Part shown: positions 1 to 64,000 of the stretch, one piece after another
Position numbering within the stretch: position 1 is the stretch's first letter
Layout of the letters: each line of letters begins with the position of its first letter
Assembly: GCA_040754655.1 (NCBI GenBank)
Contig: JBFMCE010000003.1
Coordinates: 3,231 to 67,230 of the forward strand
Direction: 5' to 3'
DNA length: 64,000 nucleotides
Source of the DNA: Bdellovibrionota bacterium
Lineage (GTDB): Bacteria > Bdellovibrionota > UBA1018 > UBA923
Program-made: the position numbers and the translations under genes
The notes under the pieces: generated by a model
Databases searched by the model: none
Seen by the model: the letters and a program-made list of their open reading frames with translations, nothing else
What the model was told of the DNA's origin: nothing

Positions 1-1196
1 GAACCTGGTTTTTTAAAGAGCACGGCTGCGATCAAACCCTTGCCCAAGATATACGAGATGCGATCCGGAAAGCTTGCTTGTATGTCCGCCAGTCCTTTGA
101 ATAAGAGCTCACCCTTGCGCTCAGTTTCAGAGATGAGTTCCAGCCTTTCAATTTCTTCCAAGGTAGCGAGACCAGCCGCCGACACCAGGGGATTGGCCGA
201 ATGGGTGCTGCTCATATTGCCTACTTCAGGCAAGTCCATGATGTGCTTTCGACCAAGTACTCCAGAAATAGGAAAACCAGATCCCATGCCTTTTCCAACA
301 GCGATGAGATCGGGTTCGACCTCGTAGTGTTCAAAACCAAATCGTTTTCCAGTTCTGGCAAAACCTGCCTGCATTTCATCGAAGGCAAGCAAGGCGCCGT
401 TGCTTCTGCAGATTCTCTCGATGCTTTTTACGAAGGCCTTGGGATAGAATACCGCGCCCCATCCCTGAAAAGTCTCAAGCATGAAACCACAAATGTCTTT
501 GGAAAGGTCAACGCCAGAGTCAGTGATCTTTTTCAGTCCTGTGGCGAGGAACCTCTCAGCAGCCGCCTCGTTTTCAATCAACCAAGGATAAGGAAATGGA
601 ATGTGATGGATGTTGGGATCAAGGTACCCCACCCACTCTTTTTGTTTAATATTGCTGCTCATCATTTGGGCGCCCATCGTGCGGCCATGCCAATTTGATT
701 CGATGCAGATGACGCCCAGTTTGCGTTTTCCTTGGGTCTGCCCGTGCATTCTCATCAGCTTGAGCGCGGCTTCAGTCGCTTCTGTGCCTGCGGAAAGCAA
801 AAAGGCCTTCTCAAAAGGAGGTCCTGCGAACTCGACGAGCTTCTTTAAGTAATGCAACCGAGGCTCGTTGGCGTAAGCGTATGAGTGCACCAGTTGTTGG
901 TCGAGCATCTTGCGAAGAGAGCTTGCAAGGTGTTCGTTTGCATGTCCAATATTCGTCACAAAGATAGTCGAAGTGAAGTCGATCCATTTATTCCCTGCTT
1001 TGTCATAAATACTATGACCCTTGGCCTTGTCCCAGACCAGAGGCAACTGGCCATGCATCGATCTAGATTCAACCTGATCGAGCTGGTTTAAGATCTGCTC
1101 AGTGCCCGGCGTAGGAATCTCGGTCTTTATCGTGCGGTGTTTCGTTTCGATGAGTGGGACTTTTTTTGGAGCGCGTGAAAATTGATATCCTGCCAT
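1..1196 (-). CDS. Class III PLP-dependent aminotransferase (GSA-aminomutase-like); the 3' end runs off the window
   Basis: Reverse-strand translation from ATG at 1196-1194 gives MAGYQFSRAPKK...AGTEATEAALKLMR...LAFDEMQAGFARTGKRFGFE...AVGKGMGSGFPISG. The FDE.Q.GF.RTG and GKG..G.P motifs are typical of class III aminotransferases. It is missing from the ORF track only because it runs off the window edge. Confidence 0.75.
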   Translation of the reverse strand, partial: MAGYQFSRAPKKVPLIETKHRTIKTEIPTPGTEQILNQLDQVESRSMHGQLPLVWDKAKGHSIYDKAGNKWIDFTSTIFVTNIGHANEHLASSLRKMLDQQLVHSYAYANEPRLHYLKKLVEFAGPPFEKAFLLSAGTEATEAALKLMRMHGQTQGKRKLGVICIESNWHGRTMGAQMMSSNIKQKEWVGYLDPNIHHIPFPYPWLIENEAAAERFLATGLKKITDSGVDLSKDICGFMLETFQGWGAVFYPKAFVKSIERICRSNGALLAFDEMQAGFARTGKRFGFEHYEVEPDLIAVGKGMGSGFPISGVLGRKHIMDLPEVGNMSSTHSANPLVSAAGLATLEEIERLELISETERKGELLFKGLADIQASFPDRISYILGKGLIAAVLFKKPG

Positions 1197-1201
1197 TATT
1201 G

Positions 1202-1921
1202 TCACCCGAATAGTTTTTGGAAAATAGTTTTGTCTTTATGGATCTGGAACTCAAGAAGTTCGAATTCTTCAAGCGTATCCACTTCGACGACCTTTGACGT
1301 TACGAAGCCGTAAACTTTGTTCCCATGAATGCGCTCGTGCTCTAATACGAATGAGGCGCGCAAGACATCTACGTATCCATTGCCATAAAAGGTCGGTGGA
1401 AACGCTTGTCTGGCAGAGTTTGAAGCATCCAGTTCGAAGGATCCTGATCCCACGGCCTTTAACCACTCTTCGTGGATCTCGAAAGACTTGTAAGCAGACT
1501 CTGGCATCTGGTGCACCGAGCGCAACGCGGTTGAGGGCGGTGAAGTTCTGAATTTTTCTATGGCTTGGTCAATGAGTTCAGGCTCTCTGAGCGGAGTTGT
1601 CGGCCTCAAGTGCACTAAGAATTCCGGTAGTTTGCCTTCATTGTCTTTAAACCAATCAAGCGCATGAGCGACAAATTCATAATCGGTTGACCGATCGCCT
1701 GAAATTGCAGCGGGTCTGAGGAAAGGAACTTCGGCGCCGTAGTGTCGCGCGATCTCGGCGATCTCGCTAGAGTCCGTTGAAACGATCGTTCTCGAGGTGT
1801 GTTTTGATAAAATCGATGCTCGTATTGAATATGCGATCAGCGGGTGCCCATGAAGTTGCTTGAGGTTTTTTCCGGGAATGCCTTTTGAGCCGCCTCTGGC
1901 GGGAATAATAGAATAAACCAT
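1202..1921 (-). CDS. Acylneuraminate cytidylyltransferase family (CMP-nonulosonate synthetase, NeuA-like)
   Basis: N-terminal IIPARGGSKGIPGKNL is the classic NeuA/CTP_transf_3 motif. Length 239 aa. Stop codon lies 3 nt from the downstream aminotransferase start. Confidence 0.85.
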   Translation of the reverse strand: MVYSIIPARGGSKGIPGKNLKQLHGHPLIAYSIRASILSKHTSRTIVSTDSSEIAEIARHYGAEVPFLRPAAISGDRSTDYEFVAHALDWFKDNEGKLPEFLVHLRPTTPLREPELIDQAIEKFRTSPPSTALRSVHQMPESAYKSFEIHEEWLKAVGSGSFELDASNSARQAFPPTFYGNGYVDVLRASFVLEHERIHGNKVYGFVTSKVVEVDTLEEFELLEFQIHKDKTIFQKLFG

Positions 1922-1938
1922 AACCTTCAGCCGAGATC

Positions 1939-2412
1939 CTAGTTCCTCGCCGCGGAATTTGCAACGACCCAGTCGTAGACATGCCTGACGATGCCGCTTC
2001 CACCGGCGGCCGGGATTGTTTTCTTCGCGAGCTTCAAGATTTCAGGATGGCTGTCATTGGGGCACATTGAAAAACCTACTATCTGCATGCAACCCGCGTC
2101 GTTCATATCATTACCGATGTAGCAAACGTCGCTTGGCGTGAGGCTTTTCTTTTCCAAAAGGGCGACAAGGGCTGCTTTTTTATCTTCCTGACCTTGAATG
2201 GCCTCAATATTGAGTTTTCTTGCGCGAGCACTCACCACGGGGTTTTTTTCGGTGGAAAGAATGATTTGTTCGATCCCCAGCTTTCGAATTTGTCCCATCC
2301 ACCACCCGTCAGAGCGGTTGCAGGCCACGCTTTCACGTCCATCTTCCGTGACCCAAACTCGGTTATCGGTGAGGACGCCATCAAAGTCGTAAACGATGAG
2401 TCGCGTTACCAT
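1939..2412 (-). CDS. HAD-IIIA phosphatase, KdsC-like (putative nonulosonate-9-phosphate / Kdo-8-phosphate type phosphatase)
   Basis: The DFDGVLTDN and GNDMNDAGCM motifs in a 157 aa protein match the KdsC / Kdn-9-P phosphatase subfamily. Confidence 0.8.
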   Translation of the reverse strand: MVTRLIVYDFDGVLTDNRVWVTEDGRESVACNRSDGWWMGQIRKLGIEQIILSTEKNPVVSARARKLNIEAIQGQEDKKAALVALLEKKSLTPSDVCYIGNDMNDAGCMQIVGFSMCPNDSHPEILKLAKKTIPAAGGSGIVRHVYDWVVANSAARN

Positions 2413-3251
2413 ATGGTTCTGCCTCCATCGATCACAAGGTTCGCACCTGTCATGAACGACGAGGCATCCGAGGCTAAAAATACTAATGCGCCCTTGTATT
2501 CATGGGGCTTAGCCATTCTTCCCATGGGGATGCGTTCAGTGAGTTCGCGAATGAACTTGGGGTCTTGATTGTTTTCAACGCCGGCAGGAGAGATCGCATT
2601 GACTCGGATATTTTGTTTCGCCCAGTAGGTCGCCCAATACCTCGTCATATGAATGAGGGCTGCCTTGCTTGTCGCGTACGACAACGGCGTATTGAATCCC
2701 ACTCCTGGATAGTCTCTTTCGGGATTTGGCTGGTAGATGCGATGGTCGGGGCTAATGACGCCTACATCGGAGGCGATGTTGATGATCGAGGCCCGCGGTG
2801 CGCGTTTTAGAAGGGGAGCCAAGCCCTGGGTCACCATGAAAGTGCCGGTTAAGTTGACGTGCATTGCAAGGTTCCAAAGTTCGAGCGGATACTCTTCGAA
2901 TGAGTCAAAATAGCGCTTAAACTTTTCTTGCCCACGGGCGACCGTCATTCCCGCATTGTTCACAAGGATATCAAGTTTGCCGAATTTCTCTTCGATAATT
3001 TGCGAAGCCTTGTCGATCGAGGCTTTGTCGCCAATATCGACTTCTTGAACGTGAATCTTTCCTTTGTGTTTTTCTTCCAAAGCCTGCTTGGCCTGTTGCA
3101 ACGCATCGGGGTTGATGTCCCAGAGCATGACAGAAGCATTTGCTTCAGCTAGCGCAGCAGCATGTTGTTTCCCAAGCAGGCCGGCACCGCCCGTAATAAC
3201 GGCAACACGGTCGGAAAGATCAAATAAGGCGTGAATCGATATCGTTTCCAT
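2406..3251 (-). CDS. SDR family oxidoreductase
   Basis: Rossmann motif TGGAGLLG, NNAG motif, and catalytic Y...K in YATSKAAL. Confidence 0.8.
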   Translation of the reverse strand: METISIHALFDLSDRVAVITGGAGLLGKQHAAALAEANASVMLWDINPDALQQAKQALEEKHKGKIHVQEVDIGDKASIDKASQIIEEKFGKLDILVNNAGMTVARGQEKFKRYFDSFEEYPLELWNLAMHVNLTGTFMVTQGLAPLLKRAPRASIINIASDVGVISPDHRIYQPNPERDYPGVGFNTPLSYATSKAALIHMTRYWATYWAKQNIRVNAISPAGVENNQDPKFIRELTERIPMGRMAKPHEYKGALVFLASDASSFMTGANLVIDGGRTIW

Positions 3252-3353
3252 AAGAACTCTCTTTGCACGGGTCGCCAGGTTAAGGCAAGGTCCTCGTTAT
3301 GGTCGACTTGTTTTGGGCTTTCTTGGACTTCAAATCATGCTACAGTTGGGCCC

Positions 3354-4247
3354 ATGGCGCAAACCGAATGCTTGAACTGCAAGTTTAGCGAACACGAAGT
3401 GAAGTACAAGGGACCTATTCGAGCAGGAACTTGGGGCCATCAGACCTCCGAAGACCAGCAAGTGCTCGCCTGCAAGCGATGCGGGCTTGCGCGGCTTGAG
3501 CATTTTCCGGATCAAAAAAAATTCTATAGCTCGGCAGAGTATCGCAATGCATATAATGGCTCTGTTCAGGTTCAAGATTATTTCAAGCTTCATGATCATG
3601 AACAGTCTCCTCGCATCGCGAACATCGGCGTTGAAAAGTTTCGGGGCGCTCGTGTTCTTGATTATGGTTGTGGCGGTGGGGCATTTCTGGATTTGGTGAA
3701 AGGTGTTGCCCAAGAGACTTTTGGGATTGAACCTTGCCTTGAGTTTCACGAGAGCTTAGGGAAACGCGGCCACCAAATTTTTGAATCGGCCCAAGATGCG
3801 CTTTCTCGAGTTGACGGGTCGATGGATGTCGTGCTGTCTTTCGGAGTGATTGAGCATGTCGTAGATCCGCTTGAATATCTTCAAAACATCAAAAGATTAT
3901 TGAAACCCGGCCGAAGCGCTTACCTGGAAACCGACAACCTCAATGAGATTTTGATGAACCTAGAAGTTCGTGAGTTTGAGCCCTTCTTTTATCGAACAGC
4001 TCATCTTTGGTATTTCACCGCTGAGACTTTGAAATCGCTTTGTGAAAGGGCGGGGCTTGAGGTGAGGCACATTGGGTTTCGGCACACTTACGATCTTTCA
4101 AACGCGATGGTGTGGATGAGAGACAGGCGTCCTACAGGGTTGAATAAGCTTGGCCTTTTTGATGATTCAATGAATGCCATGTGGCGATCTTCGTTGGAAG
4201 CAAGAGGCTTGGCTGATCTTATTTTCTTCGAGGTTGGGAAGGGTTAG
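3354..4247 (+). CDS. Class I SAM-dependent methyltransferase with N-terminal Cys4 zinc-ribbon
   Basis: CLNCKF...CKRCG zinc ribbon followed by SAM motif VLDYGCGGGAFLDL. The ORF-track start at 3231 overlaps the convergent SDR gene, so the internal ATG at 3354 (MAQTECLNCKF) is preferred. Confidence 0.7.
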   Translation: MAQTECLNCKFSEHEVKYKGPIRAGTWGHQTSEDQQVLACKRCGLARLEHFPDQKKFYSSAEYRNAYNGSVQVQDYFKLHDHEQSPRIANIGVEKFRGARVLDYGCGGGAFLDLVKGVAQETFGIEPCLEFHESLGKRGHQIFESAQDALSRVDGSMDVVLSFGVIEHVVDPLEYLQNIKRLLKPGRSAYLETDNLNEILMNLEVREFEPFFYRTAHLWYFTAETLKSLCERAGLEVRHIGFRHTYDLSNAMVWMRDRRPTGLNKLGLFDDSMNAMWRSSLEARGLADLIFFEVGKG

Positions 4248-4340
4248 GCGCTTCTTACACGAAGATATGGAAGCCTTGGTTCGCGTTCGTTCTGAGGCAG
4301 CTCAGTTTGATGACGAGGGGCTTGGAGGAGTCAGGGCAGC

Positions 4341-4994
4341 TTATTCGTTCGGTCGATCTATTTGGAATGTAATCCCGTCTTTGTACTTAGAGTCGCCGTA
4401 GTTTGTTTCCCAAAGGATTTTACTGGCGGCGCTATCGTCTCGAAAACTAATCTTGTAAGCAGTAGATCCGAGTTCGCTTGCGTTTTCTTCTGAGATCTTG
4501 AATTCGACCTGTCGTTGAAAGGTCGTATTTTCGGGCCGAAATTTTGCCTTTCCGATTGGAAACAGCGTTCCTTGGTAGGAGCCTAGACGCGACTGAACGA
4601 CTGCATGGATAGCGTCGAGGTCTCTTTTAGAGATCGTTTGCACCATCTTGTTGTAAGCGTCTCTTGCCGCATCCAAGCAGTACTTAAAGGATTTAGAGTG
4701 TTTTTTTGAGTTTCCGGCGGTCTTTATCTCGAACTTGGTTGTTCGCGGATATCCCGTTTCACCGCGTGAGATGATAAATTCGTAATCTCCCCTGACGGCA
4801 TCTTTTTGAAGATCGGCAGTCCTTATTCCGCTTCGAGTCAAGCACCCCTGAAACATTGCAAGTGGGATTCCCGTAAAATGCCATGCGGAATATTGTCTTT
4901 GGGATCGTGTAAAATTATCTGAGGGATTAGTTGCGGTTGCGCAGCCGGTGATGGAGCTGAGGATCATGCATCCAAGAAGTAGCGCTAGCTGCAT
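4341..4994 (-). CDS. Hypothetical lipoprotein
   Basis: From the internal Met, MQLALLLGCMILSSITGCATA gives a signal peptide with an ITGC lipobox. GGAGAAAAATG Shine-Dalgarno precedes this start. No recognisable catalytic motif. Confidence 0.5.
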   Translation of the reverse strand: MQLALLLGCMILSSITGCATATNPSDNFTRSQRQYSAWHFTGIPLAMFQGCLTRSGIRTADLQKDAVRGDYEFIISRGETGYPRTTKFEIKTAGNSKKHSKSFKYCLDAARDAYNKMVQTISKRDLDAIHAVVQSRLGSYQGTLFPIGKAKFRPENTTFQRQVEFKISEENASELGSTAYKISFRDDSAASKILWETNYGDSKYKDGITFQIDRPNE

Positions 4995-5183
4995 TTTTCT
5001 CCGACGTGATGGATTTAAACAGAAGTACTTTATCATGGGTTTTATTACTTCAAGGATCCCGTTTTAAAAAGCCTTATTTGGGCTCTTTTTTTGGGAGTGT
5101 CGCTCGTTCGTGTGTTCGCGTGGCGGAGAAGTAGGTGATTCGTGGCCTGAAGATTGCTTAGGTTGCGGCAAGAGGTAAAGAAA

Positions 5184-6212
5184 ATGAACGAGTTTCAATC
5201 CAAACTTCATGAACAGGCGTTGGTGGTGGCTAGAACACATCGGGAGGCAGAAGCGGATCTTCTCGACGTCTTGCAAAAGGTTGAACAGCACAAGGTATTC
5301 ATTGCGGTTGGCTGCTCGAGCATGTTCCAGTACTGCGTCCAAATCTTAAGACTGTCTGAGAACACGGCGTTCAATGCCATTACTGTCGCAAGAAAATCCA
5401 AAGAAGTTCCAAGTCTCAAGCAGGAAGTGAAGGCTGGTCGAATTACCCTTTCCAGTGCCAGAAGAGTTACTTCGGTATTAACTCCGAAAAACCAACAGAA
5501 GTGGCTGGGACTTGCCTCGCGCCTTCCACAAAGGGCGCTTGAAAGGGAGATTGCAAAAGAAAACCCAAGAACCGCTACTCGAGAGATGGCGACCTATGTC
5601 TCAGAACACAGATTGGAGTTGAAACTTGGCGTTTCGGAAAAACTTATTGCCGATTTAAGAAGGGTTCAAGACCTCTTGAGTCAAAAGCGCCAGAAGCCCG
5701 TAAGTCTTGAGCAAGCTTTGGAGGCGATGACAGCGCTTTACCTTGAAAGTAACGATCCGGTAAAGAAAGCGGACCGGATTCTTGGGAGGGTTGGCCGGCA
5801 ATCGGATTCTGTAGGAAAGACACCGCAGGTCGCGACGGAGAATCATAAGGTGCCGGCGCAATACGAAGACCAGATCTCGACAACTCAATTCGGCGCACGC
5901 CGAGAATCCCGACAAGTTAGGACAGGTGCTCCAATGTCTTTCATGACTGCGCCGCAAAGGCTAGCCGAGGCTCAACCCGTGCGTCCTAATAGGAGAGCAG
6001 CGATTTTAGCTGGAGTTCGTCATAAGGTCTTTAGGAAGACAAAGGGACAATGCACTTATCGGGACTCCAAAGGAAATCGATGCAATGAGCAGAGGTGGCT
6101 GCATTTTCACCATATCAAACCCGTTTCAGAGGGGGGCGAAAATGTTCAAGAAAATCTCACGCTTCTTTGTAGGAATCACCATGTCTATTTGCATCGGATG
6201 GGAGTGATATAG
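5184..6212 (+). CDS. HNH endonuclease domain protein (DUF222-like N-terminus)
   Basis: C-terminal C..C...HFHHIKPVSEGGENVQENLTLLCRNHH is an HNH motif (H-N-H with CxxC). RBS AAGAGGTAAAG lies upstream of the ATG at 5184. Confidence 0.7.
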   Translation: MNEFQSKLHEQALVVARTHREAEADLLDVLQKVEQHKVFIAVGCSSMFQYCVQILRLSENTAFNAITVARKSKEVPSLKQEVKAGRITLSSARRVTSVLTPKNQQKWLGLASRLPQRALEREIAKENPRTATREMATYVSEHRLELKLGVSEKLIADLRRVQDLLSQKRQKPVSLEQALEAMTALYLESNDPVKKADRILGRVGRQSDSVGKTPQVATENHKVPAQYEDQISTTQFGARRESRQVRTGAPMSFMTAPQRLAEAQPVRPNRRAAILAGVRHKVFRKTKGQCTYRDSKGNRCNEQRWLHFHHIKPVSEGGENVQENLTLLCRNHHVYLHRMGVI

Positions 6213-6285
6213 GTACTGAGTAAGTCATTGGAAGAAAAAACTTGTCGGAAAGAAGTAAGCTTTTCCTTTTGTCCCTTCTGGAATG

Positions 6286-7044
6286 CTAAGCGGGCGTTTG
6301 ACCGCCATCGACCCTAACAACGCTTCCAGTGCAAAACGAGGCTTGGGTTGAAGCGAGAAAAACCACGAAAGAAGCGATTTCTTCTGGTTTTCCAAAACGT
6401 TTCATCGGTACGGCGGCTTGAATGTGTTGCTCGATCTTTTCTTTGTCTCGGGTCATGAGAGCTTCCCAGCGCCCACCCTCAGCATAAATATTTCCCGGGG
6501 CGACGAGGTTGAAGCGTATCGAGTCTTCAGCCAGTTCTTTTGAGGCAATTACGCAAAAGTGTTCAAGGGCGCTTTTGGCGGCACTATAGCTTACTGGGGC
6601 GCCTAACCTGGTTTGGCCTGCGATTGAAGAAATGCCCACGACCGAAGCTTTTCGCGAGGTTTTCAATAAAGGTCTGAACAATCGAAGAAGCCCTGCATGT
6701 GAAACCAAGTTGAGATTTAAAACCCGGTGCCATTCTTCGTCTGGGGTATCAAGGCCTGCGTGTGATGCCTGCCCACTCCCGACGTTTAAAACCAGGATGT
6801 CGAGGCTCGTCCATGTCTGCTCGACTTCCGAAAAGAACCTTTTTCGATCATCCCCACGCTCTAAGTCGCAGATAGTAAATTTACAGTTAGCAAGCGCCTT
6901 AGATGCCTTAAGAAGTTGCTTCTCGTCTCTGCCAGTGATCCAGACCTCGGCCCCTTCTTCAAAGAAAGCCTTGGCAATAGCAAACCCCATTCCCCGCGAG
7001 CTTCCGGCAATGGCCACGCGAGCGCCCTGCAATCCTAACTGCAT
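6286..7044 (-). CDS. SDR family oxidoreductase
   Basis: AIAGSSRGMGFAIA Rossmann motif, NVGSG motif, and catalytic Y...K in YSAAKSAL. Confidence 0.8.
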   Translation of the reverse strand: MQLGLQGARVAIAGSSRGMGFAIAKAFFEEGAEVWITGRDEKQLLKASKALANCKFTICDLERGDDRKRFFSEVEQTWTSLDILVLNVGSGQASHAGLDTPDEEWHRVLNLNLVSHAGLLRLFRPLLKTSRKASVVGISSIAGQTRLGAPVSYSAAKSALEHFCVIASKELAEDSIRFNLVAPGNIYAEGGRWEALMTRDKEKIEQHIQAAVPMKRFGKPEEIASFVVFLASTQASFCTGSVVRVDGGQTPA

Positions 7045-7883
7045 AAGTTATTGATCCACTCTTTGACCATGCGACGGTACTTCGCAGCCGCACCCAAATA
7101 GTCTTCCGAAGGTGCGGTTTGAAGAATGAAATCTTCGTTATAATGAGAAGCCTTCAGCCCCTTAAATGCGCGTTCAAAGTCAGTATTACCCGAAAGTAAA
7201 GGAACCGTTGTCCCGCCAAGCATACGGTCTTTGATGTGCACATTTAAAATCCGGTCACCAAAGGCCCGACACTCCGATAGCGCGTCATATCCGAGAGCGG
7301 CAGAATTGCCTAAGTCAAGATTTGCTCCCACATTCTTTGGAAGTTGATTTAAAAAATTCCGAAACTCAACAGGTGCGAGGTCAGTTTCAACAGCGATACG
7401 CAAACCAAGCTCGCTGGCTTTCTCTGCAACCAGCGCAAGCCTCTCGACTGCAAGCGTTCTATCTTTGGGGTCCTGCAACGACGACGAGTCGACAAACGGG
7501 AATTCCACCAAAGGGCATTTGATCTGTCGAGCAATTTCCAAGAGCTCGAATGTTTTGGCCATGATGCCTTTGGCTTTCGATGAATCGCGCTCTACGAGCT
7601 TGTGGATCATGAAATAGTCAGCGCAAATAGATGCGAGGGCAATCCCAGACCGTTTCGATAGCGCCATCAGCTCTTGCCGCCCTGAGACGCTGACCAAGGG
7701 ATTGTCTACGAGGTAGAGTTCATCATAAATAAGCTCGATGCATTCGAACTCAAGTGATTGAGCTCGCTCAAATTCTTCTCGCCAAGACTCGCGTGGGAAG
7801 GCTTGAATGCGATCAGAGGGCTTTGGTGAGAGCCTTCCCTGCATGAATCCTACTCTGTGCGGGATTTTGCTTTGAAGAAGCAC
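7035..7883 (-). CDS. Sugar phosphate isomerase/epimerase (xylose-isomerase-like TIM barrel), putative
   Basis: 282 aa with alternating acidic/hydrophobic TIM-barrel pattern (ECIELIYDE, RIAVETD, NLDLGN). Weak motif-level match only. Confidence 0.4.
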   Translation of the reverse strand: MLLQSKIPHRVGFMQGRLSPKPSDRIQAFPRESWREEFERAQSLEFECIELIYDELYLVDNPLVSVSGRQELMALSKRSGIALASICADYFMIHKLVERDSSKAKGIMAKTFELLEIARQIKCPLVEFPFVDSSSLQDPKDRTLAVERLALVAEKASELGLRIAVETDLAPVEFRNFLNQLPKNVGANLDLGNSAALGYDALSECRAFGDRILNVHIKDRMLGGTTVPLLSGNTDFERAFKGLKASHYNEDFILQTAPSEDYLGAAAKYRRMVKEWINNLCS

Positions 7884-7889
7884 GTTTGT

Positions 7890-8747
7890 TTAGGCCTCGA
7901 AATAACGCAGCTTCTTTGCCACTGCCTTTTCAGCGTCGCCGAAAGTTTTTTCGCCGGTGCCAAAAGCCCCTTCCATAGCGCGAATGTATTTTGTCAAAAT
8001 CTCAAGTCCACGTGACTCAAGAGAAGCCGCCTGATCACTGCCATACATCGCGCGATCAAGCGTGATGTGTCTTTCGATCGCATCGGCTCCGAGTGCTGCA
8101 GCCAACATAGAGGGCAATACCCCTGCTTCATGGCCACTATAGCCAACAGGGCATTTGTAGCGTTCCCGCAACGAGAGCATCACAGCCACATTGGTTTCAT
8201 TTTCCGCACAAGGGTAAGTCGAGACGGTGTGCATCAAAGTGTATTTGCAGTTTTGTTTTTCAAAAATTTCTACGGCGCGATCAACTTCTGGATAGCCGCA
8301 CATCCCCGTCGAAATAAAAGTATGCTTTTTCTCGGAAGCAACGCGCTCTACAAACTTCCAGTGCGTCAGCATCGCAGAAGCGATCTTGTTATGAGCGCAA
8401 TTGAATTTTTCTAAGAAATCTTGGCTGCCTAAATCCCATGCCGAAGCAAACCAACCGATACCGACCTCTTTGCAATAACGGTCGATTTCTTTGTACTGGT
8501 CTTGATTGAATTCAAGTCCCATCTTTTGTTCACGTTGGGTTGTCCCCCACGGGCTCTCTCTGGTCTGAGAAAGTACTTCTTGCGTGTACACGACGTTGAT
8601 GTCGCGCTTCTGGAACTTCACGTAGTCGCAGCTATTCTTTTTGGCCATATCAATGAGTTGTTTTGCGATCTCCACACTTCCGTTGTGATTGATTCCGATT
8701 TCTGCGATGATGGCGCATTTAGAATTGGGGCGTTTTACAGCAAACAT
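7890..8747 (-). CDS. NeuB-family nonulosonate synthase (PEP-condensing), short form lacking the C-terminal SAF domain
   Basis: IIAEIGINHNGS is the signature NeuB motif; YSGHE metal-site region is present. At 285 aa it ends before the antifreeze-like domain that PseI and LegI in this window carry. Confidence 0.85.
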   Translation of the reverse strand: MFAVKRPNSKCAIIAEIGINHNGSVEIAKQLIDMAKKNSCDYVKFQKRDINVVYTQEVLSQTRESPWGTTQREQKMGLEFNQDQYKEIDRYCKEVGIGWFASAWDLGSQDFLEKFNCAHNKIASAMLTHWKFVERVASEKKHTFISTGMCGYPEVDRAVEIFEKQNCKYTLMHTVSTYPCAENETNVAVMLSLRERYKCPVGYSGHEAGVLPSMLAAALGADAIERHITLDRAMYGSDQAASLESRGLEILTKYIRAMEGAFGTGEKTFGDAEKAVAKKLRYFEA

Positions 8748-8762
8748 GATTCAGGTCCTTTC

Positions 8763-8777
8763 CTAAGAATTTCTTAG
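8763..8777. promoter_or_regulatory. Perfect 7-1-7 palindrome CTAAGAATTTCTTAG in a divergent intergenic region (candidate operator)
   Basis: Read directly from the sequence. Lies between the start of the NeuB-like gene (8747, minus) and the tandem-GT gene (8846, plus). Confidence 0.35.
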
Positions 8778-8845
8778 ACGCTCTAGACAGAGAATCATGC
8801 TACATTTGTGGGCGGATTGCTAATGGAAAGTGTGGCCTAAAGTCA

Positions 8846-10939
8846 ATGGATTCGAGGCGTTTTAGAGTATATCTTACGGGCGGTGACCTGCAAGGCTGGG
8901 CGCTCGACACCGACTTAAAGCTAGCGAAAAAAGCTTTGAGCGGGGTGGTGGATTTTGTCTCAGACCCACACCATGCGGACGTGATCCACACGGTATGGCC
9001 AGAGCAGTTGCTCGAAAAACCCGAACTCGCCGAATTGCGAAAGGGTAAACCGATCGTCGCGACGTTTTCAAATGATCCCCACGCTCTATTTGAAAAGGTG
9101 CCGGGGCTCTATGACGATGCGAGCGAATGGTATTGCGTCGGGCAGTCGCGTGATGCGGTCCGAAAACTCAAAGAGTTGAGCATCCCTTCCGTCGAGTGTG
9201 TTCCTTATATCGCCGACCTCGAGTCTTTTAAACCCCTGCTGAAAGACGATCCAGAACTTTTAGCTTTAAAAGCAGAGCTCAAGATTCCGCGGGACAAGTA
9301 CTTGATCGGGTCGTTTCAGCGAGATTCCTTGGGATCCAACCTTCGCCAGTTCAAGGCTCAAAAGGGTGCCGATGCCTTGTTGTCGATCGCATTGGGGCTG
9401 AAACAGCGCGTCGGCGCTAATGGATTCCATGTCGTTTTAGCTGGTCCTAGGCGGCATTGGATCATGGATGCGTTCGAGAAAAATGCGATCTCTTATTCCT
9501 TCGATGGGGAATTTCTCGGAGGCGATGATTACCCAAAGAACATCCGAAGCGCGGAAAGAATAAATCAGCTGAAGAACCTCTTGGATGTTTATCTGATCAC
9601 AAGCCGTTGGGAAGGCGGACCCCGCGCGGTCTTAGAAGCTGCCGCGAGCAAGACGCCAGTGATCAGCACGGCGGTGGGAGTGGTTCCCGATATTTTGAAT
9701 CCTGTCTGCATCTATAAAAATCTTTCACAGGCGATAGATCTGCTTGAATCTGATTTCAAGAGCCGACACCTTCGTGGTTACGTCGATGAACATTTCGTCA
9801 CGGTAAACAAGAACCATAGCGTCGAAGCTATTCATGGTCTTTGGAAAAACTTTTATGCAAACCTTGGGAGTGAACTTAAGCCTTCCTCAAATCGGGATCA
9901 AATTGACCAGAAAATCCAGGGAAGGGGCGCCAACACCCATTTTTATTTCAAGAAGGCCCTCTTCAAGGCCTCCAAAGTAAAACAGAAACTGATTCAAAAA
10001 ATCCGAAGCCAAAGCTCGCGCAAAGCGACCATCACTCTTTGGGGTGAGATGGTTGCAGGACCTTATGGCGGCGGCAGCCAAGTTTTAAAAGCAATCGCTC
10101 GCGAGCTTGAGTCTCGTGGCTTCGAGGTTTTAAACAATTCTTATACAGATGCCGACGGACACATCCTGAATTCCGCTTTCTTTGACACCGAAAAACTCAA
10201 AACCGTGCTCGGGGCTTCCCAGAAAAAACCTAAAGTCGTGCACCGGATCGATGGTCCGATCTCGCTCTACCGGGGCAAAGATCTTCATCTCGACCAGCAA
10301 ATCTTCAGGTTGAACCGCGAGGCCGCCACTGCAACCGCGTTTCAATGCGTTTACTCGTGGCGTGAGTCGCTCAATATGGGATTTCGACCGGTCAATCCAA
10401 TGATCATCCGAAACGCATGCGACCCGAGCCTGTTTTTTAAGCCAGTTTCGAAGGCTGGGCTAGATGCTTCGCGGAAAGTGAAATTGATCTCTACATGTTG
10501 GTCGACCAACAAGATCAAAGGCTTCGATGTTTACCGACACCTTGATGAGACTCTCGACTTTTCGAAATATGATTACACTTTCGTCGGAAGATCACCGGTT
10601 GAGTTTAAGAACATCCGCCTCGTCGACGCGGTCGCGTCAAAAGAGCTTGGGGATTATTTGAGGCAGGCTGATGTCTTCATAACAGCGAGCCGGAACGATC
10701 CAGCCTCGAATTCATTGCTAGAAGCGCTGAATTGCGGATTGCCTGCGATCTATGCCCAAAGTGGCGGGCATAGCGAATTTACCTGGTTCGCCGGGCTTTC
10801 GTTTCAAGGCCCTCAAGAAATCGCCGGCCTTCTCGAGAGAATCGAACGAGACTATCGGAGCTATCAACTGTCTTGTTACTCCATTTCTATTTCGGAAGCC
10901 GTTGACAGTTATCTACAGGCGTTGGGTTTATGCCGATAA
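8846..10939 (+). CDS. Tandem glycosyltransferase (two GT-B/GT4-like modules in one 697 aa protein)
   Basis: Two GT4 C-terminal EX7E-type regions are present: LITSRWEGGPRAVLEAAASKTPVIST and VFITASRNDPASNSLLEALNCGLPAIYAQSGG. A GT4 N-domain-like GPYGGGSQV...GFEV lies between them. Confidence 0.65.
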   Translation: MDSRRFRVYLTGGDLQGWALDTDLKLAKKALSGVVDFVSDPHHADVIHTVWPEQLLEKPELAELRKGKPIVATFSNDPHALFEKVPGLYDDASEWYCVGQSRDAVRKLKELSIPSVECVPYIADLESFKPLLKDDPELLALKAELKIPRDKYLIGSFQRDSLGSNLRQFKAQKGADALLSIALGLKQRVGANGFHVVLAGPRRHWIMDAFEKNAISYSFDGEFLGGDDYPKNIRSAERINQLKNLLDVYLITSRWEGGPRAVLEAAASKTPVISTAVGVVPDILNPVCIYKNLSQAIDLLESDFKSRHLRGYVDEHFVTVNKNHSVEAIHGLWKNFYANLGSELKPSSNRDQIDQKIQGRGANTHFYFKKALFKASKVKQKLIQKIRSQSSRKATITLWGEMVAGPYGGGSQVLKAIARELESRGFEVLNNSYTDADGHILNSAFFDTEKLKTVLGASQKKPKVVHRIDGPISLYRGKDLHLDQQIFRLNREAATATAFQCVYSWRESLNMGFRPVNPMIIRNACDPSLFFKPVSKAGLDASRKVKLISTCWSTNKIKGFDVYRHLDETLDFSKYDYTFVGRSPVEFKNIRLVDAVASKELGDYLRQADVFITASRNDPASNSLLEALNCGLPAIYAQSGGHSEFTWFAGLSFQGPQEIAGLLERIERDYRSYQLSCYSISISEAVDSYLQALGLCR

Positions 10940-11907
10940 ACGCAAATGAACCTTTTTTCACCATCGTAACCGCGATCAAAGATGGTTTGCTCTTTTTCCG
11001 CGAGACGGCCCCTACGATTTTGAACCAGACGTTTAATGATTGGGAGTGGATCATTGTAGATGATGGTTCCACTGAACCGATCCAAGCCTTTGTTGAGTCG
11101 TGGACTGAATCCCGAGTGCGGTATATCCGCAATGAAACGAGCATTGGGCAAACGCGCAGCTTGAACCTGGGTATTCGAGAGAGCAAGGCGCAGTGGATCG
11201 TGCGCATGGACGCAGACGACCTGGCTGAGCGGGATCGTCTTTCAGAGCTCTATCGGTATTTAACCCAGGTATCACCCCATTACCGGGGCTTGGTTTTTTC
11301 GGATTACCATGTCATCGATCAAGACGGGATGCCTATTGCGACCGTTCGTTATAACGATCAAAAGAGCGACAATCTTCTAGGATACTTGCCGAGAAACAAC
11401 CCGATCTGTCATCCGACCGTGGCGTTCTACAAGACTGGTCCTTCAGGGGGCTTGTATTCTTTCGATGAAACTCTTTTCAACGCCCAAGACTATGCCCTCT
11501 GGAAGAAAATGATTCAAGACTACGGAAATTCGATTCTCCACGTGCCGCTGCCTCTGGTTCATTATCGCTTGGTGAGAGAATCGCTTTCGAGTGCTCGCAT
11601 TAAAGAGCAGCTCCTCGAGCTAGAGTCTATCCGCGCGTCTGGGTCGGGGCCGGGCGCTCAGCGGGAGACGATTTCCGGCGTTAGTCTTTCAAGCTCTAAA
11701 CAAGAAAGCATGCAGGCCTATCGTTCGAGTTATTACAAGTTTATCGGAAATGATCTGCAGAGCGCGAAACTGGGTTGGATAGATCTGAGAGACCTCGTCA
11801 GAACGGTTTTGTATCCTCGTTTTTTTTGGAGGGCGTTTGTTTTCACGATGATGCGGCCATTCCGGGCTAGGCTAAAAAAAATCTTGTTCAACGGGGTCTA
11901 TAAATGA
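10930..11907 (+). CDS. Glycosyltransferase family 2
   Basis: FTIVTAIKDG...IIVDDGSTEP (DXD-type) and RMDADD motifs. Overlaps the upstream gene by 10 nt. Confidence 0.8.
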   Translation: MPINANEPFFTIVTAIKDGLLFFRETAPTILNQTFNDWEWIIVDDGSTEPIQAFVESWTESRVRYIRNETSIGQTRSLNLGIRESKAQWIVRMDADDLAERDRLSELYRYLTQVSPHYRGLVFSDYHVIDQDGMPIATVRYNDQKSDNLLGYLPRNNPICHPTVAFYKTGPSGGLYSFDETLFNAQDYALWKKMIQDYGNSILHVPLPLVHYRLVRESLSSARIKEQLLELESIRASGSGPGAQRETISGVSLSSSKQESMQAYRSSYYKFIGNDLQSAKLGWIDLRDLVRTVLYPRFFWRAFVFTMMRPFRARLKKILFNGVYK

Positions 11908-13490
11908 ACCTCTCGGGCCGAATGCTTCGATCCAAAGACAGGTATACCGCATGGATGGCAGTTTTCTTGATCACGCTTTTCTTCGTGGGAGCACAGCTTT
12001 TCTATATCAAGTTTCGTGCTCCCTACGGTTTTGACGAGGGAGTATTCTGGCAGACCATTCTTTCCCTGGGAGACGGGAGCAAATTGTACTCCGAAATCTT
12101 TTATGCCCAGCTGCCGCTGTTCATCCATTGGGCAAAACTCTTGTTTGATATCGGAGGGCAATCGATCGAGGCTGCCCGTTTGGGCATCGTCATCACCTCG
12201 GCTGTGGCGATACCGGCGATGTATCTCATCGGGAGCCGGCTAGCGGGTGCCCAAACAGGCCTTCTTGCCGCATTTTCGATGGCGATCAACTCCTCGTTTT
12301 TTCACAGTGCTCACGTTCTTGGCGGAAACGCTCCTTCGGTGGCATTTCTCGCTTTGAGTTTTGCATTGCTTTTGGTTGCGATTCCGCGGCCTGAGCGGAT
12401 CGGCAGTCAAAGTGGGCGCGCAATTCGCGCAGAACCCGAGATTCGAGGATTGCCTTTTTTCGGAGCGATGCTTGCGATGAGCATCAGCTTGCAATTCAAG
12501 CTCATCGCGATCGGGGCCCTGCCGGCTGCGTATTATTTGATTTACCATTGCGCGGGTTACCGAAAACGCCCCAACAAAAAAGATTTCTTCTTGCTGCTGC
12601 TCAAAACAACTTTGATTGGCGCTTTACTTGTTTTTGGGGGCGTATTTATTTTCGATCAACAGGGGCTGGTGTTTTCTCAGCTCAATGGAGGAGCGCTTTC
12701 AAAAGACTTAGTGGATAACCATGCTTTGCGACCGGTCTATACTCTGGCGGAAAAGGCCTATATTTTCTTCAGCAATGAATGGTCGTATCATCGCGGGAAC
12801 TTTCTTTTACCCATTGCCTGCCTCGTGCTCTTGTACCAGTCGAGTCGAAGAAAGGTTGAACATGCCGATGCAACGAAGCTTGTTCTTCTTTTCCTGCCAG
12901 TGCTTTCGCTGCCTCTCTTTGTTCATCCGAGGGCATGGCCCCATCATTTTGTGATACTGTCTCCGCTACTTTGCCTGGCATTGGTGATTTTATGGATGTC
13001 TACGCGTGAAACTCGCGCCTTTGGGCCCTTCCCGGGCCGCGTCTTGAATAACCTGGTTCGTGTTTTTTGCTTGGCGTGCGTGGGGTTGGATTTGCTCCTG
13101 ATTTTGCTTCCGATCCCAAAGCTTGAGCCCAGGGCCGAAGAGCTGTTCATCAAACCTTTCAAAGAAGTGACCAGCGCTTTGAAAAATAGCACTCAAAGCG
13201 GTGACTACGTTATTACAGACCACCAATTCATCGCGGCATCATTGGGTTTGCGCATTCCTGCCGCGGTGATTGACACGTCTGGAGTCAGGGTGGGAGCAAG
13301 GTCGTTGACTTGCGCTAAGCTTTTCAAAGAGCTGCTGAGCGGCAAGGTTAGGGCTGTGTTGATCACGAAGCGGCTTAAGCGCATCGATTGTGGCGAGGAA
13401 AATCTTTATCGTGAGGTACAAAGGCATTTCCCGATCCGAGAAGACTTTGGGGTCGGAGCGGTTTTATTCAGTCGGAAGCGATCTTCATGA
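11904..13490 (+). CDS. Polytopic membrane protein, GT-C fold glycosyltransferase (GT39/ArnT-PMT-like), putative
   Basis: About 11 predicted TM helices. The N-terminal periplasmic-loop region FDEGVFWQTILSLGDGSKLYSEIFYAQLPLF resembles the ArnT/PMT family loop that contains the DE motif. Confidence 0.45.
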   Translation: MNLSGRMLRSKDRYTAWMAVFLITLFFVGAQLFYIKFRAPYGFDEGVFWQTILSLGDGSKLYSEIFYAQLPLFIHWAKLLFDIGGQSIEAARLGIVITSAVAIPAMYLIGSRLAGAQTGLLAAFSMAINSSFFHSAHVLGGNAPSVAFLALSFALLLVAIPRPERIGSQSGRAIRAEPEIRGLPFFGAMLAMSISLQFKLIAIGALPAAYYLIYHCAGYRKRPNKKDFFLLLLKTTLIGALLVFGGVFIFDQQGLVFSQLNGGALSKDLVDNHALRPVYTLAEKAYIFFSNEWSYHRGNFLLPIACLVLLYQSSRRKVEHADATKLVLLFLPVLSLPLFVHPRAWPHHFVILSPLLCLALVILWMSTRETRAFGPFPGRVLNNLVRVFCLACVGLDLLLILLPIPKLEPRAEELFIKPFKEVTSALKNSTQSGDYVITDHQFIAASLGLRIPAAVIDTSGVRVGARSLTCAKLFKELLSGKVRAVLITKRLKRIDCGEENLYREVQRHFPIREDFGVGAVLFSRKRSS

Positions 13491-14554
13491 AAAAAATTAA
13501 AATGGTTTTAAGCATCGGACGCCAGTTTCTTGAATTGCTTTTCACCTTGAAGCCCAAAGAGAAATCGCGAACACCCATAAAGGTGCTCGCAAAACCTGCT
13601 TTCTTGGGTGGGCCGGCGACGAAGGTTTCTCAACTGACCGAGATAATGGCGCACCGAAGGCAGCATTATTCCTCGGTCTTTTGTCTTTCGGCGGTTCATA
13701 CGCCGATTTTTCTTTTAAGGATTTTGAAGCTTCTGGGCGCTAAGGTCGTCGTCAATCAAAACGGCGTTTATTATCCCAGTTGGTTCCCTCTCGGATGGGA
13801 GGAAAAGAACGCTTATCTCAGAAGGTTGAACGTGCTTTCTGATCATACTTTTTTTCAAAGCGAGTTCGCATTGCGAAGTTACAAACAGTGGGTTGGCGAT
13901 TTGCCCAAAAACTATTCCATCCTTCATAATCCCGTAGACACGAGAAAGTTTTTGCCACTCGAGGAAGGGGCGCTAAAGAATAATGCGCTTCGAGTCTTGG
14001 TATTCGCGGACGTGTCTGAGTTTACCGAGCCCTTGTGGCAATGCGTAAAGGGACTGCTGCATTACATGGAGTTTCACCCCTTGGAACGCGTCAGCGTTGA
14101 GTGGACTTTGATGGGAAGAATCCTTTCCGGAAAGGTGTTTGATCGCCACCAATTGGGAGAGCTTGATAAGATCGAAAAATTAAAGATAAAGATGGTTTGG
14201 GAACCCGAAGCTCATGTCGTTCCCGAGAGAATCCGAGAGCATGATGTCGCGCTACACCTGGTGTACAATGACGTTTGCCCCAACAAAGTATTGGAGTGCC
14301 TCGCCTCAGGGCTCGGAGTGATCGGCTTGAGCGCCGGAGGAACGGTCGAACTGGTCGGCGACGCGGGAATTACTCTCAACGTCCCTCAAGGCTTCGGGAA
14401 ACCGGCATTCCCGGCTTACTCTGAACTTCGAGAAGCGCTTTCATCCTATTTTGCGCAAAAACAAGAATACCGCCGCAGGGCGGTCCTGCGAGCACAACAG
14501 TTTGATTTGACTTTGTGGCATGAAAAAGTTCGAAAAGAATGCTTACGGTCTTAA
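13487..14554 (+). CDS. Glycosyltransferase group 1 (GT4-like)
   Basis: C-terminal VLECLASGLGVIGLSAGGTVELV matches the GT4 E..E-type motif. ATGA stop/start overlap with the upstream gene. Confidence 0.55.
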   Translation: MKKIKMVLSIGRQFLELLFTLKPKEKSRTPIKVLAKPAFLGGPATKVSQLTEIMAHRRQHYSSVFCLSAVHTPIFLLRILKLLGAKVVVNQNGVYYPSWFPLGWEEKNAYLRRLNVLSDHTFFQSEFALRSYKQWVGDLPKNYSILHNPVDTRKFLPLEEGALKNNALRVLVFADVSEFTEPLWQCVKGLLHYMEFHPLERVSVEWTLMGRILSGKVFDRHQLGELDKIEKLKIKMVWEPEAHVVPERIREHDVALHLVYNDVCPNKVLECLASGLGVIGLSAGGTVELVGDAGITLNVPQGFGKPAFPAYSELREALSSYFAQKQEYRRRAVLRAQQFDLTLWHEKVRKECLRS

Positions 14555-16504
14555 CTTACGCTCCAGATGGCGTGCGATCCTTTCCGCGGATTTTCCATCC
14601 AAAGGCCCGGTGTGCTGGGTGACGTAATTCAACGACATCCGGATTTGCCTCTGGCATCTCTCGCCACCGCTGAGCATTTCTTGAAAGAGATCTACTAGGT
14701 TATCCTCAGGCCCTGCTACGGGAATACCGGCTTCAGAAGCATAGTGCGTTTGTTTTTCAAGCTCTGCCTGAACGTGACGAGGCTGAATGGATACGATCGG
14801 AGTTTGAGAGAGAATGAGCTGGGAGGTGGCGCTGCTGAAGGGAACGATCACGAGATCGCAACCAGAAGCAAGTTCGATGAGATCCGCCGAATGGATGATT
14901 TTGGGCATGCGCGAAACTAGCCTTGCGATCTGTTTTTCGAGTGCGACCGGGTCTTGTTGCGGATGCGCCTTTACGAGAACTTCTGCGTTTAGCGCTGCGG
15001 CTGCCGCTAAACTTGAGCGATAAAACGCGTCAAGGTCGCGCGCGGAATACCACTCATCCGGATAAGTGGCGAGAATCAAAAAGATAGGGGCTTCTTTGTC
15101 GAAATTATAGTGCGCCACAAGTGCATCTTTTTGCACTTGTCGGTTGAGCTTCGACACTTTGTCTACAAGAGGATCTCCTACGACTTCAATTTGATCTGGC
15201 TTACATGCTCTTTCATTCACAAAGCCCGTCGCCAGAAACGAGCCGCTCGTGCCAAAGTGCCTGCTGAGCCTACGCACCAGCCCGATGAAGGGCGAAGGAG
15301 AAAGAAAGGAATACGATACTGTGGGAATCCCTTTTCGTTCAGCTTCAAGCGTGAAGGCCCGGTTGATGTCCCATTCTTCGAAGTGGACGATCAAATCGGG
15401 CGAAAAGTGATCGATGCAGCGTTTTGATGTCTCTGCGTGAAGCGCCGTAACCGGGCTTGCTTCACTGATCATTTCCTCTAGGAATGGCTGTACCAAAGGA
15501 GCAAGCTCAACTCCCTTGTACTGCAAGCTGAAGGCTGCCGTCCGGAAAACAGGCAGAACGCCTTTAATCTTCGCTGAAACCTCTCTCACGATTCGTTTTG
15601 TTTCTTCTCGTGATATGAATCCGGACGCAGCCACGATCTTCACGCCGCGATTTTCGAGCCTGCCAAGAAGGGTGTCTCGCTCTAGGTCTTTGCCTACGAA
15701 GTCAGTTGCCACGATAAACTCTGCATCCAGGGTCTGACCAAAGGTTTCAAGTAACGCCTCTAGACGCCTGAGTGTGCGTTCTTTGTATGCGACGAAGAGA
15801 AGCCGAGGTTTTTCTTTTGCGTGAACGTCTTGGCGCTTGGGTTCGGTTGGAGTGAAGGTGAGCCAGTCTTTAAGCATGTAGTCGTAGTCGATCTTAGGGG
15901 ATGCATCAAGGCCTTGGATGAGTTCCAATAGTTTCGACTCAAGGGAATCCTCGCCAGGAACTTTGATTTCTTTTCTCGGGAGCATTCTTTGGAAGATCAG
16001 TTCTGGTACAGAGTTTCTGGAAAAAGTAAAATATTCCAAGTCTGGTTCTTCGTGAGTCAAGTCCCTGAATGCCTCGACGTAAACGATATAGTTGGCAAGA
16101 ATTTGAAAGGCCCACCTGGGTTCGGAGATTTTGAAGACAGAGCTTCCTCTCCAGGCAAGACCTGATTTTTCGCCAGCCACTTGAGCAAAGGCTTCGAGTT
16201 GGTCGGCGAAGTTGTGCAAAGGAGTGTAGTCGGTTTGATGAATGACTCCGGGTAAAATATCTTGATATTGGCAAAGACCGGTTCGGACGCTTCCCGGCAA
16301 ATTCTCGCTAACGGCCTTGCTAATCAACCCTCGCCAGTGCGCGTTAGGAGCCTGTTTGAAAATGCGGGCTATTTGTCGCTTGATGACGAGGCTCCCAAGC
16401 GCTTTCAACGCCAACCTTGGAACGCGTGCATAACGCCGTCTTCCGATGGGGAAGATATGATTTGCGGTTACAAGAACCGCTTCAATGGCTGGTTGTTTTC
16501 TCAA
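14543..16504 (-). CDS. Large hypothetical GT-B-like protein (Capsule_synth/TagF-like?), paralog group A
   Basis: 653 aa. C-terminal block PIFLILATYPDE...VLVKAHPQQ...VIVPFSSATSQL...GIPV shares a [KR].HP ... S/T-rich ... G.PV pattern with the ORFs at 54285 and 59629. Confidence 0.3.
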   Translation of the reverse strand: MRKQPAIEAVLVTANHIFPIGRRRYARVPRLALKALGSLVIKRQIARIFKQAPNAHWRGLISKAVSENLPGSVRTGLCQYQDILPGVIHQTDYTPLHNFADQLEAFAQVAGEKSGLAWRGSSVFKISEPRWAFQILANYIVYVEAFRDLTHEEPDLEYFTFSRNSVPELIFQRMLPRKEIKVPGEDSLESKLLELIQGLDASPKIDYDYMLKDWLTFTPTEPKRQDVHAKEKPRLLFVAYKERTLRRLEALLETFGQTLDAEFIVATDFVGKDLERDTLLGRLENRGVKIVAASGFISREETKRIVREVSAKIKGVLPVFRTAAFSLQYKGVELAPLVQPFLEEMISEASPVTALHAETSKRCIDHFSPDLIVHFEEWDINRAFTLEAERKGIPTVSYSFLSPSPFIGLVRRLSRHFGTSGSFLATGFVNERACKPDQIEVVGDPLVDKVSKLNRQVQKDALVAHYNFDKEAPIFLILATYPDEWYSARDLDAFYRSSLAAAAALNAEVLVKAHPQQDPVALEKQIARLVSRMPKIIHSADLIELASGCDLVIVPFSSATSQLILSQTPIVSIQPRHVQAELEKQTHYASEAGIPVAGPEDNLVDLFQEMLSGGERCQRQIRMSLNYVTQHTGPLDGKSAERIARHLERKLRP

Positions 16505-18143
16505 AGTCGATCACCTTATCCGCGATTCCGACCAAAGGCTTGTAATGAGTGACGATCACAACCGAGATCTGACCTCGAAGCGCGCTCAATGCGCTAGTCA
16601 CGACCGCGGCCGATTCGCTATCAAGATTGGCCGTAGGTTCATCGAGCAAGAGCGCCGTGGGGCGTCGCAATAACGCGCGGGCCAACGAGAGCCGCTGTTT
16701 TTGCCCGGCAGACAAACCTTCGCCGCGGTCTGAAAGGCGGCGGTTGAGGTCTTCCGGAAAATTGGCCAGAAACTCAAGACAGTGGGCCTTTTCAAGAGCC
16801 GTTTTGAGTTCATCTTGGCTTGGGGCAAAGTCCAGGCCGTACACCAAGTTCTCAAGAATCGTTCCTCCGATGACGTGTGGATCTGGCCCGACGTATCCAA
16901 AGCGGGAATGCGCCTCAACGGCTCCTCTCATGGATTTGTCGCCAGAGTTTGTGCCGATGGTGCCTGCCTTGGGTTCAAGAACGCCTGCCAACAGGTAAAG
17001 CAGCGTGGTTTTGCCAGAACCTGACGCCCCAGTGATGACAGTGATTTCGCCAGGATTCGTTGCTAAGTTGATCCGGTTTAAGATGGGTTTGTTTTCATAA
17101 GAAAACCCGACGTTTTGCAAAGTCCACGAGGTAGGGCGTAGGTTTGACATTGCAGGACTGGTTGGTTGCTTGAGCCTGGGAGGCGCCTGAGTATATTGTC
17201 GTTTCCACCAGTGGATCAACTCGTTCATCTGAGGCGAATACATACGCCAGGATGCGATTGAACTTGAAAGTTCAGCGAGGATCTGCGAAGCGCGGATGAA
17301 AAGATAAATGAACGATACGAATAGACCACCGCCCAGCGCTTGTTGCTCGCGATTGAAATACGAGATGGCAATGATCACGAGCACGCCGATAAATTGAGGC
17401 GCGGAATACTTGCAACTTTTGATGGCCGAGAACAGGCGCGTGTTGAGAAAGAGGCTCTTGAGATCAGCATGGATCTTGGAAAGTTCCCTTTCTTGGGCTC
17501 TGCACACCCTCAGAAACTGCAGGTTCTTCATCGAATCGAGCAACCGCTGGTTGACGGCTGCCGACCTTTCGGTCAGCTCGTTCCCTGAGTTTTTGACGTG
17601 ACGGTCAAGCAGTCTGAGAGCGGCGCCAAAAGCAACCAAAACGCCGATACCCGAGATTGCGAGCACCGGAGCAATCTTCAATAAGTAGATCAGGATCAAG
17701 GTCAATGAGAGCGCATGGATGCTGGTGTTTTGTACGGCGGTGATGCAGTTGGCAGCGCCTGTTACCCGGTCATTGACGTAAGTCACGATCCTCGACGAAT
17801 CGCTATTGCCTGAAAGCAGCGCCCATTCAATGATCCGCGATCGCATGTGATAAGCGAAAGATTCATTGACCATGGCGTGACTGTAGACTTTGAACCACTG
17901 AATCGCGCCCCGGACAAAAGCAAATGCCGCTAAAAACGCGAGGTTGGCGAAAAAAGCCTTGGGCACCCAATCCGGCACATTCGCGACGTTGGGGTCGATC
18001 GTTCCCATTGAAACCAGGAAAGATTGGATGAGCATCGCGAAGCTCACCTCTACCGCGCTCAGCAAGATTCCGGCTATAATGCTGAGTACGAGGATGCGAG
18101 CCACCTTCGGACCAAAAAAATCAAAGAGTCTTGCAGACCGCAA
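16482..18143 (-). CDS. ABC transporter, fused permease/ATP-binding exporter (MsbA/PglK-like)
   Basis: N-terminal 6-TM domain, then Walker A GASGSGKTT, ABC signature LSAGQKQRLSLARAL, and Walker B LLLDEPTANLD. Confidence 0.85.
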   Translation of the reverse strand: MRSARLFDFFGPKVARILVLSIIAGILLSAVEVSFAMLIQSFLVSMGTIDPNVANVPDWVPKAFFANLAFLAAFAFVRGAIQWFKVYSHAMVNESFAYHMRSRIIEWALLSGNSDSSRIVTYVNDRVTGAANCITAVQNTSIHALSLTLILIYLLKIAPVLAISGIGVLVAFGAALRLLDRHVKNSGNELTERSAAVNQRLLDSMKNLQFLRVCRAQERELSKIHADLKSLFLNTRLFSAIKSCKYSAPQFIGVLVIIAISYFNREQQALGGGLFVSFIYLFIRASQILAELSSSIASWRMYSPQMNELIHWWKRQYTQAPPRLKQPTSPAMSNLRPTSWTLQNVGFSYENKPILNRINLATNPGEITVITGASGSGKTTLLYLLAGVLEPKAGTIGTNSGDKSMRGAVEAHSRFGYVGPDPHVIGGTILENLVYGLDFAPSQDELKTALEKAHCLEFLANFPEDLNRRLSDRGEGLSAGQKQRLSLARALLRRPTALLLDEPTANLDSESAAVVTSALSALRGQISVVIVTHYKPLVGIADKVIDFEKTTSH

Positions 18144-18759
18144 AGATCTCTCCTTCGCTATTGTAAAAAGAGGTTTGCACGACGAAGCCCGCTTTTTCGA
18201 CCTCGCTGTGAAGCATGCTCAAAGTGTATTCGCGACAGTGCGTCGGATCCGTCCTCGCATCAAGACCAAGGCTTTGTTTGAACTGAAACCGCCAGTTCTC
18301 TTGAGAAGGTACGCAAATGAGCAATTTCCTGAATGTGGTGAGCCTTTTTAAAAAAGCGATCGGGTCCGGCAAATGCTCAAGCACGTGGCTCAAGAGAATC
18401 GTGTTCACGCCCTGCTGGGTAAGCAAAGGGATGAGATTTTGGTCAAGGATATCCATCCTGATGAAATTCGTTTGATCCTTGAGCAAAAGCGCTGGACTCA
18501 GATCCACGCCGACGGCGGACGCTACTTTTGGGCTGACCGCAAGGACGAGTTTTCCGGTGCCGCACCCGAGGTCGGCCACCCGATCGGTCTTATCGACCCA
18601 ATTTACGAAATCCCTCGAGCGAAAGTCATGCAAGTTCTTGGGATGAGGCATGCGCAAGAGCTTGCAGAGATGATAGAAAAAACGCGATTCAATGAAATCG
18701 TGCACGAAGAAGTAAAACCGGAACAGAATTTTATAAAGGCGCTCGCGATCTTCGGTCAT
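18121..18759 (-). CDS. Class I SAM-dependent methyltransferase
   Basis: VADLGCGTGKL SAM-binding motif I and the acidic post-I residue VGVDLS. Confidence 0.65.
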   Translation of the reverse strand: MTEDRERLYKILFRFYFFVHDFIESRFFYHLCKLLRMPHPKNLHDFRSRDFVNWVDKTDRVADLGCGTGKLVLAVSPKVASAVGVDLSPALLLKDQTNFIRMDILDQNLIPLLTQQGVNTILLSHVLEHLPDPIAFLKRLTTFRKLLICVPSQENWRFQFKQSLGLDARTDPTHCREYTLSMLHSEVEKAGFVVQTSFYNSEGEIFAVCKTL

Positions 18760-18761
18760 GT

Positions 18762-20036
18762 CTAGTGCACCACATTGGGGCTCGAGGGAAAAATCCCTTT
18801 GATGTCGAGCAAGAAACCCTTGGGATCGATGATCTGATCCAAGCCTTCATCCAGCTGTTTTAAGATCGGCGCATGGGGAACCGCAAGGACTGCCGCCGTA
18901 TACTTCTTCTGGGGGATCCCATCGAGAAGTTCCAAGCCGTATTCCTTTCGGGCAAGTTCGCGGTCTGCTATCGGATCCGCCACATCCACTTTGATGCCAT
19001 ACTTCTGAAGCGCTCGTACAAGATCAACGACCTTTGTGTTCCTGACATCAGGGCAATTTTCCTTGAAAGTGAAGCCCAAGACTAAAACTTCTGATCCAAT
19101 CGGCGAAACCTTGCGTTCGAGCAATTTGCGCAAAAGTTTTTCCGCGAAAAACTCCGGCATCGAATCATTGGTACGGCGGCCTGCGAGGATCATCTCCGGG
19201 TGATAACCCACTTCAAGCGATTTGTGAGTGAGGTAATAAGGATCCACCCCGATGCAATGGCCGCCGACAAGCCCGGGTTTGAATTTCAAGAAATTCCACT
19301 TGGTGCCGGAAGCTTCGAGCACCTCATGCACGTCAAGACCCAAGCGGTCAAACAGAACCGTGAGTTCATTGATCAAGCCGATGTTCACATCACGTTGAAT
19401 GTTTTCAATGACCTTCGCCGCTTCAGCGGTGCGGATGTCTTTTGCGCAGTGAATTCCAGCAGCGACGATCTTTGAATACATCCCAGCAACGAGTTCGAGC
19501 GTCTTTTGATTCGAGCCCGATACGATCTTCTTGATCTTGGGTATCGTGTGTTCTTTGTCACCGGGATTGACGCGCTCTGGACTGTATCCCAAGAAAAAGT
19601 CCACATTGAGTTTTAGCCCCGTCAGTTCTTCTAGTTTTGGGGCCAAGACCTCTTCAGTCAAGCCCGGGTAAACCGTCGATTCAAATACGACCGTCGCTCC
19701 TTTTTGAAGCACTTCGCTTAAGATTTCACATGCGGAAAAAAGAGGGGTCAAGTCCGGTGCATTGTACTTGTCGACCGGCGTTGGAACCGTGACGATGAAA
19801 AAGTTCAAGCCCTTGAGATCGTTCTTCTTGCTTGTGAACAGAAGATTTGGCGAGCCAAGCTCCGTCGCGGGTACTTCGTTTGTTCGGTCAATTCCGGCGC
19901 TGAGTTCTTGAATACGCGTTGGGTTGCGATCATAGGCTCTCACTTTCATGACTTTGCTAAAGCAGACCGCTAAGGGCAGACCTACGTATCCAACTCCAAC
20001 AATTCCGATTTCTCGAGGAAGGTCGATGACCGCCAT
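18762..20036 (-). CDS. Nucleotide-sugar dehydrogenase (UDP-GlcNAc/UDP-ManNAc/UDP-Glc 6-dehydrogenase family; WbpA/TviB/WecC-like)
   Basis: IGIVGVGYVGLPLA NAD-binding motif; 424 aa; catalytic Cys region GGHCIGVDPYY. Confidence 0.85.
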   Translation of the reverse strand: MAVIDLPREIGIVGVGYVGLPLAVCFSKVMKVRAYDRNPTRIQELSAGIDRTNEVPATELGSPNLLFTSKKNDLKGLNFFIVTVPTPVDKYNAPDLTPLFSACEILSEVLQKGATVVFESTVYPGLTEEVLAPKLEELTGLKLNVDFFLGYSPERVNPGDKEHTIPKIKKIVSGSNQKTLELVAGMYSKIVAAGIHCAKDIRTAEAAKVIENIQRDVNIGLINELTVLFDRLGLDVHEVLEASGTKWNFLKFKPGLVGGHCIGVDPYYLTHKSLEVGYHPEMILAGRRTNDSMPEFFAEKLLRKLLERKVSPIGSEVLVLGFTFKENCPDVRNTKVVDLVRALQKYGIKVDVADPIADRELARKEYGLELLDGIPQKKYTAAVLAVPHAPILKQLDEGLDQIIDPKGFLLDIKGIFPSSPNVVH

Positions 20037-20218
20037 TCGTATTATTTCCTTTGTTGCTTGAAATGGGCTCGTATCGCTTTAGAGTACATATCACGGAAAA
20101 CTGACATGCAAGTTGCGTTTTTAGCAGTAGTTGAGTTAATTGTTTTAAGTAATGCGAACCTATGAGATCCTGCCGGTGCCGCAAGTTTTGGATCGCTCAC
20201 TTTTAGAGAAGGGACCAA

Positions 20219-21703
20219 ATGTCGGAGACTCCTGTAACGACGACGATTACGACAAAGCCGATGGAGAGTTTAAAGACCACTTCCGTGACCAGCTCTTGGA
20301 AGTGGAGAGGATACTTAGGGCGCGTTTTGACGGTCTCTCAGCTCATCACGGATTTCACCACGGTAGTTGCTTGTTATATGGCGAGCTATTGGATTTACGT
20401 GGGGCCCCTGCGCGGCTGGTCACCACAGACGATGCCCGAGTTTCTGGCGCTTTCGTTTTCGGCGGCTTTGCTTTACGCGGTTTTGCTTGAACGTGAAGGT
20501 CTTTATCGTCGTGAAATGAGCCTTTTGAACGTGAAAGAATTGAGGGGCCTTTTTCACGTGGGGATTTATGCGGCCGCCCTGATTTTGAGCGTCTCTTTCT
20601 ACATTCGATCGATCAGCTTGTCGCGCGTGACTCTTACGATAGCGCTTATCCTTACGCCGGTGATTTTGTACCTGCAGCGCCAGTTTTTTTATTGGCTCCA
20701 TGTGAGGTTGCACAGCCAGGGGCTCGCTCAGCGCCGAGTGCTGATTTACGGCGCCGGCAATATCGGAACACATCTTGCGAAGAGGCTCTTTCAGAGCCCG
20801 TCACTAGGATTGTTTCCCGTGGGGTTTCTTGACGATGATGCCTCAAGGCATGGGAGCATTTTAAAGTGGAAAGGTTCTTGCCCACGCGCTGGAGTGAAGG
20901 TTTTAGGAGGTGAAGAGACACTCAAGTCCTGGAAGAACCTGGGCGTTGAGTTGGTCTTGATCGCCATTCCTTCAGCTAGCTTTGAACGGAACAGGAAACT
21001 TGTTGAGCTCTGCGTGGAAGAAGGCCTTGAATACGCCATCGTTCCGAACGCCTATGAGAAGTTCATCCAAAGGGTTGAGGGAGTCGAGATCGGGGGCATT
21101 CCTCTGATTCGCCGTAGGTCGCGCAAAACGAGCTTGATTTATTTGGCGATGAAGCGGCTCCTCGATTTTACCTTGAGCGTCGTTTTTTTGGCTTTGCTCT
21201 CGCCACTGGTATTCTTCATTGGGCTCGCCATAAAACTTGATTCAAAGGGACCCATCGTTTTCAAGCAGAAGCGTGTCGGACAAAACGGAAAAGAATTCAC
21301 CGTCTATAAGTTTCGCAGCATGTACACCGAAGCTCCGAAGTACGCGCACACCCCGGCTGATCCCTCTGACCCGCGCATCACTAAGGTGGGTCGTTGGCTA
21401 CGACGCACAAGCCTTGACGAGCTTCCTCAATTGTTCAATGTCTTCCGTGGCGATATGAGCATCGTAGGCCCGCGTCCTGAGATGCCGTTCATTGTAGAGA
21501 ACTATGGGCCCTTAGAGCGCCTTCGGCTTGAGTGCAAACCTGGCATTACGGGTGTCTGGCAAATCAGTGCGGTGCGCGGTGAACCCATTCACGCGAATAT
21601 CGAATACGACTTGTTCTACCTCGAGAACCGATCAGTGCTTTTGGACGTCGCGATTATTATCAAAACAATCCTCTCTGTGATACGAGGAGTAGGAGCCGTT
21701 TAA
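20219..21703 (+). CDS. Polyprenyl-phosphate sugar phosphotransferase (WbaP/PssY-type bacterial sugar transferase, initiating enzyme)
   Basis: N-terminal TM helices, CoA-binding-like YGAGNIGTHLAK, and the C-terminal Bac_transf signature KFRSMY...DELPQLFNVFRGDMSIVGPRP. Confidence 0.85.
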   Translation: MSETPVTTTITTKPMESLKTTSVTSSWKWRGYLGRVLTVSQLITDFTTVVACYMASYWIYVGPLRGWSPQTMPEFLALSFSAALLYAVLLEREGLYRREMSLLNVKELRGLFHVGIYAAALILSVSFYIRSISLSRVTLTIALILTPVILYLQRQFFYWLHVRLHSQGLAQRRVLIYGAGNIGTHLAKRLFQSPSLGLFPVGFLDDDASRHGSILKWKGSCPRAGVKVLGGEETLKSWKNLGVELVLIAIPSASFERNRKLVELCVEEGLEYAIVPNAYEKFIQRVEGVEIGGIPLIRRRSRKTSLIYLAMKRLLDFTLSVVFLALLSPLVFFIGLAIKLDSKGPIVFKQKRVGQNGKEFTVYKFRSMYTEAPKYAHTPADPSDPRITKVGRWLRRTSLDELPQLFNVFRGDMSIVGPRPEMPFIVENYGPLERLRLECKPGITGVWQISAVRGEPIHANIEYDLFYLENRSVLLDVAIIIKTILSVIRGVGAV

Positions 21704-21719
21704 AAAGGACGAGAATCTA

Positions 21720-22661
21720 TTGAGAACGCTAATTACAGGCATCACGGGAATGATTGGTTCGCACTTCGCGAATGCGACTCGCAGCAAAGGTTGGTCGACA
21801 TTTGGCCTAGCGAGGAATAGTGCTTCAAGCAGGTTGGCTGCGGTGCCCGAAGAAAACGTCTTTCGTTGCGATATCCTGGACCGCGATGCTTTGGATGAAG
21901 TCGTGGCCAAGGTGAAGCCTGATCTTGTGATCCACATGGCGGCTCAAGCCTTCAACGGGATTTCTTGGCAGGCGGAAGAAACCACCCATCATGCGAATTA
22001 CCTGGGGACGATGGCGGTTTTGAGAAGTTGCCGAAAGACGGTTCCAAAAGCAAAAATCATTCTTGCATGCAGTAGCGCAGCCTATGGCGACGTGAAACCC
22101 GAAGATTGTCCTCTTGTGGAAGACCGTTTGCTCAAGCCGATCACGCCTTACGGCGTGAGCAAAGCAGCGACAGAGTGCCTTGGTTATCAATATTTCGCGA
22201 ACTACAAGATGGATGTTTATCTTCCAAGGCTCTTCATCCACGTCGGAACCGGCCATCCTCCGGCCACGGCCATTCAGAATTTCGCGCGCCAGCTCGCGCT
22301 GATTGCAAAGGGCGTCTTGCCCCCGGTCATGAAAGTAGGCGCGCTCACGACGGCCCGTGACTTCATCGACGTGCGTGATGGAGTAGAAGGCATGATGCTG
22401 ATGTTAGAGCGCGGTGCGCCGGGCCAGCCGATGAATATTTGCACGGGCACGGCTTTTAAAATCTCAGATATCCTTCGAATGCTCGTAGAGATTTCAGGGT
22501 TGAAGGTTGAGGTGACCTCAGACCCAAGTTTGCTTCGGCCCTCAGATGAACCACTGCTTTTGGGTGACAATACGAAGCTAAAGGCGTTAGGGTGGCGGCA
22601 ACGCTATTCGATGAAACAAACCTTAGAAGCAGTCTATGCCGATTGGCTTGGTCGCGTATAA
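21720..22661 (+). CDS. NAD-dependent epimerase/dehydratase (extended SDR; GDP-sugar reductase/epimerase-like)
   Basis: TTG start. ITGITGMIGSHF Rossmann motif and YGVSK catalytic Y..K. Confidence 0.75.
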   Translation: MRTLITGITGMIGSHFANATRSKGWSTFGLARNSASSRLAAVPEENVFRCDILDRDALDEVVAKVKPDLVIHMAAQAFNGISWQAEETTHHANYLGTMAVLRSCRKTVPKAKIILACSSAAYGDVKPEDCPLVEDRLLKPITPYGVSKAATECLGYQYFANYKMDVYLPRLFIHVGTGHPPATAIQNFARQLALIAKGVLPPVMKVGALTTARDFIDVRDGVEGMMLMLERGAPGQPMNICTGTAFKISDILRMLVEISGLKVEVTSDPSLLRPSDEPLLLGDNTKLKALGWRQRYSMKQTLEAVYADWLGRV

Positions 22662-22676
22662 CGAGGAGGGTCTAAA

Positions 22677-23426
22677 ATGGCGGCGAGAGTCGAACCGTTC
22701 GAATCCGTTTCTATCATTTTGCCCATCATCAACGAAACGCACTCTTTGGTGACCACGGTTGATGTGATCGAACAGATGTGCGATTCAAAAGACATCAAAG
22801 AATACATCGCTGTCGTGTGCGGTCGAACCACCAAAGACAGCCTTGAAACCTGCAAGGTTCTTCAAGAAAGGTTTGGCGCGAAATTTCGTCTGCACCATCA
22901 GAAGCTGCCCTTCATCGGTGGGGCGATGAGGGAAGCCTTTGATTTGGCCGAGGGGTCACATACGATCATGATGTCGACCGATCTTGAGACGGATCCACAT
23001 GTCGTGCGGAATTTCATTGTAGAGGCTAAGCGCCACCCTTCTTCGATTATTACGGCGTCGCGCTGGATCAAGGGCGGAGAGTTTCATGGGTACAATCCCG
23101 TGAAACTCGCGGCGAACTATGCGTTTCAAAAAATCTTCGCGTTGCTTTACAGCAGCAAACTCACGGACTTGACTTACGCCTACCGGATATTCCCGACCTC
23201 ACTCTTGCAATCGATCGCTTGGGAAGAACTCAAGCATCCGTTTTTCCTTGAGACGGTGATCAAACCCCTGCGCTTAGGCGTGAATGTGATTGAAATCCCT
23301 GCGGTTTGGAAAGCGCGCACCGAGGGAGAATCTCAAAATCCGTTTTTGAATAATTTTGTGTATTTTCGCATTGCGCTCAAAGTGAAGTTTTATCCTCGCG
23401 AAAGGATTTTGCAGAAGCACGCTTAA
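22677..23426 (+). CDS. Glycosyltransferase family 2, polyprenyl-phosphate glycosyltransferase-like (DPM1/GtrB-like)
   Basis: SIILPIINE start of the GT-A fold and MMSTDLETDP (DXD-like) motif. 249 aa soluble GT2. RBS GAGGAGGG. Confidence 0.7.
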   Translation: MAARVEPFESVSIILPIINETHSLVTTVDVIEQMCDSKDIKEYIAVVCGRTTKDSLETCKVLQERFGAKFRLHHQKLPFIGGAMREAFDLAEGSHTIMMSTDLETDPHVVRNFIVEAKRHPSSIITASRWIKGGEFHGYNPVKLAANYAFQKIFALLYSSKLTDLTYAYRIFPTSLLQSIAWEELKHPFFLETVIKPLRLGVNVIEIPAVWKARTEGESQNPFLNNFVYFRIALKVKFYPRERILQKHA

Positions 23427-23430
23427 GGTT

Positions 23431-24441
23431 ATGAAAGAAAAACTCGCTGTTGTCGTCACTTCGATTTCGAAACCCAATGATGTGCTTGAGGCGCTGGCTG
23501 ACGGCTGCAGGAAAAGGGGCCATCAATTCATCGTAGTTGGTGACCGCGCAAGCCCTCCTGATTTTCAGCTCGCGGGCTGTGAGTTCTACGGCTTGGATGA
23601 GCAGCGCGAGACCGGATTCAAGTTCGCTCAATTATGCCCCGAAAAACATTATGCCAGAAAGAACATTGGTTATCTTTTGGCGATACGTGATGGAGCCACC
23701 ATCTTGGCCGAAACCGATGATGACAACATCCCGTATGAAGAGTTTTGGGCGGAACGCAAGCGGGCCCAACGGGCCCAGGTGATTCAAAAAAGTGGCTGGG
23801 TCAACGTTTATAGGTATTTTAGCGACAAAAACATATGGCCTCGAGGGCTGCCTCTAGATCAGGTGCTAGCGGATCTTCCGGCCTTTGAAGCTTTGAAGCC
23901 TGAAGAAAAGACATGTCCCATTCAACAAGGGCTTGCCGATGACAATCCTGATGTTGATGCGATTTACCGTTTGGTGATGCCGCTTCCTCAGTTTTTCCGG
24001 AAAGATCGAAGCGTGATCCTAGCTGAAGGGGCGTGGTGTCCATTTAACAGTCAAAATACGACTTGGTGGCCCGAGGCGTTTGCCCTGTTGTACTTGCCTG
24101 CCTATTGTTCGTTTCGCATGACTGACATTTGGAGAAGCTTTGTTGCTCAACGAGTCGCGTGGGAATACAAATGGCCCATCCTTTTTCATGCTCCGACGGT
24201 GTGGCAGAAGAGGAATGACCACAACCTCATGCGCGATTTCAAAGATGAAGTGCCGGGTTATTTGAACAATAGCGCCTTGTGTGAAGCGCTCATGGGCTTA
24301 AAACTTTCCAACGAACAATCGCGTATCGGAGAAAATTTAAGGCTTTGCTACGAAAAGCTGGTGTCGCTTGGCTTGGTTGATGGCAAAGAGCTGGAGTTGG
24401 TGGATGCATGGCTCTCGGATCTTCGGCTTGCGTCGAGATGA
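23431..24441 (+). CDS. Hypothetical protein, possibly DUF288/STELLO-like glycosyltransferase
   Basis: VVVTSI...NIGYLLAIRDGATILAETDDDN resembles the DUF288 family pattern. Recalled from memory, low certainty. Confidence 0.3.
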   Translation: MKEKLAVVVTSISKPNDVLEALADGCRKRGHQFIVVGDRASPPDFQLAGCEFYGLDEQRETGFKFAQLCPEKHYARKNIGYLLAIRDGATILAETDDDNIPYEEFWAERKRAQRAQVIQKSGWVNVYRYFSDKNIWPRGLPLDQVLADLPAFEALKPEEKTCPIQQGLADDNPDVDAIYRLVMPLPQFFRKDRSVILAEGAWCPFNSQNTTWWPEAFALLYLPAYCSFRMTDIWRSFVAQRVAWEYKWPILFHAPTVWQKRNDHNLMRDFKDEVPGYLNNSALCEALMGLKLSNEQSRIGENLRLCYEKLVSLGLVDGKELELVDAWLSDLRLASR

Positions 24442-24498
24442 TGGCGGGCGAACCTGGGATCTTGGCTTCAAGATGCCCTCTACCATAGGTGGGCGAGC

Positions 24499-25692
24499 AT
24501 GCGTTTGATTTTCAAACAGCCTGATGTGCTGTTTTTTCTGGCGATTTTTTCGTTATCTGCGGCAATCATACTCGGTTTTCCCCAAGACATCCGATTTGAC
24601 CAGCAGCTCATCCGTTACGTCTTTTCATTCAAAGACTTTCCCTCGTTCGATGATGGCGTCATCTCTCATTTGATTGCGGGTTTTTACAATCGATTCGTTG
24701 CTCCCAGTGCCGAGAGTTTGAACCAACATTTCCGCTTTTTAGCAATGACCGGTTTTTTGACCTCTGCGTTTTTGCTCTGCAGGTTGGTCGTTCGTGATTG
24801 GCGCTTGCGCTGCATCTTCTTGGCGTTTTTAATGCTGTCACGTTTGCCGTTTTTATGGCTCAGTACCGAGCTTTTCACCGCGACGGCGTTTTGTGTGGCT
24901 TTGATTGGAATGCTCGAAAACTGGAAACCTCATTGGCTTGCACTGGCGCTGGTTATGCTGGCCAACACGAAGCCCGATCTGATCTTGGTTGCCACGGCGC
25001 TTTTGGGATACGCGGTTTTCTTTGAACCTTCGCATAAGAGGCAGCGCTTGAGATTGGTCTCGTGTTTTATAGGGTTTGAGGTCTTGCTTTGGATCCCTGG
25101 TTTTATCGCGAATGGGAATCAGTTTTTCGGAAACCGGGGCTTCATGGCTTTTGCCCAGCACTATTCTGATTTGGTTTATCCCCATCAGGCCGCCGCTCAG
25201 GCGGCCGATCCGTGGTTGCAACCCGAAAAGTACATGGAGCGGATTTTTCCAAAAGCGCAATCGATACGGGATCTGGTCTTGCATTACCCGGTGAAGTATT
25301 TTGATTTTCTGACCCTCTCCCTTGGAAAGGGTTTTAAGAACCTGATCCGGCTCTTTGGCTTCTTGGCTTTGCTCTTCCCGATGCGCATCGCCTTTTTGAA
25401 TAGGATGCCATTGACCCGTTTCGAGAAAATCGTGGGGATTACGCTCGTGGGTTTTGTTCCGTTCTTTTTGCTCTCGTACCCTCACGTGAGGTATATGACG
25501 AGGTATTACCCGGCTTTTGTGATTCTTTTGGCGGCATGGACGGAGAGATTGCCCGATCCAAAGAAAGGCAAAACCCATATCAAGAGATATGCTTATGCTA
25601 CGATGGCAATGGCGTTGGCCTTCCAAGCCTTTTTGTTCTTCCGCGACCTGCATGCCTTGAGCTTTGGCGGTTACTTTTGGTTTCCGGATTGA
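24499..25692 (+). CDS. Polytopic integral membrane protein (GT-C or Wzy-like), function unknown
   Basis: 397 aa with about 10 hydrophobic helices. Its position after a DPM1-like GT2 suggests a GtrC-like lipid-sugar-utilising transferase. Confidence 0.4.
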   Translation: MRLIFKQPDVLFFLAIFSLSAAIILGFPQDIRFDQQLIRYVFSFKDFPSFDDGVISHLIAGFYNRFVAPSAESLNQHFRFLAMTGFLTSAFLLCRLVVRDWRLRCIFLAFLMLSRLPFLWLSTELFTATAFCVALIGMLENWKPHWLALALVMLANTKPDLILVATALLGYAVFFEPSHKRQRLRLVSCFIGFEVLLWIPGFIANGNQFFGNRGFMAFAQHYSDLVYPHQAAAQAADPWLQPEKYMERIFPKAQSIRDLVLHYPVKYFDFLTLSLGKGFKNLIRLFGFLALLFPMRIAFLNRMPLTRFEKIVGITLVGFVPFFLLSYPHVRYMTRYYPAFVILLAAWTERLPDPKKGKTHIKRYAYATMAMALAFQAFLFFRDLHALSFGGYFWFPD

Positions 25693-25711
25693 TGAGAGGA
25701 GCAACCTATCA

Positions 25712-26533
25712 GTGAAGCGATTTGACGGAAAAGTCGTGGTGATCACCGGGGCTGCTTCAGGCATTGGAAGAGCGACGGCGCTGGCCTTTGCGCGGGAAGG
25801 CGCGAAACTTTACCTTACCGACATCAATCAACAGGCGCTCGAGGGATTCAAAGAGGAATTGCGGGCTAAGGGCGCTGCGGTTTCAGCGTGCGTCGTAGAC
25901 TCTAGGGATCAGAGACAAATGCGACAATTTGCAGATGCTGTTTCGCAAGCCGAAGGGCGCGTAGACGTGCTCTGCAATAACGCCGGTATCGGTTACGGCG
26001 CGCCAGCAGGAGAGCAAACGCTCGAAGACTGGAAGAGAGTGATCGACATCAACCTTTGGGGGGTTATTCATGGGATCCATGCTTTTCTGCCGGTGCTCGA
26101 GAGGCAAGGGGGCGATGCGCATATCGTGAACGTGGCGTCGATGGCGGGCCTCATCGGGTTTCCGGGCCTAAGCGCCTATTGCACAACCAAGTTTGCGGTC
26201 GTGGGCTTGAGCGAGAGCCTGGCCGCGGAACTTGCGGTAAAACACATTCGAGTGACGGCGATTTGCCCGGGCGTCGTCAATACCGCTATTGTCGAGAGCG
26301 CTTCAATCGCGCATCAGGGACGTTTTGCGAAAGATTCTGTTGCGCGATTTTATCAGCGCTTCGGGGCAAACCCAGAAAAAGTCGCTCGCGATATTCTGAA
26401 AGTTGTCGGAACCGCTGTGGTGATCAAGCCTTCGGTTGCAGGGCCGGCTTGGCTACTCTGGTGGCTTAAGCGCCTCTCAACGCGCATTTATGGGACCGTA
26501 GCGAGGCATTTAGCGCGAAACTTTTTAGAATAA
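25712..26533 (+). CDS. SDR family oxidoreductase
   Basis: VVVITGAASGIGRATA Rossmann motif, NNAG motif, and catalytic Y...K in YCTTKFAV. GTG start preferred (RBS GAGAGGAG) over the ORF-track TTG at 25664, which overlaps the upstream gene. Confidence 0.75.
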   Translation: MKRFDGKVVVITGAASGIGRATALAFAREGAKLYLTDINQQALEGFKEELRAKGAAVSACVVDSRDQRQMRQFADAVSQAEGRVDVLCNNAGIGYGAPAGEQTLEDWKRVIDINLWGVIHGIHAFLPVLERQGGDAHIVNVASMAGLIGFPGLSAYCTTKFAVVGLSESLAAELAVKHIRVTAICPGVVNTAIVESASIAHQGRFAKDSVARFYQRFGANPEKVARDILKVVGTAVVIKPSVAGPAWLLWWLKRLSTRIYGTVARHLARNFLE

Positions 26534-26544
26534 AGCCTATTAGT

Positions 26545-27294
26545 TCAATAGACTAGACTAGTTGAGGCAGTTCGTTCGATCTGGCCATATTTATTTAGGA
26601 TTTCTGCAACTAAAGATACTGTTCCATCGTCATGAAATGAAGTTTGTAGTTTGAATACATTTTTTTCAAAACTTGGTCGAGGCAGGTCAAAAAGCCAGGT
26701 GATCGGAATACCATCTTGAAGATTGATCTCATTTGAGGTGAACAAAGCTCCGTTCGAAGTCGCCTTTGCACTCAAAAGAAGTTCTTCTGCTCTCGCCGTT
26801 CCGAACTCAGGGATGTAAAAAGTTGCCACTGCTTTCAGGGGCTTTCCAGGTTCATTGGTAAAAGAGACATGCATGTTCATCTTGTTGTAAATTTTATTCT
26901 GGTTCTGGCGGTATGCAGGAGGTTTTGGTCGATCATAAGTATAAACTGGTATTTCAAAGGCGAAAAAAGCAGTTCTCAGATGAATTGAAGTCCTCATCGC
27001 GTCGATGCGTTTTTCTGCCGAAAGTTGCTCTGTTAGCGGTAGGTATTCTTTTAGAATCTCTCGGCGCGTCTCATATAAATTCTCGAGTGTTTCTCGCACC
27101 TTCGTCGTCCCACCAGGTACGAGGAGCGTAAAGCAGGATCTTAATAAATCATGTTGGTTCCAGATACTTTTGTTTACTTTCCCTAATTTTTCTTGAACTT
27201 GATCAAAGCGAATGTGAAGGCTGCTTGGGTCATTCGCATGGGCCAGGATCGGAGAAACCAGTAAGCTAAACAGAATAAGTTCTTTTTGAAACAT
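26545..27294 (-). CDS. Hypothetical secreted protein
   Basis: MFQKELILFSLLVSPILAHA signal peptide and no recognisable domains. Lies in a locally AT-rich patch. The start could instead be at 27306. Confidence 0.45.
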   Translation of the reverse strand: MFQKELILFSLLVSPILAHANDPSSLHIRFDQVQEKLGKVNKSIWNQHDLLRSCFTLLVPGGTTKVRETLENLYETRREILKEYLPLTEQLSAEKRIDAMRTSIHLRTAFFAFEIPVYTYDRPKPPAYRQNQNKIYNKMNMHVSFTNEPGKPLKAVATFYIPEFGTARAEELLLSAKATSNGALFTSNEINLQDGIPITWLFDLPRPSFEKNVFKLQTSFHDDGTVSLVAEILNKYGQIERTASTSLVY

Positions 27295-27440
27295 GGTGCA
27301 CTGCATTATAATAAAGGCTTTTGATTGTAAATATCTTAAATTTTGATTTGCGTTGCCTTCAGATCCGTCATCGATCGGCCTCAAAATCGTTCATGTTTTC
27401 CAGGACAGGTCGCCCAGACTTGTCGTAAGGTGTATCCAGA

Positions 27441-28418
27441 ATGGCTAAAACATTTCTTGTCACTGGCAGCGCCGGCTTCATTGGGTTTCATCTCTCAAAG
27501 AGGCTTTTGGAGCAAGGCCATCGTGTCGTGGGTTTTGACAATCTCAACGATTATTATTCGGTAGAGCTCAAGCAAGATCGAAACGACCAGCTCAAGGGCT
27601 ATTCCCGCTATTCTTTTATTCAGGCGGACGTCAGCGAAAAGAGCGCGGTATCAGATGTTTTTTCAAGGCATGAGTTTGATACCGTGTTTCACCTCGCGGC
27701 CCAGGCTGGCGTGCGTTACAGCCTTGAGAATCCTGAGGCCTATCTTAAGAGCAATATTGACGGCACTCTCACTATTCTTGAGGCCGCTCGCCATTCCAAA
27801 ACAAAGCCCCATCTTTTGATCGCCTCCTCAAGCTCGGTCTATGGGCTTTCGCAGCACTATCCTTTCAAGGAAGACGATCCGGCGGATCGACCCGTGGCGC
27901 TGTACGGAGCGACGAAAAGGGCTGATGAACTCATGGGCCATTCTTATTCCCATCTCTTCGGTCTTCGTGTCACTATGCTCAGGTTTTTCACGGTTTATGG
28001 GCCTTGGGGAAGGCCTGACATGGCGCTGTTCAAGTTTGTGCGCGCGATTCTCGGGGGCGAAGAGATCGAAGTTTATAACAATGGCGATATGATCCGCGAC
28101 TTTACGTATGTGAGTGACATCGTCGATGGTATTGTCGGGTTGGCTGAAAACCGAACTAAACCCGAGCATCCACTCTATGACGTCTTCAATATTGGATGCG
28201 CTAAGCCGCGAACCTTGATGGAATTCATTCGCGCGATCGAAAAGAGCGTCGGAAAAAAAGCCAAGATGAAGATGATGCCATTTCAGGCCGGAGATGTTTA
28301 CAAGACATACGCAGACGTCAGCAAATTAAGAGAGATCTGCGGCTACACCCCGAAGGTTGGCATTGAAGACGGTATTGAGAATTTTGTCCGCTGGTACGTT
28401 GAGTATTACAAAGCTTGA
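27441..28418 (+). CDS. UDP-glucuronate (UDP-hexuronate) 4-epimerase, NAD-dependent epimerase family (Cap1J/WbnF/LpsL-like)
   Basis: KTFLVTGSAGFIGFHLSKRLLEQGHRVVGFDNLNDYYSVELKQDR is near-diagnostic for UDP-GlcA 4-epimerases; YGATK catalytic pair. Confidence 0.8.
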   Translation: MAKTFLVTGSAGFIGFHLSKRLLEQGHRVVGFDNLNDYYSVELKQDRNDQLKGYSRYSFIQADVSEKSAVSDVFSRHEFDTVFHLAAQAGVRYSLENPEAYLKSNIDGTLTILEAARHSKTKPHLLIASSSSVYGLSQHYPFKEDDPADRPVALYGATKRADELMGHSYSHLFGLRVTMLRFFTVYGPWGRPDMALFKFVRAILGGEEIEVYNNGDMIRDFTYVSDIVDGIVGLAENRTKPEHPLYDVFNIGCAKPRTLMEFIRAIEKSVGKKAKMKMMPFQAGDVYKTYADVSKLREICGYTPKVGIEDGIENFVRWYVEYYKA

Positions 28419-28543
28419 GCCGGCTTGTAAAAAAGTTCGAGAGCGAAGAAGCTGAAGAGGAGCCGACTAAAGCGTACGAAAAGTACGCTGCAGGAGCGCC
28501 CGATGAGGATGATGAAGCTATTCGAGCTTTTTTACAAGCCAGC

Positions 28544-29416
28544 CTACATGGAGCAGTGGTAGACGGTGTGGAATACGTCTATCCCATGCCGCCTATTGAA
28601 CAGCTCGAACTGTGAATAGATTTCGACCTTCTTGAATCCTGAGGCCAACAGCGCGTTTTTAAGCGTTTCGGGATAGAAATAGAAAAAAGCTCCGCCGCTT
28701 TTATTCCCGACATACTCAACCCCATGGCTAGGATCAATGACTGGAAGGCGCAGGGCTTTCCTAAGGACTTGATACATCGACCGGTTGTAGCGGCCTAAAC
28801 GTTTCTCATTGCTATGGGCGAGGATGCATTGACCTTTGGTCACGGAAGCCAGGTTTTCAAGTGCTTCTAAAGGGTTCTTTAGGTGTTCAACCAAATCTCC
28901 ACAGAACACGAAGTCATACTTCTTGCCTAGCGTGTGCAAGTCGTAAATGTTCAGCTTTTGATGCTGTACCTTTGATTTTTTCAAGGCGATCGCCGCAAGG
29001 AGTTGGTGTCCCACAGGTACGCCGAGGCTGCGGTAAACGTCAGAGTAAGCCGCGTTCTTTTGATTAAAGTTCTTGTACTTGTCTTGGTAACTGTCGATCT
29101 TCGCGGGCGATACGTCAGTAGTGACGTTGCCATCGTAAGGATTGTTGTCAACAGCCGTGACTTGGCCTCCGCGCCGTTCAAATTCAAACGAGAAAAAACC
29201 ATCGCTTGATCCGACATCAAGCACTGTTTTTCCGGAAAGCGACTCTGGAAAGCCATACTTGGCAAGAAGCGAGTTGTGATCGTAGAGACCAGAGGATTTC
29301 AAACCCGAGCCCAAGTCAATGGTATGGTACCAGTTGGTGTTTTTTACGAACTCTGAAATCCGTTGAGCATCTAGCTTTGAGCCAGTCGTTGATTCACGCG
29401 TTGCTTCTGTGTCCAT
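28544..29416 (-). CDS. Class I SAM-dependent methyltransferase (CmoB/DUF1698-like)
   Basis: NWYHTIDLG, VLDVGSSDGFFSFEF (motif I), DFVFCGDLVEHL. Confidence 0.7.
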   Translation of the reverse strand: MDTEATRESTTGSKLDAQRISEFVKNTNWYHTIDLGSGLKSSGLYDHNSLLAKYGFPESLSGKTVLDVGSSDGFFSFEFERRGGQVTAVDNNPYDGNVTTDVSPAKIDSYQDKYKNFNQKNAAYSDVYRSLGVPVGHQLLAAIALKKSKVQHQKLNIYDLHTLGKKYDFVFCGDLVEHLKNPLEALENLASVTKGQCILAHSNEKRLGRYNRSMYQVLRKALRLPVIDPSHGVEYVGNKSGGAFFYFYPETLKNALLASGFKKVEIYSQFELFNRRHGIDVFHTVYHCSM

Positions 29417-29444
29417 AGGGTTTCAGAACTATCCCAGCTCTGAA

Positions 29445-30860
29445 TTAAAGTAAAGAACCCTGCTTTTTCGAGCCACGCTCATATTGATAGGCCCACCCCA
29501 ATCCCATTCCCGCAAAGAGCCAGAGCAAGACGCAGTTCTGCGGAGATTCGAATCCGACATTGAAAAATGCATAGACCATTCCGTTGATAGGAACGAAAAC
29601 CAACGCAAGTCGAATGAGTATATCAAGAGAGCCGCTTTCATTTCCCTGCGGTGGCTTGAGAATGCGTTTGATTCTGAGCACCCAAAAAGCCGGGATCAAT
29701 GAGAAGAGCACCAGCCCAACGACGCCCATTCGAGCCAAGATCGAAAGATATGAATTATGGGGCCCCGCAACAGGAGATGCGCTCCGTAAACGCGGAAAGT
29801 TGGCCACGCTCTCCCAGCTGTTCGGCATGTCCTCTTCAAGAAAACTTGGGATCTCAGGAATGAACCCGATCCCCAAAATGGGGTTGAGCTTCCAATCCGC
29901 AAGCGCGGTTTTCCACCAAAATTTTCTCGAACGCATTTGAAAGCTTTGAGGGTTGCCTTCGTAAGGAATGTCTTCTTTCTTTTGCATCGCCTCGAAGAAT
30001 TGGTTGGAAAGTTTTCCCGAGAATTTTTCACGCCCGAAGGATTCAGCGGTGGTCGCATGGGGTTGGCTCAACGTGATAACGAGGAAGCCGGCGATTAAAA
30101 ATGAAAGAGCGATCAGCATTGTTCTCAAAGGTTTGGCTTGAGGCCTAAATTTTGCCAAGATCCATGGCCCTAAGACGACCATCACAAGGCACAAAAGCAA
30201 AGTCGATCGCTGCATCTCTTTAAGGTGCCACAAGACCCAAAACGAGCTGAAGGCCATCAGAGCAACCGCCAATGCAAGCACTGCCTTCTTGAGACGAGCC
30301 TGCCATTTTGACTTTGAACTCAGCATATCCTCAATCAAAACGAGTAGGGGCAAGACAAGCAGCGGTCCCAGGCTGAAATTGATCACTCCCCACTGTCTGC
30401 CATCCGTCCGGAATGGGTTGGGTAAAGCGTTTGCCACGAGAAGCGCGATCACCAGCGTCTTAGTCCAGGGCCTGCCGAGCCAGGCGACCCATGCCCCGAC
30501 GCTCATCCACAAAAATGGGTAAACGAATAAAATAGCATGTTGCACGAAACGCAACGGAGTGCGGCTATCCGCGCGAAGAGATTCAAAACCAAAGACCAAG
30601 TCATGGCTAAACAGCAAGATGCCCCACGAGAAGAATACAAGCGGTGTCAGCAAGACCTTCATCAAATAAGACATCGGGGGAAAATCTCTTGTCGCGACGA
30701 CGACTGCGGCGAAAAAACAAAACAGTGCGTCAAGCATGAATAGAGGACCAACCCGAAGTTTGGCGAAACCCCCGTAGAAATAAGTTACGCCCACGGTTGC
30801 AATGATCACGGACGAAAACGCCAGCCAGCGACAGGTTCTAGAGGCTTGAACCGATTTCAA
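29445..30860 (-). CDS. Wzy_C-domain membrane protein (O-antigen ligase/polymerase or O-oligosaccharyltransferase family)
   Basis: About 12 TM helices with a large loop. A TTG at 30860 overlaps the TGA of the upstream GT4 gene (TTGA coupling). The ORF-track extension to 31049 is Arg-rich and overlaps the upstream gene, so it is probably not translated. Confidence 0.5.
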   Translation of the reverse strand: MKSVQASRTCRWLAFSSVIIATVGVTYFYGGFAKLRVGPLFMLDALFCFFAAVVVATRDFPPMSYLMKVLLTPLVFFSWGILLFSHDLVFGFESLRADSRTPLRFVQHAILFVYPFLWMSVGAWVAWLGRPWTKTLVIALLVANALPNPFRTDGRQWGVINFSLGPLLVLPLLVLIEDMLSSKSKWQARLKKAVLALAVALMAFSSFWVLWHLKEMQRSTLLLCLVMVVLGPWILAKFRPQAKPLRTMLIALSFLIAGFLVITLSQPHATTAESFGREKFSGKLSNQFFEAMQKKEDIPYEGNPQSFQMRSRKFWWKTALADWKLNPILGIGFIPEIPSFLEEDMPNSWESVANFPRLRSASPVAGPHNSYLSILARMGVVGLVLFSLIPAFWVLRIKRILKPPQGNESGSLDILIRLALVFVPINGMVYAFFNVGFESPQNCVLLWLFAGMGLGWAYQYERGSKKQGSLL

Positions 30861-32023
30861 ATGCGTATTCCTTCGATCAGAGAACTCAAGTCTGAACAGA
30901 AGCGGTTGAAGCCCAGGCGGTTTTGGAGATTTCCTTTCTGGGTCGAGTCGATTGACTGGCTCCCTAGAGCTTCTTGCACGGCTCTCGCCAAATCTTGAGG
31001 GTCGCCCGCTTTTGCCAAATGACCCGGAAAATCTCCGGTCGCGAGCCACGACGTGGAATCAAGCGCCGGAACGACACAGCGTTTTCCCTGGAAAAAGGCT
31101 TCAAGCGCAAAAGTTGAAAGCGTTTCATTGCAGATCGACGGCAAGACGGCGATGCGCGACTGGCCAATAAGGTCGAGCACAGTTTCGTGCGATACCGCAC
31201 CTAAGAAGGTGAGGTTCTTCAGCTCACTCACTGCCGCGGTTACCATAGGGCGCTCAGGGCCATCGCCTACGATGAGAAATCTCACGTTAGGCAGCAAGCG
31301 AATGGTCGCGATCAATTCGTAGATCCCTTTTTCTTCCGACAGTCTTCCCGCGTAGATTACGTCATAGTGATCGCTAGCCGAAGGATAGGCGTCTTTGGTC
31401 TTTGGCACTGCGGGCGTCTCAAAACGAAAGACAGGGTTGAGAATGTGGATCACGCGTTCCTTGGGAATGCCTAGCTTCACGAGCTCAGCTTGGAGATATG
31501 GTGATGGGGCCACGAAACGTTGAATGGCCCTTGAATACAGCTCTTCGAGGCGAAGTTCAGTGAGGGCTAGGGAATGGTAGATGCTTTTCTTCCAGCTGCC
31601 GTTGCAATTGTGGAGGATGGGCCTCCACGCCACTTTAGACGTGAAACAGTCCTTGCAGATTTTCTTGTTCCTCAAAGCCAAGCCATTTGTGCAGAAAAAA
31701 CGATGGTTGTGAACCGTCATGACCAAGGGGATGTTGCGCCTGATAGCCCACCTGAAGAAACGCGGTCCTAAGATTGGGAAGACATTGTGCAGGTGAATAT
31801 AGGCGGGCTGCGTGTCTTCCCATAATTTTTCAACCCCGGGGCTTGAGTCGACCGGCGCAAGTGAAGCGAGCGATTTGAGCAGGAGAGAGCCGGGTGGATT
31901 CCTGTCTTCAGGATAAAGCACCGGAGTAACCCCTATCTTTCGGTAGCCTTGCACCAGCGCGTCGACGTGGACATCTTCGCCTCCACGGTGCTCGTAAGGC
32001 ACATGTACGATGAGAACTTTCAT
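30857..32023 (-). CDS. Glycosyltransferase group 1 (GT4)
   Basis: MKVLIVHVPYEHRGGEDVHV N-domain; C-terminal YAGRLSEEKG and EAFFQGKRCVVP. Confidence 0.75.
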   Translation of the reverse strand: MKVLIVHVPYEHRGGEDVHVDALVQGYRKIGVTPVLYPEDRNPPGSLLLKSLASLAPVDSSPGVEKLWEDTQPAYIHLHNVFPILGPRFFRWAIRRNIPLVMTVHNHRFFCTNGLALRNKKICKDCFTSKVAWRPILHNCNGSWKKSIYHSLALTELRLEELYSRAIQRFVAPSPYLQAELVKLGIPKERVIHILNPVFRFETPAVPKTKDAYPSASDHYDVIYAGRLSEEKGIYELIATIRLLPNVRFLIVGDGPERPMVTAAVSELKNLTFLGAVSHETVLDLIGQSRIAVLPSICNETLSTFALEAFFQGKRCVVPALDSTSWLATGDFPGHLAKAGDPQDLARAVQEALGSQSIDSTQKGNLQNRLGFNRFCSDLSSLIEGIRI

Positions 32024-32142
32024 TTCTTTGAAACACTCCGTATGGGCGAAATTAAATCAAATGAGGTTAAAACACAAAAGCTAAAGACAGGCGCCGGGAT
32101 AAGCCATTGAAGAAGCAAAATGTTTCATGCATAAACAGGGAA

Positions 32143-33543
32143 ATGCCATCACTGACGCTGAAGAAGCTGCTCGCAATCGCAACCGTGTATTCTATTTTTT
32201 GTTGGGTTGGCTTTGTTGCGCGGGGCGACTACTACCATAAACAGTCAGACCAGTTTTATTACCTCTCGCTTGCTGATTCCCTGAGGGAAACGGGCGAGAT
32301 GAAGGCTCGAATCGCGATTGAAGGCGAGGAAGGCACCATCCCTCCGACTGCGAACACGGGTATCGCTCTTTTGATGTACCCGCTCTCTAGCTTAAGTTTT
32401 GACGCCGTCTGCATCAGCTTGTCTGTGTTTTATCTGATTCTGCACCTGTCATCGGTTTTCCCGCTTTCAAGGCTTCTTTTGCACTTTGGGGTGAGCGCGA
32501 AAATATCTCATTGGGTGATTCTTCTTTATTTCCTCTCATTTCCCCTCACCCTTTATAAACTAAGGCCCGTGAACGAAGGCGCTTCGTTTGCCCTTATTCA
32601 TTGGTTTTTGTATTTTTTGTTCGTAGATCGCAAGCGCTACTGGTTCTTGCTGTTTGCCCTTCTTGCTCCGATTTTTCGGGTGCATATCGTGGCAACCGAA
32701 TTGGCTGCTTTGGCAACGTCGATTTTTAACCGGTCCAAGCAAGTGGCCTTGCGGGCGATCGCTTCCATTGGCGCAAGCGTCGCGGGGCTAGGGATTTATT
32801 CGCTCTTATTTCCGTTTCACCAAAAAGGCTTGGGCCAACCTTTGGAACGCGAGAGCGTCATTGTGCCAGCGATTTTAGAGACTGCCGTCGCCTTGCTTCA
32901 CTTGATGGTACCTGAAAGCGCATTCACCTTGGCTTTTGGTGACCAGCGACGGGCGGTAGAAACCCTCTTGGGGCTTCTTGCCTTGATTGCTGTGCTTTAT
33001 TCTTTTTTGCGCAATCTTCGGAAAGAATCCAATAAAGAGCTTCATTTCTTTGGGCTGGCGGTCTTTGGGTTCTCGGTTCTTTTTTTGCTGGGCTCGACGA
33101 CTGTTATCGCGCGTTTTTTCACGGTCGCGTATTTCTGGATTTTGTTGGCTCTTGTAGTCTTTTTCAACCAACTGAGCCCCAAGGCGGCGACTTTCTTCTC
33201 GGGTGCGCTCATCGCATTGAATGTCGCGCTTGTTGCGGCGTTCTTGTCTACGAAGACGACGAACCCGCTTTATCGCGAGTTCGAGGATGTGAAGAAGTTG
33301 GCGCCGAAGGCGAAAGACTATGCGCACGTCTACTTTGACCCTGAGTTTCGTTTCAATTCACGCTTTCTCTACGGGTATCTGCGTCGTCCGGCTTGGGTTT
33401 TAGACAAGCTGCCGCCGGAAGAAAGATTTGTGTATGTATCGCGGGAACCGTCCCGAGTTTTGAAGAAACTCTCGTTTTGCAAATCAGAGATATTTAGGGC
33501 GGATGCTTTGAGTCTCGTGAACTTCGATTGCGCGCCTCGATAG
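32143..33543 (+). CDS. Polytopic integral membrane protein (GT-C/polymerase-like), function unknown
   Basis: About 12 hydrophobic helices. The ATG at 32143 has AGGGAA RBS; the ORF-track TTG at 32107 is also possible. Confidence 0.4.
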   Translation: MPSLTLKKLLAIATVYSIFCWVGFVARGDYYHKQSDQFYYLSLADSLRETGEMKARIAIEGEEGTIPPTANTGIALLMYPLSSLSFDAVCISLSVFYLILHLSSVFPLSRLLLHFGVSAKISHWVILLYFLSFPLTLYKLRPVNEGASFALIHWFLYFLFVDRKRYWFLLFALLAPIFRVHIVATELAALATSIFNRSKQVALRAIASIGASVAGLGIYSLLFPFHQKGLGQPLERESVIVPAILETAVALLHLMVPESAFTLAFGDQRRAVETLLGLLALIAVLYSFLRNLRKESNKELHFFGLAVFGFSVLFLLGSTTVIARFFTVAYFWILLALVVFFNQLSPKAATFFSGALIALNVALVAAFLSTKTTNPLYREFEDVKKLAPKAKDYAHVYFDPEFRFNSRFLYGYLRRPAWVLDKLPPEERFVYVSREPSRVLKKLSFCKSEIFRADALSLVNFDCAPR

Positions 33544-33662
33544 CGCGCTAGTGCCCATGTTTGAGCTTTTTCGATCAGCTTGTCTATGCTAGGCTGTGGT
33601 CTCAGAAATGTTCTAAGATTACGAATGGTTGCGCGAGCGTGTCGCAAAGAGGGGAACGATCC

Positions 33663-34409
33663 ATGGTCAAATCAAATGATGATGTGCTTTTGCTGACAGG
33701 GTCGAGCGGCGGCCTTGGTCTTGGTTTGGCTGAGAACTTCTTAGAGCAAGGGCATCGCAACATAGCTTTTCAATATCGATCTTCAGACACGAAACTTAAA
33801 GACCTTCTCGCCAAATATGATCTCTCGCCGGAGAGGCATCTTTTTAAGGCAGACCTCACCCGGGAAAATGAAGTCCGCCAGATGAGAGAAGGCATCGAGT
33901 CCAAGCTCGGTCCTGTTTTCGGGTTGGTGAATCTCGCGGGTGCCTCCTCGAATGGAATGAGCTGGAAGCTGACTTACGAAGAATTTCAATCGGTGGTGAA
34001 TGCGAATCTTGGCGCGACGTTCTTGTGCTCAAAAGAATTTATTCCAGGCATGCGGGCGGCCGGACGAGGGCGGATCATCAATGTCTCTAGCGTAGTTGCC
34101 TTTACCGGAGCGCCAGGAGCATCTCATTATAGTGCTGCGAAGGCTGCCATCATTGGACTAACCCACTCATTAGCTCTTGAACTTGCTGGTAAAAACATCA
34201 CGGTCAATGCATTGGCACTAGGTTATTTTGATCGCGGCTTGATTGATTCGGTGCCCGAAGAGATCCAACAGAAGATCAAAGAGAAGATCCCAGCTTCTCG
34301 GTTTGGAAACCCGCAAGAGATCTCTGGGATGATGGATTTTTTGCTGAGTGAGGGTGGGGCTTACACGACAGGTCAGGTTCTTCATATCAATGGCGGGCTT
34401 TACTTCTAA
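33663..34409 (+). CDS. SDR family oxidoreductase, FabG-like (3-oxoacyl reductase-type)
   Basis: LLLTGSSGGLGLGLA, NLAG, NVSSVVAFTGAPGASHYSAAKAA. The ATG has a GAGGGGAA RBS. The ORF-track start at 33561 is a spurious extension. Confidence 0.8.
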   Translation: MVKSNDDVLLLTGSSGGLGLGLAENFLEQGHRNIAFQYRSSDTKLKDLLAKYDLSPERHLFKADLTRENEVRQMREGIESKLGPVFGLVNLAGASSNGMSWKLTYEEFQSVVNANLGATFLCSKEFIPGMRAAGRGRIINVSSVVAFTGAPGASHYSAAKAAIIGLTHSLALELAGKNITVNALALGYFDRGLIDSVPEEIQQKIKEKIPASRFGNPQEISGMMDFLLSEGGAYTTGQVLHINGGLYF

Positions 34410-34414
34410 CTCTT

Positions 34415-35500
34415 ATGCACTATCGAGACTTTGAAGCTTCTCAGCATCTCAGTGAGCAACGGCAGCTTTTCTCGGATTGTTTCCCGGAGTCTCATCTTGC
34501 AAGCATTGGTTCAACCGAACATTATCAATGGAAGTTTCGAGGATTAAACGCGACCAGGCCTTCTTATGAGTACGCGGCCTTCGATGAAACGCGTTTGGTA
34601 GGGTATTACGCTGCCCTTCCTTATCGTTATAGGATCAACGGGAAGAAGGTCCTTTGCGGAGTTGTCTGCGACGTGATGACGCATTCTTCTTCTAGGGGAA
34701 AGGGAATTTTTACGGCACTAGGACGCCATTCCTTGAACCAGCTCCAAGCGGAAGGGATAGGCTTCGTTTCAGGCTATCCCATTCGACCTGAAGTTCTGCC
34801 GGGCCATTTGAAGGTAGGATGGAAAGTGGCTTTTTCGCTCCCTCTTTATATCAAAGTGTTGCGGGTGAATTCGGCGCTGAAGAAGGCCGGGCTGGAAGGC
34901 TTCGCGCCTTTTTGCAACGGGTTGGTCATGGGTGTTCGGTTGGTTCAGTCAATTCCCGCTCTCTTTCGGCGTAAAGATTCCGATGGCTTCGAAACCCGGG
35001 TTTTTGAAGTTGAGGAATTCTTGGGGCTGTCTGAGTACGACGCTTTTTTTTCAAGATGGAGCGCTCAATTTCAAAATGTCCTGCAAAAAGATTTGGAATT
35101 CTTGAAATGGCGGCTGCGAGCCCCCGGTGCGGCCTACCGGGTTCTGACGGTTTGGAGCGAGGGCAGCTTGATTGCTGTCTCAATCGTAAGGAAGGTCGAG
35201 TTCAATAGCTTGCCTTGTCTTGCAGTCCTAGACCTCATGAGTTTGACACAAGAGGCGGCACCTTTGAGAGCGTTGCATGGCGCTTTAGAGCAAGAGTGCA
35301 TCGTTCAGGGGGCTGAAACCATCGCCGTGATGATGAGCAGAACATCTGCCCGACGCGCAGGTCTTAGGGCCCATGGTTTTATCCGCAGCCCTAAGGGTTT
35401 TAAACTTATATTGAATCGATTGGATTCCGCTTTGAACCTCGATCAGTTGATGGAGGAAAAAAACTGGAACCTGATGTGGATCGACTCTGACGATTTATGA
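34415..35500 (+). CDS. FemAB-like / GNAT-fold acyltransferase (PEP-CTERM-locus-associated type)
   Basis: 361 aa with acyl-CoA N-acyltransferase-like core (HSSSRGKGIFTALG). Its position next to a FSVDVEDF-type deacetylase mirrors the FemAB-related/deacetylase pair of EPS loci. Confidence 0.5.
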   Translation: MHYRDFEASQHLSEQRQLFSDCFPESHLASIGSTEHYQWKFRGLNATRPSYEYAAFDETRLVGYYAALPYRYRINGKKVLCGVVCDVMTHSSSRGKGIFTALGRHSLNQLQAEGIGFVSGYPIRPEVLPGHLKVGWKVAFSLPLYIKVLRVNSALKKAGLEGFAPFCNGLVMGVRLVQSIPALFRRKDSDGFETRVFEVEEFLGLSEYDAFFSRWSAQFQNVLQKDLEFLKWRLRAPGAAYRVLTVWSEGSLIAVSIVRKVEFNSLPCLAVLDLMSLTQEAAPLRALHGALEQECIVQGAETIAVMMSRTSARRAGLRAHGFIRSPKGFKLILNRLDSALNLDQLMEEKNWNLMWIDSDDL

Positions 35501-36348
35501 TGAACCAACGACAATACAATGGCATTTTCATGTTCAGCGTTGATGTGGAAGACTTCCCGGTCATCAAAGATGGCAAAAGTTGTTATGCCGGACGCGTGAC
35601 CGAGCTCACCGATCAGTACATCGAGTTTTTGCGGAAGAGGAAAATGCGCGCCACTTTCTTCATCCTAGGCGAAGTGGCTGAAAGAAATCCTGAGCTTGTA
35701 AGAAAGCTTGTTGATCAGGGCCATGAGATTGGTTGCCATGGTTACGCACATGTGACGCTCGACAAACAGAACCCAGGGGGTTTTGAGGCCGATCTCACCC
35801 GGGCGCTCGAAGTTTTGCATCAAGCGGGTGCGACGAAGGTTTGGGGTTACCGCGCGCCTTTTCTTTCGATTACGCCGAAAACGGTTTGGGCTTACGATGT
35901 TTTAAGCAAGCTTGGTTTTCGATATTCCAGCTCGGTGATGCCTCATTATAATCCTTCTTTTGGCTGGCCCGATTTTGGTGAACGACCTCGTAAACAGGGC
36001 CAGATTTGGGAATTGCCCGTGAGTCTGATGCCTTCGCTTCCTCTTGCCATCCCTGTTGCCGGAGGAGTGTACTTTCGGATGCTTCCTTTCCGCTATATTT
36101 CCCGTGCTTTTCGGCTGCATTTAAAGCAAAACAAACCCGTGTTTGGATACTTTCATCCCTATGACATTGACTGGGAGTCAGAGAGCAAGCAGTGCGCTTG
36201 GCTGCAGCGGAATCCGCTGTTCAATTTCTTCATGTTTTACAACCGCAAGGCGATGTTGAGCCGTCTAGAGCGGGTGATGCAGCAGGGGTTCGAGATCTTG
36301 CCTTACTCTGAGTTCCTTGCAAAACATGCGGCTGGAGTTGCACTATGA
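35497..36348 (+). CDS. Polysaccharide deacetylase family (CE4/NodB homology; DUF3473-type)
   Basis: FMFSVDVEDF N-terminal motif and H..GCHGYAHV metal-site histidines. Confidence 0.75.
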   Translation: MMNQRQYNGIFMFSVDVEDFPVIKDGKSCYAGRVTELTDQYIEFLRKRKMRATFFILGEVAERNPELVRKLVDQGHEIGCHGYAHVTLDKQNPGGFEADLTRALEVLHQAGATKVWGYRAPFLSITPKTVWAYDVLSKLGFRYSSSVMPHYNPSFGWPDFGERPRKQGQIWELPVSLMPSLPLAIPVAGGVYFRMLPFRYISRAFRLHLKQNKPVFGYFHPYDIDWESESKQCAWLQRNPLFNFFMFYNRKAMLSRLERVMQQGFEILPYSEFLAKHAAGVAL

Positions 36349-37415
36349 GTGAATTGCCTGTTTTGATTATTCCCGCATACCAGCCGGAACGGCGACTTGT
36401 TTCTCTTGTCGATGATTTGTTGGCGAGCGGATTTCCGTCGATTCTGGTCGTCGATGACGGTTCAGCCCCAGAGAAGACCCCTATCTTTGACGAGCTCCGA
36501 AAGAAGAATGGGGTGAGCGTTCTCTCTCATGCCGTGAATCTTGGCAAAGGAGCTGCTCTCAAGACCGCTTTCAATCACATCCTTGTCCATATGAAAGAGA
36601 GTTTCGGAGCCGTGACGCTTGATGCTGACGGCCAACACTTGCCGGCGGATGTCTTGAAAGTGGCCGCCGGTTTGAAGTCCAATCCGAACTCGCTCATCTT
36701 GGGTTCACGGGACTTCAAAGAAGGCGTGCCGCTCAAAAGCGCTTTTGGAAACACGCTTACTCGCCATGTCTTTCATTTTCTCATCGGAAAAAAGATCAGG
36801 GACACCCAAACGGGTTTGAGAGGCATTCCTTCCTCTTTGATGCGCGATCTCTTGGTCGTGCCATCGAGCCGGTATGAATTCGAGCTGGATATGCTGGTCA
36901 TTGCGACGGGCAAGCGCGTGGCTTTGATCGAGGTCCCTATTTCAACAGTTTATATTGATGGAAACCGCGGTTCCCATTTCAACCCGTTGCTGGACTCGCT
37001 CCGCATTTATTTCGTTTTCTTGCGTTTCGTATTTTCTTCCCTCTTGACCTATTGCGCGGACCTCGTCGTTTTCACAGTGGCGTACGCTTTGGCGCACAAC
37101 ATCTTCTTTAGCGTCGTTGTCGGGCGAGCGTCTGGCGCGGCGGTGGGCTTCATGACATCGAAATCTTTCGTGTTCAAGTCCGAGAAGAACGCCAAAGAAA
37201 CGCTGGTGAAGTTTTTCTTGCTCTGGTTGAGCTTGCTCGGGATTTCATATGGACTCATGATCCTTTTTGTCGAAGCGCTCAGATTCAATGTCTATGTCTC
37301 GCGCGTGACGGTGGATTCGGTTCTGTTCGTTTTCAACTTCTTGGTGCAAAGGGATCTTATCTTCGGTGAGCGCGGCGGATCTTTTCAGAAATTCGCCTCT
37401 AAGAGGTTTCTGTGA
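36345..37415 (+). CDS. GT2 polyprenyl-phosphate glycosyltransferase fused to C-terminal GtrA-like 4-TM domain
   Basis: N-terminus LIIPAYQPE...ILVVDDGSAPE...LDADGQH is a DPM1/GtrB-like GT2. The C-terminal ~120 aa carry four hydrophobic helices ending LVQRDLIFG (GtrA-like). Confidence 0.75.
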   Translation: MSELPVLIIPAYQPERRLVSLVDDLLASGFPSILVVDDGSAPEKTPIFDELRKKNGVSVLSHAVNLGKGAALKTAFNHILVHMKESFGAVTLDADGQHLPADVLKVAAGLKSNPNSLILGSRDFKEGVPLKSAFGNTLTRHVFHFLIGKKIRDTQTGLRGIPSSLMRDLLVVPSSRYEFELDMLVIATGKRVALIEVPISTVYIDGNRGSHFNPLLDSLRIYFVFLRFVFSSLLTYCADLVVFTVAYALAHNIFFSVVVGRASGAAVGFMTSKSFVFKSEKNAKETLVKFFLLWLSLLGISYGLMILFVEALRFNVYVSRVTVDSVLFVFNFLVQRDLIFGERGGSFQKFASKRFL

Positions 37416-38758
37416 GCCAGCAAAGACGTCGCATGCTGGTTTTTGAACTGAATGAGTTCAATCTAGGGCTTCTTTCCAAGGCGGCCGAAGAATTGTCGTT
37501 AACCCATGTCCAGCGCATGCTTGCGATGAAACGCACCCAGCTTCGCACTCAAGACCGTTATGAAAGCGATTATCTTGAGCCTTGGGTGCAGTGGGTTTCG
37601 GTGCATACGGGTACGCCATCGACGGTGCACAAGATAAAACACCTGGGCGACGTTCCTCATCTGCATACGCCTCAAGTCTGGGCTGAGCTTTCCAAGCATC
37701 ATATTACCAGCGGAGTTTGGGGAGCGATGAACGCCGGGAGGGCCAATGCCGAGTCGTGCCTATTTTTCTTGCCAGACCCCTGGACCTTTTCGGAAGACGG
37801 TTATCCGCAGTCGCTCAGCAGGCTGCTTGATCTTCCGCGGTATGTTTCGAAGAACTACCTGAACCTTTCGAAATCGACGGTAGCGAAGAAGTTTTATGGA
37901 TTTTTGAGCGCATTCCTATTTTCAAAAGTTGGGTTTTCTTTCCTTGCTGAACTGCCTTCTTTTCTTTGGAACACGCTGAAGTTCAAGGGCGAGCATTTCG
38001 TGTTCATTTGCTTCACTGAATACCTCTCATCCCTTCTTTTTCTTGAGTACAAGAAAAGGCATGACCCTGATTTGAGCCTCCTGTTCGTGAACAGCTTGGC
38101 TCATTTGCAACACCACCACTGGCACAGCGATTCGTATAAAGACAATGCGCGGCTTGGTTACGGGCTGAAGATGATCGACCGTCTTTTAGGCAAGATCTTC
38201 AAGGCGCTCAAAGAAGGCGAGGTTTTTGTCGCGCTCAATGGCCTTTCTCAGATGAATACGAATCATGAGAAGCCGTGGATCTTGTATCGCCAGCGCGATC
38301 AACTTTCTTTTTTGAGGCGAGTCGGGGTTTCTTACACCCATGTCGAACCTCACATGACCCACGACGCCCATATCTTTTTCGCAAGCCCAGAAGGCTGCCA
38401 GCGTGCAAAGGCGATCTTGGGGTCTGCGACCGTGAATCAAGAAAAGTTGTTCTTGGTCGAGGCTTACGCTGATGATCCGAAGAAGCTTTTTTACCGCATC
38501 CAATTCACCGATGAACTGCCTCATGATGCCGTTCTCGAGGTGGGCGGAAAGAGAGAAAGGTTTTTCGATCTTTTTGAGGCTATTGTGCGTCGGACGGGCA
38601 AACACATCCCGGTGGGCACTCTGTTCACGAATTCACTTGAAGTCCCGGACTCGATGGAAAACCATGAATTGTATGAGCACGTCCTGGGTTTTTACGGTGT
38701 TTCGCGCGATCGTCCTCAGCCTCGCCTGAAGGAATCGGCTGAATCAACGAGACTTTGA
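37412..38758 (+). CDS. Hypothetical protein, possibly alkaline-phosphatase-superfamily phosphotransferase/phosphodiesterase
   Basis: His-rich stretches (NSLAHLQHHHW, HMTHDAH) and VSVHTGTPSTVH (possible Thr nucleophile). Weak, memory-based call. Confidence 0.25.
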   Translation: MSQQRRRMLVFELNEFNLGLLSKAAEELSLTHVQRMLAMKRTQLRTQDRYESDYLEPWVQWVSVHTGTPSTVHKIKHLGDVPHLHTPQVWAELSKHHITSGVWGAMNAGRANAESCLFFLPDPWTFSEDGYPQSLSRLLDLPRYVSKNYLNLSKSTVAKKFYGFLSAFLFSKVGFSFLAELPSFLWNTLKFKGEHFVFICFTEYLSSLLFLEYKKRHDPDLSLLFVNSLAHLQHHHWHSDSYKDNARLGYGLKMIDRLLGKIFKALKEGEVFVALNGLSQMNTNHEKPWILYRQRDQLSFLRRVGVSYTHVEPHMTHDAHIFFASPEGCQRAKAILGSATVNQEKLFLVEAYADDPKKLFYRIQFTDELPHDAVLEVGGKRERFFDLFEAIVRRTGKHIPVGTLFTNSLEVPDSMENHELYEHVLGFYGVSRDRPQPRLKESAESTRL

Positions 38759-39559
38759 GTGCTTCGTGAGAACCACCATCGGATAGGCGCCATACCTTGT
38801 GGCAAGTCGTGGGAAAAGTTCCTCTAACTTCTGGATCGCTCGAAATGCAAGTTTGCCGAAAATCGGGTTTGAAGGAATCAATCTGCGCGAGTCTTGGGCG
38901 GTGAGTGTTCTCCAGGGTAAGAGCTCAACGCTGGTTTGGTCAGAAAATCTCTTCCACCACTGCAAGGGGTGGGCATGGTAGTAAATCGTTCCTGCCTCAG
39001 GTTTGGTCTCTGAAGAGCGCATTAGCCAACGTTTGGCCAGCGCCAGGAAACGGTCGGGATTCGCATAAATGATGATGATCTTGGTATTGGGTTTAGAAAT
39101 GCGAATAAGTTGCCTCACAGCAGCTTCCTGCTGGCCTTTATCAATGTGGTAGATCGTATGCAGGCTCAATACGGCGTCAAAGTGGTCGTCAGGGAAGGGA
39201 AGTTCTAGAATGCTTGCGCAATGGTATTCGCCCAGCTCGCCCAGTTTTTTCTTGGCTTGGTCTAAAGCGTTCTGAGAAATATCCACGCAGACGCGCTTCT
39301 TAAAGCCCTTCGAGTATTCAAGGTATTCTGGGTATTGGATAGGTCCTGAGGCAGCATCCAAAATGCGTTCGCCGCTCGTCGGCAAGTGGTCAAGAAGCTT
39401 TCTTCGACAATGGCTTACATAGTCAGCAGCACAAGTCCTTAAATCTTCCCAGAGCTCAGCATCCGTACTGATGCCTTGTGAGTCAGTTTTCCAGCCTTTT
39501 TCATCATAGAAGTTTCGGACGCTATTTTCGGTCTCGAGGTCGCGCATTTCTCTGATCAA
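38744..39559 (-). CDS. Class I SAM-dependent methyltransferase
   Basis: ILDAASGPIQYPEYL motif I variant and DHFDAVLSLHTIYHI motif II/III. Confidence 0.65.
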   Translation of the reverse strand: MIREMRDLETENSVRNFYDEKGWKTDSQGISTDAELWEDLRTCAADYVSHCRRKLLDHLPTSGERILDAASGPIQYPEYLEYSKGFKKRVCVDISQNALDQAKKKLGELGEYHCASILELPFPDDHFDAVLSLHTIYHIDKGQQEAAVRQLIRISKPNTKIIIIYANPDRFLALAKRWLMRSSETKPEAGTIYYHAHPLQWWKRFSDQTSVELLPWRTLTAQDSRRLIPSNPIFGKLAFRAIQKLEELFPRLATRYGAYPMVVLTKHSKSR

Positions 39560-39647
39560 TAAGATTTTTTTGTTCGGCTAGCAACGCAAATAGTGATCTG
39601 GTGAATTGATTTGACTTATTTTGACCCCGATTGATACATTTTCGCAA

Positions 39648-42025
<2,378 letters not shown>

Positions 42026-42029
<4 letters not shown>

Positions 42030-42928
42030 AACTTGGCTTGGGTACCGTGCAGTTCGGCTTAAACTACGGTGTCTCAAACCGATCTGGGATCGTAGCGCCG
42101 TCCGAAGTGAAGAATGTACTGGCATGCGCTGCGAAGTCCGGCGCCGTTGGCTACCTTGATACGGCGACCGCTTACGGGAGCGCAGAAGAGGTTCTGGGTG
42201 CGACCCTTGAACAGAGGCACCCATTCAAGATCGTGACGAAAACCCCGACTTTTAAAGATTCCTTGATTTCTAGCGAGAGTGCCGACGAGTTGGAACGAAG
42301 TTTCAGGAAGTCATTGTTAAGACTGAACCAGACTGCAGTCTATGGCCTGCTTGCGCATCACGCCTCACCTCTTCTTGATCGCGATGGCGCGTTCTTGTTC
42401 GATCGAATGTTGAAGCTCAAAGAACAAGGCGTGGTGAAAAAGATCGGCGTCTCGGTTTACAGCGCCGAAGAAATAGATCGGGTCATTGAACGCTATCCTG
42501 TTGAGCTGATCCAAGCGCCTGTGAGTCTTTTAGATCAGCGTCTTGTGACCGGTGGGCACTTGGCGCGCTTGAACGAAAGAGGCATCGAAGTGCATGCCCG
42601 CTCTGTTTTCTTGCAAGGGCTTCTTTTGATGGAGGCCGATAATATTCCTCGGAACTTGGCTTCGATTCAAGAGCATTTGGGCAACTTGCGTGCTGAGGTC
42701 GAAGCACGGGGGCTGACGATGTTGCAGGCGGCGCTGGGTTTTGTATTGAATCTAGAAGCCGTGACGGCATGCTTGGTGGGTGTTTGCTCTTTAAGCGAGT
42801 TGAATCAAATCTTGGAAGCAGCCCGGTTGGCGCAAGAAAAGAAATTTGAGATCTCAGGCGTCGCAGCAAGTGCCGCTTGGGACGATGAGAGGGTGTTGAA
42901 CCCATTTTTTTGGGAGAAGTATGCTTAA
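42026..42928 (+). CDS. Aldo/keto reductase
   Basis: MKLGLGTVQFGLNYGVSN...DTATAYG is the AKR N-terminal signature. Confidence 0.8.
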
Positions 42929-44084
42929 AAGATGCGTGAAATGCGGTTTGCCAGAGACCTACGAGACGATCGAATTCGACGCTTCAGGGGTCTGCAATAT
43001 TTGCCGCCAAAAAAACTTCAAAGATGCTTCGATCGACTGGAAGGCGAGGAAGGTGATGTTCGATCAACTCGTTGAAGAGTATCGAGGCAAATATGAATAT
43101 GATTGCATCGTGCCCTTCTCGGGCGGGAAAGATTCGACGTTCACTTTGAATTATCTGATGCGCAAGTACAAACTCAAGCCTCTTGTCGTTCAGTTCAATC
43201 ATGGGTTCATGCGAGAGAATCTGCTGAAGAACAACGAACGGACCTTCAAAAAACTGGGAGTCGATGTGTTGAGCTTCACTCCTAATTGGAAAGTCGTCAA
43301 AAGGTTGATGCTCGAGGCTTTGATCCGAAAGGGTGATTTTTGTTGGCATTGCCATACGGGCATTTTTTCGTATCCCATGCACGTTGCGATCAAATACAAT
43401 ACGCCGCTCGTCATTTGGGGTGAACCCTCTTCTGAGTACACGGCGTATTACGATTACCGAGACAATGAAATCGAAGAAGTTGATGAGACCAGATTCAATC
43501 GTTTCGTGAACCTGGGTATCACTGCTGAAGACATGGCCGGGATGATCAAAGATGATTTCAATCTTGATCCACGAGACCTTGCTCCTTATGCGTATCCGAA
43601 GACCAGAGACTTGAAGCGCCTTAAGTATCGGTCGGTCTGCCTGGGCTCTTTCATTCCCTGGGATGTGAAGCGCAATGTTGAAGAGATCTCTCGCGATTTG
43701 GGTTGGAAGGGCGATGAAGTAGAGGGCATGCCGCCAGGCAAGTATCCTTACGAAAAGATCGAGTGCTACATGCAGGGCGTGCGAGATTACATCAAGTACC
43801 TCAAGCGTGGCTACTCACGCGTGACGCAAATGACTGCATTGGATCTTCGAAATGACCGTATTTCAAAAGAAGAAGCGGATCGACTGGTCGAGGAATATGA
43901 GGGCAAAAAGCCGCCATCGTTGCAGCTGTTCTTAGAGTACTTGGGGCTTAGCGAACAAGAGTTCAACGAGATCGTAGCGAAAACTGTGGTTCCTCCTTTC
44001 AAACCTGATTTTGAAACCATTCCGAGCGCGCCAAATACCTGGGATTTCGAACGCTGGTATCGCGAGGGTAAGGAAAAACCATGA
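42921..44084 (+). CDS. N-acetyl sugar amidotransferase, PP-loop ATPase (PseA/WbuX/WbpG-like), copy 1
   Basis: N-terminal Cys4 (CVKCGLPE...CNIC), PP-loop PFSGGKDST, and followed by hisH/hisF homologues. Confidence 0.8.
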   Translation: MLKRCVKCGLPETYETIEFDASGVCNICRQKNFKDASIDWKARKVMFDQLVEEYRGKYEYDCIVPFSGGKDSTFTLNYLMRKYKLKPLVVQFNHGFMRENLLKNNERTFKKLGVDVLSFTPNWKVVKRLMLEALIRKGDFCWHCHTGIFSYPMHVAIKYNTPLVIWGEPSSEYTAYYDYRDNEIEEVDETRFNRFVNLGITAEDMAGMIKDDFNLDPRDLAPYAYPKTRDLKRLKYRSVCLGSFIPWDVKRNVEEISRDLGWKGDEVEGMPPGKYPYEKIECYMQGVRDYIKYLKRGYSRVTQMTALDLRNDRISKEEADRLVEEYEGKKPPSLQLFLEYLGLSEQEFNEIVAKTVVPPFKPDFETIPSAPNTWDFERWYREGKEKP

Positions 44085-44698
44085 TCGGCATCCTTGACAT
44101 GAATATGGGAAATCTCAGGTCCGTGACCAATGCGGTTTACAGCTTGGGTTATGATCCCAAGGTTATTCATGACCAAGAGGGCTTGAAAGAAGCGTCACAC
44201 CTTATCATTCCGGGAGTAGGTGCTTATCCGGCAGCGATGCGCCAGCTTGAGGCGATGAACCTGAAGGACGCGATCAAAGATTTTGCCAGCACCAAGCGGC
44301 CGGTGCTTGGGATTTGCTTAGGCATGCATATCTTCTCGACTTCTGGTGAAGAGGGGGGCGGAGCCGAAGGGTTAGGCCTTGTTCCGGGAGAGGTGCTGCG
44401 CATCGATACTCAGCCCGGACTGGTAGTCCCTCATGTGGGATGGAACAACATCCGATTTCTCAAAGAGCATCCTGTGCTTGAGAAGGTCAAGGACGGCGTC
44501 GATTTTTACTTCGTGCATTCGTATCGCTATGTTTGCGAGGACCAGCAAGACGCATTTGGCGAAACCGAATATGGTGATGCTTGGCCGTCAGTGGTCGCCA
44601 AAGACAACGTCATCGGTTTTCAATTCCATCCAGAGAAAAGCCAGATCAACGGTTTGAAGCTGATCGAGAATTTCTGCGAGTGGGATGGCAAATGTTGA
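44081..44698 (+). CDS. Imidazole-glycerol-phosphate-synthase HisH-like glutamine amidotransferase (WbuY-like), copy 1
   Basis: LIIPGVGAY...GICLGMH (catalytic Cys)...FQFHPEKS (His/Glu). Confidence 0.85.
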   Translation: MIGILDMNMGNLRSVTNAVYSLGYDPKVIHDQEGLKEASHLIIPGVGAYPAAMRQLEAMNLKDAIKDFASTKRPVLGICLGMHIFSTSGEEGGGAEGLGLVPGEVLRIDTQPGLVVPHVGWNNIRFLKEHPVLEKVKDGVDFYFVHSYRYVCEDQQDAFGETEYGDAWPSVVAKDNVIGFQFHPEKSQINGLKLIENFCEWDGKC

Positions 44699-45456
44699 AA
44701 AAAAGGATCATTCCCGTGCAGTTGCTCTTGAATGGAAGACTAGTGAAGACCAAGGGATTTGACTCTTTCCGCGACGTCGGAGATCCGGTCGCCAGTTCCA
44801 AGGTCTATAGCTCGCAGTATGCAGATGAGTTGGTTTTTCTGAATATCAGCCGAGAGAATCGCACAATCGAGTCTTTGTTATCGCTCATTGAACGAGTCTC
44901 AGAGGTTTGTTTCATGCCGCTGACCTTCGGCGGGGGGATAAGATCGCTCAGAGACGCCGAGCAGTTGATAAAGAACGGGGCAGACAAGATTGTTTTGAAT
45001 TCGGTTTCTTATGAAGACAGCCAAGTGATTTCCCAGATTGCCGATAAATTTGGATCTCAGGCTGTGGTGGTTTCAATGGATGCCAGGTTCGATTTGAAGG
45101 CAAATCGATACCGGTTGTATTCTCAATGCGGCACAAAGCTCGAAGAACCCTCGATCGAAGATCATGTACGGAAGGTGATTGAACACGGCGCTGGCGAGAT
45201 CTTCATCAATTCCATCGACAGAGACGGGATGATGACGGGTTACGATCTGAATTTGATCCGGCAAGTGGTGGGTTGTTCTTCTGTGCCCGTGATCGCTTGC
45301 GGTGGGGCTGGCCATTACGAGCATATGAAAGAGGCTTTCCTTGAAACGAAGGTCAGCGCTTTGGCGTGCGGGAGCTTGTTCAATTTCGGAGACAACAATC
45401 CGATTCGCGCCAAAGCTTTTTTGAGCAACTACGAGTTGCAGTTCAAGAAGGTGTGA
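44692..45456 (+). CDS. HisF-like cyclase subunit homologue (WbuZ-like), copy 1
   Basis: RIIPVQLLLNGRLVKTKGF, FGGGIRS and ACGGAGH barrel phosphate-binding motifs. ATGTTGA overlap with hisH-like stop. Confidence 0.85.
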   Translation: MLKKRIIPVQLLLNGRLVKTKGFDSFRDVGDPVASSKVYSSQYADELVFLNISRENRTIESLLSLIERVSEVCFMPLTFGGGIRSLRDAEQLIKNGADKIVLNSVSYEDSQVISQIADKFGSQAVVVSMDARFDLKANRYRLYSQCGTKLEEPSIEDHVRKVIEHGAGEIFINSIDRDGMMTGYDLNLIRQVVGCSSVPVIACGGAGHYEHMKEAFLETKVSALACGSLFNFGDNNPIRAKAFLSNYELQFKKV

Positions 45457-45458
45457 AA

Positions 45459-46016
45459 ATGGCTTTGACGAAACCCCTTAAAGGAAAACGCATCTATCTG
45501 AGGGAAGTGAAGTTGACTGACGTGAATGATCGTTACGTCAGTTGGCTCAATGATAGCGAAGTCACCAGGTACCTTGAAGTCCGTTTTCACCCTCAGAACC
45601 TTGATACGATCGCAGGCTTCGTCGCTAAAATGCGGGAGAGCGAGAACGAATTTCTTTATGCGATCTGCTTGAGCTCGAACGACCAGCACATCGGCAATAT
45701 CAAGCTCGGTCCGGTGAATGCGCACCATCGTAGCGCTGATGTGAGCCTTTTCATCGGCGAAAAGAAATGCTGGGGGCAGGGCTATGCCGCCGAGGCGATT
45801 GGCTTGGTGACGCGATTCGCTTTTCGTGAGCTTGGGCTCAATAAGTTGAGGGCTGGTTGTTACGCGGGGAATGAGGGCAGCGCTCGCGCATTCGAGAGAG
45901 TCGGATACCGAAGAGAAGGTCTTTTGCGCGGACAAGTTCTCTGCGACGGCAAAGAAACCGACGTCATTACGCTAGGCCTAAGGGCCGTAGAGTATCGCGA
46001 GGAGGCGAATCGATGA
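45459..46016 (+). CDS. GNAT family N-acyltransferase (RimL-like)
   Basis: 185 aa with IGNIKL, GEKKCWGQGYAAEA (acyl-CoA pocket) and FRELGLNKL. Confidence 0.75.
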   Translation: MALTKPLKGKRIYLREVKLTDVNDRYVSWLNDSEVTRYLEVRFHPQNLDTIAGFVAKMRESENEFLYAICLSSNDQHIGNIKLGPVNAHHRSADVSLFIGEKKCWGQGYAAEAIGLVTRFAFRELGLNKLRAGCYAGNEGSARAFERVGYRREGLLRGQVLCDGKETDVITLGLRAVEYREEANR

Positions 46017-48055
46017 TCGCCGCGATCCTGCAGGCTCGTTTTTCATCTTCGCGACTGCCAGGAAAAGTTTTGAAACCTATTCTTGGCAAGCCGATGCTCG
46101 TACGCCAGATTGAAAGGGTGAAACGTTCGAAGAAGATTAATTCGATCGTGATCGCCACCAGCGTCGACCCGAGTGATGATGCCGTCGCCGAGGCAGCCCG
46201 TAGTGCCGGGGTTGGCTGCTTCCGGGGGAGCTTGGATGATGTTTTGGACCGGTTTTACAAAGCTGCGGGGAGCCTGCCTTCTCGTCCGGATCATCTTGTC
46301 CGGTTGACTGGCGATTGTCCGCTGATCGACCCGAGGCTGATCGATGATGTGGTCTCTTTTTGTGTTGAGGGAGACTTTGATTACGCCAGCAATGCGATCG
46401 AACCCACCTTTCCAGATGGGCTGGACGTCGAAGTATTCCGTTATGAGGTGTTGACTCAGGCATGGGAAGAGGCAAAGCTGCTTTCACAACGCGAGCATGT
46501 AACGCCCTTTATCCATACCCAACAAAATCGATTTAACGTTGGTCATTACAAAGGAAAAGTAGATTTGTCCTCGTTGCGCTGGACGGTCGATGTTCCGGCG
46601 GATTTTGAATTCGTGAATCGAATTTACGAAGAGCTTTATCCGTTAAGAGACGATTTTTCGATGGAAGACGTTCTGAAGTTGCTGGAACAGAAGCCTCGCC
46701 TGGCTGGGATCAATAAGGATTTAGAAAGAAATGAGGGTTTTAAAGTGTCTCAGCGAAAAGACTTTTTCATGAACCGTTATCAAAAATCCAATGTGCTATT
46801 GGAGCAAACTTTAAAAACAATCCCTCTTGGCAGTCAGACTTTCAGCAAGAGCAAGACCCAGTATCCGAAGGGAGTGTCTCCATACTTCATTGAACGCGCC
46901 CGGGGAAGCCGTGTCTGGGACGTCGATGGGAACGAGTATGTGGATTTTGTGAACGGTTTGTGTGCAGTGAACTTGGGTTATGGTGATCCCGATGTGACTA
47001 AGGCTGTCAAGGAGCAGCTTGAAGACGGCGTTATTTTTTCGCTCCCGCATCCCATTGAAGGCCAGGTTGCCGAGAAAATGGTAGAGATGATTCCGTGCGC
47101 AGAGATGGTTCGGTTCGGAAAGAATGGTTCGGATGCAACTTCTGGCGCCATTCGATTGGCAAGGGCTTATACACGGCGTGACCACGTCGCGGTCTGTGGT
47201 TATCATGGGTGGCAAGATTGGTATATTGGCTCGACTGCACGGAACCTTGGCGTTCCGCAAGCGACACGCGATCTCACCCATGCTTTTACTTATAATGACC
47301 TTGAATCCCTAAAGAAGGTCTTTAGCGACTATCCAGATCAAGTTGCTGCCGTGATCATGGAACCTGTAAATGCCCAAGAGCCCAAGGCAGGGTTTCTCAA
47401 TGAACTTCAGGAACTCACAAAACAAAATGGGGCTTTATTGATCTTTGACGAGACTATTACCGGGTTTCGTTTCGATAATGGCGGCGCCCAGGCGACTTAT
47501 AAAGTGACGCCGGATTTGGCTACTTTCGGCAAGGGTATGGCTAACGGGTACCCGGTCTCGGCGATCGTGGGTAAAGCAGACGTGATGCGCCTCATGGAGG
47601 AAATCTTTTTTTCTTTCACCTTTGGTGGAGAAACGCTTTCGCTAGCTGCAGCGCTGGCGACGATGACAAAGCTCCAGGCGCGCCCCGTGGTTCAGGCGAT
47701 GTATGAACAAGGCAAAAAAGTCATTGCAGGGGTGGAGAGGCTGATCGAGCAGTTTGAGATGAGCGATATGCTTTCGATCACTGGGAATCCTACTTGGTCT
47801 TTTCTAAATTTTAAGGAGATAGCCCCGTACACTCAATGGCAGATCAAGACATTGTTTTTGCAAGAGGTCTTTGCCCGGGGGATCTTGCTTCTTGGTACTC
47901 ACAATATGAGTTATTCACACAATGACGGCGATATTGAAAAGCTTCTGGCGACTTATAAAGAAGTTTTTCCCGTCTTAAGATCAGCTGTGAGAGAGAAGGG
48001 TCTTGAAAGATTGTTGTTCACTCAGCCTCTAGAGCCTCTTTTTAAATTGCGATGA
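46013..48055 (+). CDS. Bifunctional protein: N-terminal PseF/SpsF-like cytidylyltransferase (CTP_transf_3) fused to C-terminal class III aminotransferase (GSA-aminomutase-like)
   Basis: Residues 1-250: MIAAILQARFSSSRLPGKVL...DCPLIDP. Residues ~270-680: FVNGLCAVNLGYGDP...LIFDETITGFRF...TFGKGMANGYPVSA class III AT motifs. No stop or frameshift between the domains. Confidence 0.75.
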   Translation: MIAAILQARFSSSRLPGKVLKPILGKPMLVRQIERVKRSKKINSIVIATSVDPSDDAVAEAARSAGVGCFRGSLDDVLDRFYKAAGSLPSRPDHLVRLTGDCPLIDPRLIDDVVSFCVEGDFDYASNAIEPTFPDGLDVEVFRYEVLTQAWEEAKLLSQREHVTPFIHTQQNRFNVGHYKGKVDLSSLRWTVDVPADFEFVNRIYEELYPLRDDFSMEDVLKLLEQKPRLAGINKDLERNEGFKVSQRKDFFMNRYQKSNVLLEQTLKTIPLGSQTFSKSKTQYPKGVSPYFIERARGSRVWDVDGNEYVDFVNGLCAVNLGYGDPDVTKAVKEQLEDGVIFSLPHPIEGQVAEKMVEMIPCAEMVRFGKNGSDATSGAIRLARAYTRRDHVAVCGYHGWQDWYIGSTARNLGVPQATRDLTHAFTYNDLESLKKVFSDYPDQVAAVIMEPVNAQEPKAGFLNELQELTKQNGALLIFDETITGFRFDNGGAQATYKVTPDLATFGKGMANGYPVSAIVGKADVMRLMEEIFFSFTFGGETLSLAAALATMTKLQARPVVQAMYEQGKKVIAGVERLIEQFEMSDMLSITGNPTWSFLNFKEIAPYTQWQIKTLFLQEVFARGILLLGTHNMSYSHNDGDIEKLLATYKEVFPVLRSAVREKGLERLLFTQPLEPLFKLR

Positions 48056-49122
48056 GAGTAGCGATAAGAACCGACGCATCTATTCAAAGCGGTACTGGGC
48101 ACTTTTTCAGGTGCTTGACGCTCGCGCAAGACCTGAAGCTGAAAGGCGTTGATTCGGTCTTTGTCTGTCGCAAGCTTTCCCAGGATCTTTCGAGGCTTCT
48201 CTTAGAAAAAGGCTTTCCGGTCTTGGCTCTGAAGCGCTCTTTTGAGGAAGAAGACTGGGATTTAGATTTACCCGAGATGCAGCTTGAGTTCGGTCGATCT
48301 GGCAAAAGGCTGGATTGGTTGATCGTCGACCAATACTCACTCGACCGAAGATGGGAATCCCAGGCGCGCGAATTCGCAAAACGCATCATGGTGATCGATG
48401 ACCTCGCGAATCGCAAGCATGATTGCGATCTTCTTCTAGATCAGAACTACTACCAAGACAGCGCGACTCGATATTTAAATCTCGTGCCCGCACACTGTGT
48501 TCAGTTGCTTGGCCCGGAGTACGCTCTTTTGAGAAGCGAATTTCGAATTTCTCGCTCCAAACTGCGCCGCCGTTCGGGAGAGGTGCGAAGGGTTCTTGTT
48601 TTTTTTGGCGGTTCCGATCCAACAGGTGAGTCCCTGAAGGCAGTGGAAGGGATCGAAAGGTTTTCGTCTAACACCGATATGCGATTTGATTTAGTCGTTG
48701 GTGCGCTCAACCCTTCTCGAGAAGATCTCGTCGCCCGTGCGCGGAAACTACCCTACCTGACTGTTCACACCGAGACCCGGCAAATGGGTAAGTTGATGGA
48801 GAGCGCAGACTTGAGTCTGGGGGCAGGCGGAACCACGACCTGGGAGAGGTGTCGCCTGGGTTTGCCTGCACTGGTAACCATCGTGGCCGGAAACCAACGG
48901 CAGGTCGCGGAAGAACTATCGAGTTTTGGCGCGATACAGAATTTGGGCTGGCACGAGGATGTCTCGACTGATTTTCTTTATGAGTCGATGGTCAGCGTAT
49001 GCGGTGATCGCGATCGTGTTCGAAATATGAGTCAGAAGGCGCTCGAGGTCATGGGTACGAGCTTGGATTCAAATGAGCTCAAGGCTGTCGGCGCGATATT
49101 GGAGGCTGATTTTGCTGGATAG
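48052..49122 (+). CDS. pseG: UDP-2,4-diacetamido-2,4,6-trideoxy-beta-L-altropyranose hydrolase, PseG
   Basis: MRVAIRTDASIQSGTGHFFRCLTLA matches the PseG N-terminal signature. GT-B-like, 356 aa. Confidence 0.85.
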   Translation: MRVAIRTDASIQSGTGHFFRCLTLAQDLKLKGVDSVFVCRKLSQDLSRLLLEKGFPVLALKRSFEEEDWDLDLPEMQLEFGRSGKRLDWLIVDQYSLDRRWESQAREFAKRIMVIDDLANRKHDCDLLLDQNYYQDSATRYLNLVPAHCVQLLGPEYALLRSEFRISRSKLRRRSGEVRRVLVFFGGSDPTGESLKAVEGIERFSSNTDMRFDLVVGALNPSREDLVARARKLPYLTVHTETRQMGKLMESADLSLGAGGTTTWERCRLGLPALVTIVAGNQRQVAEELSSFGAIQNLGWHEDVSTDFLYESMVSVCGDRDRVRNMSQKALEVMGTSLDSNELKAVGAILEADFAG

Positions 49123-49684
49123 GAAAGATTGCATTCTTCGCGATGTCATGGTTTTCGACCTTGATCAAATTCTCGAGTGGCGAAACTCAAGCCGCATCCG
49201 CCTGAATATGTTTACTGATCACGAGATCACTCGTAGCGAGCATCTTGGGTGGTTTGAGCGCCAAAAACATGACCCGAAAACGAGGGTAAAGTTATTCGTT
49301 TACAAAAGTGGCCCTGCCGGGATCGTAACGTTTTCAGAAATCGATCCTGATTCAGCGAGCGCGAATTGGGGATTCTACTTAGGCGAGACGGAGCTTCCGA
49401 AGGGGTGCGGCCTGGCAATGGGTTTCTTGGCTTTGAACTTTGCGTTTGAAGAGATCGATTTGTCACGGGTTCACGGCGAATCCTTTTCATTCAATGAGGC
49501 CAGCGTGGGTTATCACCGCAGGCTTGGGTTCGTAGGCGCTGAGCCACGGTTTAAGCCTTTGCTGAAAAATGGTAAGTACGAAGAAATAGCTTCATTTGTT
49601 TTATTGAAAGACGCTTGGTTGCGTCGGAAACCTGAAATTGAACAGCGTATTTTTGGAGAGGTTTTATGCGAACCATCAGCATAG
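49112..49684 (+). CDS. pseH: GNAT N-acetyltransferase, PseH-like
   Basis: FDLDQILEWRNSSRIRLNMFTDHEI...HLGWFE follows the PseH W-R-N pattern. TTG start with GGAGG RBS; an ATG at 49148 is an alternative. Confidence 0.65.
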   Translation: MLDRKDCILRDVMVFDLDQILEWRNSSRIRLNMFTDHEITRSEHLGWFERQKHDPKTRVKLFVYKSGPAGIVTFSEIDPDSASANWGFYLGETELPKGCGLAMGFLALNFAFEEIDLSRVHGESFSFNEASVGYHRRLGFVGAEPRFKPLLKNGKYEEIASFVLLKDAWLRRKPEIEQRIFGEVLCEPSA

Positions 49685-50715
49685 GCGACAGGAAGATCGG
49701 GGAAGGGCAACGCCCCTTCATTATCGCCGAAATGTCGGGTAATCATAACCAGTCGCTGGAAAAGGCATTGGCCATTGTTGATGCGGCCGCCGACGCGGGC
49801 GTGCATGCGCTGAAGATCCAAACTTATACGGCCGATACCATGACGCTTGATCTCGCTGAGCGAGAGTTCGTTATCAAAGATCCGAAGAGTTTATGGAACG
49901 GATATTCGCTCTACAAATTGTACGAGGAGGCGCATACTCCTTGGGAGTGGCACAAACCCATTTTTGAACGGTGCCGTGCGCGAGGGGTAATAGGTTTTAG
50001 CACGCCTTTTGACCGAACTGCTGTTGAATTTCTCAAGACTTTGAACGTTCCTTTTTACAAGATCGCGTCTTTTGAAATTACGGATCTACCCTTGATCGCG
50101 ATGGTGGCTCGCACCGGGAAACCCATGCTGATGTCGGTGGGCATGGCTACGGCTGAAGAAATTGAAGAAGCTGTTGCAACGGCGCGTGCGGAGGGATGCG
50201 AAGAACTCGTGCTGCTCAAATGCACGAGCAGTTATCCGGCGAGTCCTGAGCACACGAACATCAGTACGATTGCTGATATGCGAAAAAGATTCCAATGCAA
50301 TGTGGGGCTTTCAGATCACACTATGGGAGTTGGGGTCGCCGTCGCCGCCATTGCTTTTGGGGCCACGGTCATTGAAAAACACTTTACGCTTTCTCGGACC
50401 GAGGGCGGAGTGGATTCCGCATTTTCTCTCGAGCCTCATGAGATGAAGAGCCTTGTGATCGAGTCTGAAAGAGCTTGGCAGGCGATTGGAAGCGTGAGCT
50501 ATGGCCCGACCGAAAAAGAGAGGCCATCTTTGCAGTATCGGCGATCGATATACATCGCTGAGGATCTGCGCGCAGGCGATGTTTTGAATGCGAAGAACCT
50601 TCGAATCATCCGTCCAGGCTTGGGGCTTGCGCCAAAGCACTATCAAGAACTCTTGGGTAAAGCTTTGAAGAGAGATGCTTCAAAAGGCACCCCAATGAGC
50701 TGGGATTTGGTATGA
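49666..50715 (+). CDS. pseI: Pseudaminic acid synthase PseI (NeuB family with SAF domain)
   Basis: PFIIAEMSGNHNQS NeuB motif and C-terminal SAF region RRSIYIAEDLRAGDVLNAKNLRIIRPGLG. Confidence 0.9.
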   Translation: MRTISIGDRKIGEGQRPFIIAEMSGNHNQSLEKALAIVDAAADAGVHALKIQTYTADTMTLDLAEREFVIKDPKSLWNGYSLYKLYEEAHTPWEWHKPIFERCRARGVIGFSTPFDRTAVEFLKTLNVPFYKIASFEITDLPLIAMVARTGKPMLMSVGMATAEEIEEAVATARAEGCEELVLLKCTSSYPASPEHTNISTIADMRKRFQCNVGLSDHTMGVGVAVAAIAFGATVIEKHFTLSRTEGGVDSAFSLEPHEMKSLVIESERAWQAIGSVSYGPTEKERPSLQYRRSIYIAEDLRAGDVLNAKNLRIIRPGLGLAPKHYQELLGKALKRDASKGTPMSWDLV

Positions 50716-51338
50716 CGGCAGTGAGTCGAATCGTTCTTTTGGATACCGGCATCGGCAACATCCAGTCGGTTGCAAACGTCTTGGAATACATTGGCGCTCA
50801 TTTCTGGGTCTCAGATAAGATCGAAGATTTGTCTAAAGCAGATAAGATCATTTTTCCCGGCGTAGGGACTTATGGCAACGCCATCAAGCGCATGAAAGAG
50901 AAGGGGCTCTTTGAGCCGCTGAAACACGCGATGAACGTCGATCAAAAACCTAGCCTTGGTATTTGCGTAGGCATGCAAGTTCTTTCGGAAATCGGATATG
51001 AGTTTGGTGAGCATCAAGGTTTAGGGATTATTCCTGGAAGCGTCAAGAGGCTGCAAACTGCCGATCGAAAACTGCGCTTGCCCCATGTCGGTTGGAACGA
51101 CGTGAGTCTTAACAAGGACTCCGCCCTTTTTAAGGATATTGAACAAGGCGCATCGTTCTATTTCCTGCACAGCTATTATTTTGAGCCCTCTGATCGTTCA
51201 AACATTTCTTGCACCGTAGATTACGGGCAAAGGTTCACCGCCGCGATCGAGAGGGGAAATGTTTTTGGCGTCCAGTTCCACCCTGAAAAAAGTCAAGGCC
51301 CTGGCATTCAACTGTTTAAGAACTTCGTGGAGATGTGA
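50712..51338 (+). CDS. HisH-like glutamine amidotransferase, copy 2
   Basis: IIFPGVGTY...GICVGMQ...VQFHPEKS. Confidence 0.85.
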   Translation: MTAVSRIVLLDTGIGNIQSVANVLEYIGAHFWVSDKIEDLSKADKIIFPGVGTYGNAIKRMKEKGLFEPLKHAMNVDQKPSLGICVGMQVLSEIGYEFGEHQGLGIIPGSVKRLQTADRKLRLPHVGWNDVSLNKDSALFKDIEQGASFYFLHSYYFEPSDRSNISCTVDYGQRFTAAIERGNVFGVQFHPEKSQGPGIQLFKNFVEM

Positions 51339-51344
51339 CGAGAG

Positions 51345-52157
51345 ATGCTAAAGCACAGGCTTATTCCGTGCCTATTCTTGAGAAATGGGGTTTTAGTTCA
51401 GAGCAGGGGCTTTAAGCGCTACCAAATGCTGGGAAATCCAGTGGTCGCCGTTGATCGCTACAACCAGTGGGGGGTCGATGAATTGATTTACATCGATATT
51501 ACGCCCGGAGCCTATAGCGGCCTGAACCGCGAGGACGTCGCTTCGCCGAGTCGCAACAACATTTTAGATATCATTCGTGACGTCTCGAAGAAGTGTTTCA
51601 TGCCCCTGACTTTTGGCGGTGGGGTGCGAACCTTGAAAGACATTGGCGATAGGCTCGCTTGTGGCGCAGATAAGGTGACGGTCAACACGGCGGCCTTAGA
51701 TGATCCCAAGTTCATTTCAGAGGGTGCAAAAGAATATGGCTCGCAGTGCATTATCCTCTCGATCGATGTCAAGAGGGCGGAAGATGGTTCTTGTCGAGTT
51801 GTGCGCAGTGGCAAAGCGATGACTGATCTTGATGTGATCGAATGGGCTAAAAAAGCTGAGGGACTGGGGGCGGGAGAAATCTTCCTCAATTCCGTTGATC
51901 GCGATGGATCAGGACAAGGTTATGACCTTGAGTTGGTTCGTACGGTCGCACGCTCAGTAAACGTGCCTGTCATTGCTTGTGGAGGAGTCGGAAACTGGGA
52001 CCACTTGGTAGAAGGCGTCAGGCAGGGAGAGGCTTCGGCAGTAGCGGCAGCCAATATTTTCAGCTATAAAGAACAAAGCATTATCGAAGCAAAACAGTAC
52101 TTGATCAAATCCGGCCTGAATTTCCGTCCTGACGGAGCGGGTGAAGGAGTCAAATAA
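51345..52157 (+). CDS. HisF-like cyclase subunit homologue, copy 2
   Basis: RLIPCLFLRNGVLVQSRGF, FGGGVRT, ACGGVGN. Confidence 0.85.
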   Translation: MLKHRLIPCLFLRNGVLVQSRGFKRYQMLGNPVVAVDRYNQWGVDELIYIDITPGAYSGLNREDVASPSRNNILDIIRDVSKKCFMPLTFGGGVRTLKDIGDRLACGADKVTVNTAALDDPKFISEGAKEYGSQCIILSIDVKRAEDGSCRVVRSGKAMTDLDVIEWAKKAEGLGAGEIFLNSVDRDGSGQGYDLELVRTVARSVNVPVIACGGVGNWDHLVEGVRQGEASAVAAANIFSYKEQSIIEAKQYLIKSGLNFRPDGAGEGVK

Positions 52158-52161
52158 AGCC

Positions 52162-53283
52162 ATGCAGTATTGTTCACGTTGTGTTTATCCAGAGATCGCG
52201 GTCAACCTTCTCTTAGATGATGAAGGGATCTGTTCCGCCTGCCGGTCTTATGAAGAGTTTGAAAAGCTTCCACTTGAGTTCTGGAACCAAAGAGAAGTTG
52301 CCTTTCGAGATCTTTTAGAGAGCTATCGCAATAAGAAACAAGACAACTATGATTGCATCATTCCGGTTTCGGGCGGGAAAGACAGCTATTGGCAGACCCA
52401 TCTCGTAAAAAATGTTTATAAGCTGACTCCGTTGTTGGTGACCTATCATGGCAACCGTTTTCTTCCCGAAGGCGAAGAGAACCTCAATAACATGCGGCAT
52501 GTCTTCGGAGTCGATCACGTCATTTTTCGCCCAAGCACCGAAATGTTGAAGAAACTCAACAGAGCTGGCTTTAAGAAGACCGGAGACATGAATTGGCACA
52601 ACCATTGCGGCATTTACACCTATCCGGTTCAAATGGCGGCTCAACTCAATATTCCTTTGATCGTTTGGGGTGAAACACCTTGGGATATTTCTGGCATGTT
52701 CGGGGCCAACGACTTCCCTGAGATGAGCGCGAGAGAGCGCCTTGAGCATGGGCAGCGCGGTTTTGATTGGCACGACTTCGTGGGCGTGGAGGGGCTTGAG
52801 GCTAAAGACTTGCTCTGGGCGCGTTACCCAAGCGACGAAGAGATCAAGCGCGTGGGGATTCGCGGCATTTACGTCGGCAACTTTATCAAGTGGGATGAGA
52901 ACAAGCATTCCAAGCTGGTTGAGGAGAAGTACGGTTTCCAGAAAGCCAGGCAGCCCTTCGAGCGTACGTACCGGCTTTTCTCGAACTTGGATGATATCCA
53001 TGAAAATGGCGCGCATGACTATCTGAAGTACATTAAATTTGGCTATGGCCGGGCTTCGGATCACGCTTCAAAAGATATCCGCAAAGGTTATATGACCCGT
53101 GAGCAAGGTATTGAAATGGTCCGAAAATATGACGCCGTCAAATCGAGTGATACCTACAATTGGCTTGAGTACGTGGGGATGAGTGAAAAGGAATTTGATG
53201 AAATAGCCGACACGTTTCGCGACAAACGGGTCTGGCGGAAAGATTCAGCGGGCAATTGGGTCAAAGACAATCTTTGGGATTGA
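52162..53283 (+). CDS. N-acetyl sugar amidotransferase, PP-loop ATPase, copy 2
   Basis: CSRCVYPE...CSACRS zinc ribbon and PP-loop IPVSGGKDSY, paralogous to the ORF at 42921. The ATG at 52162 has an AGGAG RBS. Confidence 0.8.
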   Translation: MQYCSRCVYPEIAVNLLLDDEGICSACRSYEEFEKLPLEFWNQREVAFRDLLESYRNKKQDNYDCIIPVSGGKDSYWQTHLVKNVYKLTPLLVTYHGNRFLPEGEENLNNMRHVFGVDHVIFRPSTEMLKKLNRAGFKKTGDMNWHNHCGIYTYPVQMAAQLNIPLIVWGETPWDISGMFGANDFPEMSARERLEHGQRGFDWHDFVGVEGLEAKDLLWARYPSDEEIKRVGIRGIYVGNFIKWDENKHSKLVEEKYGFQKARQPFERTYRLFSNLDDIHENGAHDYLKYIKFGYGRASDHASKDIRKGYMTREQGIEMVRKYDAVKSSDTYNWLEYVGMSEKEFDEIADTFRDKRVWRKDSAGNWVKDNLWD

Positions 53284-53289
53284 GACACG

Positions 53290-54288
53290 ATGATGAAATA
53301 TGAAGATATCAGCCCGTCTTCGCTCTTAGGCGATCAGAATGCGGCGATGATGCAAGATGTTGCAATGCTACAAGGGAGGCGACGAGAGTTCGTCGAAGTC
53401 GCTTGTCCAGCGTGCGCGGGTTCTCGGCGCACGTCTCTGTATGAGAAATATGGGATGCAGCACGTTGCCTGTGGTGATTGCGAGACCCAGTATATTTCGC
53501 CGCGACCCACCACCAAGGTATTAAGAGACTTTTACGCGCACTCAAAAAACTACGAATACTGGGCCAAACACATCTTTCCTGCAACAGCCGAAGTGAGGCG
53601 AGAGCGCATTTTTAAGCCCAGGGCAAAGCTCATCGCGGATCTCAGCCGGCAGCACGGCGCAAGACCCGGACTTCTCATGGAAGTCGGAGCAGGTTATGGC
53701 TTCTTTTGCGAAGAGATAGGCAAACTTCAGGTTTTTGACCGCGTTGTTGGCATCGAGCCCACCCCTCATTTGGCCGAGATCTGCCGTAAAAAAGGGATTG
53801 AGACGATTGAGTCGGTAATCGAAGACGTCAACCTTGAGGTGAAAGCCGATGTGGTCGTCAATTTCGAGGTCATCGAGCATCTCTTTGACCCCCATGCTTT
53901 CTTGGCTGCATGTCTCGAGCGACTCAATCCTAAAGGGCACTTGATCTTGACTTGCCCCAATATCGCGGGCTTCGAAACACAGATGCTCAAGAGGTCTTCT
54001 GACACGATTGACCATGAGCATTTGAATTATTTTTCTCCTGCTTCCCTGAAAAAACTGGCGGAACGAGTGGGCTTTCAAGTGATTCGTGTGCAGACACCGG
54101 GTGTGCTTGATGTGGATATCGTGTACCAACGGCTGAAAGACCAAGTGAAGGAAGGTATTGAAGTAGATCCTTTTATCCAAAGAATTCTCTTTTCCCAAGA
54201 TGAGAGCTTGCGCGATCAGTTCCAGAAGTTTTTGACTGAAGCAGGGCTTTCATCGAACATGATGCTGATCGCGCAAAAACCTCGATGA
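53290..54288 (+). CDS. Class I SAM-dependent methyltransferase with N-terminal Cys4 zinc-ribbon (paralogous architecture to 3354-4247)
   Basis: CPACAG...CGDC ribbon, LMEVGAGYGFF motif I, FEVIEHLFDP. Confidence 0.7.
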   Translation: MMKYEDISPSSLLGDQNAAMMQDVAMLQGRRREFVEVACPACAGSRRTSLYEKYGMQHVACGDCETQYISPRPTTKVLRDFYAHSKNYEYWAKHIFPATAEVRRERIFKPRAKLIADLSRQHGARPGLLMEVGAGYGFFCEEIGKLQVFDRVVGIEPTPHLAEICRKKGIETIESVIEDVNLEVKADVVVNFEVIEHLFDPHAFLAACLERLNPKGHLILTCPNIAGFETQMLKRSSDTIDHEHLNYFSPASLKKLAERVGFQVIRVQTPGVLDVDIVYQRLKDQVKEGIEVDPFIQRILFSQDESLRDQFQKFLTEAGLSSNMMLIAQKPR

Positions 54289-55892
54289 AGGCGTTCTCTT
54301 TACTGAAAAAAATCTGCAGGCGCGTGCTTCTTGATTCTGACGAACGTCATTTCGCACGCCACCAGGCTGAATACTCAAAGCGTTTGCTGAAGAATACGAA
54401 GCAGGACAAGAGGCGCATCCTCATCGACTTCTTCGACTCGAATTTAGTGGTTTACAGTTCAGGCCTTACTGCGCGTTATCTTGCGAGCAAGCTCAATGCC
54501 TCGATCGATGGTTTCCTCTTCGCTCGTGGCTGGGCCGGAAGACTCGGGATCCCGAGCCGAAGAATCGAGAAACTTTATGGGGCTTTTGGGGCGCGACCTA
54601 GGCTTTCTTTCAAAGAAGGGGAAAGGTTTTCGAAAGAGGCTCAAGAATACGCCGATCAGACGTTCTCAAGCCTGAAAAACAAATGGGATGTGGTCAACCT
54701 TTCAATCGATGGGGTGAAGATCGGTGATCTCGTGTATGACACCTACCTTCGAGCGGGCCGCTGGACCGTTGACCTCGCCGATCCGAGGCTAAAAGAAATC
54801 CTTTGCGACGCTTTTCTGATCTTCAAGCTTTGCAGAGAGTACTTCCGAAACCACGACGTCTGCGCAGTCATTACCTCTCACTGCGTGTATATTTCTCATG
54901 GCATCTTGGTCAGGGTCGCCAGCACTTTCCGAGTTCCTGTATTTTTCGTCATGGACCCTTATAAATTCCAAGTCGTCGAAGTTCGCGAAGATAACAATCA
55001 CTATCATTTTTATTACCACCGCTATAAAGAGCTCTTTGCGCGATTTAACGAAGTTGAAAAACAAAAGCATCGCGACGAAGCAAGAAAGGTTTTGCTAGAG
55101 CGGCTGTCAGGCAAGATCGACAGCGGGATCGCCGACATCCTGGAAGACGGTAGACCCGGATTGCACGGTTATGGCGCATTTTCAGAAGGCCGCTTGCTCA
55201 AAGAGACGGGGCGCCCTCGCGTGATCGTCATGCTCAATTGTTTTCTCGATGCCCCTCATTGTTATCGCGACATGCTCTTCCCTGATTTTTGGGAATGGAT
55301 CAACTTCGTGCTCAGTCGCGCTTCTCAGACATCGTTTGATTGGTACGTAAAGCCCCATCCCGGAGGTCTTCCTCAGAACGATCTTGTCTTGGAAGAACTC
55401 AAGAGAAAATACCCCAAAGTGAATTTCCTCGGTCGGTCTGCGTCGAATCGGCAAATTGCCGCAGAAGGAATCGACGCGATGTTCACGGTGTTCGGCACCG
55501 CGGCCCATGAGTTTGCTTACATGGGCATCCCGGTCGTGACCGCGGGAGACAACCCTCACGTCAACTATGGGTTTAACTTTCATCCTCGCACGGTTGAGGA
55601 GTACGAGAAATTCATCGCGAATGCCGGTCATTTGAAGATCGAGATCGACAAAGCCGAGATCGAAGAGTTTTTTTACATGCATTACATCGATGCGCATCGA
55701 CCGAATCCGTTCGGTGCGATCTGCGTTGATGATTCTTTGAGCTCGCAGGTTGTTGGCGCCCGGGTCAATCATCCAAGCATACTCAAGGATTACGTCAGGA
55801 CGGAAACCCAAGAGAAACTGCAAAAATTAGAAGCTTATTTGGGTGATTTTTTTGGGAACTATTTCCCTCAGATCAAAAACGAGCCTGGCTGA
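54285..55892 (+). CDS. Large hypothetical GT-B-like protein (Capsule_synth/TagF-like?), paralog group A; candidate nonulosonate transferase
   Basis: 535 aa. VIVMLNCFLDAPH...WYVKPHPGG...FTVFGTAAHEFAYMGIPVV shares the [KR].HP / S/T-rich / G.PV pattern with 14543 and 59629. It is the last gene of the pse operon. Confidence 0.3.
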   Translation: MKAFSLLKKICRRVLLDSDERHFARHQAEYSKRLLKNTKQDKRRILIDFFDSNLVVYSSGLTARYLASKLNASIDGFLFARGWAGRLGIPSRRIEKLYGAFGARPRLSFKEGERFSKEAQEYADQTFSSLKNKWDVVNLSIDGVKIGDLVYDTYLRAGRWTVDLADPRLKEILCDAFLIFKLCREYFRNHDVCAVITSHCVYISHGILVRVASTFRVPVFFVMDPYKFQVVEVREDNNHYHFYYHRYKELFARFNEVEKQKHRDEARKVLLERLSGKIDSGIADILEDGRPGLHGYGAFSEGRLLKETGRPRVIVMLNCFLDAPHCYRDMLFPDFWEWINFVLSRASQTSFDWYVKPHPGGLPQNDLVLEELKRKYPKVNFLGRSASNRQIAAEGIDAMFTVFGTAAHEFAYMGIPVVTAGDNPHVNYGFNFHPRTVEEYEKFIANAGHLKIEIDKAEIEEFFYMHYIDAHRPNPFGAICVDDSLSSQVVGARVNHPSILKDYVRTETQEKLQKLEAYLGDFFGNYFPQIKNEPG

Positions 55893-56524
55893 CGTTCTTT
55901 TACGATGCGTGCCGGAGTTCCGACGGCAACTACGTTTTGGGGAATGTCTTCCACCACCGCAGCACCCGCGCCGATGAGCGCATGCTCGCCCACATTGATC
56001 TGATGGATGATCGAGGCGCCAAGCCCCACCATCGACATCTTGCCGATCTTGCAGTTGCCTCCGAGAGTTGCACCGGGTCCGATGCTGGCAAAGTCTTCAA
56101 CCGCGCAGTCGTGGTCGATGCTCGAAGCCGTATTGACGATGCAATGAGAGCCTATTTTTGTTGAGGGGTTGATGCAGGTCCCGGCCATGACGACGCTTCC
56201 GGGTCCGATTTCCACATCTTTGCCAATTTGCGCACTGGGATGGATGGCGACTACAAATTGAAAACCTGGGGCCAAGCGCCCGATTCTTTCAACAAGCTTT
56301 GACCTCGCCCAATTGTCGCCGATGGCCACGATCCCTTGAGTGACTTTGAATTCACCCAATCGAGACTCTGGGCCTAAAACGGGGTAACCAAGGGCTGTGG
56401 CCGTCTTTACAGAATCGTCGAGGATACCGACGATCTTGTACTTGCCTTGTTTTTCCAAGATATCGATGATGACTTTGGCGTGGCCGCCCGCTCCAAAGAC
56501 AAGAACCGGTTCTTTCATTCCCAT
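55868..56524 (-). CDS. NeuD/PglD-family sugar N-/O-acetyltransferase (left-handed beta-helix), LegH-like
   Basis: N-terminal Rossmann-like PVLVFGAGGHAKVI followed by hexapeptide repeats IGPGSVVMAGTCINPSTKIGSHCIVNTAS. Confidence 0.8.
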   Translation of the reverse strand: MGMKEPVLVFGAGGHAKVIIDILEKQGKYKIVGILDDSVKTATALGYPVLGPESRLGEFKVTQGIVAIGDNWARSKLVERIGRLAPGFQFVVAIHPSAQIGKDVEIGPGSVVMAGTCINPSTKIGSHCIVNTASSIDHDCAVEDFASIGPGATLGGNCKIGKMSMVGLGASIIHQINVGEHALIGAGAAVVEDIPQNVVAVGTPARIVKERQPGSFLI

Positions 56525-56533
56525 ACCTATAAA

Positions 56534-56555
56534 TTGGCGCTGATGATAACGCCAA
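56534..56555. promoter_or_regulatory. Inverted repeat TTGGCG-N10-CGCCAA in a divergent intergenic region
   Basis: Read directly from the sequence. Lies between the NeuD-like start (56524, minus) and the PtmE-like start (56619, plus). Confidence 0.25.
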
Positions 56556-56618
56556 AGCTAACGAATTGCAGTCTGAATATCTAGTAAAAAAGCCGAGTTA
56601 TGGCTATAGATAGAAACT

Positions 56619-57668
56619 ATGAAGAACTGGCGAGATGCTTTGGTCAGAACGGATTCCACGGTTCGGGACGTGATTCAGAACCTGAACACAAGTCGAATTC
56701 AAATCGCTCTTGTGGTCGATTCCAACGAGACTTTGCTGGGCACAGTGGTGGACGGGGATATTCGTCGCGCGATCCTGAAAGGAATACCCCTTGAATCCAA
56801 TATCAGCGCGATCATGAACAAGTCTCCAAAAACCGCGCGTACGCAAGAAACTCGCGAAGAGATTCTCGCGAAGATGAAGAAGACCAAACTGCGCCATTTT
56901 CCGATCGTTGATGAGAAGGGCCGAGTCGTGGGGCTTGAGCTCTTGGAAGAGCTGATGCTTCCGGCCCAGAAGAACAATGAGGTTGTGATCATGGCTGGAG
57001 GAATGGGCAGCCGCCTCGGCGAGTTGACGGCTGAGCGCCCAAAACCCTTATTGAATGTCGGGAATAAGCCTTTGCTTGAAACCATTTTGCTGAGTTTTAA
57101 ACAGCAAGGATTTTTTAAGTTCTCGATCTCGGTTCACTACAAGGCCGATATGATCGAAGACCACTTCAGGGACGGCTCAGACTTGGGAGTGCAGATCAAA
57201 TACCTGCGCGAAGACCAAAAACTAGGCACGGCAGGCGCATTAGGGCTGATCGAGGAAAAACCCCATTTGCCTTTTGTCGTCATGAATGGCGACCTGCTGA
57301 CGAAGGTCAATTTCGAGCGGCTTCTTGAAACCCATGAAGAGCAAAAGGCGGCGTTGACGATGTGTGTGCGCGAATATGACCTTCAAGTCCCGTACGGGGT
57401 TGTTCGCCTTGAGAACCAGAAGGTCGTGGGGATCGATGAAAAACCTGTTCAGCGCTTTTTCGTGAACGCTGGCATCTATGTGCTTGATCCATCAGTACTC
57501 GAGTTTATACCAAAGAATCAGTCTCTCGATATGCCCGCGCTTGTCGAGACTTTGATCAAGAGTCGGTTGAAGACGGTGGCTTTTCCGGTGACCGAGTATT
57601 GGCTTGATATCGGGCGCCACTCTGACCTTGAGCGCGCCAAGGATGAATTTCTCGGAGAGTTCAAGTGA
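56619..57668 (+). CDS. CBS-domain sugar-phosphate nucleotidyltransferase, PtmE-like (GlcN-1-P guanylyltransferase type of legionaminic acid pathway)
   Basis: Two CBS-like segments (QIALVVDSNETLLGTVVDGDIRRA; LRHFPIVDEKGRVVGL), then the NTP-transferase motif VVIMAGGMGSRLGELTAERPKPLL. Confidence 0.75.
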   Translation: MKNWRDALVRTDSTVRDVIQNLNTSRIQIALVVDSNETLLGTVVDGDIRRAILKGIPLESNISAIMNKSPKTARTQETREEILAKMKKTKLRHFPIVDEKGRVVGLELLEELMLPAQKNNEVVIMAGGMGSRLGELTAERPKPLLNVGNKPLLETILLSFKQQGFFKFSISVHYKADMIEDHFRDGSDLGVQIKYLREDQKLGTAGALGLIEEKPHLPFVVMNGDLLTKVNFERLLETHEEQKAALTMCVREYDLQVPYGVVRLENQKVVGIDEKPVQRFFVNAGIYVLDPSVLEFIPKNQSLDMPALVETLIKSRLKTVAFPVTEYWLDIGRHSDLERAKDEFLGEFK

Positions 57669-58363
57669 TTCAAGGGAAGAAAGTCCTTGCGGTCATTTGC
57701 GCTCGCGGAGGCTCAAAGGGCATTCCTCGTAAAAATATCCGGGCGCTTGGCGGAAAACCGCTCATTGTTTGGAGCATCGAAGAGGCGAAGAAGTCACGCT
57801 TTATCGATCGTCTTGTTCTCTCATCCGATGACCAAGAGATCATTCAAGTTGCGGAAAAGTTTGGTTGCGAAGCGCCATTCGTGCGGCCGGCTGAATTGGC
57901 TGGTGACGAAGTCTCGGGAGTAGATCCTGTTTTGCATGCCCTTAAAGAGTTGCCCGGTTATGACTACGTTGTGCTGTTGCAGCCGACTTCACCCTTTCGA
58001 ACGGCTCAAGACATCGATGGTTGCATTGAGCTTTGCTTAGAGAAGAGTTCTCCATCGTGCGTCAGTATTGCCGAGGCCGAGCAGAGTCCGTATTGGATGT
58101 TTAGCCTCAATGAAGGTTTGTGTCTTTCGCCTTTATTCGACCTGAAGTCTATGCCAACGCGCAGGCAAGAAGCCAAGACCGTGTACTCGCTCAACGGAGC
58201 GGTCTATGTCGCTAAGACGGACTGGCTTTTGAAAACGAGAGGTTTTCTGACTGCCGAGACATCGGGGTATCTCATGCCAAAAGAGAGGTCGCTTGACCTT
58301 GATGATGAGCTCGATTGGGATGTGGCACAAGCACTGCTCGCTCGAAAAAGGGGAGGCGCGTGA
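57665..58363 (+). CDS. Acylneuraminate cytidylyltransferase family (CMP-legionaminic acid synthetase LegF-like)
   Basis: LAVICARGGSKGIPRKN NeuA motif. GTGA stop/start overlap with the PtmE-like gene. Confidence 0.8.
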   Translation: MIQGKKVLAVICARGGSKGIPRKNIRALGGKPLIVWSIEEAKKSRFIDRLVLSSDDQEIIQVAEKFGCEAPFVRPAELAGDEVSGVDPVLHALKELPGYDYVVLLQPTSPFRTAQDIDGCIELCLEKSSPSCVSIAEAEQSPYWMFSLNEGLCLSPLFDLKSMPTRRQEAKTVYSLNGAVYVAKTDWLLKTRGFLTAETSGYLMPKERSLDLDDELDWDVAQALLARKRGGA

Positions 58364-59661
58364 AGAAGTTCGGCATTCTTCTAGCAGCTCTTGTGAGCGT
58401 ATTGATCCTTGCGGAAATCCTTGTCGTCACGCTGGTGGATCTCGAAGCATACAAACCCATAGTACTAGCGAAAGTACACGAAAGAATAAGTGGGAAGCTT
58501 GAGCTGGGAAAAATTCGTCCTAGCATTTGGACGGGTCCCAAAATTTGGATCGAAAGCATGCGCCTTGCGGATGAACGAGGACGAACGGCCATGAAGGCGC
58601 AAGACGTGACTCTGCGTTTCTCGCTCCTTTCGTTATTGGCGGGGCAACCCAAAGTTCAACTGAGGCTCGATAGCCCGGTGTTTACGCTCATCAAAGACAA
58701 AAGCGGTCCATACAATGTGCAGATGCTGCTTGCAAAACCGAAGGGTCGATCGACATCGGCGGTGCTCGATTGGAAAGAGCGCCTCATCGGTTTTGCAAAG
58801 AAAACCAAAGGCAAACTCTTGATCAGCGGAGCCCTTGTCGAAGTCATAGAAGAGGAATCAGGAAGAAGAGCCACGATCGATGATGCAGATCTCAAAGTCG
58901 ATAATATTGCCGCAAGGGGCGACATCTCGTTCGAAGCTTCAACCGAACTCAGAACGATCATACACCATGGGATCAGGCTCTCTGGCTTAGCCTCTACGGC
59001 CGGCATAGCGTCGTTATCGGATGGAGAAGATGGATCGAAGATCGTGGCGTTTCAGGCAAGGGTGGATTTGAGCCCTGTGGACATCGCTTATCATGGAAAG
59101 TTCAACAAGCACAAAGGCGCAGCCTTTCTGCTAGACGCCAAGGGATCTGTTTCCAAACAAAAGATTGATCTTTCTTCAGCAGAATTTCGGCTTGGCCAGA
59201 TGTTTCTCGAAGGCAATGGATCGGTTGCAAAACAAGATGATGCCCGGTCTGTCGATTTGAAAATGAAGTCTAACAGGGTCGACCTAGGCGAATTGGCCAA
59301 GATTCTGCCTCGGGCGAAGTCATCAGGTCTAGACGGAACCGTTGAGTTTTCAGCCCATGTTTATGGCCTCAAAAGCGATATTCAAGGCAACGGCAATGCG
59401 CATTTGTCGGAAGTCACGTGGAAGCCCAAGATGACCCAGGCGGCTTCTCTTATGATTACGGGTGACATGAAAGTCGATCTAGATCGACAGCGCGGAATGA
59501 ATGTAGATGCGAACGCAAAAGGATTTGATTCCAGCCTTTTCAGCAAAGCCATGAAAACTTTTCTAAACTCTCGCTTTTCCTCGGGCTCCGCTCAAGGAAA
59601 GCGGGATATTGACCACGATCTCATACAACTACTCGCCGGACTCGAAGCGGCCCGGCGTTGA
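58360..59661 (+). CDS. AsmA-like envelope protein (N-terminal membrane anchor, beta-rich periplasmic domain)
   Basis: Start VKKFGILLAALVSVLILAEIL (GTG, GGGAGG RBS) gives a single TM anchor followed by an extended domain as in AsmA/TamB-like proteins. Confidence 0.45.
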   Translation: MKKFGILLAALVSVLILAEILVVTLVDLEAYKPIVLAKVHERISGKLELGKIRPSIWTGPKIWIESMRLADERGRTAMKAQDVTLRFSLLSLLAGQPKVQLRLDSPVFTLIKDKSGPYNVQMLLAKPKGRSTSAVLDWKERLIGFAKKTKGKLLISGALVEVIEEESGRRATIDDADLKVDNIAARGDISFEASTELRTIIHHGIRLSGLASTAGIASLSDGEDGSKIVAFQARVDLSPVDIAYHGKFNKHKGAAFLLDAKGSVSKQKIDLSSAEFRLGQMFLEGNGSVAKQDDARSVDLKMKSNRVDLGELAKILPRAKSSGLDGTVEFSAHVYGLKSDIQGNGNAHLSEVTWKPKMTQAASLMITGDMKVDLDRQRGMNVDANAKGFDSSLFSKAMKTFLNSRFSSGSAQGKRDIDHDLIQLLAGLEAARR

Positions 59662-61287
59662 GTTTCTTTTCAGTGCATAGCCAGCCAAATGATCTACGGT
59701 CCGACTGACTTCGGGATTGATGGCAGGATTGAGTTGCGGCGCCTTAGACTGATAATCGATATAGGCATAAACTTTTTCGTTATACACCGGCAGGCTATAA
59801 CACCGGTCGAATAGATACCAATAGGAAAACTTCAAGAAGTTTTCCCGGTGATCCTGTTGCTTGAACTTTGCAATGAGATCGGCGGGTGCTGAGAGCATTT
59901 CAAAGTATTCTTCGGGCGTCTTAGGCTCAAATGCCGATCCCGAGCCATAAGTACGGGATCGGGCAGCCAAGACCGCTGGTTTATTCAGGTAAGGCAATTC
60001 AAGCCCGATCATCCCGTCAAAGACCAGCCCAACATCCACATGATGGAGGATGAATTCATAGGTGTTCAATTTAACATCCGAGGAAATGATTGAAATGTTC
60101 TTGATTTGATCCAGGTGCGGAACGCGCGCACGGATCATGGGTTCAAGCTTTTGGCTGTACGTGAGAATTGTGGCTTCGCTCGGATGGATCCTCAGCACAA
60201 GGTGACTTTCAGGATGTGATGAGAAGAACTTCACGGTGGCCACGATCCAGTCGATCGCGCTCTTGAAGAGAGTATTTCTTTGGACAATGTCCCCATCCCA
60301 GATGACGTTGGGAAAGAGCGCAAAGGTGTGTTTCGCATTTCCTTTTTCGATTTTCGGAAGAGTCCACGTTTCCATGCCTTTATAATAACGTCTGGTGTCA
60401 ATGGCGCCCCCGGAAATGCGAGACCGGAAATACTCTTCCACCTGAAGTTTTTGTTCCGCTGAAAGAGCGGTTTTTCGAAAAGTTTCCCAGCTTCGATCGT
60501 TGGTGATGAAGTTGACTGTATTTTCGTAAATGCTGATGCGTTGCGGCCGATAGACTGAAGGGTAATAAACCAAGCAGGATTGCCCTTTTGACTTTAAATA
60601 GTCTAAAGCCGGACCCCAAACAGAATAGATTCCATGCGAGGTGACATACAGGTTAGGCTTCAAATGCTGCTCAACGTATCGCGCTACTTTTTTCGAGATC
60701 TGGCAGTTCTTCAGGCATACCTCGAAGAACATCGTGTATGCAGGATCCTCCCAACGCATTTCGCCGCTTTGGAAGTATTTACGAACCGAGCTTTCCGCAT
60801 GGTTTCGATCCCCTTGGTTAAGAGGCAGATCCTCTCGGATGGTTTTTAGGATCGTGGAGTACCGGACGATCTCGATGTTCGGATGGGAGAAGATCTTGTT
60901 TGAAAGAAAACCATATCCCCCTCTTAAGATTCGGTTCTTAAGAGTCTTGTGGAATTTGTAATCATCGTCAGAATGGGTTCTTAGAAAATATTCCCAGTGC
61001 TCGAGTTGAAAATCGTCCATGAGGATCTTCACCTGAAAGCCATCACAAGCCATCAAATAAGCCAGGTAATGCTCGGGATTGACGTCAGGAAGGTAGGCCC
61101 CGACCGCGTTGAAAACGATGCAACCTTCGCTCGAGCCTTTGTAGCCAATCTTCTTGATTTGCTCACGCAAGCCGTAAGAGTCAAAAAGTTGTTTGCTGAT
61201 CTTATGAAATCTGTTCATCTTCTTTAAAATCCCGCTCGGCGATTTTTCCAAGCCAATCCCAATAAAAAACAGGGCTGACCCCGTCAC
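59629..61287 (-). CDS. Large hypothetical GT-B-like protein (Capsule_synth/TagF-like?), paralog group A; candidate nonulosonate transferase
   Basis: 552 aa. HTFALFPNVIWDG...LVLRIHPSEAT...LELPYLNKPAV shares the pattern with 14543 and 54285. GTG start at 61287 overlaps the upstream LegI-like gene by 86 nt; an internal ATG at 61218 is an alternative. Confidence 0.3.
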   Translation of the reverse strand: MTGSALFFIGIGLEKSPSGILKKMNRFHKISKQLFDSYGLREQIKKIGYKGSSEGCIVFNAVGAYLPDVNPEHYLAYLMACDGFQVKILMDDFQLEHWEYFLRTHSDDDYKFHKTLKNRILRGGYGFLSNKIFSHPNIEIVRYSTILKTIREDLPLNQGDRNHAESSVRKYFQSGEMRWEDPAYTMFFEVCLKNCQISKKVARYVEQHLKPNLYVTSHGIYSVWGPALDYLKSKGQSCLVYYPSVYRPQRISIYENTVNFITNDRSWETFRKTALSAEQKLQVEEYFRSRISGGAIDTRRYYKGMETWTLPKIEKGNAKHTFALFPNVIWDGDIVQRNTLFKSAIDWIVATVKFFSSHPESHLVLRIHPSEATILTYSQKLEPMIRARVPHLDQIKNISIISSDVKLNTYEFILHHVDVGLVFDGMIGLELPYLNKPAVLAARSRTYGSGSAFEPKTPEEYFEMLSAPADLIAKFKQQDHRENFLKFSYWYLFDRCYSLPVYNEKVYAYIDYQSKAPQLNPAINPEVSRTVDHLAGYALKRNSTPGRFESGE

Positions 61288-62281
61288 CGGGTCTCTTTGA
61301 AGTGAGGTTTTTCTCGCTGAAAACCTCTCCTTTGCGAATGGCAGTCGCCGCTACAAGGCTTCTCCTCACGACGGGTTTGTTTTTTTCTTCGGAACGGGAG
61401 GCCTGTTTTTCACCTGTTCCAAGAGAAGCTTCAACCTGACGGATCATTTGCACCATCAGCTTGAGTTCGTGTGGTTCAAGCGAGCAAAGGTGATCGGGGC
61501 CAGGAAGCCTCTTGTCTAGAGTGAAGTGTTTCTCGATGACCGTAGCGCCCAGTGCGACCGCCGCGACGGGGGCTGATAATCCCATGGTGTGGTCGGAATA
61601 TCCGGTTGAAAGGCCAAAGACGTCTCGTAGCGTGCTGATCGCCTTGAGGTTGGCCTCTGACCAGTCGGCGGGATATTCAGAGACGCAATGGAGCAGGGTC
61701 ACCTTGGCTGCCAAGGCCTCTTTCCCTGTTTGAGAATGGAAGGCTTCTTGAAACGCCGCTAGCGAAGGTTTCCGCTGAATTTTGAGATAGCCGAATGCGA
61801 TTACGCCCAAGGCCGTTTCGATTTCACTGAGAGAGCTCATGCCCGTCGAAAGAATGACGGGTTTGCCGGTGTGCGCTACCGACAAAAGCAAAGGAGCATT
61901 GGTGATGTCGCCTGAACCGATCTTGAGCAAGTCTAAATGAAGGTCATTGGTTAAGAAGTCAGCGCTTTCAACGTCAAACGGCGTGGACAAAAAGCCGATG
62001 CCTTTCGCACGCGCATATTTGAGTAGGTTTCGATAGACCGAAGGAGCAAGTTCAAGCCGCTTGAGCATTTCAAACTGGCTTTCCGCCACTCCGGTGTTTT
62101 TCGTTTGATACTCGGCTTGCTTAGCGGATTTTGACACCAAGGCCGCCGATTTGAACGTCTGAAACTTGACCGCGTCAGCCCCTGCTTCCGCCGCCGCGTC
62201 GATGAGCTGAATCGCGAGGTCTTCTGATCCGTTGTGATTGACTCCTGCCTCAGCGATGATGAAGGTTGGTCTTTTTTTCAT
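61202..62281 (-). CDS. N-acetylneuraminate/legionaminate synthase (NeuB/LegI) with SAF domain
   Basis: FIIAEAGVNHNGS NeuB motif and C-terminal RRSLVAATAIRKGEVFSEKNLTSKRPG SAF domain. Confidence 0.85.
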   Translation of the reverse strand: MKKRPTFIIAEAGVNHNGSEDLAIQLIDAAAEAGADAVKFQTFKSAALVSKSAKQAEYQTKNTGVAESQFEMLKRLELAPSVYRNLLKYARAKGIGFLSTPFDVESADFLTNDLHLDLLKIGSGDITNAPLLLSVAHTGKPVILSTGMSSLSEIETALGVIAFGYLKIQRKPSLAAFQEAFHSQTGKEALAAKVTLLHCVSEYPADWSEANLKAISTLRDVFGLSTGYSDHTMGLSAPVAAVALGATVIEKHFTLDKRLPGPDHLCSLEPHELKLMVQMIRQVEASLGTGEKQASRSEEKNKPVVRRSLVAATAIRKGEVFSEKNLTSKRPGDGVSPVFYWDWLGKIAERDFKEDEQIS

Positions 62282-63432
62282 AGGTCGAAAAACTTCTTCT
62301 GAATGAACTTTTGATAGTTATGGGTTTTTTTTAAAGTCGCAACAATCCGCTCGCTCGCATGACCATCGCCATAAGGATTGACCACGTTTGAGCAATCGAG
62401 CGCAAGGGCTTTTGTGATGGCTTGCGCGATCTCGCTTGAGCGAGGCTCGCAATGAACAACTGATTGCGCTCGCACGCGTCCTTTCTGGCGGTCACCGATA
62501 TCGACTGTCGGCTTTTTGAACGAGGGCGCTTCAAGCAGTCCGCTTGAAGAGTTTCCTAAAACCAAATCCACCTGCGCGACCGTGCTCCAGTAACGCGTTT
62601 GTCCCAGAGAGTTGTGAAACCTCATTTGTGGCCTGGTGTTCACGTGCGTCTCGATCTTTTGGTTCAAAGCCCTGCCTCCGGAGTCGGCGTTGGCGCCGGT
62701 GAAAATCACTCCTACACTCTCATCCAATCCTTCCAAGGCGCTAAAAATCTCCTCAAGGTGAAGCATTGAGTCTTCGTGACTTGCAGTCACCGGGTGATAG
62801 GTAACGAGAATATTCCTCTCTCGTAGTTTGAAATCTAAGCTTTTTTCAAGCTCAGAGCGAGAAAGCAGTGGAAGGGTCCGCAGATAGTCGAGGCCAGGAT
62901 TGCCCACCACAAAAATCTGATTTGGGTCCTCGCCTAATTGCCTTACCCGCTTTGCCGAACTTTCGGTTGAGACGAAGTGCAGGTGTGAGAGTTTCGTGAT
63001 GCAGTGGCGGATGGAATCGTCTAGTGCGCCTTCGGTCAAGTCCCCGCCGCAAAGGTGAGCGATCGGCAATTTTGCGAGGAAAGCGGCCTGGGCCGCGGCT
63101 AAAATCTCATACCGGTCGCCTAGCAAGACCACCAGTTCAGGTTTGAGTTTTTGGAAAGCTTCGGCAAACCCGATCAGGCCGTTGCCCATGGCCCGGGTCA
63201 CGGCCAAATCCGTATCCCCTGAAGACCGCAGATCGATTTTTTCGCTGATTTGAAAGCCGTCTTTTTCAATTTCCCGATAAGTAGAGCCAAATTCTGGCAT
63301 CAAGTGCATGCCGGTCACAAACAGGTGCAAATCGAAGGAAGGCTCGTTTTGAATTTCTCGCATCAGGCTGTGCAGAAGCCCATACTCGGCTCGACTTCCC
63401 GTAACCATGCAGATCTTGCGCTTTTGGGTCAT
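62278..63432 (-). CDS. UDP-N-acetylglucosamine 2-epimerase (hydrolysing), NeuC/LegG
   Basis: KICMVTGSRAEYGLL is the NeuC signature. 384 aa. Confidence 0.9.
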   Translation of the reverse strand: MTQKRKICMVTGSRAEYGLLHSLMREIQNEPSFDLHLFVTGMHLMPEFGSTYREIEKDGFQISEKIDLRSSGDTDLAVTRAMGNGLIGFAEAFQKLKPELVVLLGDRYEILAAAQAAFLAKLPIAHLCGGDLTEGALDDSIRHCITKLSHLHFVSTESSAKRVRQLGEDPNQIFVVGNPGLDYLRTLPLLSRSELEKSLDFKLRERNILVTYHPVTASHEDSMLHLEEIFSALEGLDESVGVIFTGANADSGGRALNQKIETHVNTRPQMRFHNSLGQTRYWSTVAQVDLVLGNSSSGLLEAPSFKKPTVDIGDRQKGRVRAQSVVHCEPRSSEIAQAITKALALDCSNVVNPYGDGHASERIVATLKKTHNYQKFIQKKFFDL

Positions 63433-63518
63433 TGGCCCACAACATACCAGACCTGAAGCGTTGAAGACATGCTGATTTTGGTTGACGCGGCCACTTAAAT
63501 CCCTGACATCTAGAAGAA

Positions 63519-64000
63519 ATGAAGAAGGCTTTAGTCACCGGGGCCGCCGGATTTATTGGCTCTCATCTCTGCGAATATCTTGTAAAAAAAGGGATCGAAG
63601 TCAGGGCGTTTGTCCACTACAACTCACAAAATGCTTGGGGTTGGCTTGAAAATTCAAGCTCTAGAGGCTCACTTGAGATTGCCTCGGGCGACCTCAGGGA
63701 CTTTGACAGTGTGAGTCGCGCCATCAAAGGCGTGGATTCTGTTTTCCACCTTGGCGCCTTGATTGGGATTCCTTATAGCTATGAGTCGCCTCTGGCGTAT
63801 GTGCGGACGAATGTCGAAGGCACTTACAATATTTTGGAGTCCTCGCGTCGTGAGGGTGTAAATCGGGTTTTGGTCACCTCAACGAGCGAGGTGTACGGAA
63901 CGGCAAGATATGTCCCGATAGATGAGAAGCATCCGCTGCAACCGCAGTCGCCCTACTCTGCCAGCAAGATCGGGGCTGATAACTTGGCTCTAAGCTACTT
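63519..64000 (+). CDS. NAD-dependent sugar-nucleotide 4,6-dehydratase (RfbB-like; LegB-like), 3'-truncated by window end
   Basis: MKKALVTGAAGFIGSHLCEYL...YSASK, extended SDR dehydratase type. Partial. Confidence 0.75.
   Translation, partial: MKKALVTGAAGFIGSHLCEYLVKKGIEVRAFVHYNSQNAWGWLENSSSRGSLEIASGDLRDFDSVSRAIKGVDSVFHLGALIGIPYSYESPLAYVRTNVEGTYNILESSRREGVNRVLVTSTSEVYGTARYVPIDEKHPLQPQSPYSASKIGADNLALSY

Follow-up and report, generated by a model that had tools for sequence, protein, structure and literature searches.

A recurrent gene cassette in a Bdellovibrionota surface-sugar locus that probably exchanges the N-acyl group of an amino sugar

What is made by four tightly packed plus-strand genes in a predicted surface-sugar locus of Bdellovibrionota? 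An earlier note on the 64,000-bp stretch analysed here (further referred to as the window) described them as a sub-operon ending at 37415 and encoding a FabG-like reductase, a FemAB-like acyltransferase, a DUF3473-type deacetylase and a GT2-GtrA fusion. All four open reading frames were found, at unchanged coordinates (Table 1); their domain matches are far beyond chance, and profile matches uphold the reductase (SDR), deacetylase and fusion assignments. The SDR start codon, ATG, is preceded by a good ribosome-binding site, AAGAGGGG. The SDR and GNAT genes are separated by 5 nt, while the GNAT/CE4 and CE4/GT2-GtrA junctions are ATGA overlaps of 4 nt each. The operon extends beyond the end assigned previously, since the gene of an alkaline-phosphatase-fold protein is joined to the fusion by a GTGA overlap and is its fifth member. 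The polytopic gene upstream probably starts from the TTG codon rather than at 32143, because the alignment with its homologue begins at residue 2. Signal peptides and transmembrane segments are predicted in none of the four soluble enzymes; hence the chemistry should take place in the cytoplasm, before export.

Table 1. Genes of the operon and the adjacent polytopic gene (positions in the window)
Product	Coordinates	Strand	Features
Polytopic membrane protein, 478 aa from TTG	32107..33543	+	~10-11 TM segments; orphan
FabG-like classical SDR	33663..34409	+	adh_short_C2 7e-47; TIGR01830 200.6 bits
Tandem-GNAT N-acyltransferase, 361 aa	34415..35500	+	Acetyltransf_9 4e-19; Eis/NMT-like
CE4 (NodB-homology)+DUF3473 de-N-acetylase	35497..36348	+	Polysacc_deac_1 1.3e-22; DUF3473 8e-22
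GT2-GtrA fusion	36345..37415	+	Glycos_transf_2 3.7e-13; GtrA_DPMS_TM 7.9e-10
Alkaline-phosphatase-superfamily protein, 448 aa	37412..38758	+	translationally coupled to GT2-GtrA

The best NCBIfam match of the SDR is FabG (TIGR01830), below the cut-off of 297.75 bits; the acetoacetyl-CoA reductase model TIGR01829 scores 190 bits, also under its equivalog cut-off. Its top PDB matches are FabG (4nbu) followed by the acetoacetyl-CoA reductases 4kms and 4k6c. The motifs TGSSGGLG (12-19), N90, S142/143 and Y156xxxK160 are present, and YRSS (38-41) suggests NADP(H) as the cofactor. We propose that it reduces 3-oxoacyl-CoA to (R)-3-hydroxyacyl-CoA and thus supplies the acyl donor.

All PDB matches of the deacetylase are CE4 deacetylases. 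Residues D16 and E18 (family motif TFDxED), H81 and H85 (HxxxH), R119-A-P121, Y218 and H220 are invariant in 20-49 cassette homologues, and this motif conservation suggests DxE rather than DD as the acid ligand of the metal site. The enzyme is predicted to be cytoplasmic, with neither signal peptide nor transmembrane segment.

The acyltransferase has a tandem GNAT fold, nearest to Eis, N-myristoyltransferase and a glucosamine N-acetyltransferase, with an acyl-CoA loop of the CoA type (RGKG). Its proposed role is the transfer of a 3-hydroxyacyl group to the amine of a de-acetylated amino sugar. It shares about 12% sequence identity with the tandem GNATs Eis, MshD and N-myristoyltransferase, differs from them in gene context and in the presumed acyl donor and acceptor, and lacks the SCP2-like third domain of Eis. 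The FemAB assignment was rejected, as the profile searches gave Acetyltransf_9 and no PF02388 or TIGR03019 signal.

The suggested link to PEP-CTERM/exosortase loci is not supported either. Searches with the TIGR03006 and TIGR03019 profiles, proposed in the earlier note, showed that the window deacetylase shares the CE4+DUF3473 architecture of the XrtA-system enzyme and has TIGR03006 as its best NCBIfam match, but its score, 192 bits, stays below the cut-off of 276 bits; TIGR03019 did not match. Moreover, no exosortase context was seen around the cassette, whose partners are the SDR and FabH. Tandem GNAT and Fem transferases are related in fold at the superfamily level, and together with the TIGR03006 match this kinship is what speaks for an aminoacyl-tRNA-dependent transferase, as in PEP-CTERM/exosortase loci, that would attach an amino acid to the sugar after deacetylation, a reading already disfavoured and extremely improbable.

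To place the genes in a wider context, we surveyed 82 non-redundant loci, each with a GNAT homologue, from at least eight phyla; the taxa include Bdellovibrionota, Bacteroidota, Actinomycetota (Solirubrobacterales), Acidobacteriota, Myxococcota, Leptospira, Nitrospirota and Negativicutes. The SDR gene is present in 70 loci and lies immediately upstream of the GNAT gene in at least 64; a deacetylase is encoded in 69, directly flanking the GNAT gene in 55; all three are contiguous in 44. The deacetylase is of the CE4+DUF3473 type in 49 loci and an unrelated PIG-L protein, encoded at the same position, in 20, which shows that what the cassette requires is the activity of a deacetylase as such. 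In 30 loci a true FabH (NF006829, 332 bits, cut-off 249) is encoded directly ahead of the SDR. No ACP-like reading frame was found within 8 kb in any of 81 loci. Together with the RGKG loop, these observations fit a supply line from 3-oxoacyl to 3-hydroxyacyl CoA thioesters, one that includes neither a dehydratase nor an enoyl reductase. The window genes belong to an undescribed cassette that recurs in many phyla, while its chemistry follows known logic.

The most likely activity of the four-gene unit is replacement of the acetyl group of an amino sugar by a 3-hydroxyacyl group. An exchange of N-acetyl for a hydroxylated acyl group had been suggested before, and the synteny, the displacement of CE4 by PIG-L and the presence of FabH support it strongly. 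Alternatively, the SDR could act on the sugar itself, by keto-reduction or epimerization of a lipid- or nucleotide-linked substrate in the manner of DprE2 or WreQ, with the GNAT as an ordinary N-acetyltransferase and a rearranged N-acetyl amino sugar as the product. The SDR does score under the FabG cut-off, no FabH gene was found in the window, and DprE2 is cited in PMC11127046 as an SDR acting on lipid-linked sugars. We nevertheless consider this very unlikely: removal and restoration of an acetyl group would be futile, the best SDR matches are all 3-oxoacyl-ACP or acetoacetyl-CoA reductases, and FabH directly precedes the SDR in the 30 loci mentioned above.

De-N-acetylation followed by N-acylation is known from LpxC/LpxD (lipid A), NodB/NodA with NodE/F/G (Nod factors), TunE/TunC (tunicamycin) and Orf2*/Orf11* (teicoplanin). 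The cassette shares with these pathways the two-step logic on a GlcNAc-type sugar, and the last three likewise use PIG-L or CE4 deacetylases. Nod factor synthesis is similar also in combining the deacetylase and N-acyltransferase with a GT2, a ketoacyl synthase (KAS) and a FabG-like reductase, but its GT2 is the processive NodC, whereas the GT2 found with the cassette is of the polyprenyl-phosphate synthase type. The acyltransferases differ as well, an Eis/NMT-like tandem GNAT standing in place of LpxD (LbH), NodA or TunC. As the cassette lacks ACP, dehydratase and enoyl reductase, its 3-hydroxyacyl group is expected to be short. A surface polysaccharide carrying an N-(3-hydroxybutanoyl) amino sugar is the likely outcome, the same as in the systems with FdhC (Salmonella O55, E. 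coli O103), QhbA and Psb5/PsaE (Acinetobacter and Shigella). However, these transferases acylate an aminotransferase-made amine on a nucleotide sugar and need no deacetylase (PMC3628348, PMC3726653). The deacetylase and dedicated acyl-CoA supply of the cassette suggest that its target is a C2 amine that arrives already acetylated.

On which carrier would the exchange take place? The suggestion that the GT2-GtrA fusion resembles polyprenyl-phosphate sugar synthases gained support: its sole PDB sequence match is the Pyrococcus DPMS 5mlz, and its best NCBIfam matches are AglJ and PpgS, although at about 60 bits, far below the cut-offs, as is ArnC. The motifs DDGS (37-40) and DADGQH (93-98) are present, and the transmembrane segments lie within residues 223-313. 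We propose that it synthesizes polyprenyl-phosphate hexosamine and carries a flippase-like module of its own. In three-component systems of periplasmic glycosylation (GtrB/GtrA/Gtr*, ArnC-ArnD-ArnE/F-ArnT, FlmF2-NaxD-FlmK, PpgS-Rv3779) a DPMS/GtrB-type GT2 likewise loads a sugar on polyprenyl phosphate, and a GtrA-type membrane module, fused in the window, is accompanied by a polytopic protein encoded alongside. The Arn, Nax and Lgm systems also share a cytoplasmic de-N-acylase, but their pathways stop at the free amine, whereas in the window a dedicated GNAT, served by its own reductase, would acylate it again.

We therefore favour, with moderate confidence, an N-acyl exchange unit joined to a lipid-carrier glycosylation module of the three-component type; while gene structure, protein families and folds, catalytic motifs, location in the cytoplasm and linkage across phyla are observed, the sugar, step order, carrier, acyl chain length and the roles of the polytopic and alkaline-phosphatase-like proteins are our inference. 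Working on the cytoplasmic side of the membrane, GT2-GtrA would charge polyprenyl phosphate with HexNAc taken from a nucleotide sugar, and the CE4/DUF3473 enzyme would remove the N-acetyl group. The FabG/PhaB-like SDR would provide (R)-3-hydroxyacyl-CoA, in the simplest case 3-hydroxybutyryl-CoA from acetoacetyl-CoA drawn from general metabolism, given the absence of FabH, which makes the donor here a guess. The tandem GNAT would then acylate the freed amine, the GtrA-type domain would help to flip the lipid-linked N-(3-hydroxyacyl)hexosamine, and a polytopic enzyme, most likely the one in Table 1, would add the sugar to the surface glycan of the surrounding Wzy/GT locus. Tailoring of sugars on undecaprenyl phosphate has been described for three-component systems (PMC11127046).

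The same chemistry may instead proceed on a soluble nucleotide sugar, from UDP-HexNAc via UDP-HexN to UDP-HexN-acyl, with GT2-GtrA using the finished donor or working independently with the alkaline-phosphatase-like protein, which we regard as a doubtful but serious alternative. The cassette enzymes are all soluble and cytoplasmic. A polyprenyl-phosphate-type GT2 is missing within 8 kb of 22 FabH-bearing cassettes, mostly in ordinary polysaccharide loci of Bacteroidota with WecA-like, GT4 and WecG genes; thus GT2-GtrA is dispensable for the cassette, and a nucleotide-sugar or Und-PP-linked substrate is possible. Further, the GT2 pairs with the alkaline-phosphatase-fold protein more consistently than with the cassette, and about 55 loci keep this pair without having the cassette. 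Against this, a polyprenyl-phosphate-type GT2 occurs within 8 kb in 35 of the 82 loci, and the GT2 gene is interleaved in the cassette operon in several phyla. The Bryobacteraceae (Acidobacteriota) locus L082 has the order KASIII-SDR-GNAT-CE4-GT2GtrA, whose last four genes match the window, and forms an operon of its own, without further glycan genes in its neighbourhood; the order in L079 is GT2GtrA-SDR-GNAT-CE4; in L040 the fusion gene sits between those of SDR and CE4; and Solirubrobacterales have a six-gene unit, CE4-LPG_synthase_TM-DUF2304-GT2-SDR-GNAT, in which LPG_synthase_TM is flippase-like. The fusions adjoining the cassette in Bryobacterales and L040 are 38-45% identical to that of the window. 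There is also precedent on lipid carriers: ArnD, NaxD and LgmC remove acetyl or formyl groups from sugars already loaded on the lipid.

A different acceptor was considered too. Genes for a pseudaminic-acid-type sugar follow just downstream (39874-55892); encoded in the window are PseB/PseC-like enzymes, PseG (287 bits, above the cut-off), NeuB, PseH-like GNATs and two WbuX+HisH/HisF amidotransferase sets. The cassette could thus re-tailor an N-acyl group, e.g. N5, of that sugar instead of the hexosamine of GT2-GtrA, and pseudaminic acids with 3-hydroxybutanoyl groups are indeed known (PMC3628348, PMC3726653). Loci L085 and L088, too, place the GT2-GtrA, alkaline-phosphatase-fold and polytopic genes next to NeuB/WbuX, but they retain Pse-type genes without the cassette. 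Nonulosonate genes are not recurrent cassette neighbours in the 82 loci (DegT-type aminotransferase in 7, NeuB outside the top clusters) and are absent from L082 and the Solirubrobacterales units. We find this acceptor quite unlikely.

The fusion, the alkaline-phosphatase-fold protein and the polytopic protein form a second conserved module. Window fusion orthologues are 61% (L085), 56% (L088) and 46% (Berkiella, L086) identical. The alkaline-phosphatase-fold protein, predicted to be cytoplasmic, is an extra component relative to three-component systems, and its role is not accounted for by the N-acyl exchange model. Three polytopic partners had been put forward earlier; the one directly upstream gained synteny support. 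It has no match in Pfam or NCBIfam, hhalign connected it neither with PMT_2 nor with any other polytopic family, and no similarity to GT-C families was detectable, in contrast to the partners in three-component systems; its assignment as a GT-C enzyme is tentative. It is a candidate periplasmic-face transferase using the lipid-linked sugar. Among 1.84 billion proteins it has 20 representative relatives, six of them full length with 34-38% identity; homologues are encoded directly 3' of the GT2-GtrA and alkaline-phosphatase-fold genes in L085 (38%) and L088/L089 (35%). The family shares the conserved loop motifs LSxADSxRxxG, PxNEGxS and APxFRxHI.

Four plus-strand open reading frames described in the earlier note for region 33663-37415 were confirmed with domain matches, and Pfam and NCBIfam matches assign the four proteins to their superfamilies unambiguously. 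The gap between the SDR and GNAT genes is 5 nt, and the next two junctions are 4-nt ATGA overlaps. The sub-operon proposed there thus stands with respect to its genes but extends further at the 3' end, where a fifth gene, encoding an alkaline-phosphatase-like (AP-like) protein, starts at an overlap with the GT2-GtrA gene and is convergent with a methyltransferase gene on the minus strand. All four soluble proteins of the operon lack signal peptides and transmembrane segments. The window is from a Bdellovibrionota MAG, and in NCBI both the GNAT and the 448-aa AP-like protein have MAG protein matches at 100%. In a promoter and terminator scan of the region the counts were no higher than the shuffle level.

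Coordinates of genes and gene blocks in the window and in comparison loci (L handles) gathered elsewhere
Sequence	Feature	Position	Strand	Remarks
Window	WcaA/TuaG-like GT2	10930-11907		
Window	PMT_2 protein (GT-C)	11904-13490		4-nt overlap with the WcaA/TuaG-like GT2
Window	Bac_transf initiating transferase	20219-21703		polysaccharide locus member
Window	Wzy_C	29445-31049	minus	polysaccharide locus member
Window	Polytopic protein	32107-33543		TTG start preferred
Window	SDR	33663-34409	plus	248 aa; ATG start, good RBS
Window	GNAT acyltransferase	34415-35500	plus	361 aa
Window	CE4+DUF3473 protein	35497-36348	plus	283 aa
Window	GT2+GtrA fusion	36345-37415	plus	356 aa
Window	AP-like protein	37412-38758	plus	448 aa; starts at GTGA overlap with GT2-GtrA
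Window	HTH_17 ORF	39621-39881		excisionase/MerR-like
Window	Pseudaminic-acid-type pathway	39874-55892		
Window	WbuX + HisH/HisF, first set	42921-45456		
Window	CTP_transf_3/aminotransferase fusion	46013-48055		680 aa
Window	WbuX + HisH/HisF, second set	50712-53283		
L001	Large polytopic protein	9168-11414		
L038	Large polytopic protein	5356-7500		
L041	Large polytopic protein	12874-14988		
L031	CysD + CysN/CysC-like genes	11685-14447		Bryobacterales
L082	KASIII-SDR-GNAT-CE4-GT2GtrA-methyltransferase	8221-13748		Bryobacteraceae MAG
L090	GNAT homologue locus	705315-724199		plasmid NZ_CP059452.1

The deacetylase scores 80.5 bits against PF01522 (cut-off 23.1). The two histidines of motif 2 (HxxxH), H81 and H85, show no variation and coincide in alignments with those of chitin and peptidoglycan deacetylases; motif 3 (R119-A-P121) and the motif 5 histidine (Y218-x-H220) are invariant or nearly so. 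The N-terminal consensus is LTFD-x-ED, the canonical motif 1 being TFDD; D16 and E18 are invariant, and no solved-structure alignment covers this motif. All relatives with solved structures are CE4 deacetylases. The product is predicted to be a CE4 enzyme, and on PF01522, HxxxH, motif 3 and the motif 5 histidine the deacetylase assignment of the earlier note is upheld. Its comparison with PEP-CTERM/exosortase loci did not hold. The deacetylase resembles TIGR03006 of the XrtA system at 192.3 bits, below the cut-off of 276.2, the acyltransferase is not of the FemAB type and has no TIGR03019 match, and membership in such a system was rejected on these grounds. No exosortase or PEP-CTERM family is among the matches in the scanned part of the window. 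No description of DUF3473 deacetylases was found in the literature searched.

In Pfam and NCBIfam scans (E≤0.01) the acyltransferase matches only Acetyltransf_9 and Acetyltransf_1, of which the former model covers just the N-terminal third of the protein; no NCBIfam family matched at this threshold. An AlphaFold model (pLDDT 93, built with a 40-sequence alignment) has a duplicated GNAT fold, that is, an Eis-like tandem of the Acetyltransf_9 type. The acyl-CoA pyrophosphate loop (Q/R-x-x-G-x-G/A) is present as R94-G95-K96-G97, with G95 invariant and G97 conserved in at least 90% of 40 homologues. The C-terminus WxDxDxL-COOH is invariant, and every homologue stops at that point; in Eis and NMT the C-terminal carboxylate is the catalytic base. 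About 700 members of the family can be detected, each with a length near 360 aa. The protein had been called FemAB-like, and FemAB-type aminoacylation is a minor alternative to acyl transfer from CoA. A GNAT fold was indeed found, as expected for such a protein; however, neither PF02388 nor TIGR03019 matched in the same scans and Fem transferases are not the closest structural relatives, and the aminoacyl-transfer reading was rejected. A tblastn search of plasmids with the GNAT gave relatives at 21-23% identity only. One of them, at 23%, lies in a polysaccharide locus of an Azospirillum brasilense plasmid (L090), a few genes away from a polysaccharide deacetylase; since this locus has both genes, the GNAT-deacetylase pairing may extend to more remote relatives.

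The SDR is of the classical type, with TGSSGGLG at 12-19 (TGxxxGxG) and the N-S-Y-K tetrad (N90, S142/143, Y156, K160), and these residues are conserved over 73 cassette SDRs. Its best matches are without exception 3-oxoacyl-ACP reductases or acetoacetyl-CoA reductases. The scores are below the equivalog cut-offs for both FabG (TIGR01830, 200.6 against 297.75) and acetoacetyl-CoA reductase (TIGR01829, 190 against 302.1), hence the SDR is a FabG-like specialised paralogue rather than an orthologue of the housekeeping FabG.

To describe the genomic context of the acyltransferase, 84 GNAT loci (82 non-redundant) from species-representative genomes and metagenomes were collected, and their neighbours were mapped by tblastn and ORF clustering. 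The locus counts are minima, as short contigs are frequent in the set and some genes of high-GC genomes did not pass the ORF filter. The SDR is present in 70 of the 82 loci, in at least 64 immediately upstream of the GNAT and mostly overlapping it. A deacetylase is found within 8 kb in 69 loci and directly flanks the GNAT in 55; it belongs to the CE4+DUF3473 type in 49 loci and to the unrelated PIG-L family in 20. Two unrelated deacetylase families alternate at one position, and this interchange is the strongest single argument that de-N-acetylation is the activity demanded there. The hosts include Bdellovibrionota, Bacteroidota, Acidobacteriota, Myxococcota and Nitrospirota, as well as Actinomycetota (Solirubrobacterales), Spirochaetota (Leptospira) and Bacillota (Negativicutes). 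Neither the cassette as such nor its combination of enzyme families (an Eis/NMT-like GNAT with CE4+DUF3473 or PIG-L) was found in the literature searched. In three Bryobacterales loci (L031, L042, L060) CysD and CysN/CysC-like genes (sulfate adenylyltransferase/APS kinase) come after the cassette, a hint that the same glycan may be sulfated there.

A FabH-type KAS III gene, whose product scores 332 bits against NF006829, above the cut-off, directly precedes the SDR gene in 30 of the 82 loci. This position, together with the thioester reductases that are the best matches of the SDR, led us to reject its role as a sugar reductase; action of the SDR on the sugar is a minor alternative to acyl-CoA supply. 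An ACP motif scan gave no ACP-like ORF within 8 kb in any of the 81 comparison loci scanned. Dehydratase, enoyl reductase and ACP are missing, and KAS III and a ketoreductase are followed by a GNAT of the CoA type; this gene set argues for a short 3-hydroxyacyl-CoA as the acyl donor, the simplest case being acetoacetyl-CoA reduced to (R)-3-hydroxybutyryl-CoA. A tblastn search of the window with the query set gave no homologue of FabH, PIG-L, LPG_synthase_TM or DUF2304; as it carries no KAS III, general metabolism would have to provide the 3-oxoacyl-CoA.

Both domains of the GT2-GtrA fusion score above the cut-offs (GT2, PF00535, 50.2 bits; GtrA, PF04138, 39.4 bits). The protein has the motifs DDGS and DADGQH (DAD at 93-95) and a C-terminal GtrA/DPMS transmembrane domain, as in DPMS/GtrB-type enzymes; its sole PDB sequence match is the Pyrococcus dolichol-phosphate mannose synthase (DPMS) 5mlz, and the best NCBIfam matches are AglJ (60, cut-off 325) and PpgS (59.8, cut-off 370). 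From these motifs, domain and matches it is classified as of the polyprenyl-phosphate sugar synthase type, the family leaving the sugar unspecified: the protein does not belong to any equivalog that would fix it (PpgS, AglJ, ArnC).

A polyprenyl-P-type GT2 occurs near the cassette in 35 of the 82 loci, including a six-gene co-directional unit in Solirubrobacterales (CE4 - LPG_synthase_TM - DUF2304 - GT2 - SDR - GNAT). True orthologues of the GT2-GtrA (38-45% identity) lie within the cassette in Bryobacterales and in one deltaproteobacterial MAG. The order KASIII-SDR-GNAT-CE4-GT2GtrA in L082 is that of the window plus FabH in front, L079 has GT2GtrA-SDR-GNAT-CE4, and in L040 the GT2-GtrA is placed between SDR and CE4. 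Since the GT2 recurs with the cassette in several orders, the four-gene unit recognized in the earlier note is a recurrent one. In L082, a self-contained operon ending with a methyltransferase gene stands among housekeeping genes (Lon, an S41/CtpA-like protease, lipoyl synthase, Lnt-like) and other glycan genes are absent from its surroundings, which suggests that the cassette and GT2-GtrA do not need a polysaccharide locus around them to function. In contrast, 22 FabH-bearing loci, mostly from Bacteroidota, carry the cassette inside ordinary polysaccharide loci without a polyprenyl-P-type GT2. The cassette is therefore portable, and it may act on an acceptor other than a GT2-GtrA product; the main rival explanation is that the same chemistry takes place on a nucleotide sugar. 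In 17 loci, the cassette and GT2 have beside them a member of one of three families of large polytopic proteins (about 700-750 aa, no Pfam match). Two of these families are weakly similar to each other by profile (hhalign probability 80%), and one is weakly similar to the PMT_2 protein of the window (hhalign probability 49%). These families are candidate GT-C partners.

In the preferred scheme, on the lipid carrier, GT2-GtrA would load polyprenyl phosphate to yield polyprenyl-P-HexNAc, the CE4 enzyme would strip the acetyl group, the SDR would supply (R)-3-hydroxyacyl-CoA and the tandem GNAT would acylate the freed amine; the GtrA domain would help flipping, and the polytopic protein would hand the residue to the glycan of the surrounding locus. 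The N-acyl exchange suggested in the earlier note is supported and sharpened by the conserved cassette, the deacetylase interchange and the FabH genes, and we consider deacetylation and re-acylation of an amino sugar probable. That the swap takes place on the lipid carrier is plausible but somewhat doubtful.

The same two-step logic is known from LpxC/LpxD, NodB/NodA (with NodE/F/G and NodC), TunE/TunC and teicoplanin Orf2*/Orf11*, and lipid-carrier systems of like logic are ArnC/ArnD/ArnT, FlmF2/NaxD/FlmK and PpgS/Rv3779. Bacterial surface glycans often carry non-acetyl N-acyl groups, e.g. 3-hydroxybutanoyl, as decorations that define the serotype. In a hexosamine the C2 amine arrives acetylated, and the described transferase genes do not cover the change of its acyl group. 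The cassette, with its deacetylase, acyl-CoA supply and Eis/NMT-like GNAT, would be a concrete and widespread genetic answer and would let annotators predict N-acyl decorations from sequence. The coupling to GT2-GtrA suggests on-carrier acyl remodelling, which would be an extension of the three-component glycosylation model; such systems are documented, as is on-lipid tailoring (PMC11127046). The known 3-hydroxybutanoyl transferases FdhC, QhbA and Psb5 act on aminotransferase-derived amines and do not require a deacetylase (PMC3628348, PMC3726653), whereas the cassette carries both a deacetylase and a dedicated acyl-CoA supply. The chemistry and carrier logic are familiar, while the cassette is uncharacterised and widely distributed.

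The locus also exposes a conserved pair of a GT2 gene and an alkaline-phosphatase-fold gene, no description of which was found in the literature searched. A fold search assigned the 448-aa protein to the AP-superfamily core fold (NPP/PafA branch); a sequence search of PDB gave no match. E12, N14, E15, D48, H231, H234, D318 and H398 are invariant, H320 is nearly so and T46 is only about 90% conserved. The invariant residues and H320 hint at a possible metal site whose first-strand ligands are unusual (ELNEFN, not DG). The GT2 adjoins the AP-like gene in all three loci looked up, and in a metagenome scan it is directly adjacent, co-directional or divergent, in about 55 of 84 loci; those without an adjacent GT2 are mostly on short contigs. 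The GNAT/CE4 cassette was found in none of these loci. Nearly always, the genes of this family (about 760 members, cytoplasmic) have as neighbour a GT2 of the DPMS/GtrB type, which may or may not carry GtrA (L085-L088, L091-L170); the named hosts of the family are Chlamydiota, Verrucomicrobiota, Oligoflexia and Berkiella, and in Berkiella the pair stands alone among unrelated genes.

Searching 1.84 billion proteins exhaustively with the polytopic protein gave 20 representatives, six of them full length and none with a Pfam domain; a word-indexed search had found nothing. Loop motifs are conserved within this family, and it resembles no family of Pfam or NCBIfam. By hhalign, there was no significant match to the PMT_2, Wzy_C and 397-aa proteins of the window or to the three large polytopic families. 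In the loci examined it was found only beside GT2GtrA-AP pairs, directly following them in an Oligoflexia MAG (L085, 38%) and in L088/L089 (35%). Apart from the cassette, which it lacks, L085 keeps synteny with the window: its methyltransferase is 56% identical, its WbuX-type amidotransferase 85%, and HisH/HisF are also present. Given this synteny and the position of the polytopic gene, the window is best seen as a GT2GtrA/AP-like/polytopic module into which an SDR-GNAT-CE4 cassette has been inserted. Among the partners named in the earlier note for the GT2-GtrA, the protein it placed at 32143-33543 gains support from this synteny; the PMT_2 protein is a possible alternative user of the lipid-phosphate-linked sugar.

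It is conceivable, though in our opinion improbable, that [FabH]-SDR-GNAT-deacetylase with GT2-GtrA, as in the stand-alone operon of L082, forms a self-sufficient pathway to an undescribed lipid-linked N-(3-hydroxyacyl)hexosamine, a membrane glycolipid or a periplasmic glycan donor, with the AP-fold protein as a fourth component. Equally speculative is the glycolipid form, in which unrelated enzymes would reproduce a lipid-A/Nod-factor-like logic in minimal form, and there is only a slight chance that the fourth component holds in Bdellovibrionota, Chlamydiota, Verrucomicrobiota and Legionellales-like symbionts.

The surrounding polysaccharide locus also holds GT4 enzymes. The Wzy_C ORF, listed with a GTG start at 31049 in the region 29445-32023, shares about 190 nt with the GT4 gene upstream, and its true start is probably further downstream. 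The pseudaminic-acid-type pathway beyond the operon comprises a PseB-like dehydratase, a DegT aminotransferase, PseG (above cut-off), NeuB and two PseH-like GNATs. Re-tailoring of pseudaminic acid by the cassette is a minor alternative to the acyl swap on a hexosamine. The two separate amidotransferase sets imply two acetamidino groups. The fusion of CTP_transf_3 (CMP-sugar cytidylyltransferase) with a class-III aminotransferase/glutamate-1-semialdehyde aminomutase-like domain is an unusual architecture in this nonulosonate block. The small HTH_17 ORF lies between the convergent methyltransferase gene and the PseB-like gene; of the promoter-like matches in the scanned region, the only one to have a TG extension precedes it.

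Follow-up and report, generated by a model that had tools for sequence, protein, structure and literature searches.

Many bacteria, pathogens included, carry pseudaminic acids (Pse) on their flagella, capsules and O-antigens, where these sugars are targets for vaccines, phage receptors and antivirulence drugs. For the amination of an ulosonic-acid side chain there is a precedent in KdnB and KdnA of Shewanella, which convert Kdo to 8-amino-Kdo. To our knowledge, 8-amino-8-deoxy (triamino) nonulosonic acids have been reported from the O-antigen of Tenacibaculum maritimum only. This O-antigen (Flexibacter/Tenacibaculum maritimum) contains 8-amino-3,5,7,8,9-pentadeoxynonulosonic acid (PMC3210612), and the genes for the sugar are not known (PMC9796276). 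In Caulobacter, FlmC is the cytidylyltransferase of a six-gene Pse set that is enough to let E. coli glycosylate flagellin (PMC7591256). ElaA, a member of the Gfo/Idh/MocA family, has been modelled to oxidise the C8 hydroxyl of CMP-Leg5,7Ac2 (PMC13656337), and the prophage protein EpaA, a fusion of CTP_transf_3 and aldo-keto reductase (AKR) domains, acts with the SDR EpaB to convert Pse to 8-epi-Pse (PMC12053666).

Here, we analyse a window of 64,000 nucleotides from a Bdellovibrionota bacterium (contig JBFMCE010000003.1), in which one gene joins a cytidylyltransferase (NT) domain to a class III aminotransferase (AT) domain. The gene lies in an operon with a complete Pse set, in the order PseB, PseC, AKR, WbuX/HisH/HisF, GNAT, fusion, PseG, PseH, PseI (Table 1). 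We propose that the fusion is a bifunctional enzyme of the Pse pathway, and that an oxidoreductase/aminotransferase couple would turn a Pse hydroxyl into an amine around CMP activation; we give this reading somewhat less than an even chance.

Table 1. Features of the window discussed in the text.
Feature	Position	Strand	Basis or remark
ArgD/GABA-AT-type class III aminotransferase, cut by window start	1..1196	-	PF00202, E 6.5e-79
NeuA/PseF-type cytidylyltransferase, other ulosonic-acid cluster	1202..1921	-	TIGR03584, 134 bits, below cut-off
pseB, UDP-GlcNAc 4,6-dehydratase (inverting)	39874..40869	+	TIGR03589, 550.5 bits vs 407.75
pseC, DegT-type C4 aminotransferase, canonical	40866..42029	+	TIGR03588, 548.9 bits vs 423.5
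Aldo-keto reductase, proposed redox partner of the aminotransferase	42026..42928	+	KidO-like
WbuX-type N-acetyl sugar amidotransferase, first set	42921..44084	+	TIGR03573, 343.9 bits vs 203.2
HisH-like glutaminase subunit, first set	44081..44698	+	Position beside WbuX/HisF; block in related loci
HisF/WbuZ-like cyclase subunit, first set	44692..45456	+	Start at internal ATG overlapping hisH stop
Extra GNAT (Acetyltransf_3), distinct from PseH	45459..46016	+	PF13302, E 1.5e-26
Fusion ORF, 680 aa	46013..48055	+	Open reading frame, Pfam, homologue alignment
FlmC/SpsF-type cytidylyltransferase domain, aa 1 to about 236	46013..46720	+	PF02348, FlmC similarity
Conserved linker, aa about 237-255	46721..46777	+	Conserved in fused homologues
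GSA-aminomutase-like class III PLP aminotransferase domain, aa about 256-680	46778..48052	+	PF00202
PLP-binding lysine K507, codon AAG	47531..47533	+	Aligns to GSAM Schiff-base lysine in TLGK
pseG, UDP-sugar hydrolase	48052..49122	+	TIGR03590, 286.9 bits vs 153.55
pseH, N-acetyltransferase	49073..49684	+	TIGR03585, 102.7 bits vs 93.1
pseI, pseudaminic acid synthase	49666..50715	+	TIGR03586, 488 bits vs 340.25
Second HisH / WbuZ / WbuX amidotransferase set	50712..53283	+	TIGR01855, TIGR03572, TIGR03573

The fusion is a single uninterrupted gene, as an earlier note on this DNA had claimed. An ORF scan found no internal stop, and Pfam places CTP_transf_3 at residues 3–186 (E 1.6e-32) and Aminotran_3 at residues 288–583 (E 1e-52) of the same frame, whose stop codon overlaps the start of pseG as ATGA. 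The NCBI record of the same MAG annotates just a 428-aa aminotransferase from Met253 (P0033, N-terminus MNRYQKS), and many related genomes carry two separate genes, as they would if a sequencing or assembly error had merged two neighbours here. However, such an error is highly improbable. The junction DNA has no stop codon and no frameshift, and a GAGGAGG Shine-Dalgarno sequence lies upstream of the ATG at 46013, with none seen before Met253. The nearest relatives (61–69% identity), which come from independent samples, have fused lengths of 678–688 aa, so a lost stop codon is not the cause of the fusion. More than 100 cluster representatives (53–69% identity, also independent samples) share the fused length and the conserved linker. 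In the AlphaFold model, two well-folded domains are seen, with a helix predicted at residues 241–255 within the linker. A Foldseek search with this model returned no solved chain that spans both domains and no clue to the substrate.

The N-terminal domain lies well above the gathering score of PF02348 (113.5 versus 22.6 bits), the test that had been proposed for this half, and is modelled with a pLDDT of mostly 85–95. Its motif ARFSSSRLPGKVL occupies residues 8–20 of the fusion, and Q7, R9, S12, R14, P16 and K18 are invariant in 20 homologues. C. crescentus FlmC, taken as the translation from a published synthetic operon, matches the domain over its full length (46% identity, E 5e-65, 237 aa), and the cytidylyltransferase of PDB entry 6oew matches it as well (E 3.3e-36). 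Membership in the canonical PseF family was ruled out: the TIGR03584 model reaches 31.1 bits, over residues 4–66 only, against a cut-off of 205.7. The label "PseF-like" given to this domain previously is therefore apt for its function and wrong for its family.

Our survey took in the genomes of 80 species, spread over 14 or more groups of phylum rank, and gave 74 scorable loci. A NeuA-type cytidylyltransferase was detected in only three of these (L057, L058, L070), all without a called FlmC-type enzyme. Seven loci in total had no FlmC-type call, and the four of them that also lack the NeuA type are short contigs or mis-called ORFs. The FlmC type is the sole cytidylyltransferase of its Pse cluster and is complementary in distribution to the NeuA type. 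In the window itself, each of three pathways has its own NeuB-family synthase and its own CTP_transf_3 gene; the two CTP_transf_3 genes outside the Pse operon belong to a Leg-like cluster and to a third cluster. From sequence comparison, then, it is well supported that the N-terminal domain is the operon's Pse cytidylyltransferase, which would fill the role of PseF and make the CMP-activated sugar.

The earlier note had also described the same pair of genes, unfused and 3 nt apart, at the start of the window. A CTP_transf_3 gene and a class III aminotransferase gene are indeed adjacent there, with a gap of 5 nt, but they are not the same pair. The cytidylyltransferases of the two places are 30% identical over 128 aa and the aminotransferases 25% identical; family typing assigns the window-start genes to the NeuA/PseF and ArgD/GABA-AT types, versus FlmC/SpsF and GSA-aminomutase-like for the fusion. 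The window-start aminotransferase is the N-terminal part of a 461-aa protein (P0121). This adjacency is also conserved in Chlorobium and Cyanobium, and no fused form of it occurs among the best 120 matches listed. The window-start genes are outside the Pse module, in a different conserved cluster.

Evidence that the two activities work together comes instead from the survey. The two are fused in 41 of the 74 loci and adjacent, NT before AT, in another 25. It is because of these 66 loci, and not because of the window-start pair, that the proposal of joint action holds. Fused and unfused forms are intermixed at 67–77% identity within the Bacteroidota, and the fusion arose independently at least twice. 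Looking for the same fusion or adjacency in other genomes, as had been advised, thus yields both in abundance, and the notion that the fusion is unusual has to be dropped: it is widespread, under generic database names.

A third component accompanies the pair. With our HMM panel, an oxidoreductase gene was found within seven genes in 60 of the 74 loci: AKR in 31, Gfo/Idh/MocA in 25 and both in four, so that the two families are largely mutually exclusive. The remaining loci are mostly contig ends or mis-called ORFs, and tblastn adds further cases. An NAD(P) oxidoreductase almost always co-occurs with the aminotransferase, as a tailoring couple would. It nearly always lies directly upstream of NT-AT; Gfo/Idh/MocA precedes, or is fused to, NT-AT in 25–29 loci, and N-terminal fusions are known for both families (AKR-NT-AT, 980 aa; GFO-NT-AT, about 1040 aa). 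In one locus (L012), an NT-AKR fusion directly precedes the NT-AT gene. The AKR of the window scores 179 bits with NF011432, under the cut-off, and aligns over its full length with the AKR domain of P0094, an AKR-NT-AT fusion (39% identity). Its catalytic tetrad D45/Y50/K72/H111 is 97–100% conserved in 38 orthologues.

The C-terminal domain is well above the PF00202 gathering score (179.6 versus 30.5 bits) and its PLP lysine is intact, the two points on which the aminotransferase assignment had been made to depend. K507, D479 and G372-S373-D374-A375-T376 align with TLGK, FDEV and SGTEA of glutamate-1-semialdehyde aminomutase (GSAM) and vary little or not at all among 20 homologues, K507 and D479 not at all. 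The best solved relatives are GSAM and then FumI, D-PhgAT, PctV and GenB; of these, FumI, PctV and GenB (a C-6' aminotransferase) aminate carbonyls on non-amino-acid scaffolds. A HemL function was ruled out, with all HemL models below cut-off (TIGR00713, 262.8 versus 527.3; NF000818, 270 versus 398; NF004856, 436.6 versus 486) and a sugar operon as context. Our literature searches turned up no function assigned to the aminotransferase; papers on Aeromonas and Legionella list these genes without function.

The PLP domain might be a GSAM-like aminomutase or a PLP-dependent epimerase acting at a carbon of the nonulosonate that bears an amine (C7 or C5), which with the oxidoreductase would yield a stereoisomer or an isomer with amino and hydroxy groups swapped, and would need no external amino donor. 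The top sequence and fold matches are GSA aminomutases, and class III includes the GenB2 6'-epimerase and isoleucine 2-epimerase. The invariant residues H630 and N631 seem to replace the arginine that binds the alpha-carboxylate in ordinary class III transaminases, according to a hand alignment of low confidence. EpaA/EpaB and ElaA/ElaC show stereo-inversion to be a common tailoring of nonulosonates. Nonetheless, we consider such chemistry improbable here. Most loci have PseH or a PseG-GNAT fusion, so that N5 and N7 should be acetylated by the time the nonulosonate forms, and PLP chemistry would find no free amine. In addition, the cut-offs of the HemL models are not reached, and other GSAM-like enzymes are ordinary transaminases.

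The earlier note suggested that a position already oxidised is aminated at the stage of CMP activation or later, and in view of the near-constant oxidoreductase partner this is the best explanation, at the level of mechanistic inference. In such a pathway, the N-terminal domain would make CMP-activated Pse in place of PseF, the oxidoreductase (AKR here, Gfo/Idh/MocA in other lineages) would turn one of the free hydroxyls of the nonulosonate into a ketone, and transamination of this ketone by the PLP domain would give an amine. Only the C4 and C8 hydroxyls are free on Pse, and by precedent C8 is likelier. Because the aminotransferase is fused to the cytidylyltransferase, a hand-over may occur at the CMP-activation step, with free Pse or CMP-Pse as candidate substrate; both the regiochemistry (C8 or C4) and the level of the substrate (free or CMP-sugar) are proposed by analogy. 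The extra GNAT may acetylate an amine nitrogen, perhaps that of the newly made amine, and both WbuX/HisH/HisF sets could convert N-acetyl to acetamidino groups. The product predicted on this reading is a CMP-activated derivative of 8-amino-8-deoxy-Pse, in systematic terms a 5,7,8-triamino-3,5,7,8,9-pentadeoxynonulosonate. Acetylation of a third amine would not be general, since two GNATs are found in only 11 of the 74 loci; the extra GNAT tracks with the WbuX/HisH/HisF block and not with the aminotransferase. HisF/WbuZ homologues occupy the same block in L032, L072 and other loci. The extra GNAT has its orthologue in the N-terminal domain of a GNAT-NT-AT fusion (P0010; 62% identity), with which the window's PseH gives no match.

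Some observations run against this explanation. AKRs typically run in the reducing direction, and some loci without PseC would fit an aminotransferase that replaces it. Phage cassettes (L090, L094 and others), situated between terminase and portal genes, encode PseB, AKR, NT, AT, GNAT and PseI, and PseC and PseG are absent from them. The operon of the bacterial locus L046 reads PseB-NT-AT-PseG/GNAT-PseI; it lacks PseC and has no oxidoreductase either. In the phage cassettes and L046 alike, the class III aminotransferase is the only aminotransferase of the set. It might accordingly aminate C4 of the PseB product, UDP-4-keto-6-deoxy-L-AltNAc, as a duplicate of PseC or with the other C4 stereochemistry to give a Pse stereoisomer, in which case the oxidoreductase would have a separate role. 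However, phages and split clusters may use PseC and PseG encoded elsewhere. In the window, a bona fide PseC comes directly after PseB (scores in Table 1), and crude calling detects PseC no more than seven genes away in 54 of the 74 loci, tblastn in more; an aminotransferase acting on the UDP-sugar would therefore be redundant. Such a role also leaves the near-constant oxidoreductase and its fusion to NT-AT unexplained, and we regard it as rather unlikely.

It could also be that the oxidoreductase and the aminotransferase leave the nine-carbon backbone alone and make or modify an N-acyl substituent, or the donor of one, for instance by taking a hydroxyacyl group via ketoacyl to aminoacyl; the earlier note had already named the N-acyl group as an option. 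Unusual N-acyl groups are common in Pse and Leg derivatives, including 3-hydroxybutyryl in T. maritimum and the 376-Da and 403-Da glycans of Aeromonas, and extra GNATs occur within the module or fused to it. Many loci are minimal, however. L086 consists of PseB, PseC, an unannotated 128-aa ORF, AKR-NT-AT, PseG-GNAT and PseI only, and contains no acyl-activating enzyme and no carrier protein. Moreover, an aminotransferase fused to the cytidylyltransferase suggests that the ligand common to both is the sugar acid itself. On balance, acyl tailoring has little probability.

Returning to amination of the backbone, the module of oxidoreductase, FlmC-type cytidylyltransferase and class III aminotransferase could be a route to 8-amino-8-deoxy (5,7,8-triamino) nonulosonic acids, a more specific proposal that we hold to be possible but on the unlikely side. 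A Bacteroidota-seeded search gave no Tenacibaculum protein in the best 120 matches listed; Aquimarina has the gene. The 403-Da glycan of Aeromonas AH-1 was considered as a triamino composition and is not used as evidence, as several compositions fit its nominal mass. The three-part module sits mid-operon in Aeromonas, Legionella, relatives of Bacillus and many uncultured lineages. If the extra amination is true, many organisms thought to make plain Pse make a chemically and antigenically different sugar, thousands of proteins are misnamed "glutamate-1-semialdehyde aminomutase" in databases, and the route to the 8-amino nonulosonate of T. maritimum, a fish pathogen, becomes directly testable. 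If the 8-amino route is true, triamino sugars are made in more than a dozen phyla and by cassette-carrying phages. The repeated fusions offer a ready-made single polypeptide for the enzymatic synthesis of new CMP-sugars.

Finally, we compare the parts of the module with characterised systems. GSAM (HemL) is the best sequence and fold match to the C-terminal domain (~29–32% identity; target-normalised TM-score ~0.8), shares the PLP lysine and the aspartate, and lends the domain its database name; here, however, the gene lies in a sugar operon and not in haem synthesis. The N-terminal substrate-binding motif of the domain, PLGSQTFSKS, is unlike that of GSAM, which we take to be PGGVSSPVRAF. FlmC (CCNA_02946; SpsF-type, COG1861), the full-length match to the N-terminal domain, activates Pse instead of a NeuA-type PseF (PMC7591256), and its gene, like the fusion, is immediately 5′ of pseG (flmD). 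FlmC differs in being a stand-alone protein of 238 aa, with neither aminotransferase nor oxidoreductase partner. In the ElaA/ElaB/ElaC system of A. baumannii KL49, which 8-epimerises CMP-Leg5,7Ac2, the Gfo/Idh/MocA gene adjoins the cytidylyltransferase gene (PMC13656337). The Gfo/Idh/MocA enzymes at NT-AT loci are of the same family as ElaA, and the PDB matches of the Gfo/Idh/MocA partner are generic inositol or sugar dehydrogenases only, ElaA not among them. In the Ela system an SDR re-reduces the ketone, whereas at NT-AT loci an aminotransferase stands in that position. EpaA (SBS22546.1) of Acinetobacter baumannii prophages resembles the NT-AKR fusion of L012 in architecture. A search of a phage collection for EpaA with the L012 protein gave weak, unrelated AKR matches only. 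EpaA works with an SDR, EpaB, and together they epimerise Pse rather than aminate it. KdnB/KdnA, WbpB/WbpE and NtdC/NtdA share the logic proposed here: oxidation by a dehydrogenase gives a keto sugar, which a PLP aminotransferase then turns into an amino sugar. KdnA (PDB 5k8b), WbpE and NtdA are DegT-type enzymes that match the window's PseC and not the fusion; the aminotransferase of the fusion, unlike these three, is class III, GSAM-like and fused to a nucleotidyltransferase.

The 680-aa ORF that joins an N-terminal cytidylyltransferase domain (NT; residues 3–186, Pfam CTP_transf_3, E 1.6e-32) to a C-terminal class III aminotransferase domain (AT; residues 288–583, Aminotran_3, E 1e-52) is a single gene, as the earlier note had described it: the junction DNA contains neither a stop nor a frameshift. 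More than 100 cluster representatives from independent samples (53–69% identity) share the fused length and conserved linker, indicating that the fusion is real. The start codon is preceded by a GAGGAGG ribosome-binding site, and at the 3′ end the stop codon overlaps with the start of pseG. The PLP lysine K507, D479 and the phosphate-binding motif all have counterparts in aligned glutamate-1-semialdehyde aminomutase (GSAM), and are invariant or nearly so across 20 homologues. The public annotation of the same contig records just a 428-aa aminotransferase from Met253 (P0033), omitting the 252 in-frame upstream codons that make up the cytidylyltransferase part. The C-terminus (residues 672–680) carries a conserved ...PLEPLFK(V/L)R, in which L676, F677 and the last residue, R680, are invariant in 20 homologues; AlphaFold confidence is low there.

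Coordinates of features in the window and in related loci
Feature	Position	Strand	Remark
Third ulosonic-acid cluster, window	1–8747	-	compared with L081 and L083
ArgD-type class III aminotransferase, window	start at 1196	-	
NeuA-like gene, window	1202–1921	-	aminotransferase gene follows
HNH endonuclease-domain ORF, window	5154–6212	+	
NeuB-family synthase, window	7890–8747	-	no SAF domain; third cluster
Aldo-keto reductase, window	42026–42928	+	
First WbuX/HisH/HisF set, window	42921–45456		complete
Extra GNAT, window	45459–46016	+	
Fusion ORF, window	46013–48055	+	680 codons, no internal stop
P0033, public annotation, window	46769–48055		
K507 codon, window	47531–47533	+	AAG
Conserved fusion C-terminus, window	48025–48052		
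Second HisH/WbuZ/WbuX set, window	50712–53283		complete
Methyltransferase, window	53290–54288		after second amidotransferase set
535-aa ORF, window	54285–55892		
NT-AKR fusion, locus L012	8305–9969		554 aa
NT-AT fusion, locus L012	9821–12043		
Bacterial operon, locus L046	8789–14625		
Second NT and GFO genes, locus L059	17989–19751		
Second NT and GFO genes, locus L072	17353–19118		
PF27859 protein, locus L081	13248–15029		
PF27859 protein, locus L086	14694–16478		
Six-gene cassette, viral contig L090	3882–11642		
Six-gene cassette, viral contig L094	1280–12210		

The fusion sits in one co-directional operon whose neighbouring stops and starts overlap, in the order PseB, PseC, aldo-keto reductase (AKR), WbuX/HisH/HisF, an extra GNAT, fusion, PseG, PseH, PseI, a second amidotransferase set (HisH/WbuZ/WbuX) and a methyltransferase. 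PseB, PseC, PseG, PseH and PseI each score above their curated equivalog cut-offs, so with the N-domain as cytidylyltransferase all six canonical functions of the pseudaminic acid (Pse) pathway are covered. The presence of two complete amidotransferase sets in one Pse operon hints at a product with more than one acetamidino group. Also found in the window are a Leg-like set (PglD-like gene, CBS-nucleotidyltransferase, NeuA-like gene, NeuB, NeuC) and, at its start, a third NeuB-family cluster, giving each of the three pathways one synthase and one CTP_transf_3 gene. In L086 the Pse cluster is followed by a PF27859 (LIC12162) protein of ~590 aa, as is the third-type cluster of Chlorobium in L081; this protein may be the cognate glycosyltransferase, and a 535-aa ORF without Pfam matches occupies the equivalent place in the window.

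Which enzyme is the N-domain? The earlier note called it PseF-like. Membership of the PseF family is rejected (31 bits versus a cut-off of 205.7). The domain is 46% identical over 237 aa (E 5e-65) to Caulobacter FlmC, whose sequence we translated from the supplementary synthetic operon of PMC7591256. According to that paper, FlmC resembles cytidylyltransferases, lacks homology to PseF, and is the last of six genes that together are enough for E. coli to glycosylate flagellin in a Pse-dependent manner (PMC7591256). Within our locus set, seven loci have no called FlmC-type gene; a NeuA-type cytidylyltransferase was detected in three of these and in no other locus, and short contigs or ORF-calling failures account for the remaining four. 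Judged by this distribution and the likeness to FlmC, the N-domain is very probably the Pse-activating enzyme of the pathway.

The module is real and widespread. Our survey, with one genome per species, yielded at least 80 loci from 594 candidate stretches (some of them perhaps ordinary HemL, which one of the search patterns also matches), spanning at least 14 phylum-level groups by record titles. Annotation relied on an ORF caller and HMM panel of our own and left 74 scorable loci. NT and AT are fused in 41 of these and directly adjacent as separate genes, NT first, in 25; in the remainder AT lies away from NT. The gene order around the module is, with few exceptions, PseB-PseC-[oxidoreductase]-(GNAT)-NT-AT-PseG(-GNAT)-PseI. 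In a neighbour-joining tree of AT domains, one clade is all fused, while the window's fused protein is nested inside a second, mostly unfused clade; the fusion therefore arose at least twice. Fused and unfused forms also intermingle within Bacteroidota, at 67–77% identity, in a Bacteroidota-seeded search. The order pseC-AKR-pseF-class III aminotransferase-pseG is on record, with no function given, for Aeromonas group I flagellin glycosylation islands (PMC7874193), and appears in gene tables for Legionella pneumophila serogroups 6 and 12 (PMC3694923). A bifunctional AKR + SpsF-like gene has been reported from a Vibrio Pse cluster (PMC7371886).

The pair at the window start is another matter. 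The earlier note took it for the same pair in unfused form, with a 3-nt gap. A class III aminotransferase gene does follow the NeuA-like gene, after 5 nt, but the two share just 30% and 25% identity with the corresponding fusion halves and belong to other subfamilies. Across its best 120 matches, the ArgD-type aminotransferase family shows strong conservation and a single-domain architecture. It recurs beside a NeuA-type cytidylyltransferase in Chlorobium and Cyanobium, in clusters encoding a NeuB-SAF-AP_endonuc_2 fusion, SIS, GHMP kinase, NTP transferase, two SDRs, a methyltransferase and a glyoxalase. In the window, the third cluster consists of a NeuB-family synthase lacking a SAF domain, a KdsC-like HAD phosphatase, a xylose-isomerase-like TIM barrel, two SDRs, and the NeuA-type cytidylyltransferase and ArgD-type aminotransferase genes; the order of the last two, and most of what surrounds them, is found again in those two genera. 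Given the low identity, the different subfamilies and a recurring cluster of its own, the pair is an analogous association distinct from the fusion pair. Even so, it suggests that class III aminotransferases act alongside ulosonate cytidylyltransferases. Within this glycan gene region, an HNH endonuclease-domain ORF lies between the methyltransferase and the SDR of the third cluster.

We also identify a previously unflagged partner of NT-AT, an oxidoreductase. Of the 74 loci, 31 encode an AKR, 25 carry a Gfo/Idh/MocA oxidoreductase (GFO) at the AKR's position, and both are present in 4; the 14 that lack the two are mostly contig ends or mis-called ORFs rescued by tblastn. Each family is also found joined to the N-terminal end of NT-AT, as AKR-NT-AT (980 aa, e.g. 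in L086, where five annotated proteins, PseB, PseC, AKR-NT-AT, PseG-GNAT and PseI, and one small unannotated ORF make up the pathway) and as GFO-NT-AT (~1040 aa, in Acidobacteriota). The window's AKR is the orthologue of the domain fused in P0094 (AKR-NT-AT), its extra GNAT that of the domain fused in P0010 (GNAT-NT-AT), and the AKR catalytic tetrad is conserved. One oxidoreductase family thus takes the place of another, unrelated one, and fusions recur; both observations argue that redox chemistry is coupled to the aminotransferase reaction. In L012, an NT-AKR fusion with the architecture of the prophage protein EpaA directly precedes the NT-AT fusion, placing two FlmC-type domains in tandem genes. 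In L059 and L072, the region downstream of the Pse cluster holds a second FlmC-type NT gene, followed at once by a GFO gene, beside a PseC-like gene and a GNAT; this may be a further nonulosonate-tailoring pair.

What might such a step achieve? From the known pathway, the only free hydroxyls on Pse should be C4-OH and C8-OH, which would arise only after the PseI step. As our best explanation, we tentatively suggest that a nonulosonate hydroxyl, probably at C8, would be oxidised to a carbonyl, which the class III aminotransferase would convert to an amine around the CMP-activation step. GSAM is the closest solved relative of the PLP domain; next come GenB, FumI and PctV, which aminate carbonyls on sugars or polyketide-like scaffolds, and none of the solved structures spans both fusion domains. 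Several points count against the proposal: AKRs mostly work as reductases, two GNATs are present in only 11/74 loci, and the extra GNAT co-varies with the WbuX/HisH/HisF block. Alternatively, the class III enzyme may aminate the UDP-4-keto sugar. Relatives occur on 14 IMG/VR contigs, and two unrelated phage backbones (L090, L094) carry the same six genes between large terminase and portal: PseB-like, AKR, FlmC-type NT, class III AT, GNAT and PseI-like, with no PseC or PseG detected in either cassette; L094 adds a Maf-type (PF01973) gene. Likewise L046, the bacterial locus that departs most clearly from the usual context, encodes PseB, NT, AT, PseG-GNAT and PseI without PseC or an oxidoreductase, between housekeeping genes (OTCase, Hsp33). 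While these arrangements lend some weight to UDP-sugar amination, the window itself has a bona fide PseC, and the class III enzyme is therefore an extra step here. Amination of the nonulosonate by NT-AT is a sharp prediction open to test.

The proposed chemistry has precedents. ElaA, of the Gfo/Idh/MocA family, has been modelled to oxidise the C8-OH of CMP-Leg5,7Ac2, which an SDR then re-reduces (PMC13656337). In EpaA, a prophage protein, a CTP_transf_3 domain is fused to an AKR; NMR showed that EpaA, together with the SDR EpaB, turns Pse5Ac7Ac into the 8-epimer (PMC12053666), and the L090 and L094 cassettes recall these serotype-converting epaA/epaB genes. An 8-amino-3,5,7,8,9-pentadeoxynonulosonic acid is a natural product, found in the O-antigen of Tenacibaculum maritimum (PMC3210612). 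KdnA of the Kdo8N pathway is of the DegT type, whereas the aminotransferase of the fusion belongs to class III. Finally, where the Ela and Epa systems employ a second reductase, the NT-AT module has an aminotransferase in its place.

Follow-up and report, generated by a model that had tools for sequence, protein, structure and literature searches.

Knowledge of the transferases acting on nonulosonic acids is scarce (PMC5420450). Few enzymes attaching pseudaminic acid (Pse) or legionaminic acid (Leg) are known: Maf and FlmG, which act on flagellin, KpsS1 (GT118) and a pair from Tannerella. KpsS1, from Acinetobacter baumannii, is a retaining Pse5Ac7Ac pseudaminyltransferase and constitutes the precedent for KpsC/KpsS-like enzymes acting as retaining Pse transferases; a Y-E base motif is present in KpsS1 and KrkA, and (K/R)xHP is a CMP-binding motif common to sialyltransferases and beta-Kdo transferases (PMC12887879). 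Tannerella forsythia Tanf_01245, TFUB4_00887 and BFO_1060 are genetically proven transferases of Pse/Leg derivatives (PMC5420450). The closest known enzymes to the protein described in this work were KpsC (GT107; PF05159), in which the role of D160 has been described (PMC10148158), WbbB (GT99) and KrkA (GT140), all of them related retaining ulosonic-acid transferases. Sialyltransferases and polysialyltransferases from GT38, GT52 and GT80 are inverting, and have a D/E-D/E-G base in the N-terminal domain.

The target gene (positions 54285-55892 of the 64-kb window, that is, the whole stretch of DNA analysed) is predicted, with a probability of roughly 70%, to encode a CMP-nonulosonic-acid-dependent glycosyltransferase with a modified GT-B fold, which would transfer the Pse derivative made upstream to a lipid-linked glycan. 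A sialic-acid-like sugar, Pse or a near relative, would thereby most likely be placed on a glycan of the cell surface. The predicted job is like that of KpsS1 (Pse from CMP-Pse onto a glycan), and both fall into the KpsC/KpsS-like structural class. The transferase reading was based on the predicted GT-B fold, the CMP-sugar-transferase motifs, the operon packing and the association of the homologues with Pse clusters. These same four points favor the dedicated pseudaminyltransferase postulated by the earlier note, except that the donor may be of the Neu/Leg type.

Gene borders and operon context

The gene, its neighbors and its overlaps were located as follows:

54285..55892, + strand: target gene, predicted CMP-nonulosonate glycosyltransferase (ORF list and translation)
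39874..54288, + strand: 15 co-directional genes upstream of the target, from pseB to a SAM-methyltransferase gene (NCBIfam and Pfam matches; gaps of 6 nt or less)
54285..54288, + strand: ATGA start/stop overlap of the target with the upstream methyltransferase gene (sequence and ORF coordinates)
55868..56524, - strand: convergent gene for a NeuD/PglB/VioB-family sugar N-acetyltransferase (TIGR03570, 224 bits; PglD_N and Hexapep)
55868..55892, no strand: 25 nt shared by the target and the convergent NeuD-family gene at their 3' ends (ORF coordinates)

The open reading frame reported previously was real: it encodes 535 aa, with an ATG start and a TGA stop at 55890-55892, and the same protein is on record as "hypothetical protein AB1540_01060" of a Bdellovibrionota MAG (100% identity). 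The 25-nt overlap with the convergent NeuD-like acetyltransferase gene was also exact, this ORF ending at 55868. The overlap is made up of the non-conserved tails of both proteins (family alignments cover the target up to about residue 526, and the NeuD model reaches residue 206 in the 218-residue acetyltransferase), and was therefore considered as ORF geometry only, without sign of function. At the other end, the start codon overlaps the stop of the preceding gene by 4 nt (ATGA), which suggests, from the sequence, that translation of the target is coupled to that of the methyltransferase gene.

The target closes an operon-like array of 16 genes begun by pseB, all of them overlapping or separated by 6 nt or less. 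The order on the + strand was pseB, pseC, an aldo-keto reductase, WbuX, HisH, HisF/WbuZ, a GNAT protein and a cytidylyltransferase-aminotransferase fusion, followed by pseG, pseH, pseI, HisH, WbuZ, WbuX, the SAM-methyltransferase and the target; two amidotransferase sets (WbuX/HisH/WbuZ and HisH/WbuZ/WbuX) are thus present upstream. The final position in the pse array attributed to the gene by the earlier note was confirmed, but not its location directly after the core CMP-Pse genes: pseI lies five genes upstream, and the second WbuX/HisH/HisF amidotransferase set and the SAM-methyltransferase gene are interposed. The Tannerella transferase genes are likewise located just downstream of the CMP-NulO genes, with a methyltransferase gene between them in one strain, as for the target (PMC5420450). 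No sigma-70-like promoter was found before the target, and the promoter/terminator scan gave nothing above chance.

Downstream, the target adjoins a Neu/Leg-type cluster (NeuD, a CBS-nucleotidyltransferase, a cytidylyltransferase, NeuB and NeuC). Many further glycosyltransferases are also encoded in the window, as are an initiating phosphoglycosyltransferase, a PglK/MsbA-like ABC exporter and a Wzy_C-family protein. Maf/FlmG flagellin transferases are characterized by a MAF_flag10 domain and a flagellar context; the target had no Pfam match, MAF_flag10 included, and the annotated genes of the window included no flagellar ones.

Predicted fold

The AF2 model of the target (pLDDT 93.1, pTM 0.92) predicted a glycosyltransferase GT-B fold. 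The earlier note had named the lack of a transferase fold as the finding that would speak against its proposal; the model points the other way. The domains were delimited as follows:

54402..54989, + strand: N-terminal Rossmann-like domain, about residues 40-235, presumed acceptor-binding half (model secondary structure)
55014..55106, + strand: interdomain helical linker, residues 244-274 (model)
55218..55634, + strand: C-terminal Rossmann domain, about residues 312-450, presumed CMP-sugar-binding half (model; domain covered by the KpsC hhalign alignment)
55650..55877, + strand: C-terminal helical extension, residues 456-531 (model)

The linker was followed by a loop of low confidence (residues 275-311). 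The C-terminal extension and the linker appear to resemble the helical sub-domain of the modified GT-B enzymes of the KpsC/WbbB type (PMC12887879). The structural neighbors of the model included KpsC and polysialyltransferase. UDP-GlcNAc 2-epimerase, which had the top Foldseek E-values, was rejected as an assignment (global TM-scores of 0.2-0.3, PseG and NeuC being already encoded).

Relation to KpsC and conserved motifs

The family profile was compared with an alignment of 85 KpsC-domain homologues, giving an hhalign probability of 91.4% (E 9e-7, 291 columns); sequence identity to KpsC is about 18%. The comparison with the single E. coli KpsC-N sequence, a weak test replaced by the KpsC profile, gave 6.6%, and that with E. 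coli CFT073 KpsS 0.4%, also a weak test against a single template sequence, 30% identical to KpsS1. KpsC was the only significant profile-profile relation of the family, and the putative nucleophile Asp and the KxHP motif both fell into line in it. Conservation was counted across 241 family members, and three motifs were defined:

55236..55250, + strand: N318-C-F-L-D322 (hhalign to KpsC, conservation, translation)
55350..55361, + strand: K356-P-H358-P359 (hhalign to KpsC, conservation, translation)
54720..54752, + strand: I-G-D-L-V-Y-D-T-Y-L-R family motif of the N-terminal domain, including Y151-D152 (conservation, translation)

In GT107, GT99 and GT140, a QxxxD motif provides an invariant nucleophilic Asp behind the first strand of the C-terminal domain. 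N318, F320 and D322 were placed opposite Q156, F158 and D160 of KpsC. D322 was kept in 240 of the 241 members and F320 in 228, while position 318, a Q in KpsC, was H or N in most of the family (H 205, N 24, S 10, Q 1). The first motif is thus the predicted counterpart, at the sequence level, of the Q-x-F-x-D nucleophile motif of retaining beta-Kdo transferases, and D322 the putative nucleophile. K356-P-H358-P359 was aligned with K192-V-H194-P195 of KpsC and was almost invariant (K356 in 240, H358 in 238 and P359 in 230 members), as was E409 (240 members); the target carries the (K/R)xHP CMP-binding motif of GT107, GT99 and sialyltransferases. The spacing from D to H was 36 residues in the target vs. 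34 in KpsC and KrkA. In the third motif, G147 was present in all 241 members, Y151 in 224, and position 152 was D in 196 and E in 27.

Differences with respect to KpsC were also observed. The target exceeds one KpsC module by about 200 residues, and its N-terminal domain is larger. E66, the general base of KpsC, aligned with the non-conserved M223, in an N-terminal part of the alignment of low reliability, and no conserved His corresponding to the general acid H94 was identified when the alignment was read by eye, which is not a residue-level test. The Y-E base of KpsS1 and KrkA has a possible parallel in the conserved Y151-D/E152 pair.

As for the other transferases, the HP motif and a GT-B-type prediction are common to the target and the Tannerella enzymes (PMC5420450); the latter (NF046086) comprise about 445 aa and possess both a TagB-like domain and a DXD motif, whereas neither the target nor any of 61 aligned family members matched NF046086 (none of the 61 at E <= 10). 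The HP motif is also shared with GT38, GT52 and GT80, families to which no sequence-level relation of the target was detected. The only D/E-D/E-G tripeptide found by eye in the target was the E-D-G of L-E-D-G-R-P-G, located in a low-confidence stretch of the model, and no conserved copy was present in the family consensus.

A GT-B-fold enzyme of another kind, such as a hydrolysing 2-epimerase or nucleotide-sugar hydrolase (WecB/NeuC/PseG type) or a TagF-like phosphotransferase, seems very improbable: the low TM-scores to epimerases and the PseG and NeuC genes of the operon and the neighboring cluster argue against it, as do the profile relation, significant for KpsC only, and the KxHP motif, a signature of CMP-sugar transferases (PMC12887879).

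Proposed mechanism

The glycosyltransferase would be cytoplasmic and work at the inner face of the membrane. Its donor would be CMP-activated pseudaminic acid, acetamidino- or methyl-decorated, produced by the 15 upstream genes, and its acceptor a lipid-linked glycan assembled by the other transferases of the 64-kb glycan island. In the C-terminal Rossmann domain, K356-x-H358-P359 and E409 would hold CMP. On the model of KpsC, WbbB and KrkA, the enzyme is probably retaining: D322 would attack the anomeric carbon, forming a covalent enzyme-sugar intermediate, which would then be resolved by the acceptor hydroxyl (retaining double displacement), possibly activated by the Y151-D/E152 pair of the N-terminal domain. 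Catalysis itself, the donor sugar and the acceptor, the retention of configuration and the part played by D152 are inferences here. Should the covalent Asp mechanism be true, the unusual double displacement known for beta-Kdo transferases would also be found in a further deep branch and with nine-carbon sugars.

Protein family

The family of the target comprised 4765 clusters at E<=1e-3 and 1524 at E<=1e-30, with homologues in Verrucomicrobiota, Bacteroidota, SAR11 and Bdellovibrionota. The target had no Pfam, NCBIfam or PDB sequence match, and the protein was labeled as hypothetical in all sources; the PDB search with the family profile gave only noise, and the NCBIfam scan no meaningful match for the target or the 61 aligned members. 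KpsS-type proteins match Pfam Capsule_synth (PF05159), whereas the target had no match above threshold and just one of 61 family members matched weakly (E 0.037). No match was obtained with tblastn of the target against plasmids, nor with blastn of an enterobacterial homologue against complete E. coli genomes, which gave no link to a typed O-antigen. The family is large and widespread, unnamed in databases and related only distantly to the known Kdo-transferases of capsules; the best reading is that it is undescribed. As a new family, if this is true, it would be numbered separately by CAZy, as was the case for GT118 and GT140.

Candidate paralogues in the window

Three genes of the window, including the target, had been grouped into one paralog family; one of the other two was retained:

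59629..61287, - strand: distant paralogue of the target (hhalign probability 94.4%; hmmsearch)

This ORF aligned with the target family over 310 columns (E 9e-8, 16% identity) and carries the motifs N-V-I-W-D and L-R-I-H-P. It is the final gene of the minus-strand neuC-neuB array, directly after neuB, and no relatives were found for it in the metagenome scan. The remaining ORF (14543-16504, - strand) was rejected as a paralogue, no relation being detected (hhalign probability 1.1%, BLASTP E 0.07), a local K-A-H-P motif being all that it has in common with the target. It was its own sole match in a homologue search, and matched NF046086 weakly (E 7e-4).

Genomic contexts of the homologues and donor sugar

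Eighty-five non-redundant loci encoding homologues were surveyed for genes within 10 kb. Nonulosonate-pathway genes were present in 69 of them: 42 of Pse type, 7 of Leg/Neu type, 2 of both and 18 with a cytidylyltransferase or aminotransferase only. The homologue immediately followed pseI in 10 loci and immediately preceded pseB in 14. Ten contexts checked singly all agreed, or were compatible where the contig was short. A link between the family and Pse/Leg operons was seen in abundant environmental bacteria, Pelagibacter and Chthoniobacter among them, and in several cultured species (Halopseudomonas bauzanensis, Propionivibrio dicarboxylicus, Pusillimonas minor, Herbaspirillum lusitanum and Bdellovibrio sp.). 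In H. bauzanensis CGMCC 1.9095, the gene comes after pseB-C-F-G-H-I. GT107 and GT99 enzymes use CMP-beta-Kdo as donor, and their genes are found in kps or O-antigen Kdo contexts. The association with nonulosonate (Pse/Leg) genes, and not with Kdo/kps genes as for KpsC, led to the prediction of a nine-carbon sugar as donor. A family of thousands of clusters without annotation and linked to Pse/Leg operons would be a concrete candidate for glycobiologists to test, and the result would also help to annotate metagenomic surface-glycan loci better.

A Pse derivative is the most likely donor, though Leg is also possible, and the contexts of the nearest homologues gave mixed answers. The closest (P0002, 52% identity) was found beside a complete Leg-type cluster (PtmE-like, cytidylyltransferase, NeuD, NeuB, NeuC), with no Pse genes visible at the locus, and another homologue was within an exotic NeuB cluster. 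Together with the 7 of 85 loci of Leg/Neu type only and the Neu/Leg-type cluster directly adjoining the target, P0002 favors an enzyme of the same kind using the Neu/Leg-type nonulosonate of the downstream cluster. Two of the Tannerella enzymes are 81% identical yet use different donors (PMC5420450), and sequence relatedness therefore does not fix the donor. This alternative was nevertheless considered unlikely: the target is encoded on the same strand as the pse operon, with which it appears translationally coupled, whereas the Neu/Leg genes are convergent or separated; a separate distant paralogue is already present in the Neu/Leg array, directly after neuB; and Pse-type contexts exceeded those of Leg/Neu type (42 vs. 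7).

The surroundings of the homologues were also relevant to the kind of product. Genes for wzm/wzt were present on the same strand, within 10 kb upstream, in about 32 of the 85 loci, with wzt directly adjacent in 12. Three loci (L003, L004 and L007) were examined singly, and Wzt carried a Wzt_C domain (Pfam) in all of them; in L007, no transferase other than the homologue could be recognised between wzt and the pse genes. The structural neighbors KpsC and polysialyltransferase polymerise. These observations are consistent with a polymerase, or with a chain-terminating capper of a nonulosonate polysaccharide (similar to the WbbB GT99 terminator read by Wzt), rather than with a transferase that adds one residue internally. 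For the target, this is possible though rather doubtful, as Wzm/Wzt were absent from the 64-kb window, where the other glycosyltransferases, the phosphoglycosyltransferase, the PglK/MsbA-like exporter and the Wzy_C protein fit a heteroglycan; no sequence feature separates single from processive transfer.

A broader proposal, tentative and put at slightly less than even odds, is that the homologues form a new and very large glycosyltransferase family of retaining Pse/Leg transferases acting through a covalent Asp322-sugar intermediate. Such a family would supply the missing Pse/Leg-attaching enzyme in Verrucomicrobiota, Bacteroidota, SAR11 and Bdellovibrionota, and would act as polymerase or chain-terminating capper of nonulosonate O-polysaccharides in the Wzm/Wzt-linked operons.

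The target gene and its operon

The ORF 54285-55892 (+) was confirmed as real, with an ATG start, 535 codons and a TGA end. Its ATG shares the sequence ATGA with the stop codon of the upstream gene, and it is the 16th and final gene of a co-directional array (39874-55892) whose neighbouring genes overlap or lie no more than 6 nt apart. The array genes, named from NCBIfam and Pfam matches, are listed in order, followed by those of a second nonulosonate cluster which begins directly downstream of the target.

Genes of the pse array and of the downstream cluster
First array gene (+): PseB (550 bits)
After PseB (+): PseC (549 bits)
42026-42928 (+): aldo-keto reductase, KidO-like (179 bits), directly after pseB-pseC
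42921-45456 (+): WbuX/HisH/WbuZ(HisF) amidotransferase set 1, acetamidino-forming
Between set 1 and the next gene (+): GNAT
46013-48055 (+): CTP_transf_3 cytidylyltransferase fused to a class-III aminotransferase, 680 aa, inside the pse operon
After the fusion (+): PseG, PseH and PseI, in that order (PseI 488 bits)
50712-53283 (+): HisH/WbuZ/WbuX amidotransferase set 2
53290-54288 (+): SAM-methyltransferase, immediately upstream of the target
54285-55892 (+): target
55868-56524 (-): NeuD, first gene of the downstream cluster
After NeuD (+): CBS-nucleotidyltransferase
57665-58363 (+): cytidylyltransferase, PseF-like at 157 bits (below cut-off)
58315-59661 (+): AsmA/DUF748/YhdP-like (weak matches), between the cytidylyltransferase and the distant paralogue
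Last genes (-): neuC, neuB, then ORF 59629-61287

The target closes the array, so its placement after the CMP-Pse genes in the earlier note is loosely right, but it does not directly follow them: PseI is five genes upstream, and the direct neighbours are Pse-decorating enzymes. Two complete amidotransferase sets together with the methyltransferase suggest that the Pse derivative bears either two acetamidino groups or a single N-methylated one. The fusion protein gave weak PseF and KdsB matches in its cytidylyltransferase part, the PseF match being stronger in 57665-58363, and its aminotransferase part resembles glutamate-1-semialdehyde aminomutase. The downstream cluster was labelled Neu/Leg-type because no legB or legC was visible in it. 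Between 53000 and 57000 no sigma-70-like promoter was found, and terminator-like sites were at chance level. The pseB-pseC-reductase trio was also seen in another locus (L092, 2487-3374), convergent to a 44%-identical target homologue.

The 25-nt overlap described at the 3' end was exact, the convergent ORF 55868-56524 (-) ending at 55868. Its product is a sugar acetyltransferase of the NeuD/PglB/VioB family, matching TIGR03570 at 224 bits as well as PglD_N and hexapeptide repeats. The overlap is confined to non-conserved terminal residues of both proteins, and no functional meaning was seen in it.

Predicted fold and remote homology to KpsC

The AlphaFold2 model of the target, built from a 61-sequence family alignment (pLDDT 93.1, pTM 0.92), showed two Rossmann-like domains (approximately residues 40-235 and 312-450), helical linker segments (244-274), a low-confidence loop (275-311) and a C-terminal helical extension (456-531). 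A Foldseek search of the PDB retrieved GT-B proteins: UDP-GlcNAc 2-epimerases (E 1e-6, yet with a TM of only 0.2-0.3), the polysialyltransferase 5wcn, and KpsC, which had the best target-normalised TM (0.46-0.51). [quoted passage not shown]

A (K/R)xHP motif which binds the CMP cytosine is common to sialyltransferases and retaining Kdo transferases, and the retaining Kdo transferases of GT99, GT107 and GT140 have an additional QxxxD whose Asp is the double-displacement nucleophile (PMC12887879); in KpsC the proven nucleophile is D160 (...VLVVDQTFND160MS...EIWVK192(V)HP; PMC10148158). The family alignment was compared by hhalign with an alignment of 87 rows (85 KpsC domains from homologues of E. 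coli CFT073 KpsC, plus the two CFT073 modules), giving a probability of 91.4% (E 9e-7) over 291 columns across both domains and placing the nucleophile in register. The Asp-to-His spacing was 36 residues in the target vs. 34 in KpsC and KrkA.

Target residues, KpsC residues aligned by hhalign, and conservation in 241 full-length family members
N318: Q156; H in 205, N in 24, S in 10, Q in 1
F320: F158; 228/241
D322: D160; 240/241
K356-P-H358-P359: K192-V-H194-P195; K356 240/241, H358 238/241, P359 230/241
E409: Glu of G-F-E-A-L-L; 240/241

The KpsC general base E66 was not conserved in the family and no conserved counterpart of the acid H94 was identified, both in the unreliable N-terminal part of the hhalign alignment. 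The family signature I-G-D-L-x-Y-D-T-Y-L-R holds a conserved Y151-(D/E)152, which is reminiscent of the Y-E motif that acts as base in KrkA and KpsS1 (PMC12887879) and may serve as a lead.

The best-supported reading is that the target is a cytoplasmic CMP-nonulosonate glycosyltransferase of an undescribed family. CMP would be bound through KxHP and E409, D322 would attack the sugar C2 to give a covalent intermediate, and an acceptor hydroxyl, probably held by the N-terminal domain, would resolve it with net retention. This proposed mode of working is like that of KpsC, WbbB, KrkA and KpsS1. The family has a deep relation to the retaining beta-Kdo transferases (GT107, GT99, GT140) and is related by predicted function to the pseudaminyltransferase KpsS1 (GT118). 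The target did not belong to Pfam Capsule_synth, NF046086, Maf or the inverting sialyltransferases, and its family was rated as new and deeply divergent within the CMP-ulosonic-acid GT-B transferases. Specialists would expect to find a transferase at the operon-closing position, which makes the result moderately surprising; its worth is that it names a very large family lacking annotation and makes a sharp prediction open to testing, a covalent adduct at D322.

Other candidate transferases in the window

The target had been assigned to a paralog family with ORFs 14543-16504 (-) and 59629-61287 (-), which held for the second only. ORF 59629-61287 was a true remote homologue (hhalign probability 94.4%, E 9e-8, 310 columns, 16% identity; profile hmmsearch 13.8 bits), its N-V-I-W-D and L-R-I-H-P aligning with N-C-F-L-D and V-K-P-H-P of the target, and it closes the minus-strand neuC-neuB array as the target closes the pse array. 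It had no Pfam or NCBIfam match and no close relatives in the metagenome scan; its start is likely M24, still overlapping neuB.

ORF 14543-16504 was not demonstrably related (BLASTP E 0.07; hmmsearch 0.2 bits, in the HP region only; hhalign probability 1.1%). This 653-aa protein matched only itself in an indexed search of 5.8 billion proteins. It carries a V-K-A-H-P-Q motif and a weak C-terminal match (E 7e-4) to NF046086, the BFO_1060 family of Tannerella nonulosonate (Pse/Leg) transferases (PMC5420450), adjoins a PglK/MsbA-like ABC exporter gene, and could be a third candidate CMP-sugar transferase of an unrelated kind.

Distribution and genomic context of the family

The target was 100% identical to “hypothetical protein AB1540_01060” from a Bdellovibrionota MAG; it had no Pfam or NCBIfam match, no sequence relatives were found in the PDB, and no account of the family turned up in literature searches. 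A word-indexed search gave 234 relatives, all unnamed and without Pfam domains, and a profile search of 1.84 billion cluster representatives gave 4765 clusters at E<=1e-3 (3163 at E<=1e-10, 1524 at E<=1e-30). Relatives occurred in 129 species (one genome per species). The 80 loci listed included many Chthoniobacter and other Verrucomicrobiota, Bacteroidota, Bdellovibrionota (including the cultured Bdellovibrio sp. HCB2-146), Pelagibacteraceae (including HTCC8051), Thiobacillus, Sulfurovum, Sulfurospirillum, and the cultured Propionivibrio dicarboxylicus, Pusillimonas minor, Herbaspirillum lusitanum and Halopseudomonas bauzanensis. One Pelagibacteraceae (SAR11) single-cell genome had two tandem copies (L065, 9800-13000); several others, including HTCC8051 (L087), had one copy adjoining Pse genes.

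Contexts were scored by BLASTP of all ORFs of the fetched loci against the window's own pathway proteins (85 non-redundant loci, 10 kb). Pse-type genes (PseB, PseG, PseI) were present in 42 loci, Leg/Neu-type only (NeuB, NeuC) in 7, both types in 2, only a cytidylyltransferase or sugar aminotransferase in 18, and no nonulosonate genes in 16, several of them contigs of a few kb. The homologue was directly after pseI in 10 loci, the arrangement originally envisaged, and directly before pseB in 14. Ten contexts examined gene by gene agreed, or were compatible where the contig was short.

In approximately 32 loci same-strand wzm/wzt genes were upstream of the homologue (wzt directly adjacent in 12), and Wzt carried a Wzt_C domain in all 3 loci examined individually (L003, L004, L007); the family therefore sits in ABC-transporter-dependent polysaccharide operons of Verrucomicrobiota and Bacteroidota. 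In these three and some 30 other loci of both phyla the operon order was NusG/UpxY-like, wzm, wzt, homologue, pse genes. In L007 the stretch from wzt to the pse genes showed no further glycosyltransferase, a hint that the polysaccharide exported by the ABC transporter is rich in Pse or capped with it.

In a Leg-type locus (L005, 11689-15873) the next gene after the homologue encodes a 502-aa protein that matched Capsule_synth weakly, and the one after that a 605-aa protein resembling ORF 59629-61287 (58 bits); thus several HP-motif transferase candidates co-occur there, as in the window. In L093 a 40%-identical homologue comes after a cluster (1059-11632) encoding NeuB, a cytidylyltransferase, an aldehyde dehydrogenase, an enolase-superfamily enzyme, a ketopantoate-reductase-like protein, a transketolase/DXP-synthase-like protein and a HAD hydrolase; such a gene set might serve to make an unusual ulosonic acid.

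Putative donor

If the target is a transferase, decorated Pse is its most likely donor (probability about 0.55-0.6), in view of the gene's translational coupling to the pse operon and the predominance of Pse contexts in the family; to judge from the two amidotransferase sets and the methyltransferase, the decoration would consist of acetamidino and methyl groups. The odds were split because the target adjoins the Neu/Leg-type cluster, its closest homologue (P0002, 52% identity) lies next to a complete Leg-type cluster where no Pse genes were seen, another relative is located in the exotic NeuB cluster of L093, and 81%-identical Tannerella enzymes differ in donor, Pse vs. Leg (PMC5420450). A Leg/Neu donor is rather unlikely. 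A division of labour is favoured by the presence of a separate distant paralogue at the end of the minus-strand neuC-neuB array.

The remaining window was a large glycan island in which Wzm/Wzt were absent; it encodes GT4 and GT2 transferases, a PMT_2 protein, a UDP-glucose dehydrogenase, a Bac_transf initiating transferase, a Wzy_C-family protein and the PglK/MsbA-like ABC exporter.
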